From a virus (taxonomy: Duplodnaviria; Heunggongvirae; Uroviricota; Caudoviricetes), in the IMG/VR virus record IMGVR_UViG_2939127364_000001: a stretch of 64,000 nucleotides of DNA. One strand, 5' to 3'. The position numbers and the translations under genes were made by a program. Positions within the stretch are counted from its first letter, which is position 1, and the number at the start of each line of letters is the position of its first letter. The notes beneath the pieces were generated by a model that was not told where the DNA came from, made no database searches, and saw only the letters and a list, made by a program, of their open reading frames with translations. Below, piece after piece: positions 1 through 64,000 of the stretch.

Positions 1-927
1 TTGCGTATAGCTTGCTTTTCACTATCCCACATCATGATCACATTACGTAATCCACGCGCCTTGAGCGTCAGGAACGCGCCCAACTGATCTTCTGCATCCT
101 GAGTGGTGTTACCAGATAGATGCATCCCGAACGTTCCTATCGGTTCCACGTAATCACGTAATGTTTCTTCATCAAAAATAGCTCGTTTAACTCCCATAAC
201 ATCGAACGCCCCCTCACAGACAACTACAGTCTGTTTGCCGACCGCATTATGGCCGTTGTAGAGAAACTTACCTGAAGCTGGAAGCTGCATAGGAAAGAGG
301 TAGCGACGTTCAGCTGTACCGGTAATGTCTCGTCCCTGAAATGTCTTCATTACCCCATCCAGATCGTAAACCGGTATCAGTATTCGCATATCGAATATCT
401 GTCCTTTAACCTGATCTGTATACGGATCTACATAGGCGTGCTTGCCTTCGACGCAGTATCGTAGGTCAAAATACTTTGCCATTTCAGGCGATATGTTTCG
501 TTCAACCAGATAGTCTGGAAGACGGCCATCTATAGGAAGCTCGTAATGACGAGGGAGTGCAACTGGCCCCTCTAACTCGACTGTGCTTGCAAGCACTATC
601 TCTTCTTTCTTTGGTGCCCACCCCTGGGAAAGAAGGGCGTTCTGCACATATTCCTCGAACTGTCGTCGTGATTTGCCGCTGTAGTGCTTGAGGAAGACCA
701 GCTTATTGAACTGAATCTCTTCGGGATGATCACCAGCGAAGCATTTACCGACGCCACTGGTCAGATTGAAATATACCTTCCAGTTGGAGCTGCCGCATAC
801 CGGACACTCCTTGATATTCACTTCACGACCGCGAGCACTCACGCCTCCACGTCGATAAACGATACCTTCAGTGTCCAACCATTGTTCAAAATCTAATTCG
901 GTAATTAGCTCTTTCAGCTCGCTCACG
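1..927 (-). CDS. DNA primase, zinc-finger type (5' part only; gene runs off the window)
   Basis: Reverse-strand translation from GTG at 927 gives VSELKELITELDFEQWLDTEGIVYRRGG...CPVCGSSNWKVYFNLTSGVGKCFAGDHPEE, a CxxC...C zinc-binding primase N-terminus; frame stays open to position 1. Not in the ORF track because it is incomplete. Confidence 0.55.
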
Positions 928-1044
928 ATAATTCCACTTTTAATAGGCAATATTGTGACCAACCTAAATGTTGATATAACATAAAGGCTCATGTGTTTTT
1001 CTTTTGTGGTTTGGCAAAAGAAAAGTTGTTTCACCAATGAATCA

Positions 1045-1077
1045 AGCGTGGAGGCGTTCTCCACGCTTATTTTTTAG
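1045..1077 (+). terminator. Hairpin plus T-run (rho-independent terminator-like) between helicase and primase genes
   Basis: agcgtggag-gcgtt-ctccacgct followed by tatttttt on the + strand; on the - strand the same hairpin directly follows the helicase stop. Confidence 0.4.
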
Positions 1078-2414
1078 GTAACGTCTAAGATTCGCTCAAT
1101 GAAGCGCATTTGTTCGAGGTTTTGTTTAACGCGAATGCTGATCCCTCCCTGCTGGTTACGTGAACCAGCAAAGTAGAGACGAGCCTCTCCTTTCGCTTCT
1201 TCTTCTTCGGTTTTGTTGATCGTTATTACCAGGTCAGCAATACGTACTTTTTCGATGTTGTCGGCAGCGTGCATCATTGTGGCAACTTCTGACGCGCCAC
1301 CTTCACGGTTTGTCTGCGATGCCGTGATACCAGCAACGTTGTGTTTGTCATAAAGAGCACGTAAGTCGGTATAGATACTACGTATGTTGGCGCGATCATC
1401 ACGAAGGTCATAACTGGCACGCATCAAATCTGCATAGTCGACAACAACCATGTCAGGCACCATGCCATTGGCTTTCATGCTGTTAAGCATACGATCCAGA
1501 TCTGCCGGTGACATACTTCCTGACGGACGCTCAACAACCCACAAACTACCAATCCCCTTCGTGGCTCCCAACTCTGCCAACTTACGATGAACCTCATCGC
1601 GCCGTTCCACCAGCTTGGACATTTCTGTCTCCGACAATCTTGCATCAAAACGGTCGGATAAAATGGTGGTGTGAACCTCCAGCGAGAGATACAGAACATT
1701 GTAGCCAGCAAGCGTTGCGTTTATGGAAAACTCACCCATTGCGGTCGATTTACCGGATTTAGCGAACCCCATGAAGAGCACCATTTCACGCTTCGCCCAG
1801 CCTTTTTGGTACAGCAACCTATCGAGCAGAGGGAGTCCAGTTGTAATGCTGTTTGGCACATACTCCTCTGAAGCCTCATATTCACGCGCTTTCAATCGCT
1901 CACTTGCGGAGGTGTAGTAGTCATAGATTCCGGTCGCTTCGTTCGAGCCTATCTGCTGAACCTTGGCCATGATTGCCATCGCCCCCTGAAAGTCGCCCTT
2001 CTCTTTCAGTTCAGCAGCCTTAATCAGAGCATCATCAAACGCTACGCTTTTTGCGAAGGTTGATACCTGGTCAACCATGTACGAGGTATCGGACAATTTT
2101 TCTGCAAGGATGCGCTTAAACGCAGCAACAACATCGGCGAATAGTTCCTCACGGATAGTCTTATCGCGTTTCGCACGCTTAAGCATATCCAGAATTGCAG
2201 ATGAAGAGGGCGCGCTCTTGTACATACGGTAATAGCCCGAAACCATATTAACCAATATGGCATTGGCCGCATTGGCAAATTGGCTAGGTACAACCAGATC
2301 TCCAGCACGAGTAAGAAACTCGTGATCACGACAAAAATAGGCCGTCAATCTGTTCTGAAAATCTTCATCAAACTCTTCGGACAGCCCGCGTCCTGTATGG
2401 CAAAGTTCGGTCAT
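1074..2414 (-). CDS. DnaB-like replicative DNA helicase
   Basis: 446 aa; Walker A GFAKSGKST, DnaB-family C-terminal RecA-like core; AAACAA-N-TTGTTTTCT motif 20 nt upstream of the ATG. Confidence 0.8.
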   Translation of the reverse strand: MTELCHTGRGLSEEFDEDFQNRLTAYFCRDHEFLTRAGDLVVPSQFANAANAILVNMVSGYYRMYKSAPSSSAILDMLKRAKRDKTIREELFADVVAAFKRILAEKLSDTSYMVDQVSTFAKSVAFDDALIKAAELKEKGDFQGAMAIMAKVQQIGSNEATGIYDYYTSASERLKAREYEASEEYVPNSITTGLPLLDRLLYQKGWAKREMVLFMGFAKSGKSTAMGEFSINATLAGYNVLYLSLEVHTTILSDRFDARLSETEMSKLVERRDEVHRKLAELGATKGIGSLWVVERPSGSMSPADLDRMLNSMKANGMVPDMVVVDYADLMRASYDLRDDRANIRSIYTDLRALYDKHNVAGITASQTNREGGASEVATMMHAADNIEKVRIADLVITINKTEEEEAKGEARLYFAGSRNQQGGISIRVKQNLEQMRFIERILDVT

Positions 2415-2433
2415 GTGCTTTCCTTTGTTTTTT

Positions 2434-2449
2434 AAACAAATTGTTTTCT
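2434..2449. promoter_or_regulatory. Motif A (AAACAA-N-TTGTTTTCT) upstream of helicase gene
   Basis: aaacaaattgttttct, 20-35 nt upstream of the helicase start. Confidence 0.4.
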
Positions 2450-2457
2450 AGTATTAG

Positions 2458-3207
2458 TTAATTAGATAGGGGATCAATAAACCGCCGTGCTTCTTCCAGT
2501 TCTTCTGGAAAGTGGGCGGAAATAAGGCGCTCTGGAACGATTTCCATTAGCCAGATAGCGGAGAAAATTGCGCGTATGCGCTTGCTGCGAGGGATGGTGC
2601 GCAAACGCTCCAGAATCCACTCAAAATAGCTTTCCTGAATCGGGTTGAACTGCATGTCTCCCATATGCTTAAAGCTAACGAGAGAGTCATCCAGACGGGT
2701 TGTTGCGCGTCTGGCTAATTTCTCTTCGAATATCTCAATCAGCTCTGGCTGCCATAAATGCTGTGGGCGCGGCAGCTTGTCCCACAGCCGTCGTGCAGCT
2801 GCGGAAAGAACGGTGGAGATAAAGTAGTCGTATGAGCAGCAATAGCGATCCGCAAACTGGCGTGCTTTCCATAGCGACGTTTTGTTGGCAGTCGACAACT
2901 CCTGATAAGGCAGACGTTTTAACCCGGTGGTGAACGGAGCTGTTTCAAAGTGTTCGCGACCGTGCGTCAGCATGATATTTGAGTACTGACGTTTGTATGC
3001 CTCCGTAAAAAGACAGGTGGCCATGAGAGGATGCATGTCGCGGTAATCAAACCACTTCGTCTCGAAGAGTTCAGCCTCGTCTTTACAGCGCGACAAACCA
3101 ATGTTTTCAGCGACCCACTTGTCCATAACAGCGGTATTCCACTCTGTCATGAAGTCGTACTGGTCGTTGTCGATGGTATCGAAAAAGATTTGGCTCATGT
3201 GGCTCAC
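2458..3207 (-). CDS. Hypothetical protein (replication-module associated)
   Basis: 249-aa ORF; track start is GTG at 3207, an ATG at 3198 is an alternative. No recognisable motif. Confidence 0.5.
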   Translation of the reverse strand: MSHMSQIFFDTIDNDQYDFMTEWNTAVMDKWVAENIGLSRCKDEAELFETKWFDYRDMHPLMATCLFTEAYKRQYSNIMLTHGREHFETAPFTTGLKRLPYQELSTANKTSLWKARQFADRYCCSYDYFISTVLSAAARRLWDKLPRPQHLWQPELIEIFEEKLARRATTRLDDSLVSFKHMGDMQFNPIQESYFEWILERLRTIPRSKRIRAIFSAIWLMEIVPERLISAHFPEELEEARRFIDPLSN

Positions 3208-3214
3208 CTGGCAG

Positions 3215-3233
3215 GTAGTTACTTACTTATCAC
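3215..3233. promoter_or_regulatory. Motif B (TACTTA/TAAGTA family) upstream of the 2458..3207 gene
   Basis: gtagttacttacttatcac immediately upstream of the start codon. Confidence 0.3.
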
Positions 3234-3308
3234 AATGAGCGGATGATAGCGACTGGTGGCAGTTTTTGGAAGTGGAAACGGAAGGGAGTTGTTCTGGTGG
3301 TGTCTTTT

Positions 3309-3370
3309 AAAAGACCTGCTTCCGTATATATTTAATAAGTTACTTATTATTTATATATACAGAAACAGGC
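3309..3370. repeat. Palindromic AT-rich element, copy 1 (50 bp identical to 35954..36003)
   Basis: cctgcttccgtatatatttaataagttacttattatttatatatacagaa at 3315..3364 is identical to 35954..36003; the AT-rich core is itself near-palindromic. Confidence 0.6.
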
Positions 3371-3480
3371 ATAACTTGTCGTCTTAGACGCCCAGAAGCT
3401 CTACACTTTGAGCCTGTTAAATTGATTAAAAACTTATGTGTAAAATAGAACGCATTAGTCAGTAGCAAAGAGATGCAATA

Positions 3481-4248
3481 ATGGACGATTTATCGGTATA
3501 CGCGAGATCATTGGATAAGGCTAAATACTATGTTTACTGTCTCTATGATACAGAAGACAAGATGAAAAGACCGTTTTACATAGGAAAAGGCAAATCGACT
3601 CGTTGTCTCGATCACATCAAGTATCCCGATGACTCTCCCAAATCCATGCGGATCAAAGAACTTTTGGCTAATAAAAAATTAGGCATAGATATACTTCGTC
3701 ATGGTATGGATGAAACCACAGCCAAACTTGTTGAGGCGACATGCATCGACCTTATGGGGGTCGGAGAGCTTACGAATAAGGTACGAGGAAGTGGTTCCAT
3801 GATGGGCAGAATATCACTGGACGCCTACCATCACTTAGTGCTGCAAGAGGAAACTGAAATTGCTCCTGAGCACGCCGGTCTTGCCTTCCTGCTAAACAGC
3901 ACCTACAAGTCAGGAATGTCCGCTCTGGCATTATATGAAGCTACGCGTGGCGTATGGGCAAAGGTTCCAAGAGACGAGAATCTCAAATATGCCTACGCTA
4001 CATATGGTGGGCTGATAATGGAAGTTTATCAGATTGAATGCTGGGTCAAAGCCGGTTCTCAGCAGTACTTTACAAGGGATATAGCTCTTGGCCCCGACAC
4101 AAAACGTTATGAATTTGTTGGCAGAATAGCCGATGAGCATATTAGAAAACTGTATGTAGGCAAATTAATCAAGAAGCCACCAAGCTACGGTAGCCCTTTT
4201 GTGAAGGTTGGGGTGGTTAGGACTGAACATAGTGTTAGCGCGGCATAA
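3481..4248 (+). CDS. GIY-YIG domain nuclease (free-standing, possible homing endonuclease)
   Basis: 255 aa; N-terminus YVYCLYD-(10)-PFYIGKGKSTRCLDH matches the GIY...YIG...R signature; own transcription unit on the opposite strand to its neighbours. Confidence 0.6.
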   Translation: MDDLSVYARSLDKAKYYVYCLYDTEDKMKRPFYIGKGKSTRCLDHIKYPDDSPKSMRIKELLANKKLGIDILRHGMDETTAKLVEATCIDLMGVGELTNKVRGSGSMMGRISLDAYHHLVLQEETEIAPEHAGLAFLLNSTYKSGMSALALYEATRGVWAKVPRDENLKYAYATYGGLIMEVYQIECWVKAGSQQYFTRDIALGPDTKRYEFVGRIADEHIRKLYVGKLIKKPPSYGSPFVKVGVVRTEHSVSAA

Positions 4249-4264
4249 AGCTGACACTGTAGTT

Positions 4265-4302
4265 ATGCATTGGCGCAATGTACGCGCCAATGCATGATTT
4301 TT
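4265..4302 (+). terminator. Strong hairpin terminator at convergent junction
   Basis: 12-bp perfect stem atgcattggcgc / gcgccaatgcat with a 7-nt loop, followed by gattttt. Confidence 0.6.
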
Positions 4303-4660
4303 AACCTTTCTTCATCAACTCGCGTTTAATTTCATCGGTACGCATCGTGACATCGGCAGCAGTGATCGCCTCGTTCAGCTTCACGATGTCCTCGATTTCC
4401 TGCGGTGTCTTCTCCGCAAGATGGAAAATAGCAGCACGAATCACATCAGAGCGGGTGAATTTCTCAAAGCGAGGGATGAACTTCATCATCTCCAGCAGTT
4501 CGAAGTATTCGTCTTCCAGTGACATTGTGCGGCTTTTGATTTTCTCTTTGCCACGAGTCGGGCGTCCCTGTGGTCTGACTGGTTGGCGCAAAGGAGTTGT
4601 GTTCTTAGCCGGTGCATCAGGCTCTTTGCGCTTTGCTAGGTCTCCCATTCTCATGGACAT
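4301..4660 (-). CDS. Small partition partner protein (ParG/RHH-like centromere-binding candidate)
   Basis: 119 aa, basic N-terminus, immediately downstream of and overlapping parA by 1 nt. Confidence 0.45.
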   Translation of the reverse strand: MSMRMGDLAKRKEPDAPAKNTTPLRQPVRPQGRPTRGKEKIKSRTMSLEDEYFELLEMMKFIPRFEKFTRSDVIRAAIFHLAEKTPQEIEDIVKLNEAITAADVTMRTDEIKRELMKKG

Positions 4661-5325
4661 TATTCTTCCTCCAGACTCAAGATGTAATCTACAAACTCTT
4701 CGAACTCGGCTTCTGCCTTCTTATCGCGTTCAGCGCCAGTCATTTCAAAGATAGAACGACCTGCCTCTTCCGCATCGTCATAAACGTTACGGTTGTACAG
4801 GTTAACCGGCGCAGCCTCGATGCCGAAAGTTTCGACAATTTCCTTCGCGGCCAGAATACGTGATACCTGGGAAGGCAATGACGGACACTGGTTTATTACC
4901 GCGCGGATCTTAACTTTCTCGTTCACATTGCGAACGTTGTCGATAATCGGGTCGATATCACGCAGAGATTTCAAATCACGACGTTTAGGGCGCAGCGGGA
5001 TGATGATTACATCAGCCATAAGCATCGCCAGACGCTGAATTTCGGAGTCAAAGCCACCAGCATCTACCACTACAAACTCAGCTCTACCCTGAAGCGATTT
5101 TAGGTGCTTAATGATGTCATCCTGAACGTATGCAAAAGGAATCAGCTCAAGGTCTTCGTTCTGTCGACGGTCTTCACACCAGCTCGTTGTCGTGCGCTGA
5201 ATATCTATATCGGTAATATAAACCTTCTTCTTCTTTTTGACTTTCAGGCAAACGGCAATTTGCTGGGCAACGGTGGATTTGCCAGGCCCGCCCTTTGTGC
5301 CGCCAACCACAAAGATCTTGGTCAT
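4660..5325 (-). CDS. parA: ParA-family partition ATPase (small type Ib-like)
   Basis: 221 aa; deviant Walker A GGTKGGPGKST at the N-terminus; motif A 36 nt upstream. Confidence 0.75.
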   Translation of the reverse strand: MTKIFVVGGTKGGPGKSTVAQQIAVCLKVKKKKKVYITDIDIQRTTTSWCEDRRQNEDLELIPFAYVQDDIIKHLKSLQGRAEFVVVDAGGFDSEIQRLAMLMADVIIIPLRPKRRDLKSLRDIDPIIDNVRNVNEKVKIRAVINQCPSLPSQVSRILAAKEIVETFGIEAAPVNLYNRNVYDDAEEAGRSIFEMTGAERDKKAEAEFEEFVDYILSLEEE

Positions 5326-5360
5326 TGGAGAGTTCCCTTTGCGTATATAATTATCGTCTG

Positions 5361-5376
5361 AAACAACTTGTTTTCT
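5361..5376. promoter_or_regulatory. Motif A upstream of parA
   Basis: aaacaacttgttttct. Confidence 0.4.
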
Positions 5377-5604
5377 TATATGTGATATAGCCTAAATGCC
5401 TACGGCTGCGGTGTAAAGGTTAAATGGTAGGTTGTGATTAACAATTGGCAATCATAGCTTGTATTTGTCTGTTGAAAAAAGTAACAATGACCTCTATATT
5501 ACAAGTACGGTGATATGCCGTACACAATTTGATAATGCACACGTAATGGGCTATAGCCTTTTAAAGTAATTTTTGAGTCGAAAACTCAGTTTGAACAGAG
5601 GAGA

Positions 5605-5913
5605 TTGATGGCCTTCCTACATCACGGCCATCAGGAGGAATACATGTCAGCACTAAAAAAGCAGCGCATCGATTTGAGATTAACCGATGACGATAAAAGC
5701 ATCATCGAGGAAGCTGCCGCAATGTCTAACCAGAGCATTACTCAGTTTATGGTTAGCAGTGCATCTGAACGTGCCGTGAAAGTTATAGAGCAACACCGTA
5801 GACTAGTTCTGAATGAAGAATCCTGGAATCTGGTTATGGACGCTATAAGCAATCCTCCGGCACCGAACGACAAGCTGAAACGAGCTGCTGATCGTCTGAA
5901 AAGCATGGAGTAG
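5605..5913 (+). CDS. DUF1778-type RHH antitoxin (AtaR/TacA-like)
   Basis: About 90-102 aa, ...KKQRIDLRLTDDDKSIIEEAA..., directly upstream of and 8 nt from a GNAT toxin-like gene; true start may be the internal ATG near 5644. Confidence 0.6.
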   Translation: MMAFLHHGHQEEYMSALKKQRIDLRLTDDDKSIIEEAAAMSNQSITQFMVSSASERAVKVIEQHRRLVLNEESWNLVMDAISNPPAPNDKLKRAADRLKSME

Positions 5914-5920
5914 TTTACTC

Positions 5921-6442
5921 GTGAGCAATACAACGATAGAGATTTTCTCTGGAGAGAAAGATTATGATCTAAACGGTTTTGATTGCGGCGAAGAGTCACT
6001 AAACGCCTTTTTAGCCAACCACTTAAAAAGGCAGCATGAGGGAAAAATTCTTCGTGCTTATGTGCTTTGCACTCAAGAAGAAAGGCCAAAAGTGTTAGGA
6101 TATTACACTTTGTCAGGTAGTTGTTTTGAAAAGGAGTCCTTACCTTCAAGAAGCAAACAAAAGAAGGTTCCTTATCGGAATGTTCCAAGTGTTACTTTGG
6201 GTAGGCTGGCTTTGGACAAGTCCCTTCAAGGTCAAGGATTTGGCTCAATGCTTGTAACACATGCAATGCGCGTTGTGTACAATGCATCTCTTGCTGTAGG
6301 CATTCATGGACTTTTCGTTGAGGCGTTAAATGACAAAGCCAAGGCGTTTTATAAAAGTTTAGACTTTATCCAGCTGGTTGGTAACAACGAGCGTTCTTTG
6401 TTCTATCCTACAAAATCTATCGAAAAATTGTTCGAAGAATAA
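5921..6442 (+). CDS. GNAT-family acetyltransferase toxin (AtaT/TacT-like)
   Basis: 173 aa, GTG start; GNAT core LGRLALDKSLQGQGFGSMLV; classic antitoxin-then-toxin arrangement. Confidence 0.65.
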   Translation: MSNTTIEIFSGEKDYDLNGFDCGEESLNAFLANHLKRQHEGKILRAYVLCTQEERPKVLGYYTLSGSCFEKESLPSRSKQKKVPYRNVPSVTLGRLALDKSLQGQGFGSMLVTHAMRVVYNASLAVGIHGLFVEALNDKAKAFYKSLDFIQLVGNNERSLFYPTKSIEKLFEE

Positions 6443-6445
6443 TGT

Positions 6446-6467
6446 GTTCCCCTCATTTGAGGGGAAC
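6446..6467. terminator. Bidirectional hairpin between convergent toxin gene and lysis-like cassette
   Basis: gttcccctc-attt-gaggggaac, perfect 9-bp stem. Confidence 0.4.
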
Positions 6468-6610
6468 TTCGACATCACCAACCACAAACCCTCTCTCCCA
6501 TCGTATTGTGAAAAAGGATTTGGCGTTCGGTTTCTTCAGTCATTACATCATTATTGCTGATATAGATAGGCTCAGCCCCATCGCAGAACAACACGCTGGT
6601 GGTTTGTGGT

Positions 6611-6862
6611 TTAATGACGCACCCACTTATCATACAACTCACGATGAACGGCAGAAGCATCTTTCTGACGTATTTTACTGCTCGTCTCATTCACCACTTT
6701 CACTGTGTTTTGAAGTCGTTTTCTGTCTTCCTGTTTTGCCTTCTCTTCCATTGCTCGTCGCGCCGCATTCCCGCCCATCGTGTAAGCGCCGACAAAAACG
6801 AAAAGAACGGCAGCCAGCGTAATCAAAGCAACTTTTAGCTTTGTCATCAGGCTGCCTAGCAT
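6611..6862 (-). CDS. Small membrane protein with N-terminal TM segment and charged coiled-coil tail (spanin/holin-like candidate)
   Basis: 83 aa; hydrophobic LKVALITLAAVLFVFVGAYT followed by KAKQEDRKRLQ. Confidence 0.4.
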   Translation of the reverse strand: MLGSLMTKLKVALITLAAVLFVFVGAYTMGGNAARRAMEEKAKQEDRKRLQNTVKVVNETSSKIRQKDASAVHRELYDKWVRH

Positions 6863-6863
6863 A

Positions 6864-7583
6864 TTAGACCATCCCTTTCTGGTGTCTTCTTACCTGCGAC
6901 CAGGCAATGAATCCGGCCACAACAATAGTGGCAATGCCGAAGATGATGCGTACTGTATCCCCGCTAGAGATATGACCTTGTGCCTTATCCATAGCAGCGG
7001 AAACCTGCGGCATAACATCGGCCAGCTGCGCCAGACCAATACCTGCTGTAACAGTTGCGCCTGCGGTTTCTTTAGTTACAGGAACAGCCTTCACGGTTTT
7101 CACCGGCTTAACAACGCCAGCTCGACGCAGACCTTCCTCAATAACTTCTGCCGCATACCAGGTGTTCAGCGTTTTTAGCGGGCCTCGGCCATTCTCGTGG
7201 CGAATGATTGCCTCAACCAAAGGTCGAAGGATGTCGTAATCATGCAGATCGATGATCATGTCTGCGGTTACACCAACGGCTTTAGACACCTCATTAATGT
7301 AGGCGTCAGTATTGTTTTCATTCGGCGGTGCCCAGCGTTCAATAACTTCACGAATGGTATCGATACTTGTGCCGTCTTTTGCGCGACGTTTATCGTGGTA
7401 GGTAATTAGAGTCACCGCCAGCGCACGAATCCCCCAAACAGGGTCTTTAAACGTGCAAAAGCGCGGTTCGTCTGGATTCGCAACCAGACCTTGCCACGGT
7501 GATCCTTTATCAAGATTACCGGGGTTATTATTACGAATGCCTCTCGGGGTCTTCATCCTTGATCTCCTGTTATTGCAGTCCAC
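6864..7583 (-). CDS. Hypothetical protein with C-terminal TM anchor (possible cell-wall-active or lysis protein; family not recognised)
   Basis: 239 aa; N-terminal RGIRNNNPGNLDKGSPWQG motif, C-terminal hydrophobic IIFGIATIVVAGFIAW; likely true start at internal ATG ~7556. Confidence 0.45.
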   Translation of the reverse strand: MDCNNRRSRMKTPRGIRNNNPGNLDKGSPWQGLVANPDEPRFCTFKDPVWGIRALAVTLITYHDKRRAKDGTSIDTIREVIERWAPPNENNTDAYINEVSKAVGVTADMIIDLHDYDILRPLVEAIIRHENGRGPLKTLNTWYAAEVIEEGLRRAGVVKPVKTVKAVPVTKETAGATVTAGIGLAQLADVMPQVSAAMDKAQGHISSGDTVRIIFGIATIVVAGFIAWSQVRRHQKGMV

Positions 7584-7905
7584 TTTTTACGCCATACGCG
7601 GCTAACCCCAAAAGCAGTGCGGTAATAATGAACGACGTTATTTTAGAAACAATGCCGCCAAAGAACCCACTTGAGATGGAATCTAACCGGTTAAGGAGTT
7701 TGTCCAGATTGGAGTGTTGAATACTATGTTGCGCCGGGGTCATATCACCAAAGTAGGTTTTCAGCTGATCATTGACCTCCTGGCCAATTTCTTCACGTAG
7801 CTCTTTACCTAATTTGCCAACAACCTCCCGAGCAACGATCGCGGCAATACGCTCAACTTGCTCTGTTGTAACGCCCGCCATCTCGTTCGACATGTTTTCC
7901 TCCAT
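7570..7905 (-). CDS. Small protein with C-terminal TM segment (holin-like candidate)
   Basis: 111 aa; C-terminus KITSFIITALLLGLAAYGV. Confidence 0.45.
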   Translation of the reverse strand: MEENMSNEMAGVTTEQVERIAAIVAREVVGKLGKELREEIGQEVNDQLKTYFGDMTPAQHSIQHSNLDKLLNRLDSISSGFFGGIVSKITSFIITALLLGLAAYGVKSGLQ

Positions 7906-7923
7906 GAAAAGTCAAATCGGGAT

Positions 7924-7947
7924 GGCGGTTTTATATCATAAAACGCC
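7924..7947 (-). terminator. Hairpin after the tail fibre genes
   Basis: ggcggtttta-tatca-taaaacgcc; on the - strand followed by a U-rich stretch. Confidence 0.35.
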
Positions 7948-7956
7948 CACACTTGG

Positions 7957-7976
7957 TAGGTAAGTACTTACACATG
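7957..7976. promoter_or_regulatory. Motif B, perfect palindrome GTAAGTACTTAC
   Basis: ggtaggtaagtacttacaca, overlapping the stop of the Gly-rich protein gene. Confidence 0.35.
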
Positions 7977-8813
7977 AGCGCCGTAAATTGCCCCAGCTTT
8001 AGTCCATGTAGGCGCGTTGCCAGTTACGGCTTTACCAGCTGCCCCGCCGCCGTACATTGTCCCCAATCGTCCAGTAGCAGCAGCACCAGCGGCACCTACA
8101 TTACCTCCACTGCCGCATGTGTATTGAACAGCGGTAGAGCCGATCAAATATTGAGCACCAATCCCGGGAGCGGTTAGAGTGCCAGAAGTTGCCGCACGCG
8201 AAGTTGAAGCTGGCGGCCTTGTAGTGTTTGCAACACCAAACGGGCGACCGCCACCACCCATACCACCATCGGCTGAGTTACCGCCGCCACCACCGCCACC
8301 ACCGGCAATAGCGCCGTTATTGGTTATTCTTAAACGAGTCCCAATCCCGTTGTTAATAGCAGTGCCACCGGCAGCACCGCCACCTTTAACGCCACCATTA
8401 CCGCCACGGCCATAGACAGTTACACCTGCGTTGATTACAAGGCTGATATAAGAGTTGGTAAGTGAACTCGGGAAATCTAAACATGGCACGCCGCTACTGG
8501 ACGACACCAGATCCCCTGTAATGGTAACAACGACTGGCGTCGCCCCCTGGGATTTTAAATAGTTGATCAGTGTGTCTTTGTTGTAGTTATGATTCGCACC
8601 GATGCTGTACTGAACTTCTTTAGATCGCCCGGCCATTTGAGACATTGAACCAGCCGCTGGCAGTTGCACCGCCGTTCGAGCCGCACTCATCCATCTCTGG
8701 CCTGTCACACTGACAGCCGAAGACCCAATCCAACCGGGAACACCGACAATTGGCACATCTAATCTCCTTTTTGATGTGAATATCCTGAATTGGTGAGGGT
8801 GGCCCCTCACCAT
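7968..8813 (-). CDS. Glycine-rich tail-fibre-associated protein
   Basis: Gly-rich runs (GGGGGGGG, GGNGGVKGGGAAGG); immediately downstream of the long tail fibre gene; probable GTG start near 8756 after an AGGAG site. Confidence 0.5.
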   Translation of the reverse strand: MVRGHPHQFRIFTSKRRLDVPIVGVPGWIGSSAVSVTGQRWMSAARTAVQLPAAGSMSQMAGRSKEVQYSIGANHNYNKDTLINYLKSQGATPVVVTITGDLVSSSSGVPCLDFPSSLTNSYISLVINAGVTVYGRGGNGGVKGGGAAGGTAINNGIGTRLRITNNGAIAGGGGGGGGNSADGGMGGGGRPFGVANTTRPPASTSRAATSGTLTAPGIGAQYLIGSTAVQYTCGSGGNVGAAGAAATGRLGTMYGGGAAGKAVTGNAPTWTKAGAIYGAHV

Positions 8814-8822
8814 TCACCTTGA

Positions 8823-11800
8823 TTACATTTTTGCCTTCAGTTCGCGCACTTCCTCGCGCAGCTCTTTGACAGCCTCGACCAACATGCCGATAACGCCGTT
8901 GTAGTTAAGACGCAGACGAGGCTCTCCTGACTGATCGTTATGGTCAACCGTTACCAGTTCAGGCTGAACATTCTGGACGTCCTGAGCGATGAGGCCGCCA
9001 GACTGCTCATAACGGCCACAGACCTGAATCTCGTAGAGAACACCTTCGATCTGCTCCAGCTTGTCGAGCGCCCGCTCAATTTTGCGAATATTGCGCTTAC
9101 TACGGCGGTCGGAACGGATGTAAACGTCGTTAAAGCTACCATTCCCACCACAAACCCAAGTGCCGTCATTTTGCAAATAAGCATTAGCATCAGTGCCATT
9201 ATCAGTACGTGAGTTGTTTATCATGTAAAAGCCGAATTGGCTGTTACCTAAACCACCAACAAAAAATTTCCTATCAGCATGGTCTTGTCTTAACAATGCC
9301 TGAGCAGAACTAGTTGATACCTGATTAAGACCAAAAATAACGTTTTGATCTCGCATGCTAATCCAAGAACCTGAGTTGCTGTTAATAGAAAACCTGTTTG
9401 CATATACCCAGGAATTGGTTTTTATATCTCCAGTAACGTTGACAGGCTTATTGCTTTGAACACTCCCACTCGTAAAGCGTAAAACTTGGGTGTTATTGGC
9501 GTAAACATCAAGAATGCCATCTCCATTTTGTTTTAATCCGGTATCGCTATCACCCAGAACAATTGAGTTCCCACCAAGACCATTGACCACACCCAGCCCA
9601 AGACCACCGTCAACAACAGCACCATTGCCCATTGCTACTCTGCCATTAGTGAGATTTACATAAAATGGACGAAGCGAACCTATATCACCATTTTCTCCCT
9701 GGTCTTTTGCTGTCGGGATAAGGTAAAAATTATTTTCGGAACGGCGAAAAATCATCCCGTATGCCGCATCGTAAATGCGCAACCCATCCGTAGAGCGGAT
9801 CTTAAGCTGTCCGGACATCGTACCGCCGCTGTTTTTCATAAATAGCGCATCAATCCAGCCTGCAAATCCCGACTTATTAATGTATAAATTTCCATCATTT
9901 GCCAGAATGCCTCCACCTTGCGTCTTGAGGGGCTGACTCACATTTTGCAGCGTCAGCACACCAGTCATTGTTCCGCCAGAAATCGGTAACGCACCGACAT
10001 CAGCCGCTGTGGGTTTATGAGCAGTGGTATAGACCTGCGCCCAACCAGACCAATTCGCTGTCGAAGTATCACGGCGTGAACGAACATAAACCGGTGCATG
10101 AGCACCATTCGTTCCGCTCCAGCCAATAAGCAACTCGCCCTCACCAGCAGCACTCGCACCTTTCATGTGCAATACGTTGCCATACGTGGTCGGGTAGCTA
10201 TTGTTGTACGCCTCATACATTTGAATGCCAGCAGTGCCTTGAGTAGAGCCACTTAACGCCGTTACGGGCCCGCGTGATACCAATGTATTAATGTTGATAT
10301 CGCCTGAGCCATCAAACTTAACACCATTGATGTTTCTAGCAGTTTGCAACTTCGTAGCTGTTGAAGCATTACCGTTCAAGCTACCATTGATGCCGCCAGT
10401 AACATTGAGTCCATTACCAATGGACACAGCACCGCTGGTATTATTAATTGTAATCGGTCGCAAACCGTTCCATGAACCTAATGTGTCTCCTGATGCTGTT
10501 AGCATGAAATATGTGTTCGACCCATCATTACGGATAAAGAACCCAAAGCTACCGTAAGCAATGCGGAAACCATTTGCATATTTTGAAATGATCTCGCCAG
10601 AAGATGTCAAACCTCCAGATAATGTCCCACCGGTAAGAGGTAATGCACCAACGTCAGATGCTGTTGGTTTATTTTTCGTGTTATATACTCTTCGCCATCC
10701 TGGAGAATAATCTGTGCCATTAAATACATAGATAAACTCCGCATTAGTGAGAGCACCAGAGACACTCGTCGTTGTGGCCGTTGTTATACGGATCGTATAA
10801 TTGTTTGAGCTACTACCGTTATTAAATACCTCTATAACAGCTCCTGCCAATGGAATAACGCCACAACCAGTTTCACTATTTGGTATGGTTGCACTATTGG
10901 CATAGGCCCACGCACATCGAGCAATCCATGACCTTGTGGTAAACGCGCCGTTATTTTGCAATAACGTCACTAACTGTGCTGTTGTTATTGCTCCGCCATT
11001 ACTTCCTGTAGTTAACCAACCAGTAGGAGATGCCGGGCAACCTATATCGGCAGGCCCCAACGATATATTTCTTGTGCCATCAAACGCAATACCGTTGATG
11101 GTTCTTGCGGTTTGCAACTTCGTAGCAGTAGCCGCGTTGCCCGTTGTATTCTGATTACCAGTCGTATTAACACCTGGCAAATTAATATTCGCAGTACCAT
11201 CAAAGCTCACGCCGCCGATAGTTCTTGCCGTCTGAAGTTTTGTAGCAGTTGCAGCATTACCAGTGGTGTTCTGATTACCCGTAGTATTTACACCTGGAAG
11301 GTTGATATTTGCAGAACCGTCGAAACCAACTCCACCGATAGATCTTGCCGTCTGCAATTTCGTTGCTGTACTTGCATTACCATTTAATGTTCCGGTGATC
11401 CCACCAGTAACAGACAACGGACCTGAAACTGTTCCTCCGGTTGTTGGCAGTGCTCCAATATCTAACGGCGTCGGTTTCTGATGTGTGCTATACATCGTAT
11501 AAACAACACCATCGGTAACGCTGGAAGGCTTACTCGCTGAATATGTTGGCGATGTATAAATAGAAACTGTCGCATTTGCAGTACAATCCCAATGGATATT
11601 TACACGAGTCGCATAATTGCCAATCTCAACGTAAATATCATATGTATCGCCGGATGTGTTGATCCAGGCGAAATTCGTTAATCCGACAGCTGTACGCTTC
11701 CACAAAGCACCTGTAATCCCTTTGGGGTTTCCATTGCCTGCTCGTAGAACCAGTTCTGAAATACCTGCCTGATGTGGGGAGCCAACGTTAAACCCTGCGC

Positions 11801-13469
11801 CACCAATCAGGCTTATGTAAACCACGGAACTGGCTTGTGGCATGGTTACAGTTGCCAGCTTGAACCATCCGGCACCACCACTAAAAGACATTGTTATTGA
11901 ATTTAAAGTACCAATATCTTTCGGCGTTAATGTGATATCCGCAGTCAGTGCTTTACCGTTAACTTTTCGGTTAGATGGTACCCTGCCATTCGCATTGTCA
12001 TTGGCTGCTTTAACTGCCTTCGGTGTCGCGGCAAGCGTTTCAGATGTGCTGTTGGTTGCACTACTGAGCTGGACTATCCCCTTTTTCGTCGTGCTCGCAT
12101 CCTCAAGCGCCACGGCGGATGCAATATCCTCTGCCCGTTTTGCCGCTGTCTCAGCGCGCGTTGCTGCGGATTCTGCCGTACTTTTGCTCTGTGCTGCCGC
12201 CGTCGCACTGCCAGCAGCCTCTGTTGCCTTCGTGGATGCCGTCGTGGCGCTGCCCTTCGCTGCTGACGCCTGTCTGGTCGCCTCATCTTTTGAAGCAGAC
12301 GCAGATGATGCCGATGACGCTGCCGAACTGGCGGACGATGCCGCTGCCGTTTTTGAGGATTCTGCACGGGTTTCCGACGCTTTCGCGTTCGTTTCGGATG
12401 TCTTCGCTGCGGAAGCTGACCTCGCTGCTGCGCTGGCCTGTTCAGTGGCTTGGCCAGCCTTCGTTGTGGCTGTTGAAGCAGACGATGCGGCACTTTCTGC
12501 CGATTTTCCGGCGGCGGTGGCACTGGCTGAGGCCTGCCCGGCACTTGTTGACGCGGCACTGGCAGACGACGCAGCCGCTGTTTTTGAGCCTGCCGCAGCC
12601 GAGGCGCTCTGTCCCGCTGCCGTTTCAGAAGACCTGGCGTTCGTCTCGGACGTTTTTGCCGCCTTCGCGGAATTTCCTGCCGCCGTTGCCGAGGAAGCGG
12701 CATTACTGGCGCTCGAGGCTGCGCTCGTTTCTGATGATTTCGCTGCCTCTTTTGAGGCCGCCGCATCCCGGGCTGAGGTGGCAGCTTCTGACGCCTTCGT
12801 GGTCGCGGTGGATGCAGAAGTGGCTGCAGATTTTTGTGACGCTGCAGCATTCGTTTCAGATTTTTTCGCAGCAGTTGCACTCGCACTTGCGGCACTTTGT
12901 GAGGATGCCGCAGCGGATGCACTTTGAGACGCTTGAGAGGCTTTTTCTCCAGCAGTATTGGCGCTTTCTGCTGCTGCGGCAGCACTGGCCGCCGCCTCAC
13001 GAGCTTTGTCGCCAGCAGCATCAATCGCGTCAGTGTTATTTTTATACCACTCAACGTTTTCGTTGTGCTCGTTGACGATCTGCATTAGCGGCTTAACGGT
13101 CACTTCTGTACCGTCTTCACGCTCGATTGTCACCTCATCCAGCGCAGTCAACCAACTGCGTATGGACTTGGAATCAGCCGACATACGCGACATTAGCGCA
13201 GTAAAGCGCGCGCTAAACTGTGTTAAGTCGCCTTCATAGGTCGTAATGATTCGGCACGGAACCTCAGACTGAGTTTCGCCGGTATAAGGTTCTGAGAGAA
13301 CAATATTCGTATCGCTTATTACGCGCTTGATCTCGTACAGCTTATTGTCGGGGCCAATGACGATCATCCCCGGCAACACACCATTAGCTGTTACGTTCCA
13401 GGCTGTCCCTGCCCCAACCAGAGTATTGCTACCCTGTGTAAATGTGATAGTACCTTCCCTGTACCACAT
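8823..13469 (-). CDS. Long side tail fibre (Stf-like) with Ala/Ser-rich region, repeated fibre motifs and a C-terminal chaperone-like domain
   Basis: 1548 aa; long A/S/T-rich low-complexity segment; NASTATKLQTAR...FDG..NI.L repeated at least 4 times; C-terminal SDRRSKRNIRKIERALDKL resembles self-cleaving intramolecular chaperone domains. Confidence 0.8.
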   Translation of the reverse strand: MWYREGTITFTQGSNTLVGAGTAWNVTANGVLPGMIVIGPDNKLYEIKRVISDTNIVLSEPYTGETQSEVPCRIITTYEGDLTQFSARFTALMSRMSADSKSIRSWLTALDEVTIEREDGTEVTVKPLMQIVNEHNENVEWYKNNTDAIDAAGDKAREAAASAAAAAESANTAGEKASQASQSASAAASSQSAASASATAAKKSETNAAASQKSAATSASTATTKASEAATSARDAAASKEAAKSSETSAASSASNAASSATAAGNSAKAAKTSETNARSSETAAGQSASAAAGSKTAAASSASAASTSAGQASASATAAGKSAESAASSASTATTKAGQATEQASAAARSASAAKTSETNAKASETRAESSKTAAASSASSAASSASSASASKDEATRQASAAKGSATTASTKATEAAGSATAAAQSKSTAESAATRAETAAKRAEDIASAVALEDASTTKKGIVQLSSATNSTSETLAATPKAVKAANDNANGRVPSNRKVNGKALTADITLTPKDIGTLNSITMSFSGGAGWFKLATVTMPQASSVVYISLIGGAGFNVGSPHQAGISELVLRAGNGNPKGITGALWKRTAVGLTNFAWINTSGDTYDIYVEIGNYATRVNIHWDCTANATVSIYTSPTYSASKPSSVTDGVVYTMYSTHQKPTPLDIGALPTTGGTVSGPLSVTGGITGTLNGNASTATKLQTARSIGGVGFDGSANINLPGVNTTGNQNTTGNAATATKLQTARTIGGVSFDGTANINLPGVNTTGNQNTTGNAATATKLQTARTINGIAFDGTRNISLGPADIGCPASPTGWLTTGSNGGAITTAQLVTLLQNNGAFTTRSWIARCAWAYANSATIPNSETGCGVIPLAGAVIEVFNNGSSSNNYTIRITTATTTSVSGALTNAEFIYVFNGTDYSPGWRRVYNTKNKPTASDVGALPLTGGTLSGGLTSSGEIISKYANGFRIAYGSFGFFIRNDGSNTYFMLTASGDTLGSWNGLRPITINNTSGAVSIGNGLNVTGGINGSLNGNASTATKLQTARNINGVKFDGSGDININTLVSRGPVTALSGSTQGTAGIQMYEAYNNSYPTTYGNVLHMKGASAAGEGELLIGWSGTNGAHAPVYVRSRRDTSTANWSGWAQVYTTAHKPTAADVGALPISGGTMTGVLTLQNVSQPLKTQGGGILANDGNLYINKSGFAGWIDALFMKNSGGTMSGQLKIRSTDGLRIYDAAYGMIFRRSENNFYLIPTAKDQGENGDIGSLRPFYVNLTNGRVAMGNGAVVDGGLGLGVVNGLGGNSIVLGDSDTGLKQNGDGILDVYANNTQVLRFTSGSVQSNKPVNVTGDIKTNSWVYANRFSINSNSGSWISMRDQNVIFGLNQVSTSSAQALLRQDHADRKFFVGGLGNSQFGFYMINNSRTDNGTDANAYLQNDGTWVCGGNGSFNDVYIRSDRRSKRNIRKIERALDKLEQIEGVLYEIQVCGRYEQSGGLIAQDVQNVQPELVTVDHNDQSGEPRLRLNYNGVIGMLVEAVKELREEVRELKAKM
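10300..11450. repeat. Intragenic direct repeats (~120 bp units) encoding the tail fibre repeat motif
   Basis: Repeated ...ttgcaacttcgtagc... units near 10321, 11090, 11212 and 11332. Confidence 0.5.
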
Positions 13470-13502
13470 GTTGAATATGCTCCTTGATTTGGCGGGTTAT
13501 CC

Positions 13503-13522
13503 TTGCCCGCCATTAAGTAAAT
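13503..13522. promoter_or_regulatory. Motif B-like site between J and tail fibre genes
   Basis: ttaagtaaatgcttacctat, next to hairpin ggcggg-ttatccttg-cccgcc. Confidence 0.3.
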
Positions 13523-13562
13523 GCTTACCTATTTTTACCGATATAAAAATTTTTTTCCACCA

Positions 13563-16500
13563 TCACAGACGGCCAATTCTTACTCGTAAGACGTTGTTAT
13601 CGTCATAAACGTCAATCCGCTGACCATTTATAACCAATCGCCCATTGCCGCCGCTATTACCGTTGATCTCAAGCGTTCCATTTTTGCCGAACCGCCATCC
13701 AGATCTACCGCTAACAAAATTGGTAGATTGCAGATCGCCTACTTTTGCATTGGTGATTGTGCCATCCTTGATATACGCTCCATTCATATAGGCGATACTG
13801 TTTTCGATAACAAATGGCGTTGTGATCTTCCCGTTAACAGAGTTGACCAAACCAAACCTGTCCGCCTGAACCAAAAACTGAGATAGCCCAGTGGTGTCAA
13901 TACCAAGCGCAATACCGGCAACATACTTCTGACCTCCGCTCGTTGAAGTCTCCATTTTCAACGTCCACGCGGTTGACACTTTTTTGTTGGTATCAGCAAT
14001 AGCTGTTGCCTGCTGTTGAATTGTCGCGGTATTTCCATCCACCTCTGCTTTCAGAGTATCGATTCGCCCACTCAGAGCATTATCTGCCTGCGTTCTCGCT
14101 GTCGTTTCAGTTGTTACCGCCGCGGAAATGTTGGCTGCCGTTTGAGACTCTAAGTTTGTGATTTGAGTCGCCAATGCAGCATCTTGGTCTGTACGCGTTT
14201 TCGTTTCGGTTGCTACAGCCGCTTTAATATCCTCTTTGTATTGAGAGGTCAGCTTGGTGATCTGAGACGACAACGCCGAGTCAGCATCAGTTCGAGCCTG
14301 CGTTTCAACTGCAACGGCCGCACTAATATCTTTCGCTGTCTGTGCTTTTAAATTTGAAACCTCTTTTGTTAAAGCGGTATCACCATCTGCACGAGCCGTT
14401 GTTTCTCTGGCAAGAGACGCCTCGAGATCATTAGCTTTTGCTGTAAGAGACGTAATCTGGGTAGACAATGCACTATCGGCATCAGTCCTTGCTTTTGTCT
14501 CTACAGCAACCGCTGCGGCAATATCAGTTCCGGTTTGTGCTCGCAGGCTGTTAATTTCTCGTGAGAGCGCCTGGTCAGCACTTGCTCTGGCCTCCTGCTC
14601 CTGAGTGATGGCAGCGGATATATCACCGTCAACCTTTGACTGAAGCTGGTTTATTTGTTTGGCTAACGCAGAGTCCCCGCTTGCTCGGGCCTCCTGCTCA
14701 CTACGTATTGCAGCAGAAATATCATCATCAACCTTTGCCTGAAGTTGGGTGATCTGGCTTGCCAGAGCCGAATCTTCCGTTGCTCGGGCTTCTTGCTCTT
14801 CCTTAATAGCTGCGACGATATCGTTGCTTACTTTCGACTCAAGCTGAGTGATCTGTGTCGTCAGAGCTTCATCGGCAGATGTACGAGCCTCCTGCTCTGT
14901 ACTAATCGCCGCGCTGATATCTCCTTCAAACTTAGATTGCAGCTGAGTGACACGCTTTGCCAACGCTTCATCGCCATCGGCACGAGCGGTGGACTCTTCC
15001 AGAATACTGGCCTTAATGTCTTCGCCAATTTCTACGCGAATTTCCTCAACCTTCGTGGCCATTGCAGACATATCATCAGCAAAGGTTTTCTGTGTTGTTG
15101 CGATCTTCGCGTTATTGACCATCTGCTTGTGCTGGTCTTCATCTTGACGAAGAGCCAGGTCAATATTTGTTTTGGCTAACGCCTCAATGTTCGTAGTCAG
15201 TTCTGCACTTGCACGATCGACCTCTGCAACCGTCTTTTTCATTTCTTCAACGGCAGCGGAGCTTTCCTCTACCGTTGACTGCAACACTTCCAGTTGTTTA
15301 GCGTTTGCAGCATCGCCTTCAACACGAGCCTCGCTTTCCTTAGCAATAAGAGCCGCCGCTTCATCTCTTGCAGCCTTTATTGCCTCGACTGTATTAGCGA
15401 GAGCTTTATCGTGTTCAGATACGGTGTTTTCGATTTCAACAATTGCAGCATCAGTAGCATCAATTTTTTCAAACGCTTCATTGACCTTGTCGATCGTTGC
15501 CGAAACCTCACCTTTAAGCTCGGTTTGTGCGTTCTCCAAAGCATCGCTACGCTCGTTGAATTTTATTTCAAAATCCGCGAGGTTATCGCTGAACTGCTTA
15601 TCTAATTCAGCTATATCTTCCTTAACGTCGTTTACCGCCCCCTCCAAAGATTCGACGCTCTGGTTGATATGCTCATTTAACTCGTCAACTGCTTCTTGAG
15701 AGGCTTTGCTGTTGATGTCCTCAAGCAGAGCCTGACCAAGCTCGGAAGATGTAATTTTGCCAGTCAGGAACGACAGTACATCGCGAGTTGTCGCCTCTGT
15801 ACCCAAGTTTGAGTTCGGAGGACTTAACATACCTCGCTTGTTCGATGCTCGAACCCAGTAATACCACGTTTCACTATCCCCAAGACCAGCATGTGTAAAG
15901 GTGGTGCTTGCAGACTCTGCGATCAGTTTCGCCGTATCCAGATTGTTGGTCTGGGATGCGTAAACATTAATGTGATCAAGGTCTACCGAATCTGGATTAA
16001 CCCAATTCAGTATCACATTACGATAGTCTCCAACGGCCGTTAATGACGTTGGTGCATCCGGCGGTGTCATTGTGCCCAGCACCTGATAAACGGTACTGAT
16101 AATTTCTGTTTTTTTACCGTTGAATGAAACCGCATACAGTTGGAAGTCGTAGCGTCCATTCTCCGCGACATTAACAATTTCGTATTGCTCTTCGGTTACA
16201 CGCGCCGATTGCCAGTTCGATATATTGTTTTCATCAGAACGTCGCCAACTGATCCAATACTCTGGAGATTTCCCTTCCCATGTTGCAGTCAGTTTTACTG
16301 ACAGGTTGCCAGGGCTTGAGAGATAAGTCCCTTCGGTGATTTGCAAATTAGACGGCTTGGAGTAAGTCGGGTCCAATACCGTCGTATTCTGCGGGATAAG
16401 CGTTGCACCATTGTCGATCGCCTCATATTTAGACGGATTGTTCTCAACAGCGGTGATGTCAAAGCTACCCGGCGTTTCCCCCTGCGCGATGTTAACGATG

Positions 16501-18296
16501 CGAACGCGCATAGGTTCGAGATCTGGTTCTGTAATTGTCCAGACACCGTTCAAAACAGGCGTTTCCGCTGACGACAGGGCTTTTGAAAACGTAACTTTTG
16601 TTATATTTTCGCCAGTTTCAAGAACATCGCGTTCAACGATTTTGCCTTCCTGATTCAGTATTCGAATAAAGCAGCCGCCTTTGGCTAACGACACAGGCGC
16701 ATCGAGTGTGACGCTGTTTTTGGTAAACGCCACAATTCGACCTGAGTTACGTTTGCCTGCGCGATATTTGTTCTGAATCAGAACGGTTTCACCAGGCATC
16801 AGAAATGACGCGTCTAAGCCAGCAGTAAATGTAATTACATCCGACTCCATTCTGGCGGTATATAAAAGCCACAAACCAACTCGGTGAGCCTGCCCTCGGC
16901 TTGTACAGCCAAATGCTACGACTTCTGTTTTACGCTCACCATAACGGCGCATTGCGTCCTGATCTTCGACGTACTCGATGTTTTGCTTATAACCGTCCTC
17001 CTTGTTGTTGTAGGTTACGAGCGCAACGGATGGGCGATCTTTACGCGCAGAACCTTTATAGGTAAACAATCCATCTTTGACGTTAGAGTTGGTAAACATC
17101 ATTACCGGATCTGATGGGCTATCCTGCATGATGTTGACCATCCCACCAGCCCAAAACACCATGCCGCGGAATGCTCCGGCAATATCCTGAATTAGCCGGT
17201 ATGCGTCCTGTCGACTGGTGATCTGCGTATTGATTGCAAAGCGTTTCTCTTTGCCACCAAAGCCATCATCGACCTCTTCGTCACAATATCGACCAATCTG
17301 GTACAACTGGCCAAGGTCAATCATAGATTCCGACACATACTGACCAAGGCCATATCGAGCATTGGTCAGCAAATCAAAGAGAATCCACGCGGGGTTCGAA
17401 GAAGACAACAGCTTAAAAGTGCCATCCCATACCCCAGCGTAAGTGTTACTGGACTCGTTATAGTTTGAAGGTACTCGAATTTTTAGGCCACGCACCAGAT
17501 AAGAGCGAGATGGCATGGTGCTGCCGAATTGCTCAGAGTTTACCTTCAATCCAACCAAAACAGAGTTTGGATAGTTCATCGGTGTATCGACAATTTCCCC
17601 GATTGAATCCACCCATGTATCGTTATAGAGATACTGGCTACTGTTATCATCGGTAATACGGACCACACGAACCTTGTATGCGCGTCCAGGCTTAGGCAGC
17701 TTCAGCTCGTAGCTACGGTAATAAACGCCGGTCTTCTTTGCTGTTAGCTTAATGCCAACGCTTTTTTCACCTTCCGCGACCACATCTACAAATGTTGAGT
17801 CGCCATTTGCTATCTGGAACTTGTACTCAACAGTCGTACCGTTCGTGTCACCAGTTTTTTTATCTATGCTTCGCAAAGAAGGAAACTTCATGATGACACG
17901 AACCCGATCAGCTTCATCGTTATCGATTGAAACCGTTACATAATGTGTTTTTTTTAACTGGATATTGACGGATTTAGGCGTTTCAACGAAATCAAAGCCA
18001 GACATTGGAGTCTGGTCTTGTGAACCGTCGCGAAAATCCCATGTGATTCCGCTGAAGTTGGAGGAACCGTCTTCATTTACAATCGGCAGATCGTCGATAA
18101 AAATAGATCTTGCGCCATTTACTAAGCCGCCAATTACCCCTTCCCCAAGAAGATCGAGGATAGCGGCCATTGCACGAGAATTTACGGTATCGTCGGCTTC
18201 AACCGGTGTACGGCTGGAGCTTTTGCTGCTTTTTTTACCACCCGCACCGGCAATAAACAGCGGTAGCTTTTTCTTCTTGAACTGTTCCATGTTCAA
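13563..18296 (-). CDS. Tail tip / host-specificity protein (lambda J-like) with a long central coiled-coil repeat region
   Basis: 1577 aa; N-terminus resembles J-family proteins; position immediately after the I-like gene; central ~33-aa repeats. Confidence 0.85.
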   Translation of the reverse strand: MNMEQFKKKKLPLFIAGAGGKKSSKSSSRTPVEADDTVNSRAMAAILDLLGEGVIGGLVNGARSIFIDDLPIVNEDGSSNFSGITWDFRDGSQDQTPMSGFDFVETPKSVNIQLKKTHYVTVSIDNDEADRVRVIMKFPSLRSIDKKTGDTNGTTVEYKFQIANGDSTFVDVVAEGEKSVGIKLTAKKTGVYYRSYELKLPKPGRAYKVRVVRITDDNSSQYLYNDTWVDSIGEIVDTPMNYPNSVLVGLKVNSEQFGSTMPSRSYLVRGLKIRVPSNYNESSNTYAGVWDGTFKLLSSSNPAWILFDLLTNARYGLGQYVSESMIDLGQLYQIGRYCDEEVDDGFGGKEKRFAINTQITSRQDAYRLIQDIAGAFRGMVFWAGGMVNIMQDSPSDPVMMFTNSNVKDGLFTYKGSARKDRPSVALVTYNNKEDGYKQNIEYVEDQDAMRRYGERKTEVVAFGCTSRGQAHRVGLWLLYTARMESDVITFTAGLDASFLMPGETVLIQNKYRAGKRNSGRIVAFTKNSVTLDAPVSLAKGGCFIRILNQEGKIVERDVLETGENITKVTFSKALSSAETPVLNGVWTITEPDLEPMRVRIVNIAQGETPGSFDITAVENNPSKYEAIDNGATLIPQNTTVLDPTYSKPSNLQITEGTYLSSPGNLSVKLTATWEGKSPEYWISWRRSDENNISNWQSARVTEEQYEIVNVAENGRYDFQLYAVSFNGKKTEIISTVYQVLGTMTPPDAPTSLTAVGDYRNVILNWVNPDSVDLDHINVYASQTNNLDTAKLIAESASTTFTHAGLGDSETWYYWVRASNKRGMLSPPNSNLGTEATTRDVLSFLTGKITSSELGQALLEDINSKASQEAVDELNEHINQSVESLEGAVNDVKEDIAELDKQFSDNLADFEIKFNERSDALENAQTELKGEVSATIDKVNEAFEKIDATDAAIVEIENTVSEHDKALANTVEAIKAARDEAAALIAKESEARVEGDAANAKQLEVLQSTVEESSAAVEEMKKTVAEVDRASAELTTNIEALAKTNIDLALRQDEDQHKQMVNNAKIATTQKTFADDMSAMATKVEEIRVEIGEDIKASILEESTARADGDEALAKRVTQLQSKFEGDISAAISTEQEARTSADEALTTQITQLESKVSNDIVAAIKEEQEARATEDSALASQITQLQAKVDDDISAAIRSEQEARASGDSALAKQINQLQSKVDGDISAAITQEQEARASADQALSREINSLRAQTGTDIAAAVAVETKARTDADSALSTQITSLTAKANDLEASLARETTARADGDTALTKEVSNLKAQTAKDISAAVAVETQARTDADSALSSQITKLTSQYKEDIKAAVATETKTRTDQDAALATQITNLESQTAANISAAVTTETTARTQADNALSGRIDTLKAEVDGNTATIQQQATAIADTNKKVSTAWTLKMETSTSGGQKYVAGIALGIDTTGLSQFLVQADRFGLVNSVNGKITTPFVIENSIAYMNGAYIKDGTITNAKVGDLQSTNFVSGRSGWRFGKNGTLEINGNSGGNGRLVINGQRIDVYDDNNVLRVRIGRL
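14000..15010. repeat. Tandem ~99-bp (33-aa) degenerate repeats inside the J-like gene
   Basis: About 10 repeats of ALxxQITxLxxKVxxDIxAAIxxEQEARxxxD in protein; visible DNA periodicity. Confidence 0.6.
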
Positions 18297-18307
18297 AAAA
18301 TCCTTGT

Positions 18308-18901
18308 TTACATTAGCTGGTCAATCGTGATTGAAGAACTCACAACCTGTGAGCCAACCAGAATTTCCTCGCCATAGATAAGTTGTACTGGGTTGCCCTG
18401 GTTTTCTGTATTTTGAGGGCCGTCGAAATAATAAGAGTTCGAGTTATCTGCCTGTCTCACACTTTCGTTAGTGGCTTGCGGCGATATGATTTGTGATATG
18501 CCGCCCATCATCAGTGACAAACCGAGAGGTGCTAAAGCAGGCATCACTACCGCCGATACAACCAACAAAGCGGCCCCTACTACCGTCTGAAACCACCCAA
18601 AAGCAGATCCACCGCTTCCTCGCGGAACAGGTGTAATGCGGATTTTGGCAATGTTGTCAGACTGCCCCATCATCTGATATTCACTTTCGTCAACAGACCA
18701 CTTGTGGCCCTGTTTATTGGTGATCTGGATGTGGTAACGGTCATAGGTTTTGATATTGCGCTTCATCCATGCTTTAAACCCAGGCTTGTTGGCCTCAATT
18801 AAATCCAGAGCCTGTTTTGTATTGCGCACCTTTAGATGCCAGTGGCGGCCAAAATGTTTGGCCATAGGGCCGCCAAGCTGCACATGAACTAACTCAGACA
18901 C
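18308..18901 (-). CDS. Tail assembly protein (lambda I-like)
   Basis: 197 aa with hydrophobic C-terminal region; conserved I-K-L-M order. Confidence 0.7.
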   Translation of the reverse strand: MSELVHVQLGGPMAKHFGRHWHLKVRNTKQALDLIEANKPGFKAWMKRNIKTYDRYHIQITNKQGHKWSVDESEYQMMGQSDNIAKIRITPVPRGSGGSAFGWFQTVVGAALLVVSAVVMPALAPLGLSLMMGGISQIISPQATNESVRQADNSNSYYFDGPQNTENQGNPVQLIYGEEILVGSQVVSSSITIDQLM

Positions 18902-19713
18902 GTCTCATCTCCCTTGAGCAAGTCTCTGTGACGCAAGTGATGCGTCGTATGTTTCTGATACATTCCGCCGTAATAAGCACGACAACTAAGACGGTCGATC
19001 TGGTGATGAAGAATCATTCCATCGCCGATATAAACCGCGCAGTGATCTGGCATTTTCCCGTATTGAATAAAGAAGACGTCCCCACGTTGAGGCTCTGTTC
19101 CAGGCGCAAGCCGTACCAATCCTTCGTTTCGGTAGTTCTGGTCGAGAATGTCGTTATCGCCGGTGTACCACGATGGAATATGCAGGTGTGCGTTCGGGTT
19201 TAGTTCGACGTTAAACTCACGCTTCAAATAGTCCCGACACAACATCCAGCAATCGAATACGCCAAATACATACGGTCTGCCCAGGTATGGCATTTCGAAA
19301 CCATCAGGTGTGATCACATTCATCTCGCTAAAATGGAAAGGGGCATCTCCCTCAACATTCTTGCGAATAGCCAGAATCATCCACGGAACTTCCGTCGCTT
19401 CGCAGCCTGCACGATCGGCATCAGATGCTTCTGCTGATTCATCAGTATGTGAATGCCAGATTGCGATAACATCACCCGCATCCTCTGCCGCCATAATGTC
19501 GTCAACGTGCATTACAAAAGTGTTCTGCGGGTTCTCCGAAACATTCCGCGCTTCCATAAAGCGATATTTGTCGCCATTAGTTCTAACCAGAAAGCCACAC
19601 GCTTCATTAGGGTAGCGATTTATGGCGCAGAGATAGATTTGCTGCATAACGTCAGAGCCAAGCTCAGGGATTGCTTTATTACCCATACCGCGTAGCTCCA
19701 ATAAATCCGCCAA
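18889..19713 (-). CDS. Tail tip assembly protein (lambda K-like; JAB/MPN plus NlpC/P60 domains)
   Basis: EACGFL...HSHTDE JAMM-like motif and a C-terminal Cys/His NlpC-like region (DCWMLCRDY...H). Confidence 0.8.
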   Translation of the reverse strand: MADLLELRGMGNKAIPELGSDVMQQIYLCAINRYPNEACGFLVRTNGDKYRFMEARNVSENPQNTFVMHVDDIMAAEDAGDVIAIWHSHTDESAEASDADRAGCEATEVPWMILAIRKNVEGDAPFHFSEMNVITPDGFEMPYLGRPYVFGVFDCWMLCRDYLKREFNVELNPNAHLHIPSWYTGDNDILDQNYRNEGLVRLAPGTEPQRGDVFFIQYGKMPDHCAVYIGDGMILHHQIDRLSCRAYYGGMYQKHTTHHLRHRDLLKGDETCLS

Positions 19714-20410
19714 AATGGATCACACCGTCGGCAAAATAATTCCGACGCGCATTACAGGCGTCATAACGTTTTGTGCAGTAATCCGCACCAGACATAGACG
19801 TCTGCTGGTTATTTTTGTCGAAATATGGACCGGTATAGCCGCATTCTGGCCCTCGGTATTTCCACGGGCAGGTGTTTTTAATGATCTGACGATACGGCAG
19901 TTGCACCCCCATCAAATCGAACACACTGGACAATTCAAACTCGACAACCTGATGAGTTTCGAGAGTTTTCTGTTCGATAAACCACATTTCATCCGGGAAA
20001 TGTTGGTTTGGATCTGCTGTTGGGTTGCCGTCTTTAAAATTAACGGCATCGAGGAAGCGAGCCAGCGTCATCTTGCGAATAATGCGGCAGCCAACAAGAT
20101 CGTCGTTTGCCTGAACTTCCGCAGAGACAGTTCCGGCAAAGTTCGATACCTGAATTTTTGGACGTGGCAACGTTCCCTGGCCAGTTTTGTCAAAGCCTGA
20201 TGCTTTGATTGGCCACGGCTCGTATGTCACTCCTTGCCAGACGACCGGTTGCATCAGTTCGTTTGTTCCGGCGTGGAAGAATAGCTTCCCCCCTGAAGTT
20301 GTGTTCGACATATCCAGTACGAACAACTCAATGAGTGCAGAGGGAGATAAGCTCTGAATATCAGCTTTAATTCCCATTGTTTCATCCTTGAAATAAGTAG
20401 GCGCTAACAT
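19679..20410 (-). CDS. Minor tail protein (lambda L-like)
   Basis: Conserved FLDAVNF and cysteine cluster CPWKYRGPECGY...C; true start possibly the internal ATG at 20377. Confidence 0.85.
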   Translation of the reverse strand: MLAPTYFKDETMGIKADIQSLSPSALIELFVLDMSNTTSGGKLFFHAGTNELMQPVVWQGVTYEPWPIKASGFDKTGQGTLPRPKIQVSNFAGTVSAEVQANDDLVGCRIIRKMTLARFLDAVNFKDGNPTADPNQHFPDEMWFIEQKTLETHQVVEFELSSVFDLMGVQLPYRQIIKNTCPWKYRGPECGYTGPYFDKNNQQTSMSGADYCTKRYDACNARRNYFADGVIHFGGFIGATRYG

Positions 20411-20430
20411 CCTGTCAGCGCCACAATGAT

Positions 20431-20464
20431 AGTAAATTAGTACTTACTTATCTAGATACTTAAG
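20431..20464. promoter_or_regulatory. Motif B cluster between M-like and L-like genes
   Basis: agtaaattagtacttacttatctagatacttaag. Confidence 0.3.
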
Positions 20465-20795
20465 CCTCAAATACTTGTCTGAATGTAGCTGTTAAGACAC
20501 AGTACCCCTGATATCGCTTGACCGTATGACTGTCACATACAACTACAATCCGTTTTCCTCTTGGATTAACCCAATAGAACGACTCAACGCCTGCTCGCTC
20601 AGTCAGGAAGTCATCGATTGCATTAATTTCGTTGTATGATCTGGTAAAGGTTAACGACCATTCTTCTTTAATACGATTAAGACCTTGAGCCTGTCGCTGC
20701 TCGTAGTCATCACCAAAATTAAGTACCGTTACATTCGGTTTTACGCTTTTTTCAGATTCGTAATCTGGATACCAATTAAACGTTTGTCTTTCCAT
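20460..20795 (-). CDS. Minor tail protein (lambda M-like)
   Basis: 111 aa; size and order as lambda M, with ...FGDDYEQRQ... Confidence 0.75.
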   Translation of the reverse strand: MERQTFNWYPDYESEKSVKPNVTVLNFGDDYEQRQAQGLNRIKEEWSLTFTRSYNEINAIDDFLTERAGVESFYWVNPRGKRIVVVCDSHTVKRYQGYCVLTATFRQVFEA

Positions 20796-20837
20796 CTCAC
20801 ATCCTTGTGAGACTGCCCCGGTCGGGGCAGTCGATAG

Positions 20838-23800
20838 TTAGTTACGTTGAGTGTTTGGGTTGAGTGATCCGCCAGGGCGTTTCTCTTGAGCGATAGTCTC
20901 AAGCGCGATTGCTTTCATCCGTTGAGCGGCATTGTTCCATATGCTTTCTGTATCGCCGGATTCAGTTGTGCTACCGTCACTATGGACGTTGATCTCAATT
21001 GATACCGGAGAAAGAACATTTCCTCCTCCACTCATACCATCGGTACTGAGCGTTACAGGGATTGTTCGACCATCAGGCAATGGAACATACGCCTCATTCA
21101 TATCGCCTTCCCCAAACAACGCCAATTGAGGTGAGTTGGCGATACCGCCTTTCTGGTATGCCCGGAGCGGGATCACGCCGTCTTTTCCGAATATGCCACC
21201 ATTTGCAAACTTCGGAATTGCAGGAATACCATTCGTGCCATCGGCAGCAGAACTGGTCAGATTGTTGAACCCGGAAGTTGAGCCAGAAGAACCGGACATC
21301 AATCCATCGAATCCACCACCAGCCCATACTGAAACCAAACCAGATGCAACTGTTGCGCCGAAATTCAACCACTTATTACCAGAGCCGGAAGCATTAGCTC
21401 CAAGCATTGCAAACGCGGCAGACAGCGCGCCGGTAACAGAACTGAGGTTCTGCATCGAGAAGATGGAGTCCTTCACGGCTTTTGTCTCGGCATCTTTGGC
21501 TTCAGTGCTATCAAATAGCCCTGATACCCAGCTACCAATCGCATTTGTTGCAGTGCCAATTGCGCTGGTGGTCTGCTGTGTTGTTTGCCCCAATCCAGTT
21601 ACCGAACTGGACGTCTCCTTCGTGGCTTCTCCTACCGACTTGTCGCCATTAACAGTGTTGCTTATGCGCACACCTTGATTGGCAACGGCGGAAGCAACCC
21701 CGGTGAGCAAATTACCACTCTGTGAACTACCAGCTGCGGTGGTTCCCATCCCCAACATGTTCATTAGAGGCAGCGTGATCTGCGACTTCACGACCATATT
21801 GGTGATATCTTTCAAAATGGACTGAGACAGGCTGGAGAAGCTCATCTTCCCGTTAATAACGAAATCAGTCAGGACATCAGTTAAGCCACTAAACAAATCA
21901 GTCCAGGTGCTTTCGATCTGCTCTGCCAGGTTTTCGTATTCCAGTGCCAACTTCTGCGTCGCAGTCCCCGTCTCTTTAATAAGCGCGGTATTGCCAGCAG
22001 CAATAAGTTGATTGATCTTTTTATCGAACAACTCAATCTGGCTTTGTGAGGCTGTGCCTGACTCAATCGCAGCTTTACGTAAATCCATCAACGCTTTAAG
22101 GTTGCGATTATAGGTTTCTTCGAAATCAGCAACTTTCTCTTCACGAGACGGCGTATAGCCAGCACTAATAATGGAATCCGCCTCCGGTGCCCAAGTGGAG
22201 ATCATCTGCTCAACATTGCGGCGATTAAACATCTCGCGATATTCAGGTGTCGCATTTTTGAGGTCTTCAAGACGTTTTTTCGCCTTGTCGATCATCTCTT
22301 GAGTGATGAACTCGTTAGGAACCGCATTAGCCAAATCTGTCAGCGATTTCGTTGTATCGCGAAGAGACTGATCAAACGATACCGTAGCCTTAGAGCTTTC
22401 ACCCATTTGCCCCATAAGCTGATCGGCTTTGTCCAGAGCCTTCTGATATCCGGCCGCCAGTTTCTGTTGCGCTGCCTGTTCTTTCTTTGCTGCTCTCTCG
22501 GCTGCTTTTGCGGTACGGTTTGCTGCCTTATCTGCTGCTTCTGCATCAAGTTCACGAGCTTTTGTCAGAGTCTTAATTACTGCGATGCGGTCATTTTCTG
22601 ACAACTGCTCTAATTTCACATCACCGTAAATTTTCTTCTGTCTTAATTGCTCCTTGAGTTGTCGAGGCCCAACAACAGGTTGACCTTGTAAGTCGTATAA
22701 TGCGGTACCATCGAGATTGACTCTTTGATACCTTTTAGAGTCCATCTGCTGTTTCCAAAAACCAGTCATAGTTTTGGAATTAGCATCAACTGGTGTGCTT
22801 GAAAACTCACCAATTTTACCGCCATTAATAGAAACCAAGCCGTCCCCAGCTTTCACGCTAAGACTGATTTCAAGGTTCTCCATCCCCTCTTTTACAATCT
22901 TCAAAGCCTCGGTGGTGGCGTCTATCTTTGTCTGGGCTTCTTTTTGCCCCTGCATATCGTTCGACTCTTGGGTCTTTTTGAGCTCTTCAGAGTATGTGGC
23001 GAGTTCACCAAGCCCCTTCTCATAACGAGCTTTATACCCTTTGAGTTTTTGCTCGTCGGCCTGGGCGTACAAACGTCCAAGTTCTGCGTTGTTTTCTGCC
23101 CTTAATTTGCTTTTTTCGTGGTCGGACAAGTCCGACCGCGCGGCAATTTTCTCATTGCTTTTGGTGAGTCTTTCTATCTCTTTGGCGACTGAGGCTATTA
23201 ATGCATTCCCTTTCTGGTTGACCGCATCAATATCCTCTCTATATTTCTTAGTAATGCTTTGTTTGATGGTTTCGGCTATGCCGCCATCAAGAGCTTTGGC
23301 GACTTCCTCTCTTTCTTTTCGCGCTTTTTCCAGTTTCTTTTTGCTGTCGTCAACATCGACACCAACTTCGTACGGTCCCGTGTATGCTGAAAAATGCAAG
23401 GTTTTGCCAGTCTCGACTTCTTTTTCCAGTCTGGAGATCTCTCGATCTTTCTTGCTCAGTTCGCTTTCCAGCATCGCGCGATCTGCCTGCGTCATCGCTT
23501 CAGGGATTTCTCTGACTTTGTTTACAACGTCTTCGACTTTCTTCCTCAGACTGCTCATGTGCCAGATCAGCGTCGAAACCGCCGTTACCGCAGCAGTAAA
23601 GAAGAACCCTATAGGGTTTGCAGCCATGAACGCAGTCAAGCCAGCAAATGCATTGCGAATAGCAAAAATCAATGCAGGGATGGTAGATAGTCCCATGCGT
23701 GAGGCTCGATTGAAGCGTTTAACGGCTGTCGTCGCAAGATCAAATGTCCCCTGTATTGTGGTGGATACCGTAGCAAAGGTGCTGATCATGCTATTAGCAG

Positions 23801-25421
23801 TGCCAATGACACCAGAAATCCCCGATTTGAGGAGTCTGAAGGCCATCGTGACAGCGACGGCTTTGCCGAAAGTGACAACAAGCTCCTGGTTTTTAATCAG
23901 CCATTTCGCCAGGTCACGCAAACCATCAATAGCCGTCGTCAATCCGCTTCCCAACGAGTGAGCAAAAGATGTACCCTCTGCGCTATTCATCAGGGAGGTG
24001 AGTTCTTTCATTCCCTCTCTTAAAGAAGACAAATAACCAGTCTGGCCTACTTTGTCCGCGAACAGCGTAAAGGCTGTCTTCATTTGCGCCAACGTACCGG
24101 TAAATGTGTTCATCATTTCGGACGCAGCTCCCTCGTTCTGCATCTTCAACTCTTTGAACATAAGTGCCAGTGCGTTTTTGGCTTCTACCGTTCCAGATGC
24201 TACAGCTTTAGTTAACTCGCCCATTGTCAGACCAGCAGCCTTGGCCATTGCGTTCATTGCTGTCGGAATCGCCTCACCTAATTGCTGGCGAAGCTCTTCC
24301 ATCGATACAACACCCTTACCAGACATCTGCTGAACAGCAATGGATGCACGCTTCAGAAGTTCGCTATCACCACCAAAACGAGCAACGGAGTCCACCAGCG
24401 CCTTCAGAGAACCATCGGTTGGATCTAAGCCAGCAGAACGAAACTTCACGAAGGAGTCTGTTAACGCCTGCATCGCGAACGGCGCATTTTGAGCCATGTC
24501 TACGATGTACTTCATATCATCAGCGGCAGCCTGGCCCGGGTTGGACTTCTCCTTATTCAACCCTCGAAGCATCACCCGCATACGTTCCATTTCGGCCGCA
24601 GCTTCAACAATAGGCTTCTGCCACCCAAACATGATGTCAGTAACCGTTCTGGCTGCATCTCCGATCTCGCCAAGCAGGAAAATGTTGCCACGAAGGCCAG
24701 AGAACATACCTCCTTCGTTACTTTTACCGCTATGGCCAGAAGCGCCGCTACGCCGCCCGCTACCACCATCGCCACTTCCAGATGTACGAACGCGTACCGG
24801 CTTGCTAATCAGTTGCTGACGTCCGATAACTTCGTCCATCTGCTCACGAACCTTTTTCAGTCCCTCGGCAGCCTGACTCGTTGTGACACCCCAATTACTG
24901 AGTCGCTTCGTCGTGGTATTAAGGCGCGTATTCATGCCACTCACGGACGCAGAGGCTTCTTTGACCTCCGTACCAAAGCGGCTTGCGCTTTTGCTTGCAT
25001 AGGTCGCCCAATCAGAGAAATCATTTAGCTCTGATTGCACTTTACGTAATGACGCGGTGAGTTTATCTACTGAAGAAGTTGTCGTATCGACGCGCTCAAT
25101 CAGGGCTTTAAGACCAGAATTGAGGCTGGTGATGTTGCCACGCATTTTACGCGTAGCATCTGAAGCAAGCTCAAAACCGGCAGCTACATCCTGTAGTTTA
25201 TCTGCCGTAGAATCGAGCTTGCTTTCCAGAACGCCAATGATACGGGCGACCGAACCCAAAGAGCGTTCAAAGGTTTGGATTTTTTGAGCAGGCTTTGTTA
25301 CCTGCTCACCAAATCGAGTAAGCAGTTTCCCCGCACGATCGATTGACGCTGTAAACTGTTTGTCTTCCAGCGACAGGATAAACTCTACGTTTTGTGACAT
25401 TCCCTTGTCATCCTCTGCCAA
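20838..25421 (-). CDS. Tail tape measure protein
   Basis: 1527 aa, highly alpha-helical and Ala-rich with Gly-rich C-terminal region; located between the G/T chaperone and M. Confidence 0.85.
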   Translation of the reverse strand: MAEDDKGMSQNVEFILSLEDKQFTASIDRAGKLLTRFGEQVTKPAQKIQTFERSLGSVARIIGVLESKLDSTADKLQDVAAGFELASDATRKMRGNITSLNSGLKALIERVDTTTSSVDKLTASLRKVQSELNDFSDWATYASKSASRFGTEVKEASASVSGMNTRLNTTTKRLSNWGVTTSQAAEGLKKVREQMDEVIGRQQLISKPVRVRTSGSGDGGSGRRSGASGHSGKSNEGGMFSGLRGNIFLLGEIGDAARTVTDIMFGWQKPIVEAAAEMERMRVMLRGLNKEKSNPGQAAADDMKYIVDMAQNAPFAMQALTDSFVKFRSAGLDPTDGSLKALVDSVARFGGDSELLKRASIAVQQMSGKGVVSMEELRQQLGEAIPTAMNAMAKAAGLTMGELTKAVASGTVEAKNALALMFKELKMQNEGAASEMMNTFTGTLAQMKTAFTLFADKVGQTGYLSSLREGMKELTSLMNSAEGTSFAHSLGSGLTTAIDGLRDLAKWLIKNQELVVTFGKAVAVTMAFRLLKSGISGVIGTANSMISTFATVSTTIQGTFDLATTAVKRFNRASRMGLSTIPALIFAIRNAFAGLTAFMAANPIGFFFTAAVTAVSTLIWHMSSLRKKVEDVVNKVREIPEAMTQADRAMLESELSKKDREISRLEKEVETGKTLHFSAYTGPYEVGVDVDDSKKKLEKARKEREEVAKALDGGIAETIKQSITKKYREDIDAVNQKGNALIASVAKEIERLTKSNEKIAARSDLSDHEKSKLRAENNAELGRLYAQADEQKLKGYKARYEKGLGELATYSEELKKTQESNDMQGQKEAQTKIDATTEALKIVKEGMENLEISLSVKAGDGLVSINGGKIGEFSSTPVDANSKTMTGFWKQQMDSKRYQRVNLDGTALYDLQGQPVVGPRQLKEQLRQKKIYGDVKLEQLSENDRIAVIKTLTKARELDAEAADKAANRTAKAAERAAKKEQAAQQKLAAGYQKALDKADQLMGQMGESSKATVSFDQSLRDTTKSLTDLANAVPNEFITQEMIDKAKKRLEDLKNATPEYREMFNRRNVEQMISTWAPEADSIISAGYTPSREEKVADFEETYNRNLKALMDLRKAAIESGTASQSQIELFDKKINQLIAAGNTALIKETGTATQKLALEYENLAEQIESTWTDLFSGLTDVLTDFVINGKMSFSSLSQSILKDITNMVVKSQITLPLMNMLGMGTTAAGSSQSGNLLTGVASAVANQGVRISNTVNGDKSVGEATKETSSSVTGLGQTTQQTTSAIGTATNAIGSWVSGLFDSTEAKDAETKAVKDSIFSMQNLSSVTGALSAAFAMLGANASGSGNKWLNFGATVASGLVSVWAGGGFDGLMSGSSGSTSGFNNLTSSAADGTNGIPAIPKFANGGIFGKDGVIPLRAYQKGGIANSPQLALFGEGDMNEAYVPLPDGRTIPVTLSTDGMSGGGNVLSPVSIEINVHSDGSTTESGDTESIWNNAAQRMKAIALETIAQEKRPGGSLNPNTQRN

Positions 25422-25677
25422 ATATTTGCATCAGTTGCTCTTTGGCGTCAGGGTCTGCCTTATCCTGGCTTGGATCGTAGACTTTATCTGTTACGACTGG
25501 TCTTCCAATCCTGAGTTGCAAACCCTCCATGAACGCCTTCACAGCCTCGCCATCCGCCTGGGACGCACGAGCGACTTGTAAGTTGCGGACATCCTCTTCC
25601 GCACGCAGACGGTCTATATTGCGACTGAGCATCCAGAACATCGTGAGAGGAACGTTCAGTAGCTCTAATGGCGACAC
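25408..25677 (-). CDS. Tail assembly chaperone T segment (expressed as G-T fusion by -1 frameshift)
   Basis: The -1 frame relative to the upstream G-like gene is open from within its 3' end through to 25408 with no stop; arrangement as in lambda G/GT. Confidence 0.5.
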   Translation of the reverse strand: MSPLELLNVPLTMFWMLSRNIDRLRAEEDVRNLQVARASQADGEAVKAFMEGLQLRIGRPVVTDKVYDPSQDKADPDAKEQLMQIFGRG

Positions 25678-25757
25678 GGCGTAGTGAGCAACTACACGAC
25701 TGAAATAGAATCCGAGATCTATTGAGACGGTCCTTGTCCCGGATTCATCGCGGGAAA

Positions 25758-26075
25758 TTACTTTGCCCCTTCGCCAGCCGCTTTTTCGTTTTCTTCATCA
25801 ATCACTTCCATAGCGAAGGTGAAGATCTGCTGGAGTTGCGGAACAGTCAGTTTTTCAAGAACTTCGTCAGGTACTGAAGGGATAACCTTACGAACCAGAT
25901 CTGCATAAGCTGTCACTTGCTCAACAGGAGACATGTTCATGAGATCTTTGCCTTCCATCTGCTTGATGGAAACAAAGAGGCCGACGGTCATTTCAACGAT
26001 GGGATATTCTTTGCCACCAAATTTGATGCTTTTTTTCGGCGGCAGAATGGAGTCGAGATCGAGTAATTTGGTCAT
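25758..26075 (-). CDS. Tail assembly chaperone (lambda G-like)
   Basis: 105 aa, acidic C-terminus; between major tail protein and tape measure. Confidence 0.6.
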   Translation of the reverse strand: MTKLLDLDSILPPKKSIKFGGKEYPIVEMTVGLFVSIKQMEGKDLMNMSPVEQVTAYADLVRKVIPSVPDEVLEKLTVPQLQQIFTFAMEVIDEENEKAAGEGAK

Positions 26076-26100
26076 GGTTTAAATCCTTTTAAACTCATAC

Positions 26101-26122
26101 AGAGGCCCATCCATGGGCCTCT
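26101..26122 (-). terminator. Hairpin after major tail protein gene
   Basis: agaggccca-tcca-tgggcctct, 9-bp stem; weak U-tract. Confidence 0.35.
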
Positions 26123-26136
26123 TGGGTTATCACAAT

Positions 26137-26883
26137 TTAGCTTGCGGCAGTTACAGAGACGGCTTTGGTCGCCTTCTTGGCACCGTCATTAGTTGTGAAG
26201 GTGATATTGGCTGAACCGACAGCTTTACCAGTTACCAGTCCGTTCTGATCTACGGTCGCTTTATCAGTCGCATCAGAGCTCCACACGCCAGTCTTATTGG
26301 TTGCATCGGCCGGGGTGAAGGTTGCGCTCAATTGAACTTTAGTGCCCACTTTTACGGTCGGTGAAGACGGGGTCAGCGTGACGCTCTCAACCGGCTTTGG
26401 GAGGCTCATTTTCCCCAACACGCCAGCGTCGTCCGGGTAAGCGGAAAACTCAACTGAGAACACGCGAACGTCGTCAGACTGGTAGGTCATGGTGAAGTTA
26501 CCCGCGGTTGCTGCTTTAGGGATGGTCAGAACATAATCCGTCGCATCCTGCGGGGTCAGCACCAACTCTTTCGCAACGTCGATCAGGTTCACTCCCTGCG
26601 CAGACGTGATGGTTACGGTATCTTCGCCAGAACTCAGCGTGGAACCTGGCATCAGATCGACCATGTTTTTCAACACGGATTCAGCCAGCGGCGCAGTAAT
26701 GGTGATGTTGCGGCCCTGGATCAGCTCGGAGATCGTGGTCTGGCCCAGCTGGTCTACGGTCACTTTCAGCGTTTCGGTTGCGATTTCAACCTGAACACCA
26801 CCTTTGGTGTAACCCAAATCCACACCACCAAACGACACCTTACAGGCACCAAGTTTGATGTTTTTTACATGGGTATTAGACAT
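26137..26883 (-). CDS. Major tail (tube) protein with C-terminal Ig-like domain
   Basis: ATG at 26883 preceded by AAAGGAG (the track start at 26919 is probably too long); C-terminal ~80 aa resembles bacterial Ig-like folds. Confidence 0.7.
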   Translation of the reverse strand: MSNTHVKNIKLGACKVSFGGVDLGYTKGGVQVEIATETLKVTVDQLGQTTISELIQGRNITITAPLAESVLKNMVDLMPGSTLSSGEDTVTITSAQGVNLIDVAKELVLTPQDATDYVLTIPKAATAGNFTMTYQSDDVRVFSVEFSAYPDDAGVLGKMSLPKPVESVTLTPSSPTVKVGTKVQLSATFTPADATNKTGVWSSDATDKATVDQNGLVTGKAVGSANITFTTNDGAKKATKAVSVTAAS

Positions 26884-26923
26884 TGATGGAAAACTCCTTT
26901 TTCCGTTAATTCTACGCATTCAT

Positions 26924-26940
26924 TGCGCTAATAGTAAGTA
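26924..26940. promoter_or_regulatory. Motif B, perfect palindrome TAAGTATATACTTA
   Basis: agtaagtatatacttac, ~45 nt upstream of the major tail gene start. Confidence 0.35.
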
Positions 26941-26957
26941 TATACTTACCAATTGAG

Positions 26958-27314
26958 TTAATTCAATAAGTAGCCAGCAAATTCAACAGGAATGCCTGCT
27001 TCTATTAATGCCCCATCATTTTTGGGATAAATGATTGGCATCGCCATCGGTCGTACAAGTCGAAAATACACACCACCAGATTCCGTTTCCTCTACTGGAA
27101 ACATCTCAATGATTTTATTGGCTTTCTCAACCGTCGTAGTAATTGACGAACCACGCACAATGATTGTGAATGATTCGTGATAAAAGCCCTGTAGCTCATG
27201 ATCGATGCTGATGCCGGTATTTGGATTAATAAGCAGGACGCCAGATTTCACATTGGCAGGCAAGTAGTGACAGAAAATGTCAGTCCCGACCGTGCCAATC
27301 TTTGCCTTCTGCAT
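26958..27314 (-). CDS. Small structural/tail completion protein (hypothetical)
   Basis: ORF 26958..27464 in track; start placed at the internal ATG 27314 to limit overlap with the upstream gene. Confidence 0.4.
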   Translation of the reverse strand: MQKAKIGTVGTDIFCHYLPANVKSGVLLINPNTGISIDHELQGFYHESFTIIVRGSSITTTVEKANKIIEMFPVEETESGGVYFRLVRPMAMPIIYPKNDGALIEAGIPVEFAGYLLN

Positions 27315-27342
27315 CAAACTTGCAAACGCTTCAATAAACACA

Positions 27343-27816
27343 TTAACCTCTCGTAAATCCGGCTTTTCTGGCAGCCTCAAGAATCGCTTCTGAGAACTGC
27401 TTCTCGCTAATTTCCACCGCTCTTTCCAGAAAGTGTGGCCCAACACGGGGTTTAACACCGGCAATTGGTGGGTTTGTCACGTTCTTCATTCGAGAAAGAT
27501 AACCGAGTCGGTATTTACCCAGCTCCATGTACTTAGCATAGTCACCTACTTCTACACCCGGATGCCCCTGACGTGGTTTTGCTCCAGACACAGAAAGCTC
27601 AATGCGCAGCCCTGAATAACCTTCTTTAATCACCCTGGCAAAGATAGCTGTCTCCAGAGATCCGGTTTCCAGCGGGGCCATTGCACGGCTGAGGCGCTCA
27701 ACCAAACGCGCCAGCTTTTCCATGTCCCGAATAAGATATCGCTTAAATGCTTTCTGGCTGTTGTTGAGTCTATTCCCCGCACGTTTGAACTGATGCGCAT
27801 CGTATTTCAGACCCAT
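27343..27816 (-). CDS. Head-tail joining or tail terminator-type protein (hypothetical)
   Basis: 157 aa, position between the head and tail modules. Confidence 0.45.
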   Translation of the reverse strand: MGLKYDAHQFKRAGNRLNNSQKAFKRYLIRDMEKLARLVERLSRAMAPLETGSLETAIFARVIKEGYSGLRIELSVSGAKPRQGHPGVEVGDYAKYMELGKYRLGYLSRMKNVTNPPIAGVKPRVGPHFLERAVEISEKQFSEAILEAARKAGFTRG

Positions 27817-28247
27817 ATATTCGCCCCTACTTCAAGATGCCCAGGTCTTCCTCGTAGCCCCCAGCGGCGATGAACACTGGACACCTTTAATTTTTGACCT
27901 TCAAGGATCAGTACATCATCAAGTTGTACAGCCGCTTCTAAAGGGACAACTAACACAGCATCAAACAGCTCCAGACTCGCCTTACCACGACTACCAGAGC
28001 TATCAGCACGAACTGACGATTTCTCATTACTCTGTTCGAACTTAACCACGCCGACATTCGTCTTCCTGACGAATTGTAATTGCGCCTCACCGTAAACGTT
28101 CTTTGCGCCAAAGCGGTAGATCGCAATTTCTGTTTGCCATGAAATATTCATGCTCTCTCCCTGTTGTTGTCGGTCGCTCTCATTACTGGCCAAAAACCCT
28201 TTAGACCAAAAGTAAATAATGCGACTGGCGTTACGCACGGCGAACAA
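27807..28247 (-). CDS. Hypothetical structural protein
   Basis: 146-aa ORF; alternative start at the internal ATG ~28151. Confidence 0.4.
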   Translation of the reverse strand: MFAVRNASRIIYFWSKGFLASNESDRQQQGESMNISWQTEIAIYRFGAKNVYGEAQLQFVRKTNVGVVKFEQSNEKSSVRADSSGSRGKASLELFDAVLVVPLEAAVQLDDVLILEGQKLKVSSVHRRWGLRGRPGHLEVGANIWV

Positions 28248-29064
28248 TCATACGGTTGTTGATGTAACTGACCAGCAAGCGCCAGGTGCTACGAGCCACA
28301 TGCACGTTTGCAGCTTTACCGGTACGGTACATGTTGGTTGTTTCACCGATTGACTCTGACAAAATGCCATCCTCTCGTGCTGCGGCAACATCATTGCCAT
28401 TTGCGATCTCACACGCTTCGTTGACAACGGCAAGCATCAACGCTTCTTTGAAGTAGTCAGGGAACTCTTCAAACTTCTCCTGCGTCATCTTTTCCCAATC
28501 GACTAAATCATGCCGGTACGCTCCATCTGCTCCCCACGGAATGTCATACACATTCAGCATATTTTGAGGGCGATCGTATCGGTCAAAGTCGATACGTAGA
28601 ATTTTGCGGATTGAGAACGGTAAAGTTTTAATTCGTCTGGTAGCCTCAATGAGACGCTTGCGCATTAAGCCTTCACCATCCGACAGCAAAGTGTCCCCAT
28701 TCAGCATATCGATCGCCTGCATTTGAGCATCAGCGACAGTTGCAAACGACTGTTCTGGTATCGACAGTTCAAAACTATTCAGCAGAACATACATTTGCCG
28801 CTCTTCATGCGTCAGACCCGATGCAACAGCCTTCACAATGACGTACCGCAGATCGCGTTCTTTCTCAGAGAGCTGGTTATATTCAGCCGACACGACAACC
28901 GGAATCGACATTTGACCGCTGGTAATTTCTAGCGGCTCGCCATCAACGAGAATAGCCCCGGTGCTGTCCTTTACTGTGTAGGTAGCAGATTCGATATCCA
29001 GCACGTTGAAGGCAAATGAAAGGGAAACAGCTTCACCGCTACGATACGAGTCGATCTGCGCCAT
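28231..29064 (-). CDS. Hypothetical structural protein
   Basis: 277 aa; within the late structural operon. Confidence 0.45.
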   Translation of the reverse strand: MAQIDSYRSGEAVSLSFAFNVLDIESATYTVKDSTGAILVDGEPLEITSGQMSIPVVVSAEYNQLSEKERDLRYVIVKAVASGLTHEERQMYVLLNSFELSIPEQSFATVADAQMQAIDMLNGDTLLSDGEGLMRKRLIEATRRIKTLPFSIRKILRIDFDRYDRPQNMLNVYDIPWGADGAYRHDLVDWEKMTQEKFEEFPDYFKEALMLAVVNEACEIANGNDVAAAREDGILSESIGETTNMYRTGKAANVHVARSTWRLLVSYINNRMIVRRA

Positions 29065-29498
29065 TACTCACCGCCTTGTGCTTTCAGGATGCCTTCAATC
29101 ATCTCGACAATTCCTTTCGCTTTGACACCAACCTGATTACCAATCACACGTAGACCGGCAATGCCTTCATTGTCTGCAATTGACTCCAACTCTTCTCGTG
29201 TGAAAGTCTGGATCTGTTTGGCCGGTTCATCTGGTGTCCCACGTTTCATTGGCACAATGTCAGGTGCTGCTGGCTCGGTAATCAGGTCTGCGGTCAACTC
29301 GCCACGATCACTGTATGCGGCAGACGGAGAAACATTTTTGCCCTCGACTGTTGATGCTCGCATTGAGGCACAAATCCTTTGCTGATCGATAAAAGGCAAC
29401 TCCGCTACGGACACCCCGTTCTCGAACTGAACGCCGCACAACATTCCCGAATAACCGGAAAATTGCGGTTCTAATAAAACAATTTTTGCTGGTTTCAT
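29064..29498 (-). CDS. Hypothetical structural protein
   Basis: 144 aa; 1-nt overlap with the downstream gene. Confidence 0.45.
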   Translation of the reverse strand: MKPAKIVLLEPQFSGYSGMLCGVQFENGVSVAELPFIDQQRICASMRASTVEGKNVSPSAAYSDRGELTADLITEPAAPDIVPMKRGTPDEPAKQIQTFTREELESIADNEGIAGLRVIGNQVGVKAKGIVEMIEGILKAQGGE

Positions 29499-29542
29499 AA
29501 CGCATTCTCTCTACATGGGCGGCTTTCGCCGCCCAATATTGA

Positions 29543-30463
29543 TTATTCCTGTGCAGCAGTGACTTCTACGGTCGCTGTCGCTTTGTGGCTACCATCTTGG
29601 GTAGTAACCTCGATTGTGGCAGTACCAGCCGCAACGCCAGTTACAACACCGGTTTCGCTATCCACCGTTGCAAACTCGGTATTTTTGGATTCCCAAGTAA
29701 CGGTTTTATTTGTTGCTCCTGCCGGCTCGACATTTGCGGTCAGCTGAACAGTTTTGTTTGCCTCAACGGTTGTGCTATTTGGGTCGATTTCGACGCCGGT
29801 AACAGCCACAACAGGCGCAGTTACTTCCACCGTTGCAGTTCCCTTTTTGCTGCCATCTTGGGAAACGATCTCAATCGTCGCAGTGCCAACTTCTACACCA
29901 GTAACGTTCCCGCTCTGGTCCACCGTTGCCTTGTCTTCATTTTTGGAAGACCAGGTAACTGCCTTATTCGTCGCATTTGACGGCTGAACATTCGCTTTCA
30001 GACTGACTGATTTCCCTTTCTCAACAGAGGTTGAGTCTGGCGTTACCGTTACGGATTGAACGGCTACCGGATTTACGGTGACTTCCACTGACGCGGAAAG
30101 CTGGGTCTCCTGATCAGTTGCGGTAATTTTCACTTTGCCTGGTGCTACGCCAGTTACTAATCCAGTGCCGTTGACGGTTGCAATTTGATCATTGGCTGAC
30201 TTCCAGGTGAATGAACTGGCACTCTTACCCATAGTAATACCTGCACTAAGTTGAACAGTTTTCCCAACCAAAACTGATGGTGAAGCCGGAGTTATGTTTA
30301 CGGATTGGGAGAAGGGAACCGCCTGCAAACAAGCAGATAGCTGACTTTGTTGCCGCTCGGTTAAAGGTTCATCGGAGATAGAATTGGTAAATCCGGCGCG
30401 GCACATATGCCCCGTAAAATCCGAAAATGCCTCTTCCGTAATCTTCATCTTTTGTTCTGGCAT
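29543..30463 (-). CDS. Ig-like domain head decoration / accessory protein
   Basis: 306 aa; three tandem ~80-aa repeats (VTxxxxTxxVxKxxxLxAxV...WSS...ATVD..G.VTG) typical of Ig-like domains; directly downstream of the capsid gene. Confidence 0.6.
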   Translation of the reverse strand: MPEQKMKITEEAFSDFTGHMCRAGFTNSISDEPLTERQQSQLSACLQAVPFSQSVNITPASPSVLVGKTVQLSAGITMGKSASSFTWKSANDQIATVNGTGLVTGVAPGKVKITATDQETQLSASVEVTVNPVAVQSVTVTPDSTSVEKGKSVSLKANVQPSNATNKAVTWSSKNEDKATVDQSGNVTGVEVGTATIEIVSQDGSKKGTATVEVTAPVVAVTGVEIDPNSTTVEANKTVQLTANVEPAGATNKTVTWESKNTEFATVDSETGVVTGVAAGTATIEVTTQDGSHKATATVEVTAAQE

Positions 30464-30473
30464 TTCTCGCTCC

Positions 30474-30505
30474 TACAAAAAGGGTGGGCGTATAGCCCAC
30501 CCTTT
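30474..30505 (-). terminator. Rho-independent terminator after major capsid gene (probably leaky)
   Basis: aagggtgggc-tatac-gcccaccctt followed by TTTTTG in - sense; the next gene's SD and ATG follow immediately. Confidence 0.55.
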
Positions 30506-30510
30506 AACAT

Positions 30511-30526
30511 AGATAATTACTTATCT
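30511..30526. promoter_or_regulatory. Motif B-like palindrome between capsid stop and terminator
   Basis: agataattacttatct. Confidence 0.3.
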
Positions 30527-30536
30527 ACTGCACTGA

Positions 30537-31412
30537 TTAAATTTTTACATTGGTCAGTGCAGCGATAGCCTTATCGTGCTTATTCGCCAGAGAGCAGTAC
30601 CACTTCACACGGGTACGTACTGCGTCTTTGTTCTGTACAGTGCCAATGTTTTCAACAACGATACCTGCGTTGTCGCCGCCATACAGACCAGTAACGCCGT
30701 TCTCTTCTGACAGATGCAGGCAGTAGATGCTTGCTTTGCCAGAATCGGTCGGGATGAAGTCGTTGATGATGAACGGAACGCCGTTATGACACAGCATCGG
30801 ACGACCGAAGTTCTCCATCATGATTTCAGACGGGCCTACGTTTACTGTACGCAGCAGCGCACGGTAAGCACGCAGGTGCTCTGAACGCATCATGATGCAG
30901 TCAGCACCAAGATCTTTCACCGCATCGACCAGTTCGTCGAACATAGAGAAAGTCATAGATGCACCGGCGATATCGATCTTCTGATCTGCGTGCATCAGGC
31001 GTGGAATGCCGTCAAACGCCTTGTTGTTGGAGCTGGAGTCACCCAAAATCAGGTTGCGACGGAACGCACGAGCCAGACCTTTAACTTTCTGACGAACCTG
31101 AATAGCCAACTGGTTGTTGGTGTCGGCCATAGTGGTCGCCAGGAATTTATCAACGTCTACGTCACCAGCCAGAATACGCAGTTTCGCAACGCATTCTTCG
31201 AAGGTTGCTGCACCTTCAGGGATGGTGTCGTTAACGTCGATGAAGGTAGCTTCACTCAGCGTTTTTTCACGGTTGTACAGATATGCCTTTGAATTAATTT
31301 TCATAAAAGGCAGGATGGCAAACAGGTCATCGCGATCAATGATAGTTTCGATCACACCCTGTTCGAGTTCGTTGTTAGACAGCTTTTCAGCTTCTTCACG
31401 CAGTAATGGCAT
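30537..31412 (-). CDS. Major capsid protein (candidate)
   Basis: 291 aa, follows the scaffold-like gene and precedes a terminator; size and context. Confidence 0.6.
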   Translation of the reverse strand: MPLLREEAEKLSNNELEQGVIETIIDRDDLFAILPFMKINSKAYLYNREKTLSEATFIDVNDTIPEGAATFEECVAKLRILAGDVDVDKFLATTMADTNNQLAIQVRQKVKGLARAFRRNLILGDSSSNNKAFDGIPRLMHADQKIDIAGASMTFSMFDELVDAVKDLGADCIMMRSEHLRAYRALLRTVNVGPSEIMMENFGRPMLCHNGVPFIINDFIPTDSGKASIYCLHLSEENGVTGLYGGDNAGIVVENIGTVQNKDAVRTRVKWYCSLANKHDKAIAALTNVKI

Positions 31413-31437
31413 CTATCAATTCCCTTTGATTTAGATG

Positions 31438-32325
31438 TTACTTAAGTCCAATTTTCCCCAGACCGGAGGCCAACTTATCCATAGTCGACTTGTTCTTCGG
31501 TTGGGATATTGTGTAGGTCGATTTGGAATGTGAGCCTACACCCTGCTTGGCTTCGCTACGCATCAATGCGTCAGCTTCCGGATCTGCCCGCACAATGCGT
31601 TCAATCGCGGATTCAAACGGCAACGGCTTACCTTCACCGTCAACCAGAACAGTTCGTTCTTTATGACCTGCCGGTTTGTCATAACCCACTACGCTACCGT
31701 CTTCACCCACTTCAAAATGAGAACCGTAGATCACGCGGGCTTTTGCCGGAGTCATCAGAACTTTGTCACGTAGGAAGAGAGAGTTACTGAAGGAAGCGCC
31801 CACGGTCATCTCGACTAATTGAGATTTCAGTGATGCGTTTTCACTTTCCAGTGCTGCATAACGTTCGTCACGCTGTGCCAGCTCTGCCTGGTGTGCTTCG
31901 ATCATCTGTTTTTTAACAGCATCGAACTCACCACGACGCTCCAGTTCAGCTTGCTCCGCCTCACGACGTGCGTTTTCTGCGGCCTGTTCAGCTTCTAAAA
32001 GCTGGCGAGCACGCGCCGGGTCGATGTCACCGTACTGAGCAAGCTGATCGGTCAATGTGCGCTCTTTCTCTTTGCGCTTCATGTTCTCTTTCAGCAGTTC
32101 AGCACCAGCTTTCTTGGTTTTGCGAAGTTCGGCCAGTAACTCTTCATGAGTCATGCCAGCGTATTCGTCATCACCCTTCGGCTGCTCTTTTTGTTCACCC
32201 TGTTTGTCAGGATCTTGTGTACTCTGCTCATTATCAGCAGCTACACCGCCAGCGCCTCCACGCTCATGCGCTTCAGCAACATCCATCAGACCACGACGGG
32301 CCAAAAGCATTTGCCACAGTTGCAT
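31438..32325 (-). CDS. Scaffold protein (candidate)
   Basis: 295 aa, highly charged coiled-coil (...ELLKENMKRKEKERTLTDQLAQ...AEQAAENARREAEQAELERR...), between portal and capsid genes. Confidence 0.55.
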   Translation of the reverse strand: MQLWQMLLARRGLMDVAEAHERGGAGGVAADNEQSTQDPDKQGEQKEQPKGDDEYAGMTHEELLAELRKTKKAGAELLKENMKRKEKERTLTDQLAQYGDIDPARARQLLEAEQAAENARREAEQAELERRGEFDAVKKQMIEAHQAELAQRDERYAALESENASLKSQLVEMTVGASFSNSLFLRDKVLMTPAKARVIYGSHFEVGEDGSVVGYDKPAGHKERTVLVDGEGKPLPFESAIERIVRADPEADALMRSEAKQGVGSHSKSTYTISQPKNKSTMDKLASGLGKIGLK

Positions 32326-32346
32326 AAAAATTCCCTTTGTTACTTA

Positions 32347-33921
32347 TCACTCGTTCTCTTGAGTAGATGAGTCCCCATTCCCTCGGGGTTGATCTTGCCC
32401 GCTTTCTTGGGCTGCACCTTGATCATAAGTAAGCACTGACTTATTTTCAAGGGTATTTAGATCATTTTTTGGCGGAAAATTCAAGAGATCTTTATCAAAT
32501 TCCTTTTTCATCGCCTCAGTAATGTTCGGGAAAATCTTCTCAATAAGCATTTCCATCTGGTGACGACGTACAGAGTCCGGTGCCTGAAGTAATGACAGTT
32601 TCTCGGCAACAGAAAATTCATCTGTAAGGCCACGAATATCGAAACTTTCTGGATACGCAATTAAAGAGTGGTCTTCGTCCAGATCTGCCCCCATCCATTT
32701 CGCAACCAGTAGCATGATTTGGCGTTCAGCCCTTTCCAGACGCTCTGCTTTTGTGACAAGCAAGCTATTTACACGCTGGAAGTCATACATTTTTGCGGCA
32801 CCAGATGAATTATCGATTCCCTGTGCGTTGTCCTGCTTCGTTCGCTCACCAGCTACACCAACTGAATGGTAGATTTCGTTAATCACCGTCTTAATCGTAG
32901 TGATGATCATCTGAGCTTGTTTCGGGTCTGGTGACAGATAAAACGGCTGGTTTCCACCTTCAGAATCGTAGGTGAAGACTCGCTTTGTGCCCATTTCAAG
33001 CACTTTAGTGTGGTTTTCATCACCAGGTAAAAGCGACTGTACCGGTATAGCCAACTGGCTAAATGTCTGATCCTGAATAATGGCATCAAGGTTTGACAGA
33101 TAGTTTGCAACCGCACGATCAAGATAAGCGATATCATCGATCAACGATGGGCTGAAATACGGTGATTCACTTTCTCCAATACAATCAACAGGAAACACAG
33201 GAACTACGCCGAGATTATGCTCACCGCTATCCTCTAAAATAACTTTTGCCTGACGGCGACCTGCTCCACCAGCGCCCTTCTTCACTTCCTCACGGAACAG
33301 ATACCACTCGTTTTGTGTCCACAGACGATAACGTTGGTATTCCTGACCTGTAGAAGTAAAAGGATCTGCGTCATCACGAGCGACTTCCACAATTAACGCC
33401 CACAACATATTCCCGTCGTCGTCCCATGCCACATCCAGCATTTGCTGAGGTGAAATCCAGTAGGCGTAGGCGCGAGCATCTTTCTTTTTCTCGTCAGCTA
33501 CTGACTCAACATCACCACTCATCGTGCTATCGACAACAACCCATATGCGACCGTAAATAGACGACTGCAAATCAATAGCGGCCATAAATGAGTCAATAGA
33601 GGCATTCTGGCGAGTCGCACGTTTCCAGAAATTGCGGATCTGCTCTGGTGCCTCTTCGATATTTCTATGAATGTCTTCTTTAAAGAGATATTTGTTGATG
33701 AGGTTTACCACCTCACGAGTGTGGTTGAAGCGATAAGCACGTTCAACTCGCTCCTTAAACTCCTGATCTCCCTCTTTAAAGTAACGAAAGATATTGTCTG
33801 TAAACCAACCACGCCCGCCAGCGTAAGTGCTGGCGAGGAAGTCCCAATGTTCTTTTTTCTTTTCGTATTCCGGGTGGCGTCGCGCCACCAGATCCTTAAT
33901 TTGTTTGTCGTTCAATTCCAT
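32347..33921 (-). CDS. Portal protein
   Basis: 524 aa, immediately downstream of the large terminase. Confidence 0.75.
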   Translation of the reverse strand: MELNDKQIKDLVARRHPEYEKKKEHWDFLASTYAGGRGWFTDNIFRYFKEGDQEFKERVERAYRFNHTREVVNLINKYLFKEDIHRNIEEAPEQIRNFWKRATRQNASIDSFMAAIDLQSSIYGRIWVVVDSTMSGDVESVADEKKKDARAYAYWISPQQMLDVAWDDDGNMLWALIVEVARDDADPFTSTGQEYQRYRLWTQNEWYLFREEVKKGAGGAGRRQAKVILEDSGEHNLGVVPVFPVDCIGESESPYFSPSLIDDIAYLDRAVANYLSNLDAIIQDQTFSQLAIPVQSLLPGDENHTKVLEMGTKRVFTYDSEGGNQPFYLSPDPKQAQMIITTIKTVINEIYHSVGVAGERTKQDNAQGIDNSSGAAKMYDFQRVNSLLVTKAERLERAERQIMLLVAKWMGADLDEDHSLIAYPESFDIRGLTDEFSVAEKLSLLQAPDSVRRHQMEMLIEKIFPNITEAMKKEFDKDLLNFPPKNDLNTLENKSVLTYDQGAAQESGQDQPRGNGDSSTQENE

Positions 33922-33932
33922 TTGAATAACCT

Positions 33933-33952
33933 TAGATAATTACTTACCTATC
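33933..33952. promoter_or_regulatory. Motif B-like site at the terminase/portal junction
   Basis: tagataattacttacctatc, overlapping the terL stop and the portal SD. Confidence 0.3.
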
Positions 33953-35204
33953 GAGAACCACCAAGAATAACACGGTTTTTGACTGGATACCTACGATGTA
34001 CTGGATAGCCCAATGCGTCTGCACTATGCTCAATGCCACCTGTCTTATCCATATCTCGTGTTCCAGGCTTGTAGATGACTTTTTCCAGTGAATCAATCAA
34101 ATGCTTGCACTTCGGATCGATATACAGCCGGATATCTCCAGATGCGGTCATCAGCATTCGGTTAACAGCATTAACACGATCCGCAATTGGCGGGTGCTTT
34201 TTCGAATAATCGACACGTAAGAATCCCTTCTCTTTGAATATGTCGACGTCAGACTCCCCGCGAGCATGTTGGCGATAAGCACCTGCCGGATCTGGAAATA
34301 CCGTTATCTGTGATTTCCAGCGCCAGAAGCGTCTCTCAAGCTCATCACAAACCTCTGCCGTGTTAGAGGAAAAGAGCACCAATTCATCAATTGCCCATAG
34401 CTCACCATTTGGCTGAGGTTGCAAAATTACTGAAGACATCGGGTCAATGTTGAAGTCCTGCCCTACCCATATAGGCAACCGAGGGTTGAACTGAAGCGGT
34501 TTTACATGCACGTTACGATCGAACGGGTAGTAAACGCGCCCGGACATGTTCTCAAAGCTCGCCAGGTACTCCTGAGCGAACGATTTCGGGTCCATATCGT
34601 TCTTAGCAGCTTCAATTTCCGCCGTAGGTACAAACGGAGAATCGGCAGTTACAAACTGCCAGCTCTTCCACTGTCCCTTTCTTTGCAGCTCTACGTTCTG
34701 GCCTATCGTCCACAGTTTGTGAAATTCCGAGAAGCCTTTTGGCGTACCAATGATCAGTGCACCGCCGCGTGTCGATGAAAGAGTAGGTCGTAACACCTTG
34801 TACCAGGTGTCAGCCTTCATATCCTGAAATTCATCAAGCACTACAAAATGCAACGCTACGCCGCGCAGAGTGTCAGGCTTATCAGCACCTTTGAGGGCGA
34901 TCTCCGAACCGTTCTTCAACACGATTGTCATCGTGGTGTCGTTCTTTTTCCTAACCCACTTACGAGGCAGAACTTCCTGTAGATCGTCCCACAAAATCTG
35001 GCGAGCCATCTGGTAAGTAGGAGCGACATACCAGACCCTTTGCTTTTTTTCCTTTGCCGCCGCACGAATAATAGTGGAGATCGACAACCGGGATTTTCCC
35101 CAGCGTCGACCAGCACAAACAACTTTAAATCGATGCGGAGACTGGAAGACTTTCATCTGTCCAGAATGCAGTTGCACAAGACTGAGCGAGGACGGGATTG
35201 CCAT
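33948..35204 (-). CDS. Terminase large subunit
   Basis: 418 aa; N-terminal Walker A VVCAGRRWGKS; C-terminal acidic nuclease-like region. Confidence 0.85.
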   Translation of the reverse strand: MAIPSSLSLVQLHSGQMKVFQSPHRFKVVCAGRRWGKSRLSISTIIRAAAKEKKQRVWYVAPTYQMARQILWDDLQEVLPRKWVRKKNDTTMTIVLKNGSEIALKGADKPDTLRGVALHFVVLDEFQDMKADTWYKVLRPTLSSTRGGALIIGTPKGFSEFHKLWTIGQNVELQRKGQWKSWQFVTADSPFVPTAEIEAAKNDMDPKSFAQEYLASFENMSGRVYYPFDRNVHVKPLQFNPRLPIWVGQDFNIDPMSSVILQPQPNGELWAIDELVLFSSNTAEVCDELERRFWRWKSQITVFPDPAGAYRQHARGESDVDIFKEKGFLRVDYSKKHPPIADRVNAVNRMLMTASGDIRLYIDPKCKHLIDSLEKVIYKPGTRDMDKTGGIEHSADALGYPVHRRYPVKNRVILGGSR

Positions 35205-35836
35205 TATTCGTCCTCCCCTTCACTTCCATCATCTGTCGCATCAAATTCGCTTAGAGCTTCTTCTTCCAACGTCTCAAGCAATTCGTCATCGATGATTTCA
35301 GGCTCGTCGTCTTCCTGACGTAATTTCGCCACCTGGGAAGGCGTAAGCTCACCAAATACCAGGTTCGGAATTTCTTCCTCGTCATTTTCCGCATGATCCA
35401 TGCCCAATGCTTTGGACGAAACTTCAAAGCATTTTGCAAGGGTATTACTGGCTCTCTGTAAGCTCTTGAGAGAATCCTCAATCGCCCCTAAAGGCTTACC
35501 CTCACGTTTGGCCGTAGTGACTTCGACCATCACCATCTGCCCCAACGCATACGCCCAGCCGTCATAACGTGTACGACGTTCTTCTATCTTTTCCGCACGG
35601 GCTTTAGCGCGAAGCTCTGCGTCAGATTTAAGAGACTCACGAACCATCTTCCCAACAGAGTCCGCGCCTTTCTCTAATCCTCGCTTTTTGAAATGTCTGG
35701 AGAGTGTTTCACGACGAATGCCGTACTCTTCCTCCAGCTTTGAGAGTGTATATTCGCCTGACGTCCATTTGGCTTCAGCTTCGGCCCACTCCGCTGGTGT
35801 CAGGCGAGTTTTTACCTCGTCTTTTTCGACCGTCAT
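35204..35836 (-). CDS. Terminase small subunit (candidate)
   Basis: 210 aa; N-terminal HTH-like YTLSKLEEEYGIRRETLSRHFKKRG, highly acidic C-terminus; overlaps terL by 1 nt. Confidence 0.55.
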   Translation of the reverse strand: MTVEKDEVKTRLTPAEWAEAEAKWTSGEYTLSKLEEEYGIRRETLSRHFKKRGLEKGADSVGKMVRESLKSDAELRAKARAEKIEERRTRYDGWAYALGQMVMVEVTTAKREGKPLGAIEDSLKSLQRASNTLAKCFEVSSKALGMDHAENDEEEIPNLVFGELTPSQVAKLRQEDDEPEIIDDELLETLEEEALSEFDATDDGSEGEDE

Positions 35837-35876
35837 AGATCCCTCTAAAACACACAGAGCGCGTCCATGCGCTCTA

Positions 35877-35917
35877 AAACAACTTGTTTACTGCATCTGC
35901 TAACCAACTTGTTTTCT
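35877..35917. promoter_or_regulatory. Two copies of motif A upstream of terS
   Basis: aaaacaacttgttta and aaccaacttgttttct; adjacent hairpin agagcgc-gtccat-gcgctct. Confidence 0.4.
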
Positions 35918-35950
35918 AGGTTGTTTAATTAGGTCTGGGCATGTCTTATT

Positions 35951-36013
35951 AAGCCTGCTTCCGTATATATTTAATAAGTTACTTATTATTTATATATACA
36001 GAAGCAGGTCTTT
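35951..36013. repeat. Palindromic AT-rich element, copy 2
   Basis: 35954..36003 identical to 3315..3364; flanked by a perfect 8-bp inverted repeat cctgcttc / gaagcagg. Confidence 0.6.
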
Positions 36014-36032
36014 AAATAAGCTCCCAGACCGA

Positions 36033-36299
36033 TTACATCACCAGTAACTTCGCTTTGGCTCGACCTAAAGTGGTTAACCCAAGAGTTCGGCGGTGATAGC
36101 GATTGTCACTGCGTTGGCGCGTATGCCCTTTCTCCACCAGCCCCTTTTTTATCAGAGCGCGAATTGAGAACTGGATACTTTGCTTGGTTGTCTTGTACGG
36201 CAAAACTTCAAGCAATTCGTCCAGATCAAGTAAATGACCTCGCTCATAACCGAGATTGAGCGTTTTGATAATGTCCTTTTGTTTATCGGTTAACGTCAT
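36033..36299 (-). CDS. Small winged-helix-like DNA-binding protein (hypothetical)
   Basis: 88 aa, basic C-terminus; 10 nt downstream of the GNAT-like gene. Confidence 0.4.
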   Translation of the reverse strand: MTLTDKQKDIIKTLNLGYERGHLLDLDELLEVLPYKTTKQSIQFSIRALIKKGLVEKGHTRQRSDNRYHRRTLGLTTLGRAKAKLLVM

Positions 36300-36308
36300 G
36301 GCAAATCC

Positions 36309-37208
36309 TTATGCCGGTAAAGCAATTTCTAACGGTTTATCCAAAGGTTGTTTGTCGAATGCCAGCAGTGGCAGCGTGTCAGGCAGCCGACGACCAAAGT
36401 CAGGGTTTCGGTACACACCATACAACGGAGACGTAAAGCTCAGGTTGTGAATGTCCTTGAGCAGCTTCACAATGCTGGCCTCGTCCACCAGACTGTCGGC
36501 AATGTCCTGAATCGTCGTGCCACGATTCCGCCCAGCTTTTGCCAGGGAACTGTTCTTGTGGTAGTCCGCTACCAGATCACGCAGTGCACGGCGACGACGA
36601 GACTCGCTCATTGCGAACAACTCTTTGACGATCGCCTCGTTATCACCCGGGTCGGAACGGAAATGGCGCTGGAATACACGCAGTGCACTTTCATAGCTCT
36701 TCGGTCGCTCAGGGCGGATGAACTTAAACCCTGCTTTCATGGCGAAGGGATTGTATTTGCTCATCGAGGACTGGATCTCAATGATTGGCCGGTCGTGCAT
36801 CCTGCTAACCAGGTTAATCATTCGATAGGAGACGCCGACACCGCGGTACTGAGTGTCCACAACGGAACGGCTGATCACCGCAAAGTTGTTGTTCACGTAC
36901 CGCCCCCAATACTGGTTGGCCACGGTGGTATTGGTGGTTGGCTTCAGCTTAGGAAACATGCGATGGCGAGGCGCCAGCAGCAGTTTCGGGTAAGCCATAA
37001 CCACGACGCCCACCAGCCGGTCGTCCAGTTCGCAGCGATAATACGTTGGCGCAAACGGCTTACCATCCGTCTTGTAGTGCAGCGACTTCAGCGCGTGCCA
37101 GTCTTCAACCGTGCCTTTGGTAACGGTCATACGCTCCAGAAAGTCCAGATGACGCGGGAACTCTTCCGGGCGGTAGCGTTTGATGATGATGCCTGTCATG
37201 TCGATCAC
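36309..37208 (-). CDS. GNAT-domain protein with C-terminal extension (hypothetical)
   Basis: 299 aa; GNAT motif-A-like VVDTQYRGVGVSYRMINLV and motif-B-like NPFAMKAGFKF; 4-nt overlap with the upstream 84-aa gene. Confidence 0.5.
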   Translation of the reverse strand: MIDMTGIIIKRYRPEEFPRHLDFLERMTVTKGTVEDWHALKSLHYKTDGKPFAPTYYRCELDDRLVGVVVMAYPKLLLAPRHRMFPKLKPTTNTTVANQYWGRYVNNNFAVISRSVVDTQYRGVGVSYRMINLVSRMHDRPIIEIQSSMSKYNPFAMKAGFKFIRPERPKSYESALRVFQRHFRSDPGDNEAIVKELFAMSESRRRRALRDLVADYHKNSSLAKAGRNRGTTIQDIADSLVDEASIVKLLKDIHNLSFTSPLYGVYRNPDFGRRLPDTLPLLAFDKQPLDKPLEIALPA

Positions 37209-37459
37209 CTACGCTCGATATTGGCATTGATGAAGTCCAGGCGAAGCGATTCCATCGCCCCAACCATGACGTATGGACGCCCACCGTTATGCCAGCAATC
37301 CAGCACACTGCCGTCGTTGTTGATCATCAGCAGTGCCAGGCTCTGGCTTTTGCCTTCTCTGGCGTACTGGAGTGCTTCTTCCAGCAGGCGGATGACTTCA
37401 ACGTTGTTGTTGTCAGCCTCTTTCGATGGCTTCAGCTCTACGATCTTCAAATCAGGCAT
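37205..37459 (-). CDS. Small hypothetical protein (operon member)
   Basis: 84 aa; overlaps both neighbours (translational coupling). Confidence 0.4.
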   Translation of the reverse strand: MPDLKIVELKPSKEADNNNVEVIRLLEEALQYAREGKSQSLALLMINNDGSVLDCWHNGGRPYVMVGAMESLRLDFINANIERR

Positions 37460-38090
37460 ATTCCACCTTCACGCGTTCTTTGTAGTGCTTGGTGATCTGC
37501 ATATCCGGGCGCAGCGCGTTCTTCAGGTCTTCGTGAGTCGTCGCCACCATTACCGTCGCACCAACCTTTCGAGCGGCACGCTGGAGGTTAGATGCCACAA
37601 CCTGAGCGGTTACACGGTCGAGAACAGCGCCGAACTCGTCAGCAGCCCACACTTTAGCGCCTGACTCAATCAGTTTGGCAATCTTGAGACGATATTTCTG
37701 ACCGTCTGACATTTCAGAAGGCTTGCGAACAAACAGATATGCATCGTTCAGACCAGCCATAGATAACAACCCAAGCGCATCACTGGTAGTTTTGCCCAGT
37801 TGGTCAATGACGTTAACCTCATTATCGAAGGTAAAATCATCGATGGAGGCTACAGACAGCCCTTCATCCTTCATCTGTCGTTGCAACTCGCGCAGCACAA
37901 CGGATTTGCCGGATCCGGATTGGCCGGTGATGTACACCACATCGCCCTGCTTCACTTCCAGCTCCAGATTGTCGTAAAGCGTCCACTCTTTTTCGTCCAG
38001 ACCAAGCCCGAACGACTCAGCGATTTCCAACGTGCGCGTGGTTTTATTTACGCGTGTCTGAAACGATACGTTGATGATGTATTTGCTCAT
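37452..38090 (-). CDS. Small ABC-type ATPase (nucleotide-binding domain only)
   Basis: 212 aa; Walker A GQSGSGKS, signature-like SDGQKYR, Walker B VWAADEFG, H-loop TTHE. Confidence 0.6.
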   Translation of the reverse strand: MSKYIINVSFQTRVNKTTRTLEIAESFGLGLDEKEWTLYDNLELEVKQGDVVYITGQSGSGKSVVLRELQRQMKDEGLSVASIDDFTFDNEVNVIDQLGKTTSDALGLLSMAGLNDAYLFVRKPSEMSDGQKYRLKIAKLIESGAKVWAADEFGAVLDRVTAQVVASNLQRAARKVGATVMVATTHEDLKNALRPDMQITKHYKERVKVEYA

Positions 38091-38755
38091 GCAGCCATCT
38101 CCCCGGAAGAGATCTTCTCCGCATATGCCACAAATGCGTCTACCCCGCTTTCTCCTGTCATTTCTTCCATGTGGGCAAGCAAATCACCAACAACAATGGC
38201 AGAGCCAGCAGGGAGCGTTTTAAAGCCCAATACGTCGACAACACGTACTTCTTCCGCTGCAACTTCACGACTGATCTCGGTGTGTTCATCCTTCTGTCGT
38301 TTAGTTTCTTCGCCAAGATCGATAACTAGCGAGTCGGTGTCCATTTCTTCTGTCATGCTGCCAACGAGAACATTCAACTCACGCTCTTCAAAGCCGAAAA
38401 CCTCGATATCGTCCAGAACAAGCGACTCAAGCTCTTTTTGTAGCTTAATTGCATCGTAATCAATGCTGGCAAGTCGGTTATCTTCAAGACGCTTCGCACG
38501 AACCTCGTCATCACTGAGATCATCGCGAACAATAACCGGTACGCGCTCAAGTCCAGCAAAAATTGCAGCCTCACGGCGGCCGTGGCCAGTAATAATTACG
38601 TCGTTCTTATCGACCGTAATTGGCTGGTCAAATCCGCGCTTTTTAATGGCTGCGGCCAGATCTCGGATCTGCTGTTCATCATGCTTTTTGGCATTCATCT
38701 CATAGGGAATAAGATCTGCCGGGTCGCGATATACGATTTCAAACTTTTTGGTCAT
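38087..38755 (-). CDS. ParB N-terminal-domain protein 2
   Basis: ParB-type box ...ITGHGRREAA...ERVPVIV; start placed at ATG 38755, which overlaps the upstream stop as TAATG (the track ORF extends to 38788). Confidence 0.6.
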   Translation of the reverse strand: MTKKFEIVYRDPADLIPYEMNAKKHDEQQIRDLAAAIKKRGFDQPITVDKNDVIITGHGRREAAIFAGLERVPVIVRDDLSDDEVRAKRLEDNRLASIDYDAIKLQKELESLVLDDIEVFGFEERELNVLVGSMTEEMDTDSLVIDLGEETKRQKDEHTEISREVAAEEVRVVDVLGFKTLPAGSAIVVGDLLAHMEEMTGESGVDAFVAYAEKISSGEMAA

Positions 38756-39453
38756 TACATACGCTCCTTGTAGTAGTCGACCAGCCATACCAGAGCCTCA
38801 CCAGCGTTCTCCATTTCATTACCGGTGTTAATAGCCTGCTCTTTGATGATGTTTTTTATGGTTTCTGCAACACGATCTGACGCATCGAAAGTTACTTTGA
38901 AGCGCATGGTCTGATGTTCCGCACCCACACGTTCGGTTTTCTCTCGTTTGTCGGTATCGACAGGCTCATCACTACCACGAGACAACGCCTCCAGTGCTTC
39001 AAGGTCGATTGCCGCCTCTTTTGCTAAAACCATCGAGATTTCGTCGTCATACGGGGCGATTTCAGACAGTTGATAGTCAAGTTCTGACTGAATTTCTTCA
39101 ATGAAGCGTTGCAATGCGATTTGGTCGTCTTCACCGTATCGCTCGTTGTCCACCAGTGACATCTGTTTAGCTACGACATCGCTAATTTTGCCCACAGAAA
39201 GCACCGGAACCGTTGAAATTCCTTGCTCAATAGCAGCACGCCAGCGATGTTCGCCGCCGAGGATTTCAAAAAATCCATCTTCAAGTTCACGAGCCAAAAT
39301 TGGCTTAAAAAAGCCCAATTTTTCGATAGAACCTTTCAGTTTTTCAAAATTCTGCGCACCAACCGAATTGGTGTTCCAGGTATTCGGGCGAAGGTTGGCA
39401 ACATCAACCTGCAAAATCGTGATTTTTACATCCATTTTATTGCTACAATCCAC
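38755..39453 (-). CDS. ParB N-terminal-domain protein 1
   Basis: 232 aa; ParB box GGEHRWRAA...VPVLSV; first gene of the coupled operon. Confidence 0.6.
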   Translation of the reverse strand: MDCSNKMDVKITILQVDVANLRPNTWNTNSVGAQNFEKLKGSIEKLGFFKPILARELEDGFFEILGGEHRWRAAIEQGISTVPVLSVGKISDVVAKQMSLVDNERYGEDDQIALQRFIEEIQSELDYQLSEIAPYDDEISMVLAKEAAIDLEALEALSRGSDEPVDTDKREKTERVGAEHQTMRFKVTFDASDRVAETIKNIIKEQAINTGNEMENAGEALVWLVDYYKERM

Positions 39454-39471
39454 TAAGTAATCACTTACTTA
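39452..39471. promoter_or_regulatory. Motif B in divergent region between ParB-like operon and SF2 helicase
   Basis: ctaagtaatcacttacttat. Confidence 0.3.
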
Positions 39472-39517
39472 TTATAATAGCCAAATAACATACAAAAGGC
39501 ACTAAGGAAAGAGGTTT

Positions 39518-41077
39518 ATGACTGTTCGGATTGTATCTAACGCAGTTAATGCGCTTATTTCTGGCGCAGATGACAAGGTAAAGCAAATGGTGCAACAGAT
39601 GTTGAGCTACGAAGTCGAGACTGGCGACTGGAAGGGCACAAGCACGATGTTCAACTGGAGTAAAAACTCGTTCCCTGCTGGCTTTGCCAAGCCTGTAGCG
39701 GCGAACTTGAACAAGGCGGGCATCAAATGTGTTCATATCCGCAAAGACAAAGCCCCGGCGCTTGGTAAACCAAATCCGGCGGTTAACCCATTCCCATACA
39801 ATCCTGATTATGCGTATCAGGATCAGACTGTGGAAACACTGGTTCGAGAGGGAATGATGATTGCGCAGATCGCTACTGGTGGCGGGAAATCTAACGTTGC
39901 CTGCAAAGCAGCTGCACGTATCGGTCGAATGACATTATTTTTAACAACCCGCTCTGTTCTGATGTTTCAAATGGCCGAAAACTTCCAGAGATCCATCGAC
40001 TACCGCGCCGAAAATGGCGAACCGTGGTTAAAAGACCAAAAGGTTGGAGTCATTGGCTCTGGTGAGTTCCAGGTATCACGACATATCAACGTCGCTACAG
40101 TTCAAACTCTGGCAAGTTTCCTTGAAGAACCACCACGCGATGCAACTCCAGATAAGAAGAGCTACCACCTCAAACGTCGGGACTTGGTGAAACGCTTCCT
40201 TTCAAGTGTGTCTCTGCTTATTCTGGAAGAGGCGCATGAGTCTTCAGGTTCTAATTTCTATGACATTGCCAGATTATGTGTGAACGCAGACTATCGTCTG
40301 GCACTTACGGCCACGCCGTTCATGAAGGATTCTACAGAAGCCAACATGCGTCTGATGGCTGTGGCTGGGCGAATTGAAATCAAAGTCACAGAAAAGTACC
40401 TGATTGATCGAGGCATTCTGGCAAAACCGTACTTCCTTTATCATAAAGTTGCCTACAAGCCAGACGAGGTCAGAATAAAGGCGGAACTTGCCAACAAACA
40501 CCTCAATTTTAGAGTAGGTATGAGCACAGCCTACCAAAAGGCTTATCAGTTGGGCATCGTGTATAATTTGGGACGTAATGAGGCCATTGTTCGCGAAGCA
40601 TTGCTCTATAAGCAACATTCTCTCAATTGTATGACTCTGGTTCGTCTTAAACGCCACGGGAAAATCCTGATGGAAATGATGAAAGAGTCCGGCCTTAGAG
40701 TTGACTTCATTTATGGGGAATCGAACCAGTCGACAAGGCAAGCAAAGCTGAACAGTTTAGCGTCTGGTGAAATAGATGTTTTAATAGGCTCGACTATTCT
40801 GGATGTTGGTGTTGATGTGCCAAGCGTTGGTGCGGTCATTCTTGCTGGTGGTGGGAAAGCAGAAGTTGAAATGAGACAGCGTGTCGGTCGTGGCTTACGA
40901 GCCAAGAAGAATCAGGCAAACGTGTGTTTTATCACTGATTTCATTGACATTAGCAACAAATACCTGTTGTCTCACTCTTATGAGCGAAAACACATCATCG
41001 ACACCACACCTGGCTTTGCAGAAGGTGTATTGCCTATTGATGGCGCATTCGATTTTGGAGTTCTGAAACGAGATTAG
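39518..41077 (+). CDS. Superfamily 2 DEAD/DEAH-like helicase
   Basis: 519 aa; motif I ATGGGKSNV, motif II LILEEAHE, motif III TATP, motif VI QRVGRGLR. Confidence 0.75.
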   Translation: MTVRIVSNAVNALISGADDKVKQMVQQMLSYEVETGDWKGTSTMFNWSKNSFPAGFAKPVAANLNKAGIKCVHIRKDKAPALGKPNPAVNPFPYNPDYAYQDQTVETLVREGMMIAQIATGGGKSNVACKAAARIGRMTLFLTTRSVLMFQMAENFQRSIDYRAENGEPWLKDQKVGVIGSGEFQVSRHINVATVQTLASFLEEPPRDATPDKKSYHLKRRDLVKRFLSSVSLLILEEAHESSGSNFYDIARLCVNADYRLALTATPFMKDSTEANMRLMAVAGRIEIKVTEKYLIDRGILAKPYFLYHKVAYKPDEVRIKAELANKHLNFRVGMSTAYQKAYQLGIVYNLGRNEAIVREALLYKQHSLNCMTLVRLKRHGKILMEMMKESGLRVDFIYGESNQSTRQAKLNSLASGEIDVLIGSTILDVGVDVPSVGAVILAGGGKAEVEMRQRVGRGLRAKKNQANVCFITDFIDISNKYLLSHSYERKHIIDTTPGFAEGVLPIDGAFDFGVLKRD

Positions 41078-41079
41078 TT

Positions 41080-41358
41080 ATGAGCGAAAAGAAAACAACT
41101 TATTGCCAAGTGGCATTGTCTGATAAGGCCAATGAAAAACTTGGAAAATTTCAAATAAAACTCAAAGAGAAAAAAATCAAGATGTCTAAGGCTGAAGTTA
41201 TCAATGCCATTCTGGAGACGATGACTATGGCTGAATTTGACAAAGTCACATCTGCTGTTGGGGTTTCCGCTAAGACGCGTGAGAAAATCATGCGCATCTA
41301 TGAAAACTCCAATATGACAAAAAAAGATTTAGAGGAAATACTGAGCAGGTTGCCGTAA
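41080..41358 (+). CDS. Small hypothetical protein
   Basis: 92 aa, starts 3 nt after the helicase stop. Confidence 0.45.
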   Translation: MSEKKTTYCQVALSDKANEKLGKFQIKLKEKKIKMSKAEVINAILETMTMAEFDKVTSAVGVSAKTREKIMRIYENSNMTKKDLEEILSRLP

Positions 41359-41423
41359 CATTTCATATTTACCCCCTATCTACTAATTCTATGATGTGCT
41401 CACTTGTTAGAAAGGAGCACATC

Positions 41424-41990
41424 ATGAGTTGGTTAAAAGAATTATCATTTGTTGACACCACTGGCGCTAAGAAAAATCATTCTTTCTGGAAAGTCAGCGA
41501 TCCTTCTGATTTTCTTGTTGGTGCTAATGCTGCTTTTGAATTGCTTAACTTTTATCAACGTTATCCAGAAATGAAACACAGTCCACTCCTGTACAGAATA
41601 ACAAACGATATGAATAGGTCTGGTTTATTATCAAGTGAGTCAGCGAAAGGCTTTTTTAGCAAAATTACGCCTCACATATCATTCGATGCAACAAACGAAA
41701 TTGATTATCTATCCACGAAATCTCAAGAACAATTATCTGTACCACCTGAGAAAAAAGAAAGACGAATTGCCAGCATTGAAAATATATCGAAAGAGCTTCG
41801 CACAACAACGTTGAGGCTGCTGAACTTTCTTACGCTGCTTAATTGGATAGATGATCAAACATTGATTCCATCAACAGATGCGTTGGATAACAGAGTCCTT
41901 AGGCTGAACAAAAAATCGCAATTTGGTTTTGTGTTCACCAAAAAAGGTGAAGATTTAATCAAAAGAAAATATAGATTATTGAATGATTAA
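41424..41990 (+). CDS. Hypothetical protein (AT-rich moron gene 1)
   Basis: Track ORF 41391..41990; ATG at 41424 follows GAAAGGAG; low GC; a 9-bp inverted repeat gatgtgctc/gagcacatc spans the SD. Confidence 0.5.
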   Translation: MSWLKELSFVDTTGAKKNHSFWKVSDPSDFLVGANAAFELLNFYQRYPEMKHSPLLYRITNDMNRSGLLSSESAKGFFSKITPHISFDATNEIDYLSTKSQEQLSVPPEKKERRIASIENISKELRTTTLRLLNFLTLLNWIDDQTLIPSTDALDNRVLRLNKKSQFGFVFTKKGEDLIKRKYRLLND

Positions 41991-42130
41991 TAGTCTACAT
42001 GCAGGTGTATGAGAGCACCTGCATGTGACATTCGTCACGTTTTTTGAAACATATACCTCCGGCTGAAAAAAGATCTTGATTGGCTGAACGATATTTGTAG
42101 GCTTACCTATGTTTAGAACCGGAGGCATGA

Positions 42131-42679
42131 ATGGGTCACTTACCTTTTGATAAGAGATTTTTAAGTGCAAAGGAAATAAAGGACTGTGTGGATTTTTATC
42201 ATAAAAAAAATAAACAGAAATCTTGCTTAGAAAACCCTAGACACCTAACTTCTTCTCAAAAAGAAGAGCACAAACTAATACAATACAGGTTAAAGACTTC
42301 ACGTAAAGATCGTTATGAACACTATATATACGTGAAAGATATTGAAGGCACCAGGACAAATTGCGGAGTAGTCTTTTATCCTTTTGATATAACAAAAATG
42401 TTCGCTATTATGGACTCCTGTGATGGCGTGGCCCCTGGAAAATTGGAGTTGCATTCAAATTTATACACTTATCCCAGTGCTCGGAAATGGATAAGAGATA
42501 GCACGTCACCCTATGGTTTTTCTTTTCTTTTCAAAAATCATCTGGCATTAAAAAATTTTATCGAAAAATACAACAACTGCATATCATCAGGTGAATTAAG
42601 TTTCGACAAAGTCTGTAAAAACATAAAAAGATATGACCTCTTAAAAGATATTTACAACAGAACTCAGAAGAGCATGTAG
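42131..42679 (+). CDS. Hypothetical protein (AT-rich moron gene 2)
   Basis: 182 aa; low GC; no recognisable motif. Confidence 0.5.
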   Translation: MGHLPFDKRFLSAKEIKDCVDFYHKKNKQKSCLENPRHLTSSQKEEHKLIQYRLKTSRKDRYEHYIYVKDIEGTRTNCGVVFYPFDITKMFAIMDSCDGVAPGKLELHSNLYTYPSARKWIRDSTSPYGFSFLFKNHLALKNFIEKYNNCISSGELSFDKVCKNIKRYDLLKDIYNRTQKSM

Positions 42680-42706
42680 CCACTCACTAATCATAGTCAA
42701 TCAAAT

Positions 42707-43126
42707 ATGAAAGCAAAAAACTTAATGATTCTAATGCTAACCACGTCACTAATTGGGTGTTCGTCTTCGTCTATATCTATTTCAAAGGCAAAGGATGCAC
42801 CTCAAAGCAGAATATTTAAATATCAAACACCACATGAGTCTAGTCTAACAATAGTTCGAGACAAAGGGCTGGTTGGTTCTGCATGTAACGCTTCCATTTT
42901 CATCAATGGAGAAACGGCTGCAAAGCTAGAACCTGGTGAAAAAGCAACTTTCTACCTTAACGAAGGAGAGTGGATCGTTGGGACATCAATTGAAAGTTCA
43001 GGTCTTTGCGCATTTAACCCCTCCAGGATGGAACGAGAAATAAAGCTAAAGCAGGGCGACTCGAAAACATATCGGGTTTTCACTACCTGGGATGGTACAA
43101 TGGACATATTGCCAACCACTTTATAA
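42707..43126 (+). CDS. Lipoprotein (superinfection-exclusion candidate)
   Basis: 139 aa; signal peptide with lipobox LTTSLIGCSSS. Confidence 0.6.
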   Translation: MKAKNLMILMLTTSLIGCSSSSISISKAKDAPQSRIFKYQTPHESSLTIVRDKGLVGSACNASIFINGETAAKLEPGEKATFYLNEGEWIVGTSIESSGLCAFNPSRMEREIKLKQGDSKTYRVFTTWDGTMDILPTTL

Positions 43127-43130
43127 TGAT

Positions 43131-43652
43131 ATGACGACGAAAGACATCACCTACGGCATACCGGCTGAAGTCTGGCCGCGAGACTACGAACATGCAGAGC
43201 GCACCTTGCTCTTCTGGCGGAGTGCAAAATTTCCTGTAAGAGTCACTCTCGAAGACGGCCAAGTGTTTTGCATGTATGTCTACGGGCTATTGAGCGCAAG
43301 AAATAAGCTGAACCTCACACCAGATCCGCTTAGCAACACAAATCGTATAAGGCTCCCTCTTGAGCGCATTAGCACAATTGAGTCGGGCATAGAAGAGGTT
43401 GACACTTCATTCACAGGTCGACTAACGCTAAACAATGAACAGATGGTTAATCAGCCATCACGTCGTGACTTTTTTAAGATATGTCGTCAGGCTTACCAAA
43501 ACGGCAAATCTATAAGGGTCTACATGGCAGACGGTCGCGAAATTGAGGGAACGTCAGATGGCGTTGACGCCTGTCTAGTCACACTTAAGTTGGAAGACGG
43601 TAGAAAAATACTTATTTTCTTCGATTGGGTTGAACGAATCCTTCCGTTTTAA
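43131..43652 (+). CDS. Hypothetical protein
   Basis: Track ORF 43092..43652; start set at ATG 43131, just after the lipoprotein stop. Confidence 0.4.
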   Translation: MTTKDITYGIPAEVWPRDYEHAERTLLFWRSAKFPVRVTLEDGQVFCMYVYGLLSARNKLNLTPDPLSNTNRIRLPLERISTIESGIEEVDTSFTGRLTLNNEQMVNQPSRRDFFKICRQAYQNGKSIRVYMADGREIEGTSDGVDACLVTLKLEDGRKILIFFDWVERILPF

Positions 43653-43665
43653 TTTCTATAAGGGT

Positions 43666-43696
43666 AATAACCGGCTAAGTCCGGTTATTATTTTAC
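43666..43696 (+). terminator. Rho-independent terminator
   Basis: aataaccgg-ctaagt-ccggttatt followed by attttac. Confidence 0.55.
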
Positions 43697-43949
43697 ATGC
43701 CATTCGTTTAACACTCATTCAATTCTCCCCCGTATAAATATATAAGGTCAAAAGCCGGAATTTATTATTTATTTAGGGAACACCTTCGACGATCTCGCTT
43801 TTATTTCTAAGACTTTCATCCCTGCAAAAAAACTTAAAAAAACACTTGCAATCTTTTTTCGCGTATCGATAATTGAACGCATCAGGAACGAGTGCAAAAC
43901 ACTTTCTTTCTTGAGTTAAATTTTAATATTTATACTAAGGAATAAAATC

Positions 43950-44600
43950 ATGGCTAACATTATCATTTCTAAAAAATCCATCATTGAAGCTGCTGCCATT
44001 GTATCCGACGAGCTGCGCGAAAAAGCAGATCTGGCAACTCAAACATATAACGAACATTATAAAAATGGTACGCACACAAAAGCAGACAAAGCAAACATGC
44101 AAGCTGCGACCACTAAACTTGCTTACTTCATCAACAACGTTGTGAACGCAGTAGAAGACGAAAAATTATGCTCTGTTTTCTACTATGCGATCAAAGCAAG
44201 CAAACAAGCGCCAGAAGTATTTTTCCGTGATGCAATGACTAATAGTTATTCACTGGAAAAACTGGTCTATCTGGTCAAATCAATTAAAGCTGGAAAGTGT
44301 GTTTATTCCGTCGCTGATATGTCCGGATCTCGTGTATTCGCATTAATCGATATGATTAACGACGAGATCGACACGTTCACCAATGGCGCTGTTTTCGATT
44401 TAATGAATGAAGCGAAAAAAGCGTGCGAAATTAAATTGGACGCTGGCTATACTCAAGCCAACCAGTTGATCAATCTTTGCGAACGTCTTGGACTTGTTGA
44501 AAAAGTCAAAGGAGCTGGGAGCGCGAAAGCTGGTACTCAGCAATATCGCTTCATTAAAAATGATTTCTATAACTATCTGGCTGATGCTTTCAAAGCGTAA
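43950..44600 (+). CDS. Hypothetical protein (insulated single-gene unit)
   Basis: 216 aa; long AT-rich upstream region; RBS AAGGAA; terminator immediately downstream. Confidence 0.55.
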   Translation: MANIIISKKSIIEAAAIVSDELREKADLATQTYNEHYKNGTHTKADKANMQAATTKLAYFINNVVNAVEDEKLCSVFYYAIKASKQAPEVFFRDAMTNSYSLEKLVYLVKSIKAGKCVYSVADMSGSRVFALIDMINDEIDTFTNGAVFDLMNEAKKACEIKLDAGYTQANQLINLCERLGLVEKVKGAGSAKAGTQQYRFIKNDFYNYLADAFKA

Positions 44601-44613
44601 TTAATGGAATCTT

Positions 44614-44634
44614 GCGCCCACTATGGGCGCTTTT
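44614..44634 (+). terminator. Terminator hairpin GCGCCCACTATGGGCGC, copy 1
   Basis: gcgccca-cta-tgggcgc followed by tttt. Confidence 0.6.
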
Positions 44635-44647
44635 AAGGAGCTTAATC

Positions 44648-44878
44648 ATGTTTATTCTTATCGCTGGCGTTAACGTGCGCAATGAATATTTTGTTAATCG
44701 CATCGCTGGGATCGCTGGTTACGCTGGGCGCGCAGTCGAGCTTATAAATGAAACAACGCGCAAAATTGACTTATTGAGCGACCAGGAGCGAAAAAAAGCA
44801 GACGTGAACGACGCTGATATTTTTTTAATGTTAAAAGCGTTTGTAGAAATGGGATTTAAAATCAGTTTACACAAATAA
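44648..44878 (+). CDS. Small hypothetical protein (76 aa) flanked by duplicated terminator
   Basis: ATG at 44648 preceded by AAGGAG; the track start at 44612 lies inside the terminator hairpin. Confidence 0.45.
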   Translation: MFILIAGVNVRNEYFVNRIAGIAGYAGRAVELINETTRKIDLLSDQERKKADVNDADIFLMLKAFVEMGFKISLHK

Positions 44879-44884
44879 AATCGA

Positions 44885-44907
44885 GCGCCCACTATGGGCG
44901 CTTTTTT
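44885..44907 (+). terminator. Terminator hairpin GCGCCCACTATGGGCGC, copy 2
   Basis: Identical 17-bp hairpin followed by tttttt. Confidence 0.6.
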
Positions 44908-44931
44908 CGTTTCCAATACTTCCACCATAAC

Positions 44932-44954
44932 GCGCCAATGATGGCGCTTTTTTT
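44932..44954 (+). terminator. Third tandem terminator
   Basis: gcgcca-atga-tggcgc followed by ttttttt. Confidence 0.55.
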
Positions 44955-45330
44955 ATTGTCTTTGACTCACACCAACAACATAAAAATAAGCGCCAAAATA
45001 ACGCCATAGACGTGCTTTTATATCCTTACCAGTACATACCCATTACTTAGCGCATTAACGCGCTTAAATCGCGTTATATTGCGTTATGGTGTATGGTTAA
45101 TCATTGGCTTTTATTCTTGCTATGTGATCCGCGTTTAATTGTCGGCGCGGATCGACATTTTGTTTTGTTCCGTATCCGCTCGCGTATTATGTGCGCGTGA
45201 TTTTTCACATAATCACACCACTTAATCACATATGTGATTACGCTACGAAAGAAATCTGGATGTCTCAGGCGACGAAAGTCATCATAATTTTCCCCGCTCA
45301 CCTGTCCGACAACCGCTGGTTGGATTCCAC

Positions 45331-45491
45331 CAGCTTCCCGATGTTTTTTCTACATAAAGGCGAATGCAGCCGTTTCCCGAAAAAATCCTGGCCGTTTCCC
45401 GTCGGCTCATGAATACGTTCCTTGCCGTTTCTGAAAATTTCCCTGCGGCAGCTGGTGGCTATAGAGAAAGGGCCGTTTCTGGCCCTCTTCT
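45331..45491. repeat. Iteron-like cluster 1 (GCCGTTTC(C/T) repeats)
   Basis: 4-5 direct copies (cagccgtttcccg, ggccgtttcccg, tgccgtttctg, ggccgtttctgg), first two 22 bp apart; contains GCTGGTGG. Confidence 0.5.
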
Positions 45492-45494
45492 CAG

Positions 45495-45977
45495 TTACAC
45501 GCCATCAAGGATGTGGATGCGGTTGCTTGCGTATACATTCAGCATAAAGTTAGCGCAAAACAGTTTCCATGTATCAACGCCAGCGGTATACGTAATGTTT
45601 TTGCATTTAATTGCATTGTTGGCGATCCGCATCCCCTGCGATACTGCTTCATCGTCGGAAAATTTGAACGACGATTGAGTTTTAATCCAGACAGAAATCT
45701 GCGTAGCGAACTCAATCAGCTTGGACTGGCAGAATCGCCCGGAGCGCACCGGAAAGACGAACGTTCCGAATCCAGAATTTACCACATACGCTTTCTCAAA
45801 TACCCGCGAGTAACGACGATTGCAAATGATGTCGCGTGCAATAATGCATTTTTCTTGTGCTGACAGTTCTACCGTCTCATTGTCGCGCCATGCACCAAGT
45901 ACTCGTTTTTCAATGTCAGAGAACGTTACAGCGATATTGCCATGTGCGGGTGCGTTTACAGTAGCGATAAAATTCAT
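45495..45977 (-). CDS. Hypothetical early protein
   Basis: 160 aa; motif A 20 nt upstream of the ATG. Confidence 0.5.
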   Translation of the reverse strand: MNFIATVNAPAHGNIAVTFSDIEKRVLGAWRDNETVELSAQEKCIIARDIICNRRYSRVFEKAYVVNSGFGTFVFPVRSGRFCQSKLIEFATQISVWIKTQSSFKFSDDEAVSQGMRIANNAIKCKNITYTAGVDTWKLFCANFMLNVYASNRIHILDGV

Positions 45978-45996
45978 GATTAATTCCTTATCGTAA

Positions 45997-46013
45997 ATAA
46001 CAAATTGTTTTCT
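45997..46013. promoter_or_regulatory. Motif A upstream of 45495..45977
   Basis: ataacaaattgttttct. Confidence 0.4.
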
Positions 46014-46186
46014 TGTTGGCGTTAATTATCGTTGTACGAATAAGGCGTCAAAGTGGAAAGTTGCGGTAGCCGGACGGGAACAGGTGGGTTTGTCGGTTGC
46101 CTGGAGGTAAGAGGTTGGTGTTTTTAGCCTGCGGGAAACAGGATGGTCATTTAAGGCCACCAGCGTTAACTGGTGGCGTTTATCTC

Positions 46187-46777
46187 TCAGCGAGCAGATG
46201 AATAATATCCTTGAATTAGCTTTTCATCCACATACGGATACAGGAAGCGACGCGGGTTAGTTTGTCTGTGATTAAAAAAGTCTCTGTCATCGAAATATTG
46301 GGCACAATGATCATGGAATCCATGAATTGCATTAACAGCTAGTTCGCGGATGTCTTCATCTGTCTTGTCTGGTTTTGAATTGTACACATATATAGTAGGA
46401 TCAAGATCATACTCATTAATTGAGACTTCGACAAGTGCGTCTGGCTCTTCGCCAAACTGCTCAAGCCAAAAAAATCTTGTCATTTTCTCGTTGTGTAAAG
46501 ATGCCACTCCATAAAAATCCATTGGGAAACGAGTTTTAAGATCGCCATTCAGAATCTCTTCATCTGGCTCTTTTTCTACAATGTAAACATCCTTAGTTTT
46601 GATATACTCCACCATAGGATTAACCATTTTTAATTTTGCGTTCCAAAAATCTTCTTCTTTTTTGCGCATTTCTTCTTCTGCTTGCTGAAACTCTGCTTCT
46701 GCGGATTTCATTTCTTTCATAGTCTGTCCATATACTTCGTACAGTTCATTGGTTTTTTTCTCTAAATCAATGCTCAT
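46187..46777 (-). CDS. Hypothetical early protein
   Basis: 196 aa, acidic, coiled-coil N-terminus; half-site TTGTTTTC upstream. Confidence 0.5.
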   Translation of the reverse strand: MSIDLEKKTNELYEVYGQTMKEMKSAEAEFQQAEEEMRKKEEDFWNAKLKMVNPMVEYIKTKDVYIVEKEPDEEILNGDLKTRFPMDFYGVASLHNEKMTRFFWLEQFGEEPDALVEVSINEYDLDPTIYVYNSKPDKTDEDIRELAVNAIHGFHDHCAQYFDDRDFFNHRQTNPRRFLYPYVDEKLIQGYYSSAR

Positions 46778-47060
46778 TTTTAATTCCTCGTTTGTTTTCG
46801 ATGTGATAATTATCGCTGAATGAAATAGGCTAAAAAGAAGATTTATAAGGCTACTATCTGGAAGTAAGGCAAAGTGTTGTCATTTAAGGCCACCAATGCT
46901 GATGGCCTTAATAATTATCGCACGATTACGCTAAGGATCTTTTCCTCAACTGATTTGTTGTTGCGACTAAACTGCCTTGCGTATCTGATGACAGAAGAGG
47001 CGTTTTGCTTTCTGACCATCTCGGCTCTTTCCTTCAGGCGTTTCTTGAAATCGCCCATAT

Positions 47061-47477
47061 TTACCACCAGGCGCAGAAGGTCAGTCTGTTATTGTGAAAG
47101 TCGTGGTTCTTAATCAGATCTTCCACAAGCTCTTTCAACTGCCCCACATCATGCCAGTAACCTTCATCGTACTCCTGACTGCCGAAGAAAAAACCTTCCC
47201 GGGTAGGCAAGTACTCTTCGCAATTACTTTCGTTTATGTGCATCAAATGAGCCTTCAGAAAACAAATGTCATTCATCGTTAATTCTAAAAGCTCACAATT
47301 TTCGACTTCACCTACGTTGCGCTCCATCCACCCAACGAGCGCATTGAACTTACGGAAGTAAGCAACCTGCTTTCTGGATGCCTCGTTATTCAGATCGTTT
47401 TTAGGCTGTGTCTCGATATAGATATCAAGTCCCATGATGGTTTCCTTATTAAGTTGCTTCAGTGAAATCATTTTCAC
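47061..47477 (-). CDS. Hypothetical early protein
   Basis: 138 aa, GTG start; motif A 15 nt upstream. Confidence 0.5.
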   Translation of the reverse strand: MKMISLKQLNKETIMGLDIYIETQPKNDLNNEASRKQVAYFRKFNALVGWMERNVGEVENCELLELTMNDICFLKAHLMHINESNCEEYLPTREGFFFGSQEYDEGYWHDVGQLKELVEDLIKNHDFHNNRLTFCAWW

Positions 47478-47491
47478 AAATCAGATAAGGC

Positions 47492-47508
47492 AGAAAACAA
47501 ATTGTTAT
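47492..47508. promoter_or_regulatory. Motif A upstream of 47061..47477
   Basis: agaaaacaaattgttat. Confidence 0.4.
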
Positions 47509-47552
47509 CGGGCATAAGAAAATGGCGCGGTTTACGCGCCATTCAAAGAGGA

Positions 47553-47948
47553 TTAAGCGAATACGCTTTCAGGGATTAAGGTGTCAGCAGGAATGCCGGA
47601 GGTAATGCGCAGGCCGTACTGACCAATCCAGGTAGTGTTGGTATTCAGGTTGGAGGCGAATACGGTGTTAACCATATTCATCATTGGTTCAAACACCTCT
47701 TCATCAACCTGGCGGAAGTAGTTCTCGATTTTCAGCAGCAGCGGGTCAGTTGCATCGAAAATAGACTGGTATTGAGTCGCGTACTCGCCGTCGGAGTCAT
47801 CACCTTTACGCACGATCGTACTGGCCTGTACTTCGGCGCCAGTTTCGGTGTTGTACGTAACAACGGTGATTTTTGCCACATTCTTACCTTCGGCGGTTTC
47901 AGAGGCATAGTAAACATCAACTGTCAGTTTTTCGCGTTTAATGGTCAT
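47553..47948 (-). CDS. Hypothetical protein
   Basis: Track ORF extends to 48014; ATG at 47948 is preceded by GGAGAG and lies downstream of a terminator and motif B. Confidence 0.45.
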   Translation of the reverse strand: MTIKREKLTVDVYYASETAEGKNVAKITVVTYNTETGAEVQASTIVRKGDDSDGEYATQYQSIFDATDPLLLKIENYFRQVDEEVFEPMMNMVNTVFASNLNTNTTWIGQYGLRITSGIPADTLIPESVFA

Positions 47949-47990
47949 TTCACTCTCCGTAGTGTATTGGTTATTTTTATATTCTATGAT

Positions 47991-48008
47991 CGTAAGTATG
48001 TACTTACA
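47991..48008. promoter_or_regulatory. Motif B near-palindrome
   Basis: cgtaagtatgtacttaca. Confidence 0.35.
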
Positions 48009-48011
48009 ATA

Positions 48012-48040
48012 CAAAAAAGCCCCGTAAGGATGGCGGGGCT
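48012..48040 (-). terminator. Rho-independent terminator (- strand)
   Basis: agccccg-...-cggggct followed by TTTTTT in - sense. Confidence 0.55.
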
Positions 48041-48074
48041 GTCGTACTGTCGACTAATTACCACTTGCACATTA

Positions 48075-48386
48075 TCAGGCTATTGCCATCACTGATGCTC
48101 TCTGAATCTCTTGCTGGGCCACGCGGTTAACTTCCATCAAAGCCAGTTCGAGCTGATGTTCCGGCCACATTCTTTGAAATGCCATCCAGCCTTTTCCACG
48201 CTGGCGACGAACATTCATTACATAACGAGTAAAGGTGTTTTTATCGAAAGACACCGCTGTTTCACGGAACAGACGAATAGAAGTTCCATTGGCAACGATG
48301 TCCAGGAAAGTTAATTGAGCAACCAGTGCAGGCTTCTCTTTTCTCTTCTGGTCTTTGTCCAGACCAAGAACCAATGATTTTTTCAT
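48075..48386 (-). CDS. Hypothetical early protein
   Basis: Track ORF begins with TTG at 48416 inside motif A; the ATG at 48386 is preceded by GGAG and by motif A. Confidence 0.5.
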   Translation of the reverse strand: MKKSLVLGLDKDQKRKEKPALVAQLTFLDIVANGTSIRLFRETAVSFDKNTFTRYVMNVRRQRGKGWMAFQRMWPEHQLELALMEVNRVAQQEIQRASVMAIA

Positions 48387-48396
48387 TACAACTCCG

Positions 48397-48413
48397 TAAA
48401 CGACTTGTTTTCT
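48397..48413. promoter_or_regulatory. Motif A upstream of 48075..48386
   Basis: taaacgacttgttttct. Confidence 0.4.
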
Positions 48414-48499
48414 CAATGGCGTAAATAATACCAGTAAGAAAACGGCTACAAAGCATATTGATCAGGTGCATGAGCGATATGCAGGTTCCTCCCTGCGGC

Positions 48500-48529
48500 T
48501 ATAGAGAAATTAAGCCAGCAATGCTGGCT
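48500..48529 (-). terminator. Terminator after 48540..48869 gene
   Basis: agccagc-aat-gctggct followed by a U-rich stretch in - sense. Confidence 0.45.
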
Positions 48530-48539
48530 TTGGTTAGGT

Positions 48540-48869
48540 TTACTCGAATACTTCAAGAAACTCCTGAACGTCCCAGTGCTGGACGAGGTGAAGATAGACC
48601 TTAGAAATAACGTCATTTTCGCTATCGCATGTGAAGTAGTACTTCTGGCTGCGGTTGTATGTGTCCACACAAAATTCGCTCATATCCATAAAGTCAGCAT
48701 CTTCACCCATGTCGCAAATCATCAAAGCAGGTGCGTCATCACGAGTCATCAGCTCAAGCACCCACCGCGAATTGATCAGAGTGGAAGACCAACCTTCCAG
48801 CTCATAGAACTGGTCAAACTCTTTTTGAGTCAATTTCTTGATTTGGTTGATGTCGATATTTGCAAACAT
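48540..48869 (-). CDS. Hypothetical early protein
   Basis: Track start 48890 overlaps motif A; the internal ATG at 48869 is more plausible. Confidence 0.5.
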   Translation of the reverse strand: MFANIDINQIKKLTQKEFDQFYELEGWSSTLINSRWVLELMTRDDAPALMICDMGEDADFMDMSEFCVDTYNRSQKYYFTCDSENDVISKVYLHLVQHWDVQEFLEVFE

Positions 48870-48880
48870 AAAGCAATCCT

Positions 48881-48897
48881 TAAACAACATGTTTTCT
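48881..48897. promoter_or_regulatory. Motif A upstream of 48540..48869
   Basis: taaacaacatgttttct. Confidence 0.4.
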
Positions 48898-49230
48898 TGA
48901 TGGTGTTATTATCGCAATAACGCACAGGCGAAAAAGGATTTTATTCCGGTGAATGTGGTTTTGGCAGTGAGTTTTCAGGTTCAGTACCGAGTACACTTTT
49001 TACATTATTCTGATTTAGTGGCCGAAGGTGGCTGGTGGGCAGAATAATCCTCTCCCCGAAAACCTACTGAAATCGATTGTGACCCGTTGGCTGTCTGGCA
49101 CAATTACGCTGTAACTGGGCATTCAGAGGGAATCCAGCGGTAAGTAAGTTCGCCTGCACGTGAGCGCCTCTCTTCTTCCCGCACATTACAGGTGGGTAGC
49201 CGCAACTCTCCCTATCGCTATACCGGTACG

Positions 49231-49372
49231 CCGCCGTTCCTGAACCGGCATCGAGCCTTTTCCCGAAATCCACACAGGCAACTCGACCGTTTCCCTGAAA
49301 ATCCCCAGCCGTTCCCCGAAGGCAACCCAGCCGTTTCTGTAGCGGGATGCAGCCTTTTCCCTGTATGGACCG
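49231..49372. repeat. Iteron-like cluster 2: six direct repeats at ~22-bp spacing
   Basis: Units starting near 49233, 49254, 49286, 49308, 49329 and 49351 (gccgttcc, agccttttcc, accgtttcc, agccgttcc, agccgtttc, agccttttcc); intervals 21, 32, 22, 21, 22. Confidence 0.55.
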
Positions 49373-49479
49373 AAGGCTAACCGTAGGGGTGTTACGGGGG
49401 ATAAAATCAGGAGTTGAATAAATACGAAAAAGGAGGCGACACCCCTCCTTCCCTCCCCACTTATACATACCTGTCTTGT

Positions 49480-50330
49480 TCGCTATACATGTTGTGTTTT
49501 CTTCGTGTTTTATCTGTCTCAACCTCTCTATAGGCGTTAATGCTCACTCCTTCCAGAATGTTCTATACGGCGACTATTTCTGTTGGTGAATTGGGTGTGT
49601 CGTTCTCTCTGTCGGTGTAAATGGTTTCGTTCGTTTTGCGGTGGTTCTTCTGTGGGGTGTTCTCGTCGTTTTGGTGATTGTTCTTCTCCGTCTATGGAGT
49701 AATGGCAGGTGGGCGATTCCTTTCGTTATTGTGTTTGAGTTGTTTGTCTGGAGTGTGTGAAAGGCTTTTGTAGTTATTCGTGTATTGGGTAATGGCGTTT
49801 CCCGTGATTGTTATGTTTCGTGTCTTTTGGGATTGAGAGAAACCTTGCGGTTACAGGCTTCGTTGGGGTTTCAGTGATTCTGGTGTTTCTTCGCTGTTTG
49901 GGTAATGGCGTGTCGTGGGTATCGCGCGTATGAATGTTTTCGGATTGCCTGTGAAAGTTAGGTTGGTTGTCCGGTAGCCTGGGAAGAAGAGGTGGGTCTT
50001 TTCGGTAGCCTGCCATAAAGAGGTTGGTTGTTTTGGGGAATGACATGTGTGTTATTTAGTTGTTTTGTTATGCCTGAAAATAAGTTGTTTATATGGTTGT
50101 GTAACGCAACGGGAACGATTTTGAGCGTGTGTTTTTGTTGGTAGTGTGTTGGATCGTCTGTGGTGAAAATTGGACGCTGTGGCGCTGTCTGCTGCGTAGA
50201 ATTACGGGTATAAGCAGTGATGTGTGAAAACGTCAATTTTTTAGACCAAATCGGGTGAAAGCGTTGATGTTTCGTTGATCTGTTATTCAGTTGTTTTCTT
50301 ATTGGTATAAACAACTATAACCTATTGATA
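49480..50330. other. GT-rich strand-asymmetric, apparently non-coding tract (~0.85 kb)
   Basis: + strand G+T about 80% by eye; no credible ORF on either strand; internal direct repeats (cggtagcctg... at 49972 and 50002; gtaatggc three times). Confidence 0.5.
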
Positions 50331-50433
50331 TTTAAGGATGTGATTGCAGGTATAGAATGGGGGTAGTGGCGATCAACGGATTCTTATAGAAAAGAATCAA
50401 ATTGTGACCGCCATTATCAATGAGTTGCAACCG

Positions 50434-51003
50434 TTAGTTGTTCAGATAAACATTTGGAACACGGACGTAGAAGTTCCTGTCGCCGGTAAGTTCCAGAGTA
50501 ATGTTAATGTCATTACCATTGTCTAGTGTAGCCGTTGCTCTATAGAACTTATCCGTCACCTTGTCCTCTATTGTCACCTTCATACATTTTGGTGCAGTCG
50601 AACCGTTATTCTCTTTCAGAATGGTCGTTACGAGAGGACAAGCCGCTTCTTCAAGAGCAACCTCTTTCTGGTGTGGGATACCGATGAAGATGTTACCAGC
50701 AAGCAACGCGACGATTACGATAAAAGGAAGTCGACTGCCTTTTGTAACGGTGGCACGTTTCCAGAGATAGACCGGAAGGAGAAATACTCCCCACAGGATG
50801 GCCGGTGGTTCATACCCTGCATCAGACAATGCCATTCTGTCAGCCACCAGAAAGCCGAGTCCAGCGACTCCACCTATCACTATTGCATAATTCAAATACT
50901 CATCTGGCGGCGCTCCAAAGAAGAGAGGCAGTAAAGCTAGAAGCCACGCATAAGCATTATTCAGAGGTTTTGTTTGTTGGTTCTGGGTTTCCATCACATC
51001 CAT
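50434..51003 (-). CDS. Integral membrane protein (hypothetical)
   Basis: 189 aa; 3-4 hydrophobic segments in the N-terminal half and a soluble C-terminal domain. Confidence 0.5.
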   Translation of the reverse strand: MDVMETQNQQTKPLNNAYAWLLALLPLFFGAPPDEYLNYAIVIGGVAGLGFLVADRMALSDAGYEPPAILWGVFLLPVYLWKRATVTKGSRLPFIVIVALLAGNIFIGIPHQKEVALEEAACPLVTTILKENNGSTAPKCMKVTIEDKVTDKFYRATATLDNGNDINITLELTGDRNFYVRVPNVYLNN

Positions 51004-51155
51004 TCCATCACATAAAAATCGCGTTTATATATTATCAATTTTCTCACTTGTATAACCTAAATACGCATCCGTTTATCAATCCACCTTCCACAAACATCAG
51101 CTTTAGCTATGAAAAATAACAATCTCAAAGTGAAAACCATTATCATAGGAAACGA

Positions 51156-51341
51156 TTAGATGAGATGGTCTAATTCATCATCTATCATTGCTTTAACACT
51201 TGAATCATTAACCCCGTATTGATTTATGAACCGTTTCAGCTCCGGTGAAAACTGAAGGTAGATATCGTGAGCGTTTTTCACTGTAGGTTCAACGCCACGC
51301 ATTTCAAGCGCCTTTAGTAGATATGAGTCTTCTTTAAGCAT
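51156..51341 (-). CDS. Small hypothetical protein
   Basis: 61-aa ORF in the same operon. Confidence 0.35.
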   Translation of the reverse strand: MLKEDSYLLKALEMRGVEPTVKNAHDIYLQFSPELKRFINQYGVNDSSVKAMIDDELDHLI

Positions 51342-51377
51342 AAATTCTCCGTTGTCTAGTATGAAGCGATTGCCGGA

Positions 51378-51677
51378 TTACCATTGCCAGCACTCTAGCC
51401 CTTCAACGACCGGTGCACCACAATCAAAATGTACAGAGTCAAAGCCTACATCAAGTACTTTCTGAATGTTAGCAATCGCGCCTTCGGATATACCATATCG
51501 ACGCAAGTCCTCTTTCCAGACATCATCCTGTAACCCGGCGTGGACAATACAACCGCCATCAATTTGTGAAACCCAATCCAGCTCATTGCTTGCGATCATG
51601 AATCGGCGAGCATCTTCCTCTGATGTATGAGATGAACTGATCAATGCCACCTGGTAGGCTTGGGTAATGTTCAACAT
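51378..51677 (-). CDS. Hypothetical protein (first gene of right-end operon)
   Basis: 99 aa; two copies of motif A upstream. Confidence 0.5.
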   Translation of the reverse strand: MLNITQAYQVALISSSHTSEEDARRFMIASNELDWVSQIDGGCIVHAGLQDDVWKEDLRRYGISEGAIANIQKVLDVGFDSVHFDCGAPVVEGLECWQW

Positions 51678-51690
51678 TTCAACAACTCCG

Positions 51691-51756
51691 AAACAATTTG
51701 TTTTCTTATGTGGCTTATTATCTCAATCAACAAAAGGTAGAAAACAAATTGTTTTA
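51691..51756. promoter_or_regulatory. Two copies of motif A at the right prophage end
   Basis: aaacaatttgttttct (51691..51706) and agaaaacaaattgtttta (51739..51756). Confidence 0.4.
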
Positions 51757-51794
51757 GGGTTTGTTAAAGTCAGAAGGGGTTGTGTCTATATGAA

Positions 51795-51822
51795 AATGCC
51801 CAGCGTGTTGCCGGGCATTGCG
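51795..51822 (-). terminator. metG rho-independent terminator
   Basis: aatgcccggc-aacac-gctgggcatt followed by TTTCAT in - sense, directly after the metG stop. Confidence 0.6.
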
Positions 51823-51838
51823 AACAGAGGTTGTTTAA

Positions 51839-53872
51839 TTACTTAACCTGGTGGCCTGGTTTAGCACCAGCATCCGGGCTTAACAGGAAGATATCTTTCC
51901 CGCCGGGGCCAGCAGCCATCACCATGCCTTCGGAGATACCGAAGCGCATTTTACGCGGAGCCAGGTTAGCCACCATAATGGTGTGACGACCAATCAGTGC
52001 CTGTGGGTCTGGATAAGCAGAACGGATGCCTGAGAAGACATTACGCTTTTCACCACCGAGATCCAGTGTCAGACGCAGCAGTTTGTCAGAACCTTCGACA
52101 AACTCCGCGTTTTCAATCAGCGCCACACGCAGGTCAACTTTGGCGAAGTCGTCAAAGGTGATGGTTTCCTGAATCGGGTCGTCAGCCAGTGGGCCAGTTA
52201 CCGGTGCAGCTGTGGCTTTCACTTCTTCTTTGGATGCTTCCACCAGTGCTTCCACCTGTTTCATATCGATACGGTTATACAATGCCTTGAACGGATTCAC
52301 TTTATGGCCCAGCAGCGGTTGCTGGATACCATCCCAGGTCAGTTCTGTATTCAGGAATGCTTCTGCACGTTCAGTCAGTTTCGGCAGTACCGGTTTCAAG
52401 TACGTCATCAGCACGCGGAACAGGTTAATGCCCATAGAGCAAATCGCCTGCAGATCGGCATCGCGTCCTTCCTGCTTCGCCACCACCCACGGAGCCTGTT
52501 CATCGACATATCGGTTAGCCAGGTCAGCCAATGCCATGATTTCACGGATAGCTTTACCAAATTCGCGGCTTTCCCATGCTTCGCCAATCACTTCAGCGGC
52601 ATCAGTAAAGGTTTTGTACAGTTGCGGGTCAGCCAGTTCGCTTGCCAGCACGCCGTCAAAACGCTTGTTGATAAAGCCTGCATTACGGGAGGCCAGGTTA
52701 ACCACTTTGTTCACGATATCGGCATTCACGCGCTGAACGAAATCCTCCAGGTTGAGATCGATATCATCAATGCGCGAAGAGAGTTTCGCAGTGTAGTAGT
52801 AACGCAGGCTGTCGGCGTCAAAATGATTCAGCCAGGTGCTGGCTTTAATAAAGGTGCCGCGAGACTTGGACATCTTCGCGCCGTTCACCGTCACATAGCC
52901 GTGAACAAACAGGTTGGTCGGCTTGCGGAAGTTGCTGCCTTCCAGCATGGCAGGCCAGAACAGGCTGTGGAAGTAAACAATATCTTTACCGATGAAGTGG
53001 TACAGCTCGGCTGTGGAGTCTTTCTTCCAGTATTCATCGAAGCTGGTGGTATCGCCGCGCTTGTCGCACAGATTCTTGAAGGAACCCATGTAGCCAATCG
53101 GCGCGTCCAGCCAGACGTAGAAATATTTGCCCGGCGCGTTCGGAATTTCAAAACCGAAGTAAGGCGCATCGCGGGAGATATCCCACTGTTGCAGGCCGGA
53201 TTCAAACCACTCCTGCATTTTGTTCGCCACCTGCTCCTGCAACGCACCGCTGCGGGTCCATGCCTGCAACATTTCGCTGAAAGAGGGCAGATCAAAGAAG
53301 AAGTGTTCGGAATCACGCATTACCGGGGTAGCGCCAGAAACCACCGATTTCGGCTCGATCAATTCAGTCGGGCTATATGTTGCGCCGCAGACTTCACAGT
53401 TATCGCCGTATTGATCTGGCGCTTTACATTTCGGGCAGGTGCCTTTCACAAAACGATCCGGCAGGAACATGCCTTTTTCCGGGTCGTACAACTGAGAGAT
53501 AGTGCGGTTTTTAATAAAACCGTTCTCTTTCAGGCGAGTATAGATAAGCTCAGACAGCTGGCGGTTCTCTTCGCTGTGCGTCGAGTGATAGTTGTCATAG
53601 CTGATGTTAAAGCCTGCGAAATCAGTCTGGTGTTCCTGACTCATTTCGCCAATCATCTGCTCCGGTGTGATACCAAGCTGCTGTGCTTTCAGCATGATCG
53701 GCGTACCGTGGGCATCGTCGGCACAGATGAAATTAACCTCGTGGCCGCGCATTCGCTGGTAACGAACCCAGACATCAGCCTGGATGTGCTCCAGCATATG
53801 GCCGAGGTGGATTGAGCCGTTAGCGTACGGCAGCGCGCACGTCACCAGAATTTTCTTCGCGACTTGGGTCAT
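51839..53872 (-). CDS. metG: Methionyl-tRNA synthetase
   Basis: 677 aa from [26 protein letters not shown] (HIGH-type motif), KMSKS present, C-terminal ...KPGHQVK; start set at ATG 53872 rather than the upstream-extended track ORF. Confidence 0.95.
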
Positions 53873-54029
53873 AGTAGGCATTACTTCTTTGTAGTGAAAA
53901 GGGGCTTGATAGTAACAAAATGGCCTTATGTCTGCCATGTGATAACAGCATTTCTCATAAATGATTAAATGTCGTAGCTGGAGTACACTACAAGGCGACA
54001 ATTGCGCAAATTAAAATAAAGGAGACGGG

Positions 54030-55130
54030 ATGAGCGAGTCCAAATCGCCGGATGCCCTGAGAGCAATGGTAGCCGGTACGCTGGCTAATTTTCAGCACCC
54101 AACCCTGAAACACAACCTGACTACGCTTAAAGCGTTACACCATGTTGCGTTGATGGATGACACACTGCATGTCGAACTAATCATGCCTTTCGTGTGGAAT
54201 AAGCCTTTTGAAGACCTGAAAGAGCAATGTAGTGGTGATCTGCTCCGTATCACTGGCGCAAAGGCTATTGACTGGAAGCTGTCGTACAACATTGCCACGC
54301 TTAAGCGCGTCAAAAACCAACCAGGCATTAATGGCGTTAAGAACATTATCGCCGTCAGCTCAGGCAAGGGCGGCGTGGGTAAATCCTCCACGGCGGTAAA
54401 CCTGGCACTGGCGTTGGCTGCTGAAGGTGCGAAAGTTGGTATTTTGGATGCCGATATCTATGGTCCATCAATTCCAACCATGCTGGGCGCGGAAAACCAA
54501 CGTCCAACCTCACCTGACGGTACTCACATGGCACCTATCATGTCTCATGGCCTGGCAACCAACTCTATTGGTTATCTGGTCACCGACGACAATGCAATGG
54601 TGTGGCGTGGACCGATGGCCAGCAAGGCGCTGATGCAGATGTTGCAGGAAACTCTATGGCCTGATCTGGACTATCTCGTTCTCGATATGCCGCCGGGCAC
54701 TGGTGATATTCAGTTGACGCTGGCGCAGAACATTCCTGTAACTGGTGCGGTTGTGGTAACTACGCCGCAAGACATCGCGCTGATCGATGCGAAGAAAGGC
54801 ATTGTGATGTTCGAAAAAGTCGAAGTGCCGGTACTGGGTATCGTCGAAAACATGAGTGTGCATATTTGCAGTAACTGCGGTCATCACGAGCCAATTTTTG
54901 GCACCGGTGGCGCACAGAAACTGGCCGAGAAATACAACACGCAGTTGTTAGGCCAAATGCCACTTCATATCTCTCTTCGTGAAGATCTGGATAACGGAAC
55001 ACCAACCGTTATTAGTCGTCCAGATAGCGAATTTACGGCTATTTATCGTGACCTCGCAGATCGCGTTGCCGCCCAAATGTATTGGCAAGGTGAAGTAATA
55101 CCTGGCGAAATCGCATTCCGCGCAGTGTGA
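54030..55130 (+). CDS. apbC: Fe-S cluster carrier ATPase ApbC/Mrp
   Basis: 366 aa; P-loop SGKGGVGKSS; CxxC motif ICSNCGHH; divergent from metG as in E. coli. Confidence 0.9.
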   Translation: MSESKSPDALRAMVAGTLANFQHPTLKHNLTTLKALHHVALMDDTLHVELIMPFVWNKPFEDLKEQCSGDLLRITGAKAIDWKLSYNIATLKRVKNQPGINGVKNIIAVSSGKGGVGKSSTAVNLALALAAEGAKVGILDADIYGPSIPTMLGAENQRPTSPDGTHMAPIMSHGLATNSIGYLVTDDNAMVWRGPMASKALMQMLQETLWPDLDYLVLDMPPGTGDIQLTLAQNIPVTGAVVVTTPQDIALIDAKKGIVMFEKVEVPVLGIVENMSVHICSNCGHHEPIFGTGGAQKLAEKYNTQLLGQMPLHISLREDLDNGTPTVISRPDSEFTAIYRDLADRVAAQMYWQGEVIPGEIAFRAV

Positions 55131-55166
55131 TAAAAGGCGGTGCATTGCACCGCCTAATCAGTTCTC

Positions 55167-55556
55167 CTACATCACGGGACAATCATCAAACTCGCCACTT
55201 CTTGCGTCGTTGATAATGTGAGTGATCACACCAAACACGGCATTGCTGCCCGTGCATCCATCGTCATCCTTTGGCAATGCTTCCTTCTTACCGGTTCTTA
55301 AATCCTCCAGATGCTGACGTGGGTACTTCCGGTATCTTTTTACGCGATATTCCCCATCCAGAGCGCATACAAGCAGAGAACCATCAACCGGGGTAAGTGA
55401 GGAATCGACCACCAGCAATGCACCCTGTAATATTCCCTCACGATGATGACTATCAGCTGCCCTCATGAAGTAGGTCGCTGAAGGATGTCTAATTATCTGC
55501 TGATCAAGAGAAATACGGCTCTCAGCATAATCCGCCGCAGGAGAAGGGAAGCCCAT
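55167..55556 (-). CDS. UmuD'-like S24 peptidase domain protein (lacks the N-terminal arm and cleavage site)
   Basis: 129 aa beginning MGFPSPAADY...HPSATYF...LLVVDS...DGEYRVKRY, aligning with UmuD from its Gly25 onward; convergent with apbC. Confidence 0.7.
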   Translation of the reverse strand: MGFPSPAADYAESRISLDQQIIRHPSATYFMRAADSHHREGILQGALLVVDSSLTPVDGSLLVCALDGEYRVKRYRKYPRQHLEDLRTGKKEALPKDDDGCTGSNAVFGVITHIINDARSGEFDDCPVM

Positions 55557-55574
55557 AGCGTTTTCACCTCAGAG

Positions 55575-55594
55575 TACTGTTTATCCATACAGTA
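55575..55594. promoter_or_regulatory. LexA (SOS) box
   Basis: tactgtttatccatacagta = CTGT-N8-ACAG, 20 nt upstream of the UmuD'-like start. Confidence 0.65.
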
Positions 55595-55654
55595 TACATT
55601 AAAGATGCTTGAAGTGTGCAATAGCGCGATGCTTTGCGCTCGTCTGGTGGCGCG

Positions 55655-55906
55655 TTATTTTTTGGCTATATCTTCTTTCTGATATACCGGATCGTTTCCT
55701 TTTGGCAGCAGGAGGCTTAACTGCCGGTAGTGCCGTAGCCGTTCCATGAAATAGGTGCGCAGGTTCTCAGGTTGCTCACGGGCTACCTGTTCCGCTATGA
55801 CGGGTATGTTCAATCGCTCTTTGTAGGCAACCCCCCTGGCAGCCAGGTCAACGTTAACTTTATTCCTTTCTTCCTGGCTTTTGGCTGCTATGTTCCAGTT
55901 GCTCAT
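55655..55906 (-). CDS. Small hypothetical protein
   Basis: 83-aa ORF upstream of the UmuD'-like gene, separated from it by ~100 bp containing the LexA box. Confidence 0.4.
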
Positions 55907-56258
55907 GTTTAAGGCTCACATTTCCAGATGGTATTCTGAACACCCGTACCAGGCGCAAGATGAGGGTTAGCGTTCGCGCTATGCAGATATACAGCTTTAG
56001 ACTTTCCGTATTGCTGACAGGCTTTATCTGCGTTTTTTGGCAGGCTATCCAAGCCAATACCAGCCATCGAACTGGATGCTAACCTTTTCACCGTCATTGT
56101 ATTGCACCATCGCACACCCAGACATAGCTAAAATCGCACCGACAATACCGCTTTTCCAAAAAGCTCTAATTAGGTCATTCGTTACCTAATGTCCGAACTG
56201 CTAAAGCATCCAAGTTGCTGTAGAATCACATCCAATTACTTAAACCTGAAATAAGTGG

Positions 56259-57821
56259 ATGAAAATGACAAGTATTCAACAACGTGCAGAGCTTCATCGC
56301 CAGATCTGGCAAATTGCTAACGATGTCAGGGGTTCAGTCGATGGATGGGATTTTAAGCAGTACGTTTTGGGCGCGCTTTTTTACCGTTTTATCAGCGAAA
56401 ATTTTTCCAGTTATATTGAAGCCGGTGATGACAGTATCTGTTATGCGAAACTGGATGACAGCGTAATTACTGATGACATTAAAGACGATGCCATCAAAAC
56501 TAAAGGCTACTTCATCTACCCCAGTCAGCTTTTCTGCAACGTAGCTGCGAAAGCAAATACTAATGACAGACTGAATGCAGATTTAAACAGCATCTTCGTT
56601 GCTATCGAAAGTTCTGCTTACGGTTATCCTTCAGAAGCTGACATCAAAGGTTTGTTTGCTGATTTCGATACCACCAGTAACCGCCTGGGTAACACCGTTA
56701 AAGATAAAAATGCCCGCTTGGCTGCGGTTCTGAAAGGGGTTGAAGGGCTAAAACTTGGTGACTTCCATGAACATCAGATTGACCTGTTCGGTGACGCCTA
56801 TGAGTTCCTGATTTCTAACTATGCGGCGAATGCCGGTAAGTCCGGCGGCGAGTTCTTTACACCGCAGCACGTCTCTAAGCTGATTGCACAACTGGCTATG
56901 CACGGGCAGACCCACGTTAACAAAATCTACGACCCGGCAGCAGGCTCCGGTTCGCTGTTGTTGCAGGCGAAAAAACAGTTTGATGACCATATCATCGAAG
57001 AAGGTTTTTTTGGTCAGGAAATCAACCATACGACCTATAACCTGGCGCGTATGAACATGTTTTTGCACAACATCAACTACGACAAGTTTGATATCAAGCT
57101 GGGTAATACACTGACTGAGCCGCACTTCAGAGATGAAAAACCGTTTGATGCCATCGTTTCTAACCCGCCGTATTCGGTGAAATGGATTGGCAGCGATGAC
57201 CCGACGCTGATTAACGATGAACGTTTTGCCCCGGCTGGCGTTCTGGCCCCCAAATCCAAAGCTGACTTTGCGTTTGTATTACATGCGCTGAACTATCTTT
57301 CGGCCAAAGGTCGCGCTGCGATTGTCTGCTTCCCAGGCATTTTTTACCGTGGCGGCGCGGAGCAGAAAATCCGTCAGTATCTGGTCGACAATAACTATGT
57401 CGAAACCGTGATTTCACTGGCACCGAATCTGTTCTTTGGCACCACTATTGCCGTCAATATTCTGGTGCTGTCTAAACATAAAACGGATACCAAAGTTCAG
57501 TTTATTGATGCCAGCGAACTGTTCAAAAAAGAGACTAACAACAACATTCTGACCGATGCTCATATCGAACAGATTATGCAGGTATTTGCCAGCAAGAAAG
57601 ATGTTGCTCATCTGGCGAAATCTGTTGCGTTTGAGACTGTTGTCGCGAATGACTATAACCTGTCGGTGAGCAGCTATGTGGAAGCGAAAGATACTCGCGA
57701 AATTATCGATATCGCTGAGCTGAATGCTGAGCTGAAAACCACGGTCAGCAAAATCGACCAGTTGCGTAAAGATATTGATGCGATTGTTGCTGAGATTGAA
57801 GGTAGCGAGGTACAGGCATGA
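56259..57821 (+). CDS. hsdM: Type I restriction-modification system methyltransferase subunit
   Basis: 520 aa; N6-adenine MTase motif [12 protein letters not shown]; SAM-binding region; N-terminus [17 protein letters not shown]. Confidence 0.9.
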
Positions 57822-59137
57822 GCGAGCTGAGTTATCTGGAAAAACTGCTGGATGGGGCTGAGGTTGAGTGGGTAGCATTAAATAAATTAGCAACTTTTTT
57901 AAAAGGGAAGTCTTTACCTAAAGAAAAAATAACTCCAGATGGCAATAGATATTGTATTCATTACGGTGAGCTTTTCACTCATTATGGTCCCATAATTGAC
58001 AAAGTATGCTCAAAAACAAACCAAGCAATCAATGAGTCAATTCTATCTGAAAAAAATGATGTTCTAATGCCAACGTCAGACGTTACACCAAGAGGTTTGG
58101 CTACAGCTAGTTGCATTCAAGAAAGTGGCGTTATTTTAGGCGGCGATATTTTGATTATTAGATGCTCTGGTGTTGATGGTAGATATCTAAGTAATTTCAT
58201 AATAAATAACAAAAAAAAGATATTGCAAATGGTTAAAGGTTCTACTGTTTATCATTTGTATGCTAAAGATATAGGTAAATTACTTATCCCCATCCCTTGC
58301 CCCAACAACCCGGAAAAGTCGCTGGCTATCCAGTCTGAAATCGTCAGGATTCTGGATAAATTTACTGCACTTACCGCTGAGCTTACCGCTGAGCTTAGCA
58401 TGCGTAAAAAACAATACAACTACTATCGCGACCAGTTGTTGAGTTTTGATGATGAGCAGGAAAAACCTATTTATCTGGAAAAATTGCTGGATGGGGTTGA
58501 GGTTGAGTGGTTGCCATTGGGGAAACTAGGTGAATTAGTTCGTGGAAATGGATTGCCTAAGTCTGATTTTACCGAATCTGGGGTTCCTGCCATACACTAT
58601 GGTCAGATATATACTTTTTACGGATTATCTACTGAAACAACAAAGTCATTTGTTTCCCATGAAACGGCGAAGAAGCTTAAAAAGGTTAACTCTGGTGATG
58701 TTGTTATTACTAACACAAGCGAAAATTTTACTGATGTTGGTAAGGCGCTTGTTTATCTAGGTAAAGAGCAAGCTGTTACTGGTGGCCATGCAACTATTTT
58801 TAAGCCAAATAGCACTATTATTGGGAAATACTTTGCCTATTTCACGCAAACGGATTCTTTTGCAAATGGGAAAAGGAAATACTCCAAGGGAACTAAAGTA
58901 ATTGATGTGTCTGCATCGGATATGGCGAAAATTATTATCCCTATCCCCTGTCCGGAAAATCCGGAAAAATCCCTTGCCATTCAGTCTGAAATCGTTCGGA
59001 TTCTGGATAAATTCGACACCCTGACTAACTCCATCACCGAAGGTCTCCCGCGTGAAATCGAGTTGCGCCAGAAACAATACGAATACTACCGTGATTTACT
59101 GTTCAGTTTCCCAAAACCTGAAACTGTCAGTAATTAA
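57818..59137 (+). CDS. hsdS: Type I restriction-modification specificity subunit (type IC-like architecture)
   Basis: 439 aa; two AT-rich target-recognition regions separated by GC-richer conserved repeats ([23 protein letters not shown]... and [23 protein letters not shown]...); central TAELTAEL. Confidence 0.9.
58370..58396 (+). repeat. Tandem 12-bp repeat (cttaccgctgag x2) in hsdS central conserved region
   Basis: Encodes TAEL-TAEL; copy number of this repeat distinguishes EcoR124I from EcoR124II specificity. Confidence 0.7.
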
Positions 59138-59258
59138 TTGACCATTGCTACCGACCGGGCCACCTTAACACCCGGTCAGTATATAGACTATTTTTTTACG
59201 CGCCGGAAGCCCCCTTAACTCCCTTCCGGCCCTTGCCAGACGGCACAAAGGATGCGCT

Positions 59259-62200
59259 ATGACTCATCAAACACATACCATTGCTGAATCCAATAACTTT
59301 ATCGTTCTTGATAAGTACATCAAAGCTGAGCCAACAGGCGACAGCTACCAGAGCGAATCGGACCTGGAACGTGAACTGATTCAAGACCTGCGGAATCAGG
59401 GCTATGAATTTATTTCGGTAAAATCACAGTCAGCGATGCTGACCAACGTTCGGGAACAGCTTCAGAGCCTCAATGGTGTGGTGTTTAATGACAGCGAGTG
59501 GCGGCGTTTCACGGAGCAGTATCTGGACAACCCGAGCGATGGCATTCTGGATAAGACCCGTAAAATCCATATCGACTATATTTGCGACTTTATTTTTGAT
59601 GACGAGCGACTTGAGAACATCTATTTGATAGATAAAAAGAATCTCATGCGCAATAAGGTGCAGATTATCCAGCAGTTTGAACAGACGGGTTCTCATGCTA
59701 ACCGTTATGACGTCACGATCCTGGTTAATGGCTTACCACTGGTACAAATCGAACTGAAAAAGCGCGGCGTGGCGATTCGTGAGGCTTTCAACCAGATACA
59801 TCGTTACAGTAAAGAGAGTTTTAACAGCGAAAACTCCCTGTTTAAGTATCTGCAACTGTTTGTCATTTCTAACGGCACCGATACCCGTTATTTTGCCAAC
59901 ACAACAAAGCGCGATAAAAACAGTTTTGACTTCACCATGAACTGGGCGAAATCAGACAACACGCTGATTAAAGACCTCAAAGATTTTACCGCTACCTTTT
60001 TCCAGAAACATACTCTGCTTAATGTTCTGGTGAACTACAGCGTTTTTGACAGCAGTCAGACGCTACTGGTGATGCGACCGTACCAGATTGCTGCCACCGA
60101 GCGCATTCTGTGGAAAATTAAGAGCTCCTTTACAGCGAAGAACTGGTCAAAACCGGAAAGCGGAGGGTATATCTGGCACACTACCGGTTCTGGTAAAACC
60201 CTCACCAGCTTTAAAGCCGCGCGTCTGGCAACAGAGCTGGACTTTATTGATAAAGTCTTCTTCGTGGTCGACAGGAAAGACCTCGATTACCAGACCATGA
60301 AGGAATATCAGCGTTTTTCGCCAGACAGCGTCAACGGCTCGGAAAATACCGCAGGCCTTAAACGAAATCTGGATAAGGACGATAACAAAATTATCGTCAC
60401 CACTATTCAGAAACTTAATAACCTGATGAAAGCAGAAAGCGACCTGCCTGTATACAATCAGCAAGTGGTGTTTATATTTGATGAATGTCACCGCAGCCAG
60501 TTTGGAGAAGCGCAGAAAAACCTGAAGAAGAAATTCAAACGCTATTATCAGTTTGGTTTTACCGGCACACCTATTTTCCCGGAAAACGCCTTAGGCTCAG
60601 AAACGACCGCCAGCGTATTTGGTCGTGAATTGCATTCGTATGTAATTACCGATGCGATTCGTGATGAAAAAGTGCTCAAATTCAAGGTGGACTACAACGA
60701 TGTGCGGCCACAGTTTAAATCTTTAGAGACAGAAACCGACGAGAAAAAACTGAGTGCGGCTGAAAATCAGCAGGCATTTCTTCATCCCATGCGTATACAG
60801 GAAATTACGCAATATATTCTGAATAACTTCCGCCAGAAGACCCACCGTACTTTCCCAGGTTCCAAAGGCTTTAATGCCATGCTGGCAGTGAGTAGCGTGG
60901 ATGCCGCGAAAGCCTATTACGCGACGTTTAAACGGTTACAAGAGGAAGCAGCTAATAAATCGGCTACCTATAAACCGCTGCGTGTTGCAACAATCTTCTC
61001 CTTTGCCGCCAATGAAGAACAAAATGCCATTGGTGAAATTTCCGATGAAACTTTTGATACCAGCGCAATGGACAGCAGTGCTAAAGAGTTTCTTGACGCT
61101 GCAATTCGTGAGTATAACAGCTATTTTAAAACTAACTTCAGCACCGACAGTAACGGTTTTCAGAACTACTATCGTGATTTAGCCCAACGGGTTAAAAATC
61201 AGGATATCGATCTGTTAATTGTCGTTGGGATGTTTTTAACCGGCTTCGACGCTCCAACATTGAACACGCTATTCGTCGATAAAAACTTGCGTTTTCACGG
61301 CCTGATGCAGGCATTCTCCCGTACCAACCGCATTTATGACGCTACTAAAACCTTCGGTAACATCGTCACTTTTCGGGATCTGGAACGCTCAACCATTGAT
61401 GCCATAACGCTGTTTGGTGATAAAAATACTAAAAATGTGGTGTTAGAAAAGAGTTATGCTGAGTATATGGAAGGCTTTACAGATGCTGCCACTGGTGAAG
61501 CTAAACGCGGCTTTATGGCAGTAGTTTCAGAACTGGAACAACGGTTCCCTGACCCTGCCAGTATTGAAAGTGAAAAAGAGAAGAAAGACTTCGTAAAACT
61601 GTTTGGTGAATACCTGCGTGCCGAGAACATCCTGCAAAACTATGATGAATTTGCCACGCTGAAAGCCCTGCAACAAATCGATCTTAGCGATCCTGTTGCG
61701 GTAGAAAAATTCAAAGCAGAACATTATGTGGATGATGAAAAGTTCGCTGAATTGCAAACAATTCGTCTCCCTGCTGAACGCAAGATTCAGGATTATCGTT
61801 CTGCCTATAACGATATTCGCGACTGGCAGCGCCGTGAGAAAGAAGCTGAGAAAAAAGAGAAATCAACCACTGACTGGGATGACGTAGTTTTTGAGGTCGA
61901 TTTGCTGAAGTCTCAGGAAATAAACCTGGATTATATCCTTGGACTGATTTTCGAACACAACAGACAAAATAAAGGCAAGGGCGAAATGATCGAAGAGGTC
62001 AAACGCTTAATTCGTTCAAGCCTGGGGAACCGGGCGAAAGAGGGCCTGGTGGTCGATTTTATTCAGCAAACGAACCTGGATGATTTACCAGACAAAGCCA
62101 GTATCATTGAGGCATTCTTTACGTTTGCTCAACGCGAACAGCAACGTGAAGCAGAAGCATTGATAAAAGAAGAAAATCTCAATGAAGAGGCGGCGAAACG

Positions 62201-62375
62201 CTATATTCGCACGTCTTTAAAACGCGAATACGCCACCGAAAATGGCACAGAATTAAACGAGACATTACCAAAACTTAGTCCGTTAAACCCGCAATATAAA
62301 ACGAAAAAACAGACCGTTTTCCAGAAAATCGTCACGTTTATTGAAAAGTTCAAAGGAGTAGGTGGGCAGATATAG
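59259..62375 (+). CDS. hsdR: Type I restriction enzyme endonuclease/translocase subunit
   Basis: 1038 aa; helicase motifs TGSGKT and DECHRSQ; own transcription unit 120 bp after hsdS; M-S-R gene order as in type IC systems. Confidence 0.9.
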
Positions 62376-62433
62376 TGTATTAATCTGAACCAGATCTGGC
62401 AGACATCTGTGCAAATTGCAGATAGCTGTCAGA

Positions 62434-62910
62434 TCAAACCATCGTAGGGATGTTTGTATCCACTTTGAACTCAGGTACACCAACGAACTCTTTAACCTTC
62501 ATCTGGTAGCCGGTTCTGTCAGTTTTGATGACTTCCTGTTTGCCCTCTATAAACTGCTCACGCCACTCGTCGCGACGGGAAGCTGGCATGATCAGCAAAA
62601 CGTTAGTCATATCCGTGACCTTCCTCCAGTACTCGGCCCAAATATTCTGTTTCACCCATTCCAGATCGACTTTATCCAGCCAAGCTCGATTCAAACGTGA
62701 GCGTTCTTCATCTGGTCGATGGTTCAGTTGCAGCAGGCGATTAATCATGTTGTGGCGTTCGTCGCCATAAACGAAGTCGTGAACCTGATACATGAAGGCG
62801 ATCTCTTTCTCGCACTCGGCTACGATTTCGTGGATGACGTTCATTTCCTGACGATAATCGATAGCAGTGTTTGAGTTGGTATCGTCGATGATGGAAAGAG
62901 CTGTATTCAT
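62434..62910 (-). CDS. Hypothetical protein
   Basis: 158-aa ORF convergent with hsdR; no recognised motif. Confidence 0.45.
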   Translation of the reverse strand: MNTALSIIDDTNSNTAIDYRQEMNVIHEIVAECEKEIAFMYQVHDFVYGDERHNMINRLLQLNHRPDEERSRLNRAWLDKVDLEWVKQNIWAEYWRKVTDMTNVLLIMPASRRDEWREQFIEGKQEVIKTDRTGYQMKVKEFVGVPEFKVDTNIPTMV

Positions 62911-63013
62911 AATTGCACCATTAAGAAAAGATTTGTTTAATAGTGCAATTATTTCAAAAATGAAAAGGTGCTAAATAGAAATTAACAGGCAATCCTTTAA
63001 ATAAAGGTATTTG

Positions 63014-63912
63014 CTAATCATACTTTGAGGTATTTATAACCAGGATTTTGTTTGTATAAATCTTCTTAATATCCCATGTGACATTACCGGAATACCATTG
63101 ACCGTTATATACTTGGTTTCCAGTTGCACCGGTCATAGTTACATAGACAGGTCTGTCGTAATCGGTTCGTCTATAGTTATAAACCCCAACCATAGCAGGC
63201 ATTACCGCACACGGATACCCCACATCTATGGTAAATTGAGGGTCCAAAATAGTGATAAGTTTCGCATCAAGGGGCATCATCTCACCGTGATACACCATTG
63301 CGCCTGCGCTGTTATACATGGCAATGCCATAGCCAGAATGTGGTAACACCATATCAGAAAAAGCATAAACTGTTATTGTTCCGGGGCTACCATTTACCTG
63401 ATGCAATCTGAGAGCATTGTATCCGTTACTATGTTCATGAATAAACATCATGTTCGCCTTATTACTGCTTTTTATGAAGAAAAAGCATGATTTGTTTGAT
63501 GGGATTGATGTTTTAAAAACAGAACCTTTAGATGCAGACATTGTCCCTTTATTAATCAGATTTTGCGGAGTAAATTCTGGACTCATCCACAAACTTCCAT
63601 CTGATTGAGTAATTGACATCCCGAACATAATTATCCCCAATATGTGTATATGTAAGAACCAAGCCCCGTATATAAATTTGACCAACTAACCGTATTTCCA
63701 TTAATAGTAACTTTTGGAACAGGTAAATTGATGTAGTTGTCGTTGTTAAGAGGCATCAATGACCACACGGCATGAAGTGATTTACCCGGTGGCGGATTAG
63801 AGTACGTCTTAGAGCCTGATGACGCCGTAAATCGATCAAGAAAAAAAATAGGTGTAAGGAAGCCAGTAACGTTAATTCCTTTATTGTTGTAAATCCCTGT
63901 ACCGTATGCCAT
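63014..63912 (-). pseudogene. Possible frameshifted gene (two overlapping ORFs in different frames), AT-rich
   Basis: ORFs 63631..63912 and 63014..63685 overlap by 55 nt on the same strand; low GC. Confidence 0.3.
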
Positions 63913-64000
63913 TTTTCACCCTTGTTTTTATCAACACAATATGGCCGATCATGCGGCCATATCAGATCAATTAGAGCTTTGAAAGACTTTGTGTGGTTGT

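Follow-up and report, generated by a model that had tools for sequence, protein, structure and literature searches.

TmcA and NAT10 are ATP-dependent N4-acetylcytidine synthases, in which acetylation of the base is coupled to ATP hydrolysis; a P-loop ATPase is followed by a GNAT domain and then by a C-terminal helical domain. Mom of phage Mu, a GNAT-fold adenine N6 carbamoylmethyl transferase, has neither an ATPase nor a ParB partner and shows no terminase linkage. In DpdA/DpdB, the DndB systems and the ParB-methyltransferase fusions, which are host defence or restriction-modification systems, an NTPase of the ParB/Srx superfamily is paired with or fused to a DNA-modifying enzyme. The phage 5-methylpyrimidine (thymine) dioxygenases (5mYOX) are dependent on ParB, which stimulates the enzyme on DNA (PNAS 2026, PMC13229309). 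This phage ParB has an NTP-binding N-terminal domain and lacks a DNA-binding domain, and its gene adjoins that of the DNA-modifying enzyme, often near the terminase (PMC13229309). COG2401 ([quoted passage not shown]) carries no function, and its name is already given to the ABC and GNAT proteins of SSU5-like elements in JGI and some GenBank records. No description of a linkage of COG2401-type ABC-GNAT proteins to ParB and terminase was found in the literature.

The window, which is the whole stretch of 64,000 nucleotides analyzed here, is an SSU5-like phage-plasmid. In this window, six tightly packed minus-strand genes are located upstream of the TerS-like, TerL and portal genes, which directly follow the operon. 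The features are as follows.

39518-41077, plus strand: SF2 helicase (ResIII/DEAD/Helicase_C), divergently transcribed from the operon
38755-39453, minus strand: ParB1, 232 aa, predicted ParB N-terminal (CTPase-type) domain protein (PF02195, E 3e-13; phrog_723, E 2e-79)
38087-38755, minus strand: ParB2, 222 aa, second predicted ParB N-terminal domain protein (PF02195, E 1.5e-8; phrog_930, E 1e-112)
37452-38090, minus strand: predicted soluble ABC-type ATPase, 212 aa, nucleotide-binding domain only (ABC_tran, E 5e-13)
37205-37459, minus strand: 84-aa protein (phrog_796), optional insert between the ABC and GNAT genes
36309-37199, minus strand: GNAT-fold acyltransferase-like protein, 296 aa (the ORF reaches GTG 37208, 299 aa)
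36033-36299, minus strand: 88-aa basic protein, pI 10.2, sixth gene of the operon (phrog_900, E 2e-45)
35837-36032, no strand: intergenic region between the operon and TerS, with a 99-nt imperfect palindrome at 35932-36030
35204-35836, minus strand: TerS-like protein (phrog_867, E 2e-100), conserved partner downstream of the module
33948-35204, minus strand: TerL, large terminase (Terminase_6N/6C, phrog_2), conserved partner downstream of the module

The module resembles the 5mYOX-ParB pair in its ParB proteins, but its enzyme is an ABC-ATPase/GNAT pair instead of an Fe/2OG dioxygenase, its activity on DNA is predicted, and it has two ParB paralogues. The domain layout here resembles that of TmcA/NAT10; the ATPase belongs to the ABC class and not to the helicase class. 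Unlike DpdA/DpdB, DndB and the ParB-methyltransferase fusions, the module contains no transglycosylase, sulfur-transfer or methyltransferase domain, and it is viral and terminase-linked. The two domains of COG2401 are the same as those of the module, but here they are encoded by two genes that are separated by a variable slot. Mom shares a generic GNAT-fold likeness only; identification as a Mom-like protein by sequence profile was rejected at an hhalign probability of 0.3%. By analogy with 5mYOX, DpdAB, Mom and TmcA, a ParB-assisted DNA modification may be proposed for the module.

The first-pass annotation had described five overlapping minus-strand ORFs, all of which are present. As read from the sequence, the stop codon TAA of ParB1 (38757-38755) shares its final A with the ATG of ParB2 (38755-38753; TAATG), ParB2 and the ABC gene overlap by ATGA at 38090-38087, and the ABC and 84-aa genes overlap by 8 nt (ATGCCTGA, 37459-37452). 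These three overlaps agree with the earlier description, but the fourth (37208-37205), between the 84-aa gene and the GNAT ORF, is GTGA. Since most database homologues of the GNAT protein have 296 aa, its likely start is ATG 37199, 5 nt past the stop of the 84-aa gene; the packing is still tight. ParB2 has 222 aa from the start at 38755 (maximal ORF, 233 aa). The start of ParB1 is ambiguous: it is either GTG 39453 or ATG 39435 (226 aa), the latter being used in most NCBI entries. The earlier list had left out the conserved 88-aa gene, which begins 9 nt past the GNAT stop and is preceded by AAGGA. Synonymous codon differences relative to SSU5 far exceed the non-synonymous ones (55:3 for ABC, 49:5 for GNAT, 88:31 for ParB1 and 87:23 for ParB2). 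This means that the ORFs of the module are real genes and not chance ORFs, and these ratios point to strong purifying selection. A convincing promoter for the operon was looked for and not found. The SF2 helicase is a conserved neighbour only in the lineage with genomes of about 110 kb, and its tie to the module is putative. The helicases encoded close to ABC-GNAT in Nonlabens and Tenacibaculum phages are no specific orthologues of it.

ParB1 and ParB2 can both be assigned to the ParB/Srx superfamily, as had been suggested from their motifs: their PF02195 scores (49.9 and 35.0 bits) exceed the Pfam curated cut-off of 26.3. Both align to the solved N-terminal domains of ParB/Spo0J/Noc, and the PDB alignments end after this domain. 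In ParB1, GGEHRWRAA and VDNERY correspond to GERRYRAA and VENLQR of the CTP-binding N-terminal domain and are near the GERRxRA/ENxxR consensus; nucleotide binding is putative. The box of ParB2 (GHGRREAA) is divergent and is like that in the N-terminal domain of ParB-methyltransferase fusions; in agreement, ParB2 matches phrog_498 (ParB-MTase, E 5e-32) and the N-terminal region of PADLOC MTase_II (PDLC03229, E 3e-17). The two proteins are acidic (pI 4.6 for ParB1 and 4.5 for ParB2). No HTH_ParB domain was matched in either at E<=0.1 in a profile search that detects this domain in a genuine ParB, that of locus L126. No ParA/MinD-type gene is found in the operon, where the sole ATPase is the ABC nucleotide-binding domain. 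Identification as canonical partition ParB proteins (ParABS) was rejected on these two absences.

Profile and fold searches identify the ATPase as a complete ABC nucleotide-binding domain of the transporter type. All features of the ABC ATPase superfamily (PF00005) can be recognized: Walker A, signature, Walker B with the catalytic Glu, D-loop and H-loop, and these residues are invariant or nearly so across the fused ABC-GNAT family. The GNAT protein is composed of an N-terminal GNAT domain and a helical C-terminal domain of about 130 residues, the latter being additional to the earlier call. The GNAT fold, motif A (Q/R-x-x-G-x-G/A) and motif B can all be recognized in it, binding of acyl-CoA and acyl transfer are putative, and the Arg-Gly pair of motif A and a Glu of strand 5 are invariant or nearly so in the family. 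Together with the purifying selection, conservation of the ABC motifs, the Arg-Gly pair and this Glu makes the enzyme look active.

Hundreds of proteins combine an ABC and a GNAT-like domain in one chain. There were 973 matches in the profile search, many of them with 450-500 aa and an N-terminal ABC_tran domain, and fused COG2401-type relatives were recovered among them. AF2 confidently models one fused homologue as a single body of two domains (pLDDT 90.9, pTM 0.86). ParB-ABC-GNAT triple fusions are present in loci L126, L177 and L191, and further fusion partners of the family are DNA enzymes such as PolB. Among the homologues examined, the fusions are with GNAT, ParB or PolB and none is with a permease; no membrane protein is encoded in the operon. 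Identification as an ABC transporter was rejected for lack of a transmembrane or permease partner in either place. In one homologue, an intein interrupts the ABC domain. The two proteins, which had been listed as a separate mini ABC ATPase and GNAT protein, are thus best regarded as the motor and catalytic halves of one split ABC-GNAT enzyme of the COG2401 architecture, fused elsewhere.

The 84-aa gene is an unrelated optional passenger and not a core component. It is present in only 34 sampled loci and was not detected outside the SSU5 group. It is missing in about 27 close relatives, where ABC and GNAT overlap by 4 nt and some of which have a 100% identical GNAT protein, and a different gene of 183 aa occupies its place in about 30 loci. 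Cyrano and PhiR41_1 show a coverage of 92%, in two pieces, and Cyrano lacks the 84-aa gene.

The 88-aa protein is probably a winged-helix (wHTH) DNA binder, judging from weak matches to Sta1, Lrs14 and the LexA DNA-binding domain. An iterated HMM search placed it at the identical position in 116 loci, and its gene is kept between the GNAT gene and TerS across the whole ~110-kb phage lineage. In the intergenic region that follows, the palindromic motif AAACAAnTTGTTT occurs twice (35877-35889 and 35902-35914); it is enriched about 8-fold in the window, mostly upstream of genes. The ends of the linear SSU5 record fall within the palindrome homologous to 35932-36030. This region is a candidate packaging (cos/pac) region, promoter region, or both.

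Unrelated viruses of bacteria and archaea also have the module next to their terminase genes. The order ParB-ParB-ABC-GNAT-wHTH-TerS-TerL-portal is fixed across the ~110-kb lineage, and synteny with TerS/TerL is kept in every related locus. In Pasteurella Pmp13, S. pyogenes 315.4, Gordonia Mariokart, Gordonia Jace and Leptospira LE4, a ParB_N gene is immediately 5' of ABC-GNAT, often overlapping it, and terminase genes are 0.3-3 kb downstream (TerS in Jace, TerL in the others). Of 80 loci in archaeal proviruses, 56 have ABC-GNAT directly next to TerL. A ParB gene is missing from the neighbourhood in most archaeal loci, so that ParB is not obligatory for the enzyme. The core unit consists of the ParB protein or proteins, ABC and GNAT, to which this lineage adds the wHTH protein. 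The idea of a co-inherited, tightly packed unit beside the terminase was borne out by profile, fold and co-occurrence searches, in which the motif calls held and the genes were found together far beyond this phage, while the five-gene composition had to be given up. No functional description of the module was found in the literature, in agreement with the earlier statement that no described system has such a composition. Among the four roles that had been considered, DNA modification and packaging accessory are the live options. A defence cassette is unlikely, because the module has no PADLOC membership and is as conserved as TerL and portal, in isolated phages and phage-plasmids alike.

The most likely reading, to which we give a probability of about 0.4, is that the module is a multi-subunit, terminase-linked machine that uses ATP and acyl-CoA to modify viral DNA around packaging with the help of ParB. 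Its core would be an ATP-driven acyltransferase, here divided into the ABC ATPase and the basic GNAT protein. This core would be served by two acidic proteins with a ParB-type NTPase domain and no DNA-binding domain of their own, and additionally, in this lineage, by the small winged-helix DNA binder. The machine would work on replicated phage DNA in the run-up to packaging. The ParB and wHTH proteins would recruit or activate the enzyme on DNA, and ATP-dependent dimerisation of the ABC domains would bring the GNAT domain into contact with a base. Acyl-CoA would then donate its acyl group to an exocyclic amine, with N4 of cytosine as the first candidate and N6 of adenine as the second. As with Mom, genomes would thereby be packaged with a protective mark. 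What the analysis shows are the identities of the domains, the fusions that join ParB, ABC and GNAT, and the linkage to the terminase in bacteria and archaea; that DNA is modified, by which chemistry and when, and that this protects the phage, is what we infer.

Several observations are consistent with this reading. The GNAT protein is very basic (pI 9.9, charge +16), whereas the ParB proteins are acidic and lack an HTH, a contrast that was counted for a DNA context. ParB is adjacent and fused to the ABC-GNAT enzyme, as in modules for ParB-assisted DNA modification (5mYOX-ParB, DpdAB type); DNA modification and its dependence on ParB are putative here. In a Foldseek search of the PDB, TmcA was the best match, with NAT10 and Mom also in the top 10; its E value (3.6e-5) is indistinguishable from that of polyamine acetyltransferases (4e-5), and the TM-scores are low, about 0.3 (0.31 for TmcA). 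The hhalign comparison of the fused family with TmcA is weak (E 0.0017, probability 15%, 263 columns) and is collinear over the P-loop and GNAT domains, including the invariant HY[RK] motif. HMMER searches against PDB sequences found nothing. In prophage 315.4, a gene of the ASCH family, a family of N4-acylcytosine amidohydrolases, is located two genes downstream; it was seen in this one lineage only, in which the GNAT part seems to be broken. Besides the low fold scores, the empty comparisons with Mom and by HMMER and the archaeal loci without ParB, it counts against the reading that no phage with the module is reported to have a modified base.

The linkage to packaging can also be read without modification of DNA. 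A DNA-associated ABC-GNAT might acetylate protein on or near DNA: TerS, TerL or portal, which would regulate packaging, or a host nucleoid protein of the HU/Alba type, stripped ahead of the terminase. Most characterised GNATs act on proteins or small molecules, enzymes of the Naa10, RimI and HP0935 type dominate the fold matches, and the tightest conserved linkage is to TerL, in either gene order and even without ParB. This is a lesser possibility, as no acetyltransferase with a part in the packaging of tailed phages was found as a precedent, most of these phages manage packaging without such an enzyme, and the ParB-family partners, the PolB fusions and the TmcA-like layout of ATPase and GNAT point to nucleic acid. 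A non-catalytic role is unlikely. The ParB and wHTH proteins would read the adjacent palindromic cos/pac region, and ABC-GNAT would be an ATP-dependent clamp or loader that aids terminase assembly, with the GNAT fold as a mere scaffold. Such an accessory would suit an operon that abuts the large palindrome containing the SSU5 record ends, a gene order relative to TerS and TerL that is the same everywhere, and an ABC protein conserved as strongly as TerL; but a separate TerS-like protein is already present. Catalysis is favoured over a scaffold because neither the acyl-CoA pyrophosphate-binding motif nor the candidate catalytic Glu varies anywhere from Enterobacteria to Bathyarchaeia.

TmcA/NAT10, the best structural match, acts on RNA, and ASCH proteins are reported as erasers of tRNA ac4C. 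Together with anti-defence-type morons that cluster within the operon, such as a DUF2829 gene, this would suit TmcA-like acetylation of tRNA or mRNA, or anti-defence in which a signalling molecule of host immunity is acylated, ParB being the NTPase cofactor. Such a role seems rather improbable for a lineage-core set with fixed terminase synteny, which is no variable accessory island and whose partners (ParB, wHTH, PolB fusions) are DNA proteins. The names given in databases suggest other functions, all poorly supported. Both proteins are named "ParB-like partition protein" in RefSeq and PHROGs, and Pfeifer et al. 2021 assign to partition the duplicated ParB genes that related phage-plasmids carry. 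Segregation of a phage-plasmid prophage by two ParBs is nevertheless very improbable: neither HTH_ParB nor ParA accompanies them, ParB is fused to ABC-GNAT in some homologues, and ParB-ABC-GNAT is also found in S. pyogenes prophage 315.4, which is integrated in the chromosome, in host-isolated phages (nickie, LE4, Gordonia phages) and in integrated archaeal proviruses. It is hardly to be expected either that the operon is an ABC transporter or a cassette for bacterial defence against phages. The former follows the database name "ABC transporter ATP-binding subunit", but no membrane subunit is encoded in the operon, and what is fused to the nucleotide-binding domain is a GNAT instead. The latter recalls the ABC ATPases of several defence systems, but the module is carried by viruses themselves beside their terminase, and PADLOC-DB gave no full-length defence match, only the ParB domain of MTase_II and P-loop-level matches to mad3 and PtuA, and none for the GNAT or the 84-aa protein.

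Returning to modification of DNA, we tentatively propose that ABC-GNAT may represent an ancient, previously unrecognised class of ATP-dependent DNA acyltransferases tied to TerL of head-tail viruses in Bacteria and Archaea. Around packaging, it would provide viral genomes with an N-acyl base, most plausibly N4-acetyl-deoxycytidine, with ParB-type CTPases as optional loaders. If this is true, it would be a new chemical class of natural DNA modification, and a new job for ABC ATPases and for ParB proteins.

Nucleotide identity of the region is 97% with Escherichia phages CMS-2020a and Cyrano and 87% with Salmonella phage SSU5; the window therefore comes from an SSU5-like phage-plasmid. The operon is placed between a divergently transcribed SF2 helicase gene and the packaging genes, as follows.

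Genes and elements of the operon region
39518-41077, + strand, SF2 helicase
38755-39453, - strand, ParB1
38087-38755, - strand, ParB2
37452-38090, - strand, ABC ATPase
37205-37459, - strand, 84-aa protein
36309-37199, - strand, GNAT protein (ORF to 37208)
36033-36299, - strand, 88-aa protein
35932-36030, imperfect palindrome
35902-35914 and 35877-35889, copies of AAACAAnTTGTTT before TerS
35204-35836, - strand, TerS-like protein
33948-35204, - strand, TerL
32347-33921, - strand, portal

All five minus-strand ORFs reported in the first-pass annotation were found in the window. Reading of the sequence confirmed the TAATG junction between ParB1 and ParB2 at 38755, the ATGA junction between ParB2 and ABC at 38090-38087, and the 8-nt overlap ATGCCTGA between ABC and the 84-aa gene at 37459-37452. 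The junction between the 84-aa and GNAT genes reads GTGA rather than the ATGA type claimed; as most homologues have 296 aa, the GNAT start codon is more probably the ATG at position 37199. A sixth gene, coding for 88 aa, had been missed from the list. It begins 9 nt past the GNAT stop, with AAGGA in front. Synonymous and non-synonymous codon differences from SSU5 were 55:3 for ABC, 49:5 for GNAT, 88:31 for ParB1, 87:23 for ParB2, and 37:10 for the 88-aa gene of the probable winged-helix (wHTH) protein. As judged from sequence, the operon genes are expressed and constrained. A sigma-70 promoter scan for the operon gave nothing convincing.

The window was compared by tblastn with four distant siphoviruses of about 110 kb, Pseudomonas phage nickie, Rhizobium phage RHEph10, Stenotrophomonas phage ANB28, and Xanthomonas phage JGB6. 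In all four, the gene order was helicase (-), then ParB, ParB, ABC, GNAT, small protein, TerS, TerL, and portal.

Protein identity between the window and the four distant siphoviruses
ABC, 54-57%
TerL, 56-61%
portal, 47-50%
GNAT, 34-44%
ParB1 and ParB2, 31-43%

With our own iterated HMMs and 168 fetched loci, the same order was kept in every member of the lineage, including a wHTH protein between GNAT and TerS. The conservation of the module is equal to that of terminase and portal in this large phage lineage. The 88-aa protein of the window is basic (pI 10.2) and shows weak winged-helix matches to Sta1/Lrs14 and to the LexA DNA-binding domain. The helicase is not counted among the module genes; in other lineages, the helicases close to ABC-GNAT show generic SF2 similarity only.

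The 212-aa protein, which had been called an ABC-type ATPase, is confirmed as such (E 5e-13 to PF00005), with the nucleotide-binding domain complete; its homologue search returned close relatives only, with at least 85% identity. For the 299-aa GNAT protein, no Pfam family reached threshold (Acetyltransf_10, E 0.038), and PDB searches by sequence with the protein and its profile gave nothing significant. Its AlphaFold2 model, built from 33 homologues, is confident (pLDDT 87.4); in it, the GNAT domain is followed by a helical one of about 130 aa. The segments earlier read as GNAT motifs match motifs A and B, and R122, G125, E144, and the H-Y-K triad are invariant in the GNAT alignment. The protein is very basic, with a pI of 9.9 and a charge of +16.

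JGI and some GenBank records name both proteins [quoted passage not shown] (COG2401/MK0520). When 1.8 billion representative proteins were searched with a profile of the GNAT-family alignment, 973 relatives were obtained. Many of them are 450-500 aa long, with the match in the C-terminal half and ABC_tran (Pfam) in the N-terminal half, and one fused homologue (P0277) was modelled as a single rigid body (pLDDT 90.9, pTM 0.86). The ABC and GNAT proteins are two halves of one enzyme. This two-domain architecture is already catalogued as COG2401, without assigned function.

Several unusual ABC-GNAT fusions were found (proteins P0310, P0296, and P0286; loci L126:7011-9011, L177, and L191). P0310 is a fusion of family-B DNA polymerase, ABC, and GNAT with 1260 aa, and P0286 has a LAGLIDADG intein after Walker B inside the ABC domain. 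The three loci encode ParB-ABC-GNAT as one polypeptide; the N-terminal 250 aa of the L126 fusion match phrog_620 (E 6e-17). On an environmental contig of the fused-clade sample (L109:9429-11996), ABC-GNAT is followed by an 855-aa protein composed of a SAM-dependent methyltransferase domain (Methyltransf_33) and a HerA-type ATPase domain.

The two ParB calls of the first-pass annotation were borne out, both proteins being above the Pfam ParB_N threshold; the HTH_ParB domain was absent from both in the Pfam search. In alignments with the N-terminal, CTP-binding domains of Spo0J, ParB, and Noc, ParB1 has a near-consensus box (GGEHRWRAA vs GERRYRAA; VDNERY vs VENLQR). Its homologue search gave close relatives only, with at least 85% identity. 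ParB2 has a divergent box, GHGRREAA, and is closest to the N-terminal ParB domain of phage ParB-methyltransferase fusions (phrog_498, E 5e-32; PADLOC MTase_II, E 3e-17). Both proteins are strongly acidic, with a pI of approximately 4.5.

The 84-aa gene, listed earlier as a member of the unit, lacks conservation: the space separating ABC from GNAT behaves as a variable slot, with the following content.

Content of the slot between the ABC and GNAT genes
84-aa gene, 34 loci
unrelated 183-aa gene (phrog_25742), 30 loci
empty, about 27 loci
thioredoxin-like, DUF2829, HAD-like, or membrane proteins, other loci

In some loci with an empty slot, the GNAT protein is 100% identical and the ABC and GNAT genes overlap by 4 nt. 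The slot accounts for the query coverage by Cyrano and PhiR41_1, which was limited to 92% and broken into two pieces. A role of the 84-aa protein as a core subunit was ruled out by the slot analysis together with its absence from these two phages; the protein had no match in Pfam, NCBIfam, or PADLOC. Small accessory genes have a hot-spot at the ABC/GNAT junction (L049:7453-8004, L131, L151, L155, L003). The DUF2829 proteins of the slot are presumably of the Tad2 anti-Thoeris family.

The 196-nt spacer between the 88-aa gene and TerS contains the 99-nt imperfect palindrome, with nested 16-nt arms. Both ends of the linear SSU5 GenBank record lie inside the homologous palindrome, which makes it a candidate cos/pac site directly downstream of the operon. 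In addition, the 13-nt palindrome AAACAAnTTGTTT is enriched approximately 8-fold in the window, with 13 sites. With up to two mismatches, 24 strand matches were counted vs 3 expected, a number reached in 0 of 100 shuffles. Besides the two copies before TerS, the sites include 2434, 5361, 45998, 47495, 48882, 51691, and 51742; nine of the 13 fall between genes, as a rule 15-55 nt ahead of the start of a minus-strand gene. This enrichment and placement suggest that AAACAAnTTGTTT is a phage-specific regulatory element (promoter or operator), and the two copies before TerS suggest that transcription of the terminase genes starts separately.

Of the unit proposed in the first-pass annotation, ParB and ABC-GNAT recur together beside terminase elsewhere, and the 84-aa gene varies among relatives. 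In the phage collection, 67 records have a relative of the fused protein. A ParB_N gene lies directly before ABC-GNAT, usually overlapping it, in Pasteurella phage Pmp13, S. pyogenes prophage 315.4, Gordonia phages Mariokart and Jace, and Leptospira phage LE4, with terminase genes (TerL; TerS in Jace) 0.3-3 kb downstream of ABC-GNAT. The module recurs next to terminase in viruses whose hosts belong to at least four bacterial phyla or to the TACK archaea. When 100,044 species genomes were scanned for the fused family, 80 loci (L171-L250) were obtained. Nearly all are in genomes of Bathyarchaeia, Nitrososphaeria, and Caldarchaeales, each of which has several copies. TerL is directly adjacent to ABC-GNAT on the same strand in 56 of the 80 (upstream in 43, downstream in 13). 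These TerL and ABC-GNAT pairs lie inside integrated head-tail proviruses; in one of them (L239, pair e.g. at 6487-9359), the order is tail tube, tail, TerL, ABC-GNAT, integrase, and host tRNA synthetase. ParB is mostly missing from the archaeal loci. This means that the invariant partnership is that of ABC-GNAT with terminase, ParB being a frequent bacterial add-on.

In prophage 315.4, the GNAT half is apparently split off as an 89-aa ORF, and an ASCH-domain gene (L006:5981-6358) is found two genes past ABC-GNAT, ahead of TerS and TerL. Among the members of the ASCH family are the YqfB N4-acylcytosine amidohydrolases. As a recurrent partner ASCH was ruled out, being seen in one lineage only in the sample. 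In Jace, a gene annotated as aspartate decarboxylase (L254:6059-6484) directly follows the ParB and ABC-GNAT pair, and might point to an acyl or aminoacyl donor of an unusual kind.

The module is proposed to acylate viral DNA around packaging, driven by ATP and assisted by ParB. N4-acetylcytosine would be the leading candidate for the product, and the likely benefit would be protection against host nucleases. This specific mechanism, drawn by analogy, is tentative, and its probability is put at about 0.4; that the ParB, ABC, and GNAT proteins form one DNA- and packaging-associated machine is held with much higher confidence. DNA acylation is proposed because the conserved transferase is apparently active and of the acyl-CoA type and is hard-wired to an ATP-sandwich motor; because a strongly basic enzyme is accompanied by acidic ParB NTPase domains without a DNA-binding domain; because fusions to DNA enzymes occur and the linkage to the packaging ATPase-nuclease is near-obligate; and because there are precedents for pairing a ParB/Srx NTPase with a DNA-modifying enzyme, together with the TmcA/NAT10 leads. 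TmcA and NAT10 are ATPase-GNAT enzymes for ATP-dependent base acetylation. In a Foldseek search of the PDB with the 299-aa model, TmcA was best (E 3.6e-5, 323 columns), with Mom 8th and NAT10 9th, in a ranking that does not discriminate, since polyamine and protein acetyltransferases score level with TmcA and Mom. By hhalign, the fused family and E. coli TmcA are collinear over 263 columns spanning P-loop and GNAT, a weak alignment (E 0.0017, probability 15%) that pairs the invariant HY[RK] of the family with HYR of TmcA. A further lead on the chemistry is the ASCH gene of prophage 315.4, weakened by its restriction to one lineage and by the apparently disrupted GNAT half there. Membership of the Mom family was ruled out by a null hhalign profile comparison. 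No modified base is known to us from a phage that carries the module.

The main rival is a protein target, namely acylation of terminase, portal, or nucleoid proteins, which would fit the TerL linkage equally well. GenBank annotates the module proteins as partition proteins and ABC transporters, and Pfeifer et al. (2021) listed the ParB duplicates of related phage-plasmids as partition genes. A partition system is rejected: there is no HTH and no ParA, and the module is present in phages isolated on hosts and in integrated prophages. A transporter is rejected likewise, there being no permease in the operon and the homologues being GNAT fusions. A defence system was rejected, PADLOC being negative.

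Among known systems, the ParB-dependent phage thymine dioxygenases (PMC13229309) likewise have ParBs without the DNA-binding domain and co-occur with terminases; these ParBs have a stimulating effect on the enzyme, in vitro as well as in vivo. A ParB/Srx-family NTPase is also paired with a DNA-modifying enzyme in DpdB with DpdA and, as DndB, in the Dnd system, and is joined to one in the ParB-methyltransferase fusions. By analogy, the module seems akin to such ParB-assisted nucleic-acid-modifying modules and to ATPase-coupled GNATs, and its mechanism may be similar. The earlier statement that no such system was known to have been described holds for the literature searched (many subscription journals were outside its coverage), which contained no account of the ParB, ABC-GNAT, and terminase module or its function and no functional study of COG2401/MK0520, of the SSU5, nickie, and RHEph10 module, or of the Bathyarchaeia proviruses.

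"Partition protein" and "ABC transporter" are routine labels in the clinically common phage-plasmids of Klebsiella, E. coli, and Salmonella, and the evidence indicates that both are wrong. If DNA is acylated, the module would offer a new means of escaping restriction and a new case of ParB as an enzyme cofactor, not a segregation factor, and it could serve as a tool for enzymatic DNA labelling. If proteins are targeted instead, it would represent a hitherto unknown regulatory step in genome packaging.

Follow-up and report, generated by a model that had tools for sequence, protein, structure and literature searches.

SSU5-like phage-plasmids are common in clinical Enterobacterales, where they include pHCM2 (S. 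Typhi), pMT1 (Y. pestis) and, in Klebsiella, plasmids with resistance genes. In phage T4, uvsW is a late gene whose product removes branches and R-loops from DNA. KorB of plasmid RK2 is a clamp and repressor with a ParB fold, and has a dozen palindromic OB operators across the genome. The Arc operator of phage P22 sits between the -35 and the -10 at the divergent Pant/Pmnt promoters. The window analyzed here, a stretch of 64,000 nucleotides from a Caudoviricetes record (IMGVR_UViG_2939127364_000001), is an SSU5-like phage-plasmid with 98% identity to Escherichia phage Cyrano and 85% to SSU5, and the annotated gene order of both phages is that of the window. The features of the locus under study are collected in Table 1. 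We lean towards a joint reading in which a UvsW-type helicase gene and the 92-aa gene behind it would form a two-gene operon of this element (39518-41077 and 41080-41358), and in which the spacer that separates them from a ParB-like operon acts as a divergent switch with a conserved operator and without co-expression of the two sides.

Table 1. Features of the helicase locus and of the divergent ParB-like operon, with positions in the window.
Feature	Position	Strand	Basis or remark
Other strong motif-B copies	3212-3229, 7957-7974, 13514-13531, 20433-20450, 26935-26952, 32426-32443		Window motif scan
Motif-B copy TAGATAATTACTTACCTA	33933-33950		12 nt upstream of portal-like gene start
Divergent ParB-like operon	36033-39453	-	Head of packaging and structural arm
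p88	36033-36299	-	Weak wHTH-like match
p299	36309-37208	-	Weak GNAT-like match
84-aa ORF	37205-37459	-	Member of ParB-like operon
ABC-type ATPase	37452-38090	-	PF00005
ParB2	38087-38788	-	PF02195, 1.5e-8
ParB1 (ParB_N protein)	38755-39453	-	GTG start; PF02195, 3.3e-13
18-bp perfect palindrome TAAGTAA-TCAC-TTACTTA ('motif B'), putative operator	39454-39471		Conservation, copy number
TATAAT, putative -10 box of helicase promoter (P_hel)	39473-39478	+	One base past palindrome; consensus match
Purine-rich Shine-Dalgarno region of helicase (aaggaaagagg)	39504-39514	+	Sequence
UvsW-family SF2 (DExH, 'EEAH') DNA helicase gene	39518-41077	+	ATG start, 519 aa; ORF, Pfam, fold match
92-aa gene, N-terminal ribbon-helix-helix-like module and helical tail	41080-41358	+	ORF (ATG), PHROG 1466 (function unknown), hhalign
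Strong stem-loop after small gene, overlapping Shine-Dalgarno region and start of next ORF	41385-41430	+	RNA fold -22.9 kcal/mol, z -5.6

A preliminary description of this DNA had presented the longer gene as a DEAH-type helicase of 519 aa. Its length, with a TAG stop ending at 41077, and its placement in SF2 were confirmed: Pfam domains ResIII/DEAD and Helicase_C covered residues 99-270 and 364-462, respectively, and the Walker A, the DExH box, motif III and the arginine-finger motif VI of the SF2 core were all present. The motifs ATGGGKS, LEEAHE, LTATP and QRVGRGLR were intact and invariant in an alignment of 29 sequences. As motif II reads L-E-E-A-H-E, the helicase is of the DExH type and not literally a DEAH protein. 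A search of the PDB with Foldseek, using an AF2 model of the helicase (pLDDT 90.1), gave T4 UvsW (2oca) as the top match with an E-value of 5.9e-24, followed by chains of XPB. By sequence, XPB (E 2.4e-12) and UvsW (E 1e-8) were matched in the PDB, and the Pfam match to ERCC3_RAD25_C fell under the threshold. The domain UvsW_N (PF21241) was present in 18 of the 29 full-length aligned homologues, the best match (3.6e-8) being above the gathering score; residues 1-98 of the window helicase gave no match to this profile even at an E-value of 10. The same N-terminus aligned with that of the homologues, including the invariant residues W38, G40, F52, P53 and G55. Further, the protein is 99.4% identical to CYRAN_118 of phage Cyrano, which is annotated as 'UvsW helicase'. 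On its sequence and its modelled fold the window helicase is a member of the UvsW family. Its most likely role, in analogy to T4 UvsW, is the remodelling of branched DNA, and forks, Holliday junctions and R-loops would be the substrates when the element replicates and recombines. An AAGG(C)A element, comparable to the Shine-Dalgarno region of the window, was present at a similar distance from the helicase start in distant loci.

The 92-aa gene was found directly after the helicase gene and in the same orientation, as already described, with two bases between the helicase stop and its ATG. In several distant loci the start of the small gene overlaps the helicase stop (ATGA), and the gene is probably translationally coupled to the helicase. 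The stem-loop downstream of it is the probable end of the two-gene unit. The protein is identical in sequence to CYRAN_117, and in 16 of 27 diverse loci, among them the lambda-like phage contig L114, a relative of it was encoded behind the helicase gene and in the same direction; when the small ORFs that follow the helicase in distant loci were compared family to family with hhalign, they matched at 94% probability (E 1.1e-7). The family is fast-evolving, an exhaustive HMMER search for homologues yielded 15 clusters only, and the alphaproteobacterial relatives have an unrelated coiled-coil ORF in its place. The family profile (A2) aligned with CopG over residues 3-40 of 45, which comprises the whole ribbon-helix-helix (RHH) fold (hhalign, 87% probability, E 3.9e-6), and CopG was also matched in a PDB HMM search with the family profile, at E 0.012. 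No RHH match to the 92-aa protein was found in Pfam. The AF2 model, for which only close homologues were available as input, was poor (pLDDT 57), and its helices at 15-30 and 37-45 are where an RHH fold would have them. Behind this part the protein has a helical tail that ends in the motif MTxE(D)LxxLL. The profile matches suggest that the 92-aa protein probably binds DNA through an RHH-like N-terminus, the RHH assignment being marginal, and it may serve as an autoregulator or as a DNA-targeting partner of the helicase.

The expression of the locus could be followed in RNA-seq data of the Cyrano lysogen (PMC9928086, S1 Table). The helicase gene CYRAN_118 had 46 normalised counts and the small gene CYRAN_117 had 114, that is 4.7 and 11.7 times the median of 9.8, and a 12-fold drop to 9 followed at CYRAN_116. 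In contrast, CYRAN_119-123, which extend from ParB1 through p88, remained at floor level (5-9.5). This contrast between the helicase operon and the ParB operon was kept in all five conditions, which were uninduced or macrophage only. The shared control region had suggested that the two operons are co-regulated, which these lysogen data do not support. As the helicase operon is on and the ParB-like operon is off, the 64-bp spacer is better read as a divergent switch point than as a device for co-expression. In the plasmid-prophage state the helicase operon would thus be transcribed, while the ParB-like operon at the head of the packaging and late arm would be silent. The expression of both genes in the lysogen would also suit an anti-phage defence or counter-defence cargo in analogy to Dnd/Pbe-type helicases, and the helicase core has a weak PADLOC match to PbeA (5e-23) as well as NCBIfam matches to dnd restriction helicases. 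This we regard as very improbable. The matches are limited to the generic SF2 core and lie far under the family cut-offs; in PADLOC they were to PbeA and type IV REase models, with none for the 92-aa protein. A nuclease or sensor domain is absent, UvsW is the best match by fold, and the helicase gene is part of the backbone that lytic and temperate relatives conserve, not of variable cargo.

The divergent region, previously given as 65 bp, does exist, and it measures 64 bp (39454-39517) from the GTG start of ParB1 or 82 bp from the alternative ATG at 39435, which is the start annotated in phage Cyrano. The motif B site that had been noted in it is a perfect palindrome; it adjoins the GTG, lies 18 nt upstream of the ATG and is the spacer's sole recurrent element. 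When up to 3 mismatches were allowed, the window had 18 matches, compared with an expectation of 2.5, and a count of 18 was not reached in any of 100 shuffled sequences, so that the motif is more than chance. Fifteen of these matches lie between 3212 and 39471, in the minus-strand late arm. About seven further copies of the palindrome occupy intergenic gaps there, the strong ones being located in short gaps or at a gene 3' end, 5-100 nt upstream of gene starts. Across 34 loci, 109 copies were counted where 4.7 were expected, and 24 of 28 diverse loci had a copy close to the helicase, 22-74 nt before its ATG. The consensus was TAAGTMA-N4-TKACTTA, with positions T5/A14 invariant. Because its sequence is kept in alpha-, beta- and gammaproteobacterial relatives, the palindrome is most plausibly the operator for a DNA-binding protein that the phage itself encodes. 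A role as an RNA hairpin was considered as well. The fold was weak (-3.7 kcal/mol) and the mismatches between the arms (19 G-U, 14 A-C, 91 other) were not biased towards G-U, which fits a DNA site better than an RNA structure.

The hexamer TATAAT that starts one base past the palindrome is the putative -10 of the helicase promoter, on the basis of its consensus match, its conservation and the RNA-seq signal. When -10-like hexamers were defined by at least four of six positions matching TATAAT, including A2 and T6, 16 of 24 distant loci had such a hexamer starting between -2 and +3 from the end of the palindrome, compared with a background of 6%, and over all palindrome copies the enrichment of an abutting -10 was 13-fold. 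The copies in the late arm were mostly without one. The palindrome might itself have been a -35 element, with the -10 box 17 bp further on; inspection by eye showed no hexamer recurring at that distance, and the consistent -10 is the one that adjoins the palindrome. The operon would then be read from a sigma-70-type promoter, with the palindrome abutting its -10 and covering about -31 to -14, a position of the repressor type.

Two local candidates for the protein that binds the palindrome were weighed. The 92-aa protein is probably not the binder, judging from the sequence comparison: across loci the gene and the palindrome showed no association (odds ratio 1.1, p = 1), and the putative beta-strand residues of the family vary while the motif is constant. 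That the small gene does not track the palindrome would suit a protein that is not a transcription regulator, but an accessory subunit which recruits the helicase to DNA or modulates it, and which is held at a fixed ratio to it by translational coupling. The junctions of the two genes, here and in the loci with ATGA, agree with this, as do the C-terminal motif, which is conserved and unrelated to the RHH part, and the joint transfer of the pair even into a different type of phage, the lambda-like contig L114. However, the mRNA of the 92-aa gene is 2.5 times as abundant as that of the helicase, the protein has no similarity to T4 UvsW.1 or a known helicase partner, and the alphaproteobacterial relatives manage with the unrelated ORF. 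We hold the subunit explanation to be somewhat unlikely, if worth keeping in mind. The comparison with UvsW.1 was negative for both the protein and the family profile, neither of which gave a PDB match at E-values up to 10.

The second candidate is ParB1 and/or ParB2, which in the manner of KorB would be NTP-dependent clamps or repressors that autoregulate their own operon and influence the helicase promoter. ParB1 is encoded in every locus of this arrangement and starts 11-20 nt from the palindrome; it keeps the GGEHRxRA box and has a very conserved C-terminal domain (KTHxIMRFKVP...TNAGDAL), and the multiple intergenic palindromes resemble the regulon of the KorB operator. On the other hand, no HTH or RHH was found by domain and profile searches in the C-terminal halves of either ParB protein. 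An RHH fold that had been proposed there by eye was rejected, as hhalign against CopG gave a probability of 0.9% and the PDB profile searches were empty. Four loci (L096, L097, L107 and L108) have ParB1 yet lack the palindrome, and L114 lacks both. Finally, with the ParB genes silent in the lysogen, their products cannot be what keeps the late arm off in that state. Binding by the ParB proteins is rather doubtful in our view.

The same operon was compared with ParABS partition systems. The ParB N-terminal (CTPase-fold) domain is present in ParB1 and ParB2. The adjacent ATPase, however, is of the ABC type and not a ParA, the C-terminal halves gave no HTH match, and the operon is not expressed above the floor or the median in the plasmid state. 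A ParA/Mrp-like ATPase is encoded elsewhere in the window (54030-55130), and the ParA-like gene CYRAN_99 had 92 counts in the lysogen (PMC9928086, S1 Table). The ParB-like operon is probably not the partition system of these genomes and rather consists of silent late genes.

Whether the helicase always accompanies this operon was answered by synteny in alpha-, beta- and gammaproteobacteria. The helicase divergently adjoined ParB1-ParB2-ABC-p299 in 32 of the 33 diverse loci with enough flanking sequence, down to a helicase identity of 39%, and the arrangement was the same in nickie and RHEph10. Among annotated phages, the 31 genomes with p299 (tblastn) were distributed over genera in the same numbers as the top helicase carriers, and the best 80 matches of the p299 profile to viral contigs were close relatives only. 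The preliminary description was right in this respect, as no independent distribution of the two was seen. It had further suggested a functional link between the helicase and the ParB/ATPase genes, and here the synteny is less telling. The genes for the major capsid protein, portal, TerL, TerS-like protein, p88, p299, ABC, ParB2, ParB1 and helicase formed one colinear block in all loci. Since colinearity extends just as well over the complete head and packaging block, adjacency alone is no proof of such a link and may be a frozen backbone order; in L114 the helicase and the small gene occur without a ParB operon. The DNA past the helicase varied among the loci, which makes the helicase the last conserved gene of the block.

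If the link were real, the helicase and the ParB-like operon could be one late DNA-processing machine, for example for preparing or clearing branched concatemers for packaging; it would be co-induced in the lytic cycle from the shared spacer, and the helicase level in the lysogen would be basal. The conserved divergent layout and the terminal position of the helicase in the block are in agreement with this, and so are the location of the ParB-like operon immediately before the TerS-like and TerL genes and the late, branch-clearing role of T4 UvsW. Against it stand the 5- to 20-fold difference in expression in the lysogen in all five conditions, the unspecific nature of the adjacency, the pair without the operon in L114, and the result that no domain fusion or direct link between helicase and ParB was found. 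We judge a common machine to be unlikely.

Equally unlikely, but of wider reach, is a circuit that would operate throughout the lineage, a large group of siphophages and phage-plasmids of 100-120 kb with SSU5, the nickie-like and the RHEph10-like phages and numerous uncharacterised elements from alpha-, beta- and gammaproteobacteria. In such a circuit TAAGTMA-N4-TKACTTA would be the operator at which a conserved protein holds the ParB-like, packaging and late arm off in lysogeny and sets the level of the helicase operon. This protein could be ParB1/ParB2 as a KorB-like clamp, or the RHH-like helicase partner that is expressed in the lysogen. If true, the SSU5 supergroup would have its lysis-lysogeny late switch in the helicase-ParB spacer. 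The locus offers three handles: a precisely defined candidate operator sequence that is kept in very distant relatives, an operon of a helicase and a small protein that has already been seen on in the lysogen, and the indication that genes annotated as 'ParB-like partition' in such genomes probably have another role, as set out above. If the palindrome is a late switch, it would provide a handle for inducing or curing SSU5-like elements.

A literature search found no account of the helicase/small-gene module or of the palindrome motif. T4 UvsW (PDB 2OCA) is the best structural match of the helicase and, like it, has two RecA-like domains behind a small N-terminal one; the UvsW_N domain recurs in the homologues, and both proteins are encoded by phages with a small ORF after the gene. 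The two share only about 18% identity, the window helicase is under the UvsW_N threshold and has EEAH in motif II, and the 92-aa protein has no similarity to UvsW.1. T4 uvsW is a late lytic gene, whereas the helicase of the window type is expressed in the lysogenic plasmid state. The archaeal and eukaryotic XPB/Rad25 proteins (e.g. 6P4F, 5TNU) are the closest solved relatives by sequence and match the fold nearly as well as UvsW, but the window helicase has a phage context and no Bax1-like nuclease partner. With KorB/OB of the IncP plasmid RK2 the locus shares a ParB-fold gene next to a palindrome that recurs at many intergenic sites of the replicon, one copy of which overlaps a promoter in a divergent region. 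It differs from KorB in that no HTH was detected in ParB1 and ParB2, their partner ATPase is of the ABC type and not ParA/IncC, and in the plasmid state these genes are off. Of the RHH repressors, CopG of pMV158 and Arc and Mnt of P22 were considered. The 92-aa protein differs from them by its marginal assignment, some 45 additional residues that form a helical tail, a gene that is second and not first in its operon, and the absence of a correlation between this gene and the palindrome. Like them it is small and expressed in the lysogen, about 45 first residues of its family align with the whole CopG fold, and the palindrome of the window would lie, as the Arc operator does, between -35 and -10.

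Positions 39518-41358 are best read as a two-gene operon consisting of a UvsW-type helicase and a small partner resembling ribbon-helix-helix (RHH) proteins. Over 36000-42000 the window shares 98.3% identity with Escherichia phage Cyrano (pLF82, a phage-plasmid of E. coli LF82), 85% with Salmonella phage SSU5 and ∼80% with Klebsiella SSU5-like elements. Gene order was identical in the Cyrano and SSU5 annotations: one strand carries the helicase ('UvsW helicase' in Cyrano) and, 2 nt on, a 279-bp hypothetical gene, and the divergent strand carries two ParB-like genes, an ABC ATPase, a small ORF, an 'ABC-ATPase/acetyltransferase (MK0520)-like' gene and a small DNA-binding gene. Both ORFs of the preliminary description (519 and 92 aa) were present. 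The second, placed there 3 nt after the first, does follow directly (stop ending at 41077, next ATG at 41080), and the divergent spacer, given as 65 bp, measures 64 bp (39454-39517) to the ParB1 GTG, or 82 bp should ParB1 really start at the ATG at 39435, as annotated in Cyrano.

Features of the window, with normalised counts of the matching Cyrano genes (S1 Table of PMC9928086)
Feature	Position (nt)	Strand	Normalised count
Helicase (CYRAN_118)	39518-41077	+	46
92-aa protein (CYRAN_117)	41080-41358	+	114
Next ORF past the small gene (CYRAN_116)			9
ParB1 (CYRAN_119)	38755-39453	-	5 (floor)
ParB2	38087-38788	-	
ABC-type ATPase (212 aa) and p299	36309-38090	-	
Rest of ParB-like operon (CYRAN_120-123)			7.8-9.5
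Median of Cyrano genes			9.8
Motif B palindrome in spacer	39454-39471		
Putative -10 box, TATAAT (perfect), spacer sequence	39473-39478	+	
GC-rich stem-loops	7905-7956, 13469-13513, 20410-20432		
55-nt imperfect palindromes	3315-3369, 35954-36008		
AAACAAnTTGTTT(TCT) copies	2430, 5357, 35873, 35898, 45999, 47496, 48394, 48878, 51687, about 51740		
1577-aa ORF	13563-18296	-	
Four tandem 99-nt repeats	14550-14945		
FljA-like 'repressor of phase-1 flagellin'	43092-43652		
32-nt elements	44603-44634, 44874-44905		
Small ORF between 32-nt elements	44612-44878		
Cargo and maintenance region	51839-62375		
Methionyl-tRNA synthetase, full-length	51839-54001	-	
Mrp/ParA-type ATPase	54030-55130		
S24 peptidase	55167-55556	-	
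Type I restriction-modification system hsdM-hsdS-hsdR, complete	56259-62375		

The helicase carries the Pfam domains ResIII/DEAD and Helicase_C, in line with its earlier assignment to SF2; its motif II reads LEEAHE, which makes it DExH and not DEAH as proposed. Motifs I, II, III and VI were intact and invariant across 29 homologues. The nearest solved proteins by sequence were archaeal XPB (2.4e-12) and T4 UvsW (1.1e-8), and the confident AF2 model (pLDDT 90) matched T4 UvsW best (2oca, E 5.9e-24), followed by XPB. Pfam UvsW_N gave no match in the window helicase itself and was found in 18 of the 29 full-length aligned homologues. On the fold match and this domain, backed via the homologues, the protein was filed as a UvsW-family member, and its role would be DNA remodelling. 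Farther relatives were Herelleviridae replication-module helicases (∼34% identity over the C-terminal half). The protein was not recognisable as a defence helicase in NCBIfam/PADLOC searches.

In species-representative genomes of alpha-, beta- and gammaproteobacteria, a profile of the 29 helicases retrieved 37 loci, many on 100-118-kb contigs, with helicase identities from 39% to 92%. Of the 33 loci with enough flank, 32 had the helicase divergently adjoining ParB1-ParB2-ABC-p299, p88 was detectable in most, and the same map was present in the annotated lytic-type relatives Pseudomonas phage nickie and Rhizobium phage RHEph10. The p299 gene was found in 31 of 50,697 phage records, with genus counts equal to those of full-length helicase carriers. 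Both results contradict an independent distribution of helicase and ParB-like operon and uphold their physical link. As the order major capsid protein, portal, TerL, TerS-like, p88, p299, ABC, ParB2, ParB1, helicase was colinear in every locus, the adjacency belongs to a rigid backbone and, taken alone, does not show that the two units work together; the functional helicase-ParB link proposed earlier may or may not exist. The DNA past the helicase and small gene was variable (tRNAs in nickie, a ParA-like gene in RHEph10). One locus, L110 (Halomonas sulfidaeris chromosome, AP019514, 5294-10581), carries the complete block on the chromosome, with p299, TerL, portal and helicase broken into several frames and perfect palindrome copies retained; it is apparently a decaying integrated relative.

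The 92-aa protein alone had no match in Pfam, NCBIfam, PADLOC or PDB and was assigned to PHROG 1466. Pairwise searches gave a small family, confined to Enterobacterales and Photobacterium. Homologues were found as small ORFs directly 3' of the helicase in Magnetospirillum, Acinetobacter, Novosphingobium and other loci, and family-to-family hhalign aligned these ORFs with the 92-aa family over the full length (94% probability, E 1.1e-7). The combined profile yielded further members, every one same-strand downstream of the helicase, and relatives were present in 16 of the 27 diverse loci with enough flank; in alphaproteobacterial relatives its place is taken by an unrelated coiled-coil ORF that overlaps the stop of the helicase. 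The whole RHH fold of CopG aligned to the first ∼45 residues of the family (hhalign 87%, E 3.9e-6; PDB profile search, E 0.012), and the tail terminates in a conserved motif, MTxE(D)LxxLL. The AF2 model was poor, so that the RHH assignment stays provisional; the small protein may bind DNA. In L114, a phage contig from an uncultured betaproteobacterium and the sole exception among the 33 loci, a possibly split or frameshifted helicase precedes the RHH-like gene (6374-8563) alongside lambda-type genes (portal, S49 protease, capsid E), and there is no ParB-like operon. This suggests that the two genes can be mobile as a cassette.

The spacer was also said to hold a motif B site, and its only recurrent element is indeed a perfect palindrome, TAAGTAA-TCAC-TTACTTA. 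With up to 3 mismatches it matched the window 18 times (2.5 expected; none of 100 shuffles reached 18), with 15 of these matches on the minus-strand late arm, where strong copies occupy short gaps (one a gene 3' end) 5-100 nt upstream of late-gene starts. Across 34 diverse loci TAAGTMA-N4-TKACTTA, at up to 2 mismatches, had 109 copies against 4.7 expected. Of 28 loci, 24 have a copy 22-74 nt before the helicase ATG, and in 16 of these 24 a -10-like hexamer starts within -2 to +3 nt of that copy's helicase-side end (background 6%); further copies lie on both sides of the helicase, at roughly matching offsets across loci. The bases T5 and A14 are essentially invariant, mismatches between the arms have no G-U bias and the predicted RNA hairpin is weak. 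Together, position, -10 abutment and these sequence features fit a protein-bound DNA operator at about -31 to -14 of the putative helicase promoter, 18 nt from the ParB1 ATG. Across loci, the RHH-like gene and the motif showed no association in their presence (odds ratio 1.1, p = 1), no HTH or RHH fold was assignable to the strikingly conserved ParB1 C-terminal domain, and several loci keep ParB1 with the motif absent. GC-rich stem-loops without a T-tract (e.g. GGCGGGCAAGGATAACCCGCC, GGCGCTGACAGGATGTTAGCGCC) follow several of the late-arm copies within a few bases and precede the next gene's Shine-Dalgarno sequence.

CYRAN_117, identical in sequence to the 92-aa protein, belongs to the small set of Cyrano genes with expression in the lysogen (Misson et al., PMC9928086). 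The tabulated counts are from uninduced overnight-LB cultures; comparison genes were an S24-peptidase repressor-like gene (148) and a ParA/Mrp-like ATPase (92). In FPKM the contrast between the two operons was 16- to 60-fold in all five conditions (PMC9928086). Thus, in the plasmid-prophage state the helicase operon is on, whereas the ParB-like operon is off, at the floor or below the median, and the co-regulation suggested previously is not borne out in the lysogen; both units may still be induced together in lytic growth. A strong hairpin 3' of the small gene (-22.9 kcal/mol, z -5.6) lies where the signal falls 12-fold and is the probable end of the two-gene unit. The silence of the ParB-like operon argues against a plasmid partition system; it behaves like a late gene set.

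This conserved operon of five or six genes heads the packaging arm. In both ParB1 and ParB2, ParB_N is followed by an acidic linker and a C-terminal domain that is short and conserved (KTHxIMRFKVP...TNAGDAL and GFK...F(M)A..E..TG..G.DAF, respectively), with no homologue of known structure detected for either domain; ParB1 retains a GGEHRxRA box and ParB2 has GHGRR. The ABC-type ATPase and p299 resemble a split archaeal COG2401/MK0520 'ABC ATPase fused to acetyltransferase', the architecture after which p299 is annotated in Cyrano; p299 had a weak GNAT match (Acetyltransf_10, E 0.038). Bacterial ParB-fold/acetyltransferase fusions are reported to bind GTP in a 2025 survey (bioRxiv 10.1101/2025.10.10.680097).

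Other repeats were also present. Two 98%-identical 55-nt palindromes, CCTGCTTCCGTATATATTTAATAAGTTACTTATTATTTATATATACAGAAGCAGG (fold -30.5 kcal/mol, z -9.2), flank the entire packaging and structural arm, one between p88, the last ParB-like operon gene, and the TerS-like gene, the other past the last late gene. Their centre has motif-B half-sites (TAAGT/ACTTA) without spacer; they could be bidirectional terminators, boundary elements or packaging-related sites. A second palindrome, AAACAAnTTGTTT(TCT), has ∼10 copies, mostly in the early and plasmid arm with two in tandem just upstream of the TerS-like gene. These copies probably act as operators for a different regulator, e.g., the S24-peptidase repressor. 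The 99-nt (33-codon) repeats share 62-72% identity with the reference copy and sit in the 1577-aa ORF, a tail or tape-measure-sized gene, and the two 32-nt elements (containing GCGCCCACTATGGGCGC, then TTTT) are terminator-like hairpins on either side of a small ORF.

The helicase operon would be read from a sigma-70-type promoter overlapping the lineage-conserved putative operator, with the late and packaging arm starting off in the opposite direction. No description of the lineage-wide palindrome, the conserved helicase/RHH-like pairing or the ParB-like operon as a silent late operon was found in the searchable literature, and the region provides a useful regulatory lead. The genes themselves are already annotated in close relatives and encode two proteins of known kinds.

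What the first reader, a model, noticed from the sequence alone, without database searches (positions are those of the whole stretch)
41391..43126. AT-rich three-gene insertion (two unknowns plus a lipoprotein) with moron character
This block is visibly lower in GC than its flanks and encodes 188-aa and 182-aa proteins with no recognisable motifs followed by a lipoprotein with a lipobox (LIGCSSS). Prophage lipoproteins are classic superinfection-exclusion factors; the other two genes could form an abortive-infection or other defence pair. A 9-bp inverted repeat (gatgtgctc / gagcacatc) sequesters the SD of the first gene.
Basis: partly seen in the sequence, partly recalled or inferred. Interest (0 to 1): 0.65.

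Follow-up and report, generated by a model that had tools for sequence, protein, structure and literature searches.

The report
Variable accessory locus of a phage-plasmid
The AT-rich block is real, but it is not one inserted unit: it is part of a recombination hotspot in an SSU5-type phage-plasmid, holding a tightly locked orphan gene, a nuclease-less copy of the front half of an HNH nuclease, and an old, widespread outer-membrane lipoprotein gene whose functions remain untested.

Summary
The block has GC 0.367 against 0.465 for the window, which puts it in the lowest 0.8% of same-size windows. It carries three real genes under purifying selection, a lipobox, and a very stable hairpin over the first gene's ribosome-binding site.

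The window is an Escherichia SSU5/pHCM2-type phage-plasmid. About 45 related loci show a mosaic locus with four slots: A | B-family | exported protein | FljA-like regulator. Cassettes are exchanged at fixed junctions (about 41360, 42104, 43140, 43650), so this is not a single insertion.

- **Lipoprotein:** nearly core, found in 414 plasmids including Yersinia pestis and Salmonella plasmids of about 100 kb. It sits 4 nt before the FljA-like gene.
- **Gene A:** found in 177 plasmids. It lies between a conserved hairpin covering its SD and AUG and a covariation-supported terminator. It is nearly silent in a published lysogen transcriptome.
- **Gene B:** found in 18 plasmids. It is the stand-alone form of the N-terminal domain of HNH nucleases that occupy the same slot in relatives.

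A and B occur independently, and neither matches a known defence family. Function is inferred, not shown. Interest is moderate.

The parts
41080..41358 (+). p92, a conserved 92-aa gene (phrog_1466) that follows the UvsW-like helicase. It is the left anchor of the variable locus.
   Evidence: The identical Cyrano gene CYRAN_117 is expressed 12-fold above background in the lysogen (PMC9928086). Its dS against relatives is 0.8-0.9, compared with 0.10 in the helicase.
41382..41433 (+). Hairpin covering the SD (GGAG) and AUG of gene A. The perfect 11-bp arms are at 41391-41401 and 41415-41425. A promoter-like site, TTTACC-16-TATGAT (41368-41395), overlaps the left arm.
   Evidence: dG is -28.5 kcal/mol with z = -7. 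The hairpin is present in all 9 A-family loci, at -22 to -29 kcal/mol, and carries one compensated G:C to C:G swap and G-U pairs in the extension. Covariation is not statistically significant.
41424..41990 (+). Gene A, a 188-aa cytoplasmic orphan protein (phrog_13473).
   Evidence: tblastn finds it in 177 plasmids, including 42%-identical copies at the same position in Klebsiella and Enterobacter elements. dN/dS is 0.13-0.37. The AF2 model is unusable at pLDDT 42. Remnants of its start and end remain where it has been deleted.
41997..42046 (+). Tandem hairpins plus a T-run after gene A, forming an intrinsic terminator. Hairpin 1 is 41997-42026, hairpin 2 is 42023-42040, followed by TTTTTT.
   Evidence: dG -24.8, z -4.6. 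Compensatory changes occur in 8 of 15 pairs, and 0 of 500 shuffles reach the observed covariation score.
42056..42103 (+). A 48-nt element that is nearly invariant across lineages and ends at the cassette junction. It contains the weak promoter-like TTGATT-16-TAGGCT. Its CCTCCGG (42056-42062) is complementary to B's SD region CCGGAGG (42119-42125).
   Evidence: Alignment of six lineages. Similarity to relatives ends at 42103/42104. A promoter function is inferred only.
42131..42679 (+). Gene B, 182 aa. It is the stand-alone form of the N-terminal domain of HNH nucleases that occupy the same slot in related elements.
   Evidence: It is 54% identical over its full length to residues 1-172 of P0027, a 348-aa protein with a C-terminal HNH domain. 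P0027 lies in the same slot. A second, distant fusion of 377 aa is in L010. Only 5 clusters were found among 1.84 billion representatives, and only 18 plasmids carry it. dN/dS is 0.06-0.20.
42707..43126 (+). Outer-membrane-type lipoprotein, 139 aa (phrog_890). It has lipobox LIGC with Ser at position +2, two conserved Cys residues, and a weak DUF2846-like signal.
   Evidence: It is found in 414 plasmids and in SSU5 as gene 122. Its stop lies 4 nt before the start of the FljA-like gene.
43131..43652 (+). FljA-like gene (PF03614). It is the right-hand partner of the lipoprotein and the right anchor of the cassette.
   Evidence: Pfam E = 1.8e-68 over the full length. Every occupant of the slot on the + strand directly upstream of it is an exported protein whose stop overlaps or closely abuts its start; some alleles instead carry a reverse-strand lipoprotein there. 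Identity among relatives is only 61-100%, while the flanking genes are 98-100% identical.

Best explanation
The block is the left three-quarters of a hypervariable, low-GC accessory locus found in SSU5/pHCM2-type phage-plasmids. The locus lies between the replication-associated helicase-p92 genes and the conserved 216-aa gene. It has four slots: A | B-family | exported protein | FljA-like regulator.

Shown: alleles of each slot are exchanged by recombination at fixed junctions. The window's combination A+B+lipoprotein is therefore one rare assortment (5 plasmids), not a single insertion.

Gene A (shown): it is an insulated unit. A conserved hairpin of -28 kcal/mol buries its SD and AUG, a covariation-supported intrinsic terminator follows it, and its mRNA is near background in a lysogen. 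Inferred: A is kept off and is translated only when the hairpin is opened or bypassed, as expected for a product that is harmful or needed only transiently.

Gene B (shown): it is the nuclease-less form of the N-terminal domain of proteins that carry a C-terminal HNH domain, the same domain order as McrA, in the same slot of sister elements. Inferred: the B domain is the target-recognition part, most likely DNA-binding. The stand-alone protein would then bind the same target without cutting, acting either as a regulator or as a shield or decoy against the nuclease-bearing alleles of competing elements.

Lipoprotein (shown): it is an ancestral, nearly core lipoprotein with an outer-membrane-type sorting signal, placed 4 nt upstream of the FljA-like gene. 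Inferred: the two are co-expressed in lysogens as an envelope-remodelling, lysogenic-conversion module, by analogy with fljB-fljA. Whether this excludes other phages is untested.
For: Identity of the element.

Mosaic structure: helicase and p216 are 98-100% identical in ~45 related loci, while every combination of A, B, lipoprotein and other occupants is seen between them.

Fixed junctions: blastn similarity breaks at 42103/4, 43140-43 and 43650/55, and a Klebsiella element shares the 42103 junction.

Divergence: dS is 0.8-4.4 inside the locus and 0.10-0.19 in the flanks. dN/dS is below 0.4 for all three genes.

Prevalence: lipoprotein 414 plasmids, A 177, B 18. The full block is in 5 of 5426 complete E. 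coli genomes, always on plasmids.

Gene A: hairpin, terminator covariation, and RNA-seq of the identical A allele in Cyrano (PMC9928086 Table S1).

Gene B: B::HNH fusions in the same slot. The HNH domain's best solved relative is EcoKMcrA, also at the C-terminus. HNH-bearing and HNH-less forms are interleaved in the family; P0016 is 70% identical to the B domain of P0027.

Exported slot: every + strand occupant directly upstream of FljA has a signal peptide or lipobox, and its stop overlaps or lies within a few nucleotides of the FljA start. The reverse-strand lipoprotein and the FljA-like gene of Cyrano rise to log2 8-9 in DMEM and in macrophages.
Against: - No function has been shown for A, B or the lipoprotein.
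- The structure models were poor (pLDDT 42 and 58), and fold searches gave nothing specific.
- The B domain shows no detectable similarity to the McrA N-terminal domain or to any known DNA-binding fold, so DNA binding rests on domain architecture alone.
- B is frameshifted in one assembly (L045) and is rare, which also fits decay.
- Covariation in the 5' hairpin is a single event and is not significant. The same palindrome could be a DNA operator overlapping a promoter-like site.
- The RNA-seq comes from a relative that carries A but a different downstream cassette. There are no expression data for B or for this lipoprotein.
- FljA-like genes also occur in elements of the non-flagellated Klebsiella and, presumably, Y. 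pestis, so the fljB-fljA analogy may not extend to the target.
Confidence: 0.55

Rival explanations
1. The block is a single horizontally acquired moron. A and B work together as an abortive-infection or defence pair, and the lipoprotein is a superinfection-exclusion factor.
For: The block has low GC. The segment varies between relatives. Relatives of B carry a nuclease domain with weak matches to PADLOC type IV restriction and HNH models. Curing an SSU5-like Klebsiella plasmid raised plasmid uptake and phage burst, but no gene was mapped (PMC8969562).
Against: A and B occur independently. The lipoprotein is ancestral and nearly core. The three genes have separate junctions. The window's three proteins have no PADLOC match apart from a chance-level one. 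A is silent in a lysogen. The lipoprotein gene is not next to the receptor-binding genes and matches no known exclusion family in Pfam or PHROGs.
Confidence: 0.12
2. B is the decaying remnant of a selfish HNH (homing-type or restriction-type) endonuclease gene that lost its catalytic domain. It has no function of its own, and the low GC and patchy distribution reflect the life cycle of a mobile nuclease gene.
For: HNH-fused alleles occupy the same slot. B is rare, in 18 plasmids. One allele is frameshifted. The slot has precise insertion junctions.
Against: Intact stand-alone ORFs of 180-185 aa persist in at least four lineages that are 53-71% identical to one another. dN/dS is 0.06-0.20 and dS reaches 0.9 to above 4, which implies long purifying selection. 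All of them end at the same domain boundary.
Confidence: 0.15
3. The 11-bp inverted repeat works at the DNA level. It is an operator overlapping the promoter of gene A and is bound by an element-encoded repressor, for example the abundant p92 protein. It is not an mRNA hairpin.
For: A promoter-like TTTACC-16-TATGAT has its -10 box inside the left arm, and its spacing is kept in Klebsiella-type loci. A symmetric change in both half-sites fits an operator equally well. A's mRNA, and not only its translation, is low.
Against: The helix extends beyond the perfect repeat through G-U pairs and into the coding sequence, which matters only in RNA. The half-site occurs nowhere else in the 64 kb. The centre-to-centre distance of 24 bp is unusual for a dimeric operator (general knowledge). 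The promoter match is only 9 of 12, and the count of such sites in the region is at the chance level.
Confidence: 0.25
4. A, and possibly B, are ordinary regulatory or replication-associated phage-plasmid genes linked to the helicase-p92 module, and not accessory or conflict genes.
For: A is kept at the same position next to helicase-p92 across Escherichia, Klebsiella and Enterobacter elements.
Against: A is absent from SSU5, from elements that carry only the lipoprotein, and from many Escherichia elements, and it has been cleanly deleted in others that remain widespread. B is in only 18 plasmids.
Confidence: 0.1

Closest known systems
Moron and accessory-gene hotspots of temperate phages and phage-plasmids (for example the Cyrano/pLF82 morons in PMC9928086, and the variable gene repertoires of phage-plasmids in PMC7969092)
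   Same: A low-GC segment between conserved genes, with presence/absence and allelic variation among near-identical elements. Gene A has its own terminator. Neighbouring genes (p92, the FljA-like gene, and the reverse-strand lipoprotein in Cyrano) are expressed in lysogens.
   Different: The locus is a multi-slot mosaic with fixed junctions rather than one inserted cassette. Gene A is not expressed in the lysogen. The lipoprotein is ancestral to the whole supergroup.
EcoKMcrA (prophage e14 type IV restriction endonuclease; PDB 6ghc)
   Same: Relatives of B (P0027 at 348 aa, and the 377-aa L010 protein) have the same order of parts: an N-terminal domain of about 175 aa, a linker, and a C-terminal Cys4-type HNH domain. 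McrA is the best solved match for that HNH domain (E = 5.8e-4). All are encoded on a temperate mobile element.
   Different: The window's B has no HNH domain at all. The B domain shows no detectable sequence or fold similarity to the McrA N-terminal domain. No modification dependence is known.
fljB-fljA operon of Salmonella (a surface protein gene followed by the FljA repressor of fliC translation)
   Same: A gene for an exported or surface protein is followed, with overlapping or nearly abutting stop and start, by a full-length PF03614 FljA homologue.
   Different: The upstream gene encodes a lipoprotein or a periplasmic protein, not a flagellin. The module also occurs in elements of the non-flagellated Klebsiella, so the target of the FljA-like protein is probably not host fliC.
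Prophage lipoproteins that block superinfection or alter the envelope (T5 Llp, phi80/N15 Cor, lambda Bor, TP-J34 Ltp). This comparison rests on general knowledge.
   Same: A small lipoprotein with a lipobox and an outer-membrane-type sorting signal, carried by a temperate element.
   Different: There is no sequence relationship, only a weak sub-threshold DUF2846 signal. The gene is not next to tail or receptor-binding genes. SSU5 is reported to use the LPS core as its receptor (general knowledge), so an Llp/Cor-type mechanism that masks a receptor protein is not implied.

Membership tests
Moron (autonomously expressed prophage accessory gene) | Base composition differs from the surrounding genome | tested here: met
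   GC is 0.367 against 0.465, in the lowest 0.8% of same-size windows. GC3 is 0.31-0.35 against 0.47.
Moron (autonomously expressed prophage accessory gene) | Present or absent between otherwise closely related genomes, as one unit | tested here: not met
   The segment is variable, but A, B and the lipoprotein vary independently and have separate junctions. The lipoprotein is nearly core.
Moron (autonomously expressed prophage accessory gene) | Own promoter and terminator | tested here: inconclusive
   The terminator after A is well supported. The promoter-like sites are weak, and their number is at the chance level. No terminator was found after the lipoprotein, which runs straight into the FljA-like gene.
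Moron (autonomously expressed prophage accessory gene) | Expressed from the repressed prophage | tested here: not met
   For A, the identical allele CYRAN_116 is at background in LB (log2 3.7 and 2.3, with a floor of 2.32), and 16-20-fold below p92 in all conditions (PMC9928086 Table S1). There are no data for B or for this lipoprotein.
Known anti-phage defence systems (PADLOC-DB v2) | Significant match of a component protein to a defence-system model | tested here: not met
   A has only a chance-level SspC hit (E = 0.005, 12.5 bits). B and the lipoprotein have none.
McrA-like type IV restriction endonuclease | HNH catalytic domain | tested here: not met
   B ends at the domain boundary, 27 nt before the lipoprotein gene. 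No HNH-like sequence occurs anywhere in the window. The relatives P0027 and the L010 377-aa protein do carry PF01844, with the Cys4 and His residues intact.
McrA-like type IV restriction endonuclease | N-terminal domain that recognises modified DNA | tested here: inconclusive
   No similarity to the McrA N-terminal domain or to any PDB or Pfam entry, by profile or by fold. The model is of low confidence (pLDDT 58). Binding cannot be tested here.
Toxin-antitoxin or two-gene abortive-infection pair (A+B) | The two genes strictly co-occur and are co-transcribed | tested here: not met
   A occurs without B in L002 and L004-L007. B occurs without A in L003, L027, L038 and L040. A conserved terminator lies between them.
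Bacterial lipoprotein | Signal peptide with a lipobox [LVI][ASTVI][GAS]C | tested here: met
   MKAKNLMILMLTTSLIGC18, with Ser at position +2. The Cys is invariant in 10 homologues.
DUF2846 (PF11008) | Score above the Pfam gathering threshold | tested here: not met
   The window protein scores 14.4 bits against a cut-off of 34.3. Five of 10 homologues match weakly, with a best E of 6e-4.
Superinfection-exclusion lipoproteins (Llp, Cor, Ltp) | Homology to a characterised exclusion protein, or blocking of phage entry | not testable with these tools
   The Pfam and PHROGs scans returned no family annotated as such; PHROGs assigns only 'lipoprotein', phrog_890. A test of function needs an experiment.
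Intrinsic (Rho-independent) terminator (element after gene A) | A conserved GC-containing hairpin followed by a T-run | tested here: met
   Stem 42023-42040 followed by TTTTTT, preceded by a larger hairpin. Eight of 15 pairs carry compensatory changes, and 0 of 500 shuffles reach the observed score.

The most novel reading that the evidence does not exclude
The B domain is a new target-recognition domain of nucleases with McrA-like architecture, used by SSU5-type phage-plasmids against each other or against phages. The nuclease-less B would be an immunity or decoy protein that occupies the same target and so protects its carrier from B::HNH alleles of competing elements. The hairpin-locked gene A would be a conditionally translated, harmful effector released only on a specific trigger. 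Together they would form a previously undescribed inter-element conflict locus with exchangeable attack and shield alleles.
Probability: 0.1. Interest if true: 0.7.

Novelty: new member of a known kind. Interest (0 to 1): 0.4.

Why it matters
SSU5/pHCM2-type phage-plasmids are common in clinical E. coli, Shigella, Salmonella Typhi, Klebsiella and Yersinia pestis, yet their accessory genes are almost entirely uncharacterised. This analysis turns an apparent AT-rich insertion into a defined four-slot exchange locus with mapped junctions.

It gives three concrete, testable objects:
- a translationally locked orphan gene;
- an uncharacterised domain family found either fused to an HNH nuclease or alone;
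- a nearly universal module of a lipoprotein gene plus an FljA-like gene.

If the B family proves to be a nuclease/shield allele pair, or if the lipoprotein-FljA module changes envelope or phage sensitivity, that would explain part of how these elements compete and what they do to their hosts. As it stands, this is a well-delimited example of a familiar phenomenon, a phage accessory hotspot, and no new mechanism has been demonstrated.

Tried and rejected
- **Sequence and profile searches.** Searches of A, B and the lipoprotein against PDB, Pfam, NCBIfam, PADLOC and PHROGs returned only families of unknown function or chance-level hits.
- **KilAC/ANT-like motif in A.** I suspected one in A's C-terminus from memory of the pattern. 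Neither Pfam nor PHROGs supports it, so I dropped it.
- **Locating P0027.** Scans of viral, genome and metagenome contigs found nothing. The exact-protein look-up succeeded.
- **Rfam.** A scan of 40900-44000 found no family.
- **Operator sites.** A search for further copies of the inverted-repeat half-site found none in the 64 kb.
- **Covariation in the 5' hairpin.** It rests on a single event and is not significant.
- **Literature.** Searches for an SSU5/pHCM2 lipoprotein, a phage-plasmid FljA, or DUF2846 found no functional study of these genes.
Full report
**What the window is.** Megablast of 41000-43700 finds Escherichia phage Cyrano (pLF82), phage CMS-2020a, Salmonella phage SSU5 and 453 plasmids of about 105-115 kb, nearly all non-mobilizable, from Escherichia, Enterobacter, Yersinia, Salmonella, Citrobacter and Klebsiella. 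The annotated neighbourhoods all have the same order: ABC-type ATPase, two ParB-like genes, a DEAD/UvsW-like helicase, a 92-aa gene, a variable stretch, a 'transcriptional regulator', and a 216-aa gene. The window is therefore an SSU5/pHCM2-type phage-plasmid. The finding lies between the helicase-p92 pair (39518-41358) and a full-length FljA homologue (43131-43652; PF03614, E = 1.8e-68).

**Checking the observation.**
- The block 41391-43126 has GC 0.367 against 0.465 for the window. Only 0.8% of equal-sized windows are as low, and the window's minimum lies here.
- The three ORFs are A (41424-41990, 188 aa), B (42131-42679, 182 aa) and a 139-aa protein (42707-43126) with lipobox LIGC18 and Ser at +2.
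- The inverted repeat is 11 perfect bp, not 9, at 41391-41401 and 41415-41425.
- As RNA the helix extends to 41382-41433, with dG -28.5 kcal/mol and z = -7.0. It pairs the GGAG of the SD and the AUG.
- All three genes are under purifying selection, with dN/dS of 0.06-0.37, so they are real genes.
- A and B have no Pfam, NCBIfam, PADLOC or PDB sequence match. PHROGs places them only in families of unknown function.

**It is not one insertion.** I collected ~45 related loci and located the seven genes in 39 of them by tblastn; the rest were read from their annotation or gene calls.

The helicase and the 216-aa gene are 98-100% identical among the Escherichia elements. Between them, these arrangements occur:

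| Arrangement | Loci |
|---|---|
| A + B + lipoprotein | window, L001 |
| A + a reverse-strand 266-aa lipoprotein | Cyrano L004, L002 |
| A + a 162-aa B-like protein + a 204-aa secreted protein | L009 |
| A + a 377-aa B-like::HNH protein + the reverse lipoprotein | L010 |
| B (71% or 62% identical) + lipoprotein, without A | L003, L027, L038 |
| lipoprotein only | L028-L039, SSU5 itself |
| a 197-aa secreted protein only | L021-L026 |

Klebsiella and Enterobacter elements carry a 42%-identical A at the same position. There it stands alone, or with the reverse lipoprotein, or with a 196-aa secreted protein.

Where A is missing from the B+lipoprotein elements, its hairpin and its last ~20 bp are still present, so A was deleted there.

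Pairwise blastn places the similarity breaks at about 41360 or 41424, at 42103/42104, at 43140-43143 and at 43650/55. The Klebsiella element shares the 42103 junction.

Synonymous divergence inside the locus is 0.8-4.4, against 0.10-0.19 in the flanks. The alleles are therefore old and are exchanged by recombination.

Prevalence by tblastn in 72,556 plasmids:
- The lipoprotein family is in 414, including Yersinia pestis and Salmonella plasmids of about 100 kb.
- The A family is in 177.
- The B family is in 18.

The full block is in 5 of 5426 complete E. coli genomes, always on plasmids. The order A-B-lipoprotein-FljA also occurs in a second, divergent lineage, L045, where B is frameshifted.

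**Gene A.** It is an orphan. Searches across 5.8 billion proteins and the plasmid collection find it only in these elements. The AF2 model is unusable at pLDDT 42, and profile searches of PDB, Pfam and PHROGs are empty.

What can be said concerns its control.
- The 5' hairpin is present in all nine A-family loci examined, at -22 to -29 kcal/mol, while the loop and the upstream spacer have diverged.
- One G:C to C:G swap is compensated, and the extension uses G-U pairs. This is a single event and is not statistically significant.
- Downstream, two overlapping hairpins (41997-42026 and 42023-42040) and a T-run form an intrinsic terminator. Compensatory changes occur in 8 of 15 pairs, and no shuffle out of 500 reaches the observed covariation.
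- Published RNA-seq of E. coli LF82, whose phage-plasmid Cyrano carries an A allele and a p92 identical to the window's, shows p92 (CYRAN_117) at 12 times the local background. A (CYRAN_116) is at the floor in LB and 16-20-fold below p92 in every condition (PMC9928086 Table 1 and Table S1).

A is thus an insulated unit that is kept off in lysogens, at the transcript level and, by inference from the hairpin, at translation. A promoter-like TTTACC-16-TATGAT overlaps the left arm, so a DNA-operator reading of the palindrome remains a live rival.

**Gene B.** An exhaustive HMMER search of 1.84 billion cluster representatives with a B profile found only five clusters.
- One of them, P0027 (348 aa), aligns with B over B's whole length at 54% identity. 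It continues into a linker and a C-terminal HNH domain (PF01844) with the CxxC...HH...N...CxxCH motifs intact.
- P0027 sits in exactly the same slot of Klebsiella-type elements: helicase, p92, A, P0027, a 196-aa secreted protein, FljA.
- A second, very distant fusion is the 377-aa L010 protein, 27% identical to B (E = 1e-5). Its HNH domain's best solved relative is EcoKMcrA, where the domain is likewise C-terminal.
- Stand-alone and fused forms are interleaved in the family. P0016 is 70% identical to P0027's B domain, while the two fused forms share only about 20%.
- All stand-alone forms end at the same domain boundary.

B is therefore the nuclease-less version of the N-terminal domain of an HNH enzyme family with McrA-like domain order.

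By architecture, the most likely role is target recognition, probably of DNA. A stand-alone copy under purifying selection (dN/dS 0.06-0.20) would then bind without cutting. That step is inference.

In SSU5-type elements B is always followed by the 139/140-aa lipoprotein gene.

**The lipoprotein.** It belongs to phrog_890 ('lipoprotein'). It has an invariant lipobox Cys and two further conserved Cys residues. It gives only sub-threshold DUF2846 matches, in 5 of 10 homologues with a best E of 6e-4. DUF2846 has no known function.

Its stop lies 4 nt before the FljA-like start. On the + strand, every other occupant directly upstream of FljA is also exported, either a lipoprotein or a 196-204-aa protein with a type I signal peptide. 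Their stops overlap the FljA start (ATGA, TAATG) or lie a few nucleotides before it.

In Cyrano the corresponding lipoprotein, which is on the reverse strand, and the FljA-like gene rise to log2 8-9 in DMEM and in macrophages.

The lipoprotein is thus best seen as the partner of the FljA-like gene in an ancestral module, formally similar to fljB-fljA, and not as cargo that arrived with A and B.

Because Klebsiella elements keep the FljA-like gene, its target is probably not host flagellin. Superinfection exclusion is possible but has no specific support. No known exclusion family matches, and the gene is not near the tail genes.

**The junction element.** Between A's terminator and the cassette lies a 48-nt stretch (42056-42103) that is almost invariant from Escherichia to Klebsiella. 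It ends exactly where the cassettes diverge. It contains a weak TTGATT-16-TAGGCT. It probably serves both as the left homology arm for cassette exchange and as a promoter region, but that is inference.

**Comparison with known systems and verdict.** The locus behaves like a classic accessory or 'moron' hotspot of a temperate element. It fails two defining moron features as a unit: it is not one insertable cassette, and A is not expressed in the lysogen. B fails membership of the McrA-like restriction enzymes because it lacks the nuclease, although its relatives have that architecture. No known defence family matches. An SSU5-like Klebsiella plasmid has been reported to lower plasmid uptake and phage burst (PMC8969562), but no gene was mapped.

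The finding is real, and its anatomy is now well defined, but it is an uncharacterised example of a familiar kind. The structural and evolutionary description is secure. The functional readings (locked effector, non-cutting target binder, envelope-conversion module) are inferences of low to moderate confidence.

Noticed in passing
window 43131-43652: This is a full-length FljA homologue ('repressor of phase-1 flagellin', PF03614, E = 1.8e-68). It is unusually variable, at 61-100% amino-acid identity among elements whose flanking genes are 98-100% identical. It is also kept in phage-plasmids of the non-flagellated Klebsiella, so its RNA target is probably not host fliC.
   Followed up: partly
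window 41080-41358: This 92-aa gene (phrog_1466) follows the helicase. The identical Cyrano gene is one of the most strongly expressed lysogen genes, at 12 times background (PMC9928086). Transcript level then drops about 13-fold or more into gene A, exactly across the hairpin at 41382-41433.
   Followed up: partly
window 42056-42103: A 48-nt element, CCTCCGGCTGAAAAAAGATCTTGATTGGCTGAACGATATTTGTAGGCT, is nearly invariant from Escherichia to Klebsiella elements and ends exactly at the cassette junction. It may be a promoter, a recombination arm, or both. Its CCTCCGG is complementary to B's SD region CCGGAGG at 42119-42125.
   Followed up: partly
window 43650-43655 and 44631-44643: Two further insertion/deletion junctions. 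Relatives carry an 83-99-aa signal-peptide protein gene after the FljA-like gene and a gene of about 200 bp after the 216-aa gene. The window lacks both.
   Followed up: no
L010 6052-7185; L042 6001-7047: Two very divergent HNH nucleases (377 and 348 aa) have a B-family N-terminal domain and sit in the same slot of sister phage-plasmids. Their HNH domain is closest to EcoKMcrA among solved structures, and it also resembles HNH genes that are common on conjugative Klebsiella plasmids.
   Followed up: partly
L045 3856-4872: In this Logan assembly the B gene is split by a frameshift (53 + 143 aa), and the 139-aa-type lipoprotein gene downstream was not called. This could be real decay or an assembly error.
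   Followed up: no
window 43600-44200 and 46400-47000: Further low-GC pockets (0.33-0.36) lie outside the reported block, so low GC is a regional feature of this part of the element and not unique to the three genes.
   Followed up: no
L041 4851-5390 (K. michiganensis 301-kb conjugative plasmid): This is the only B-family member found outside an SSU5-type element. It is 30% identical, stands alone, and lies near DsbA/thioredoxin-fold genes and a lytic transglycosylase gene.
   Followed up: no
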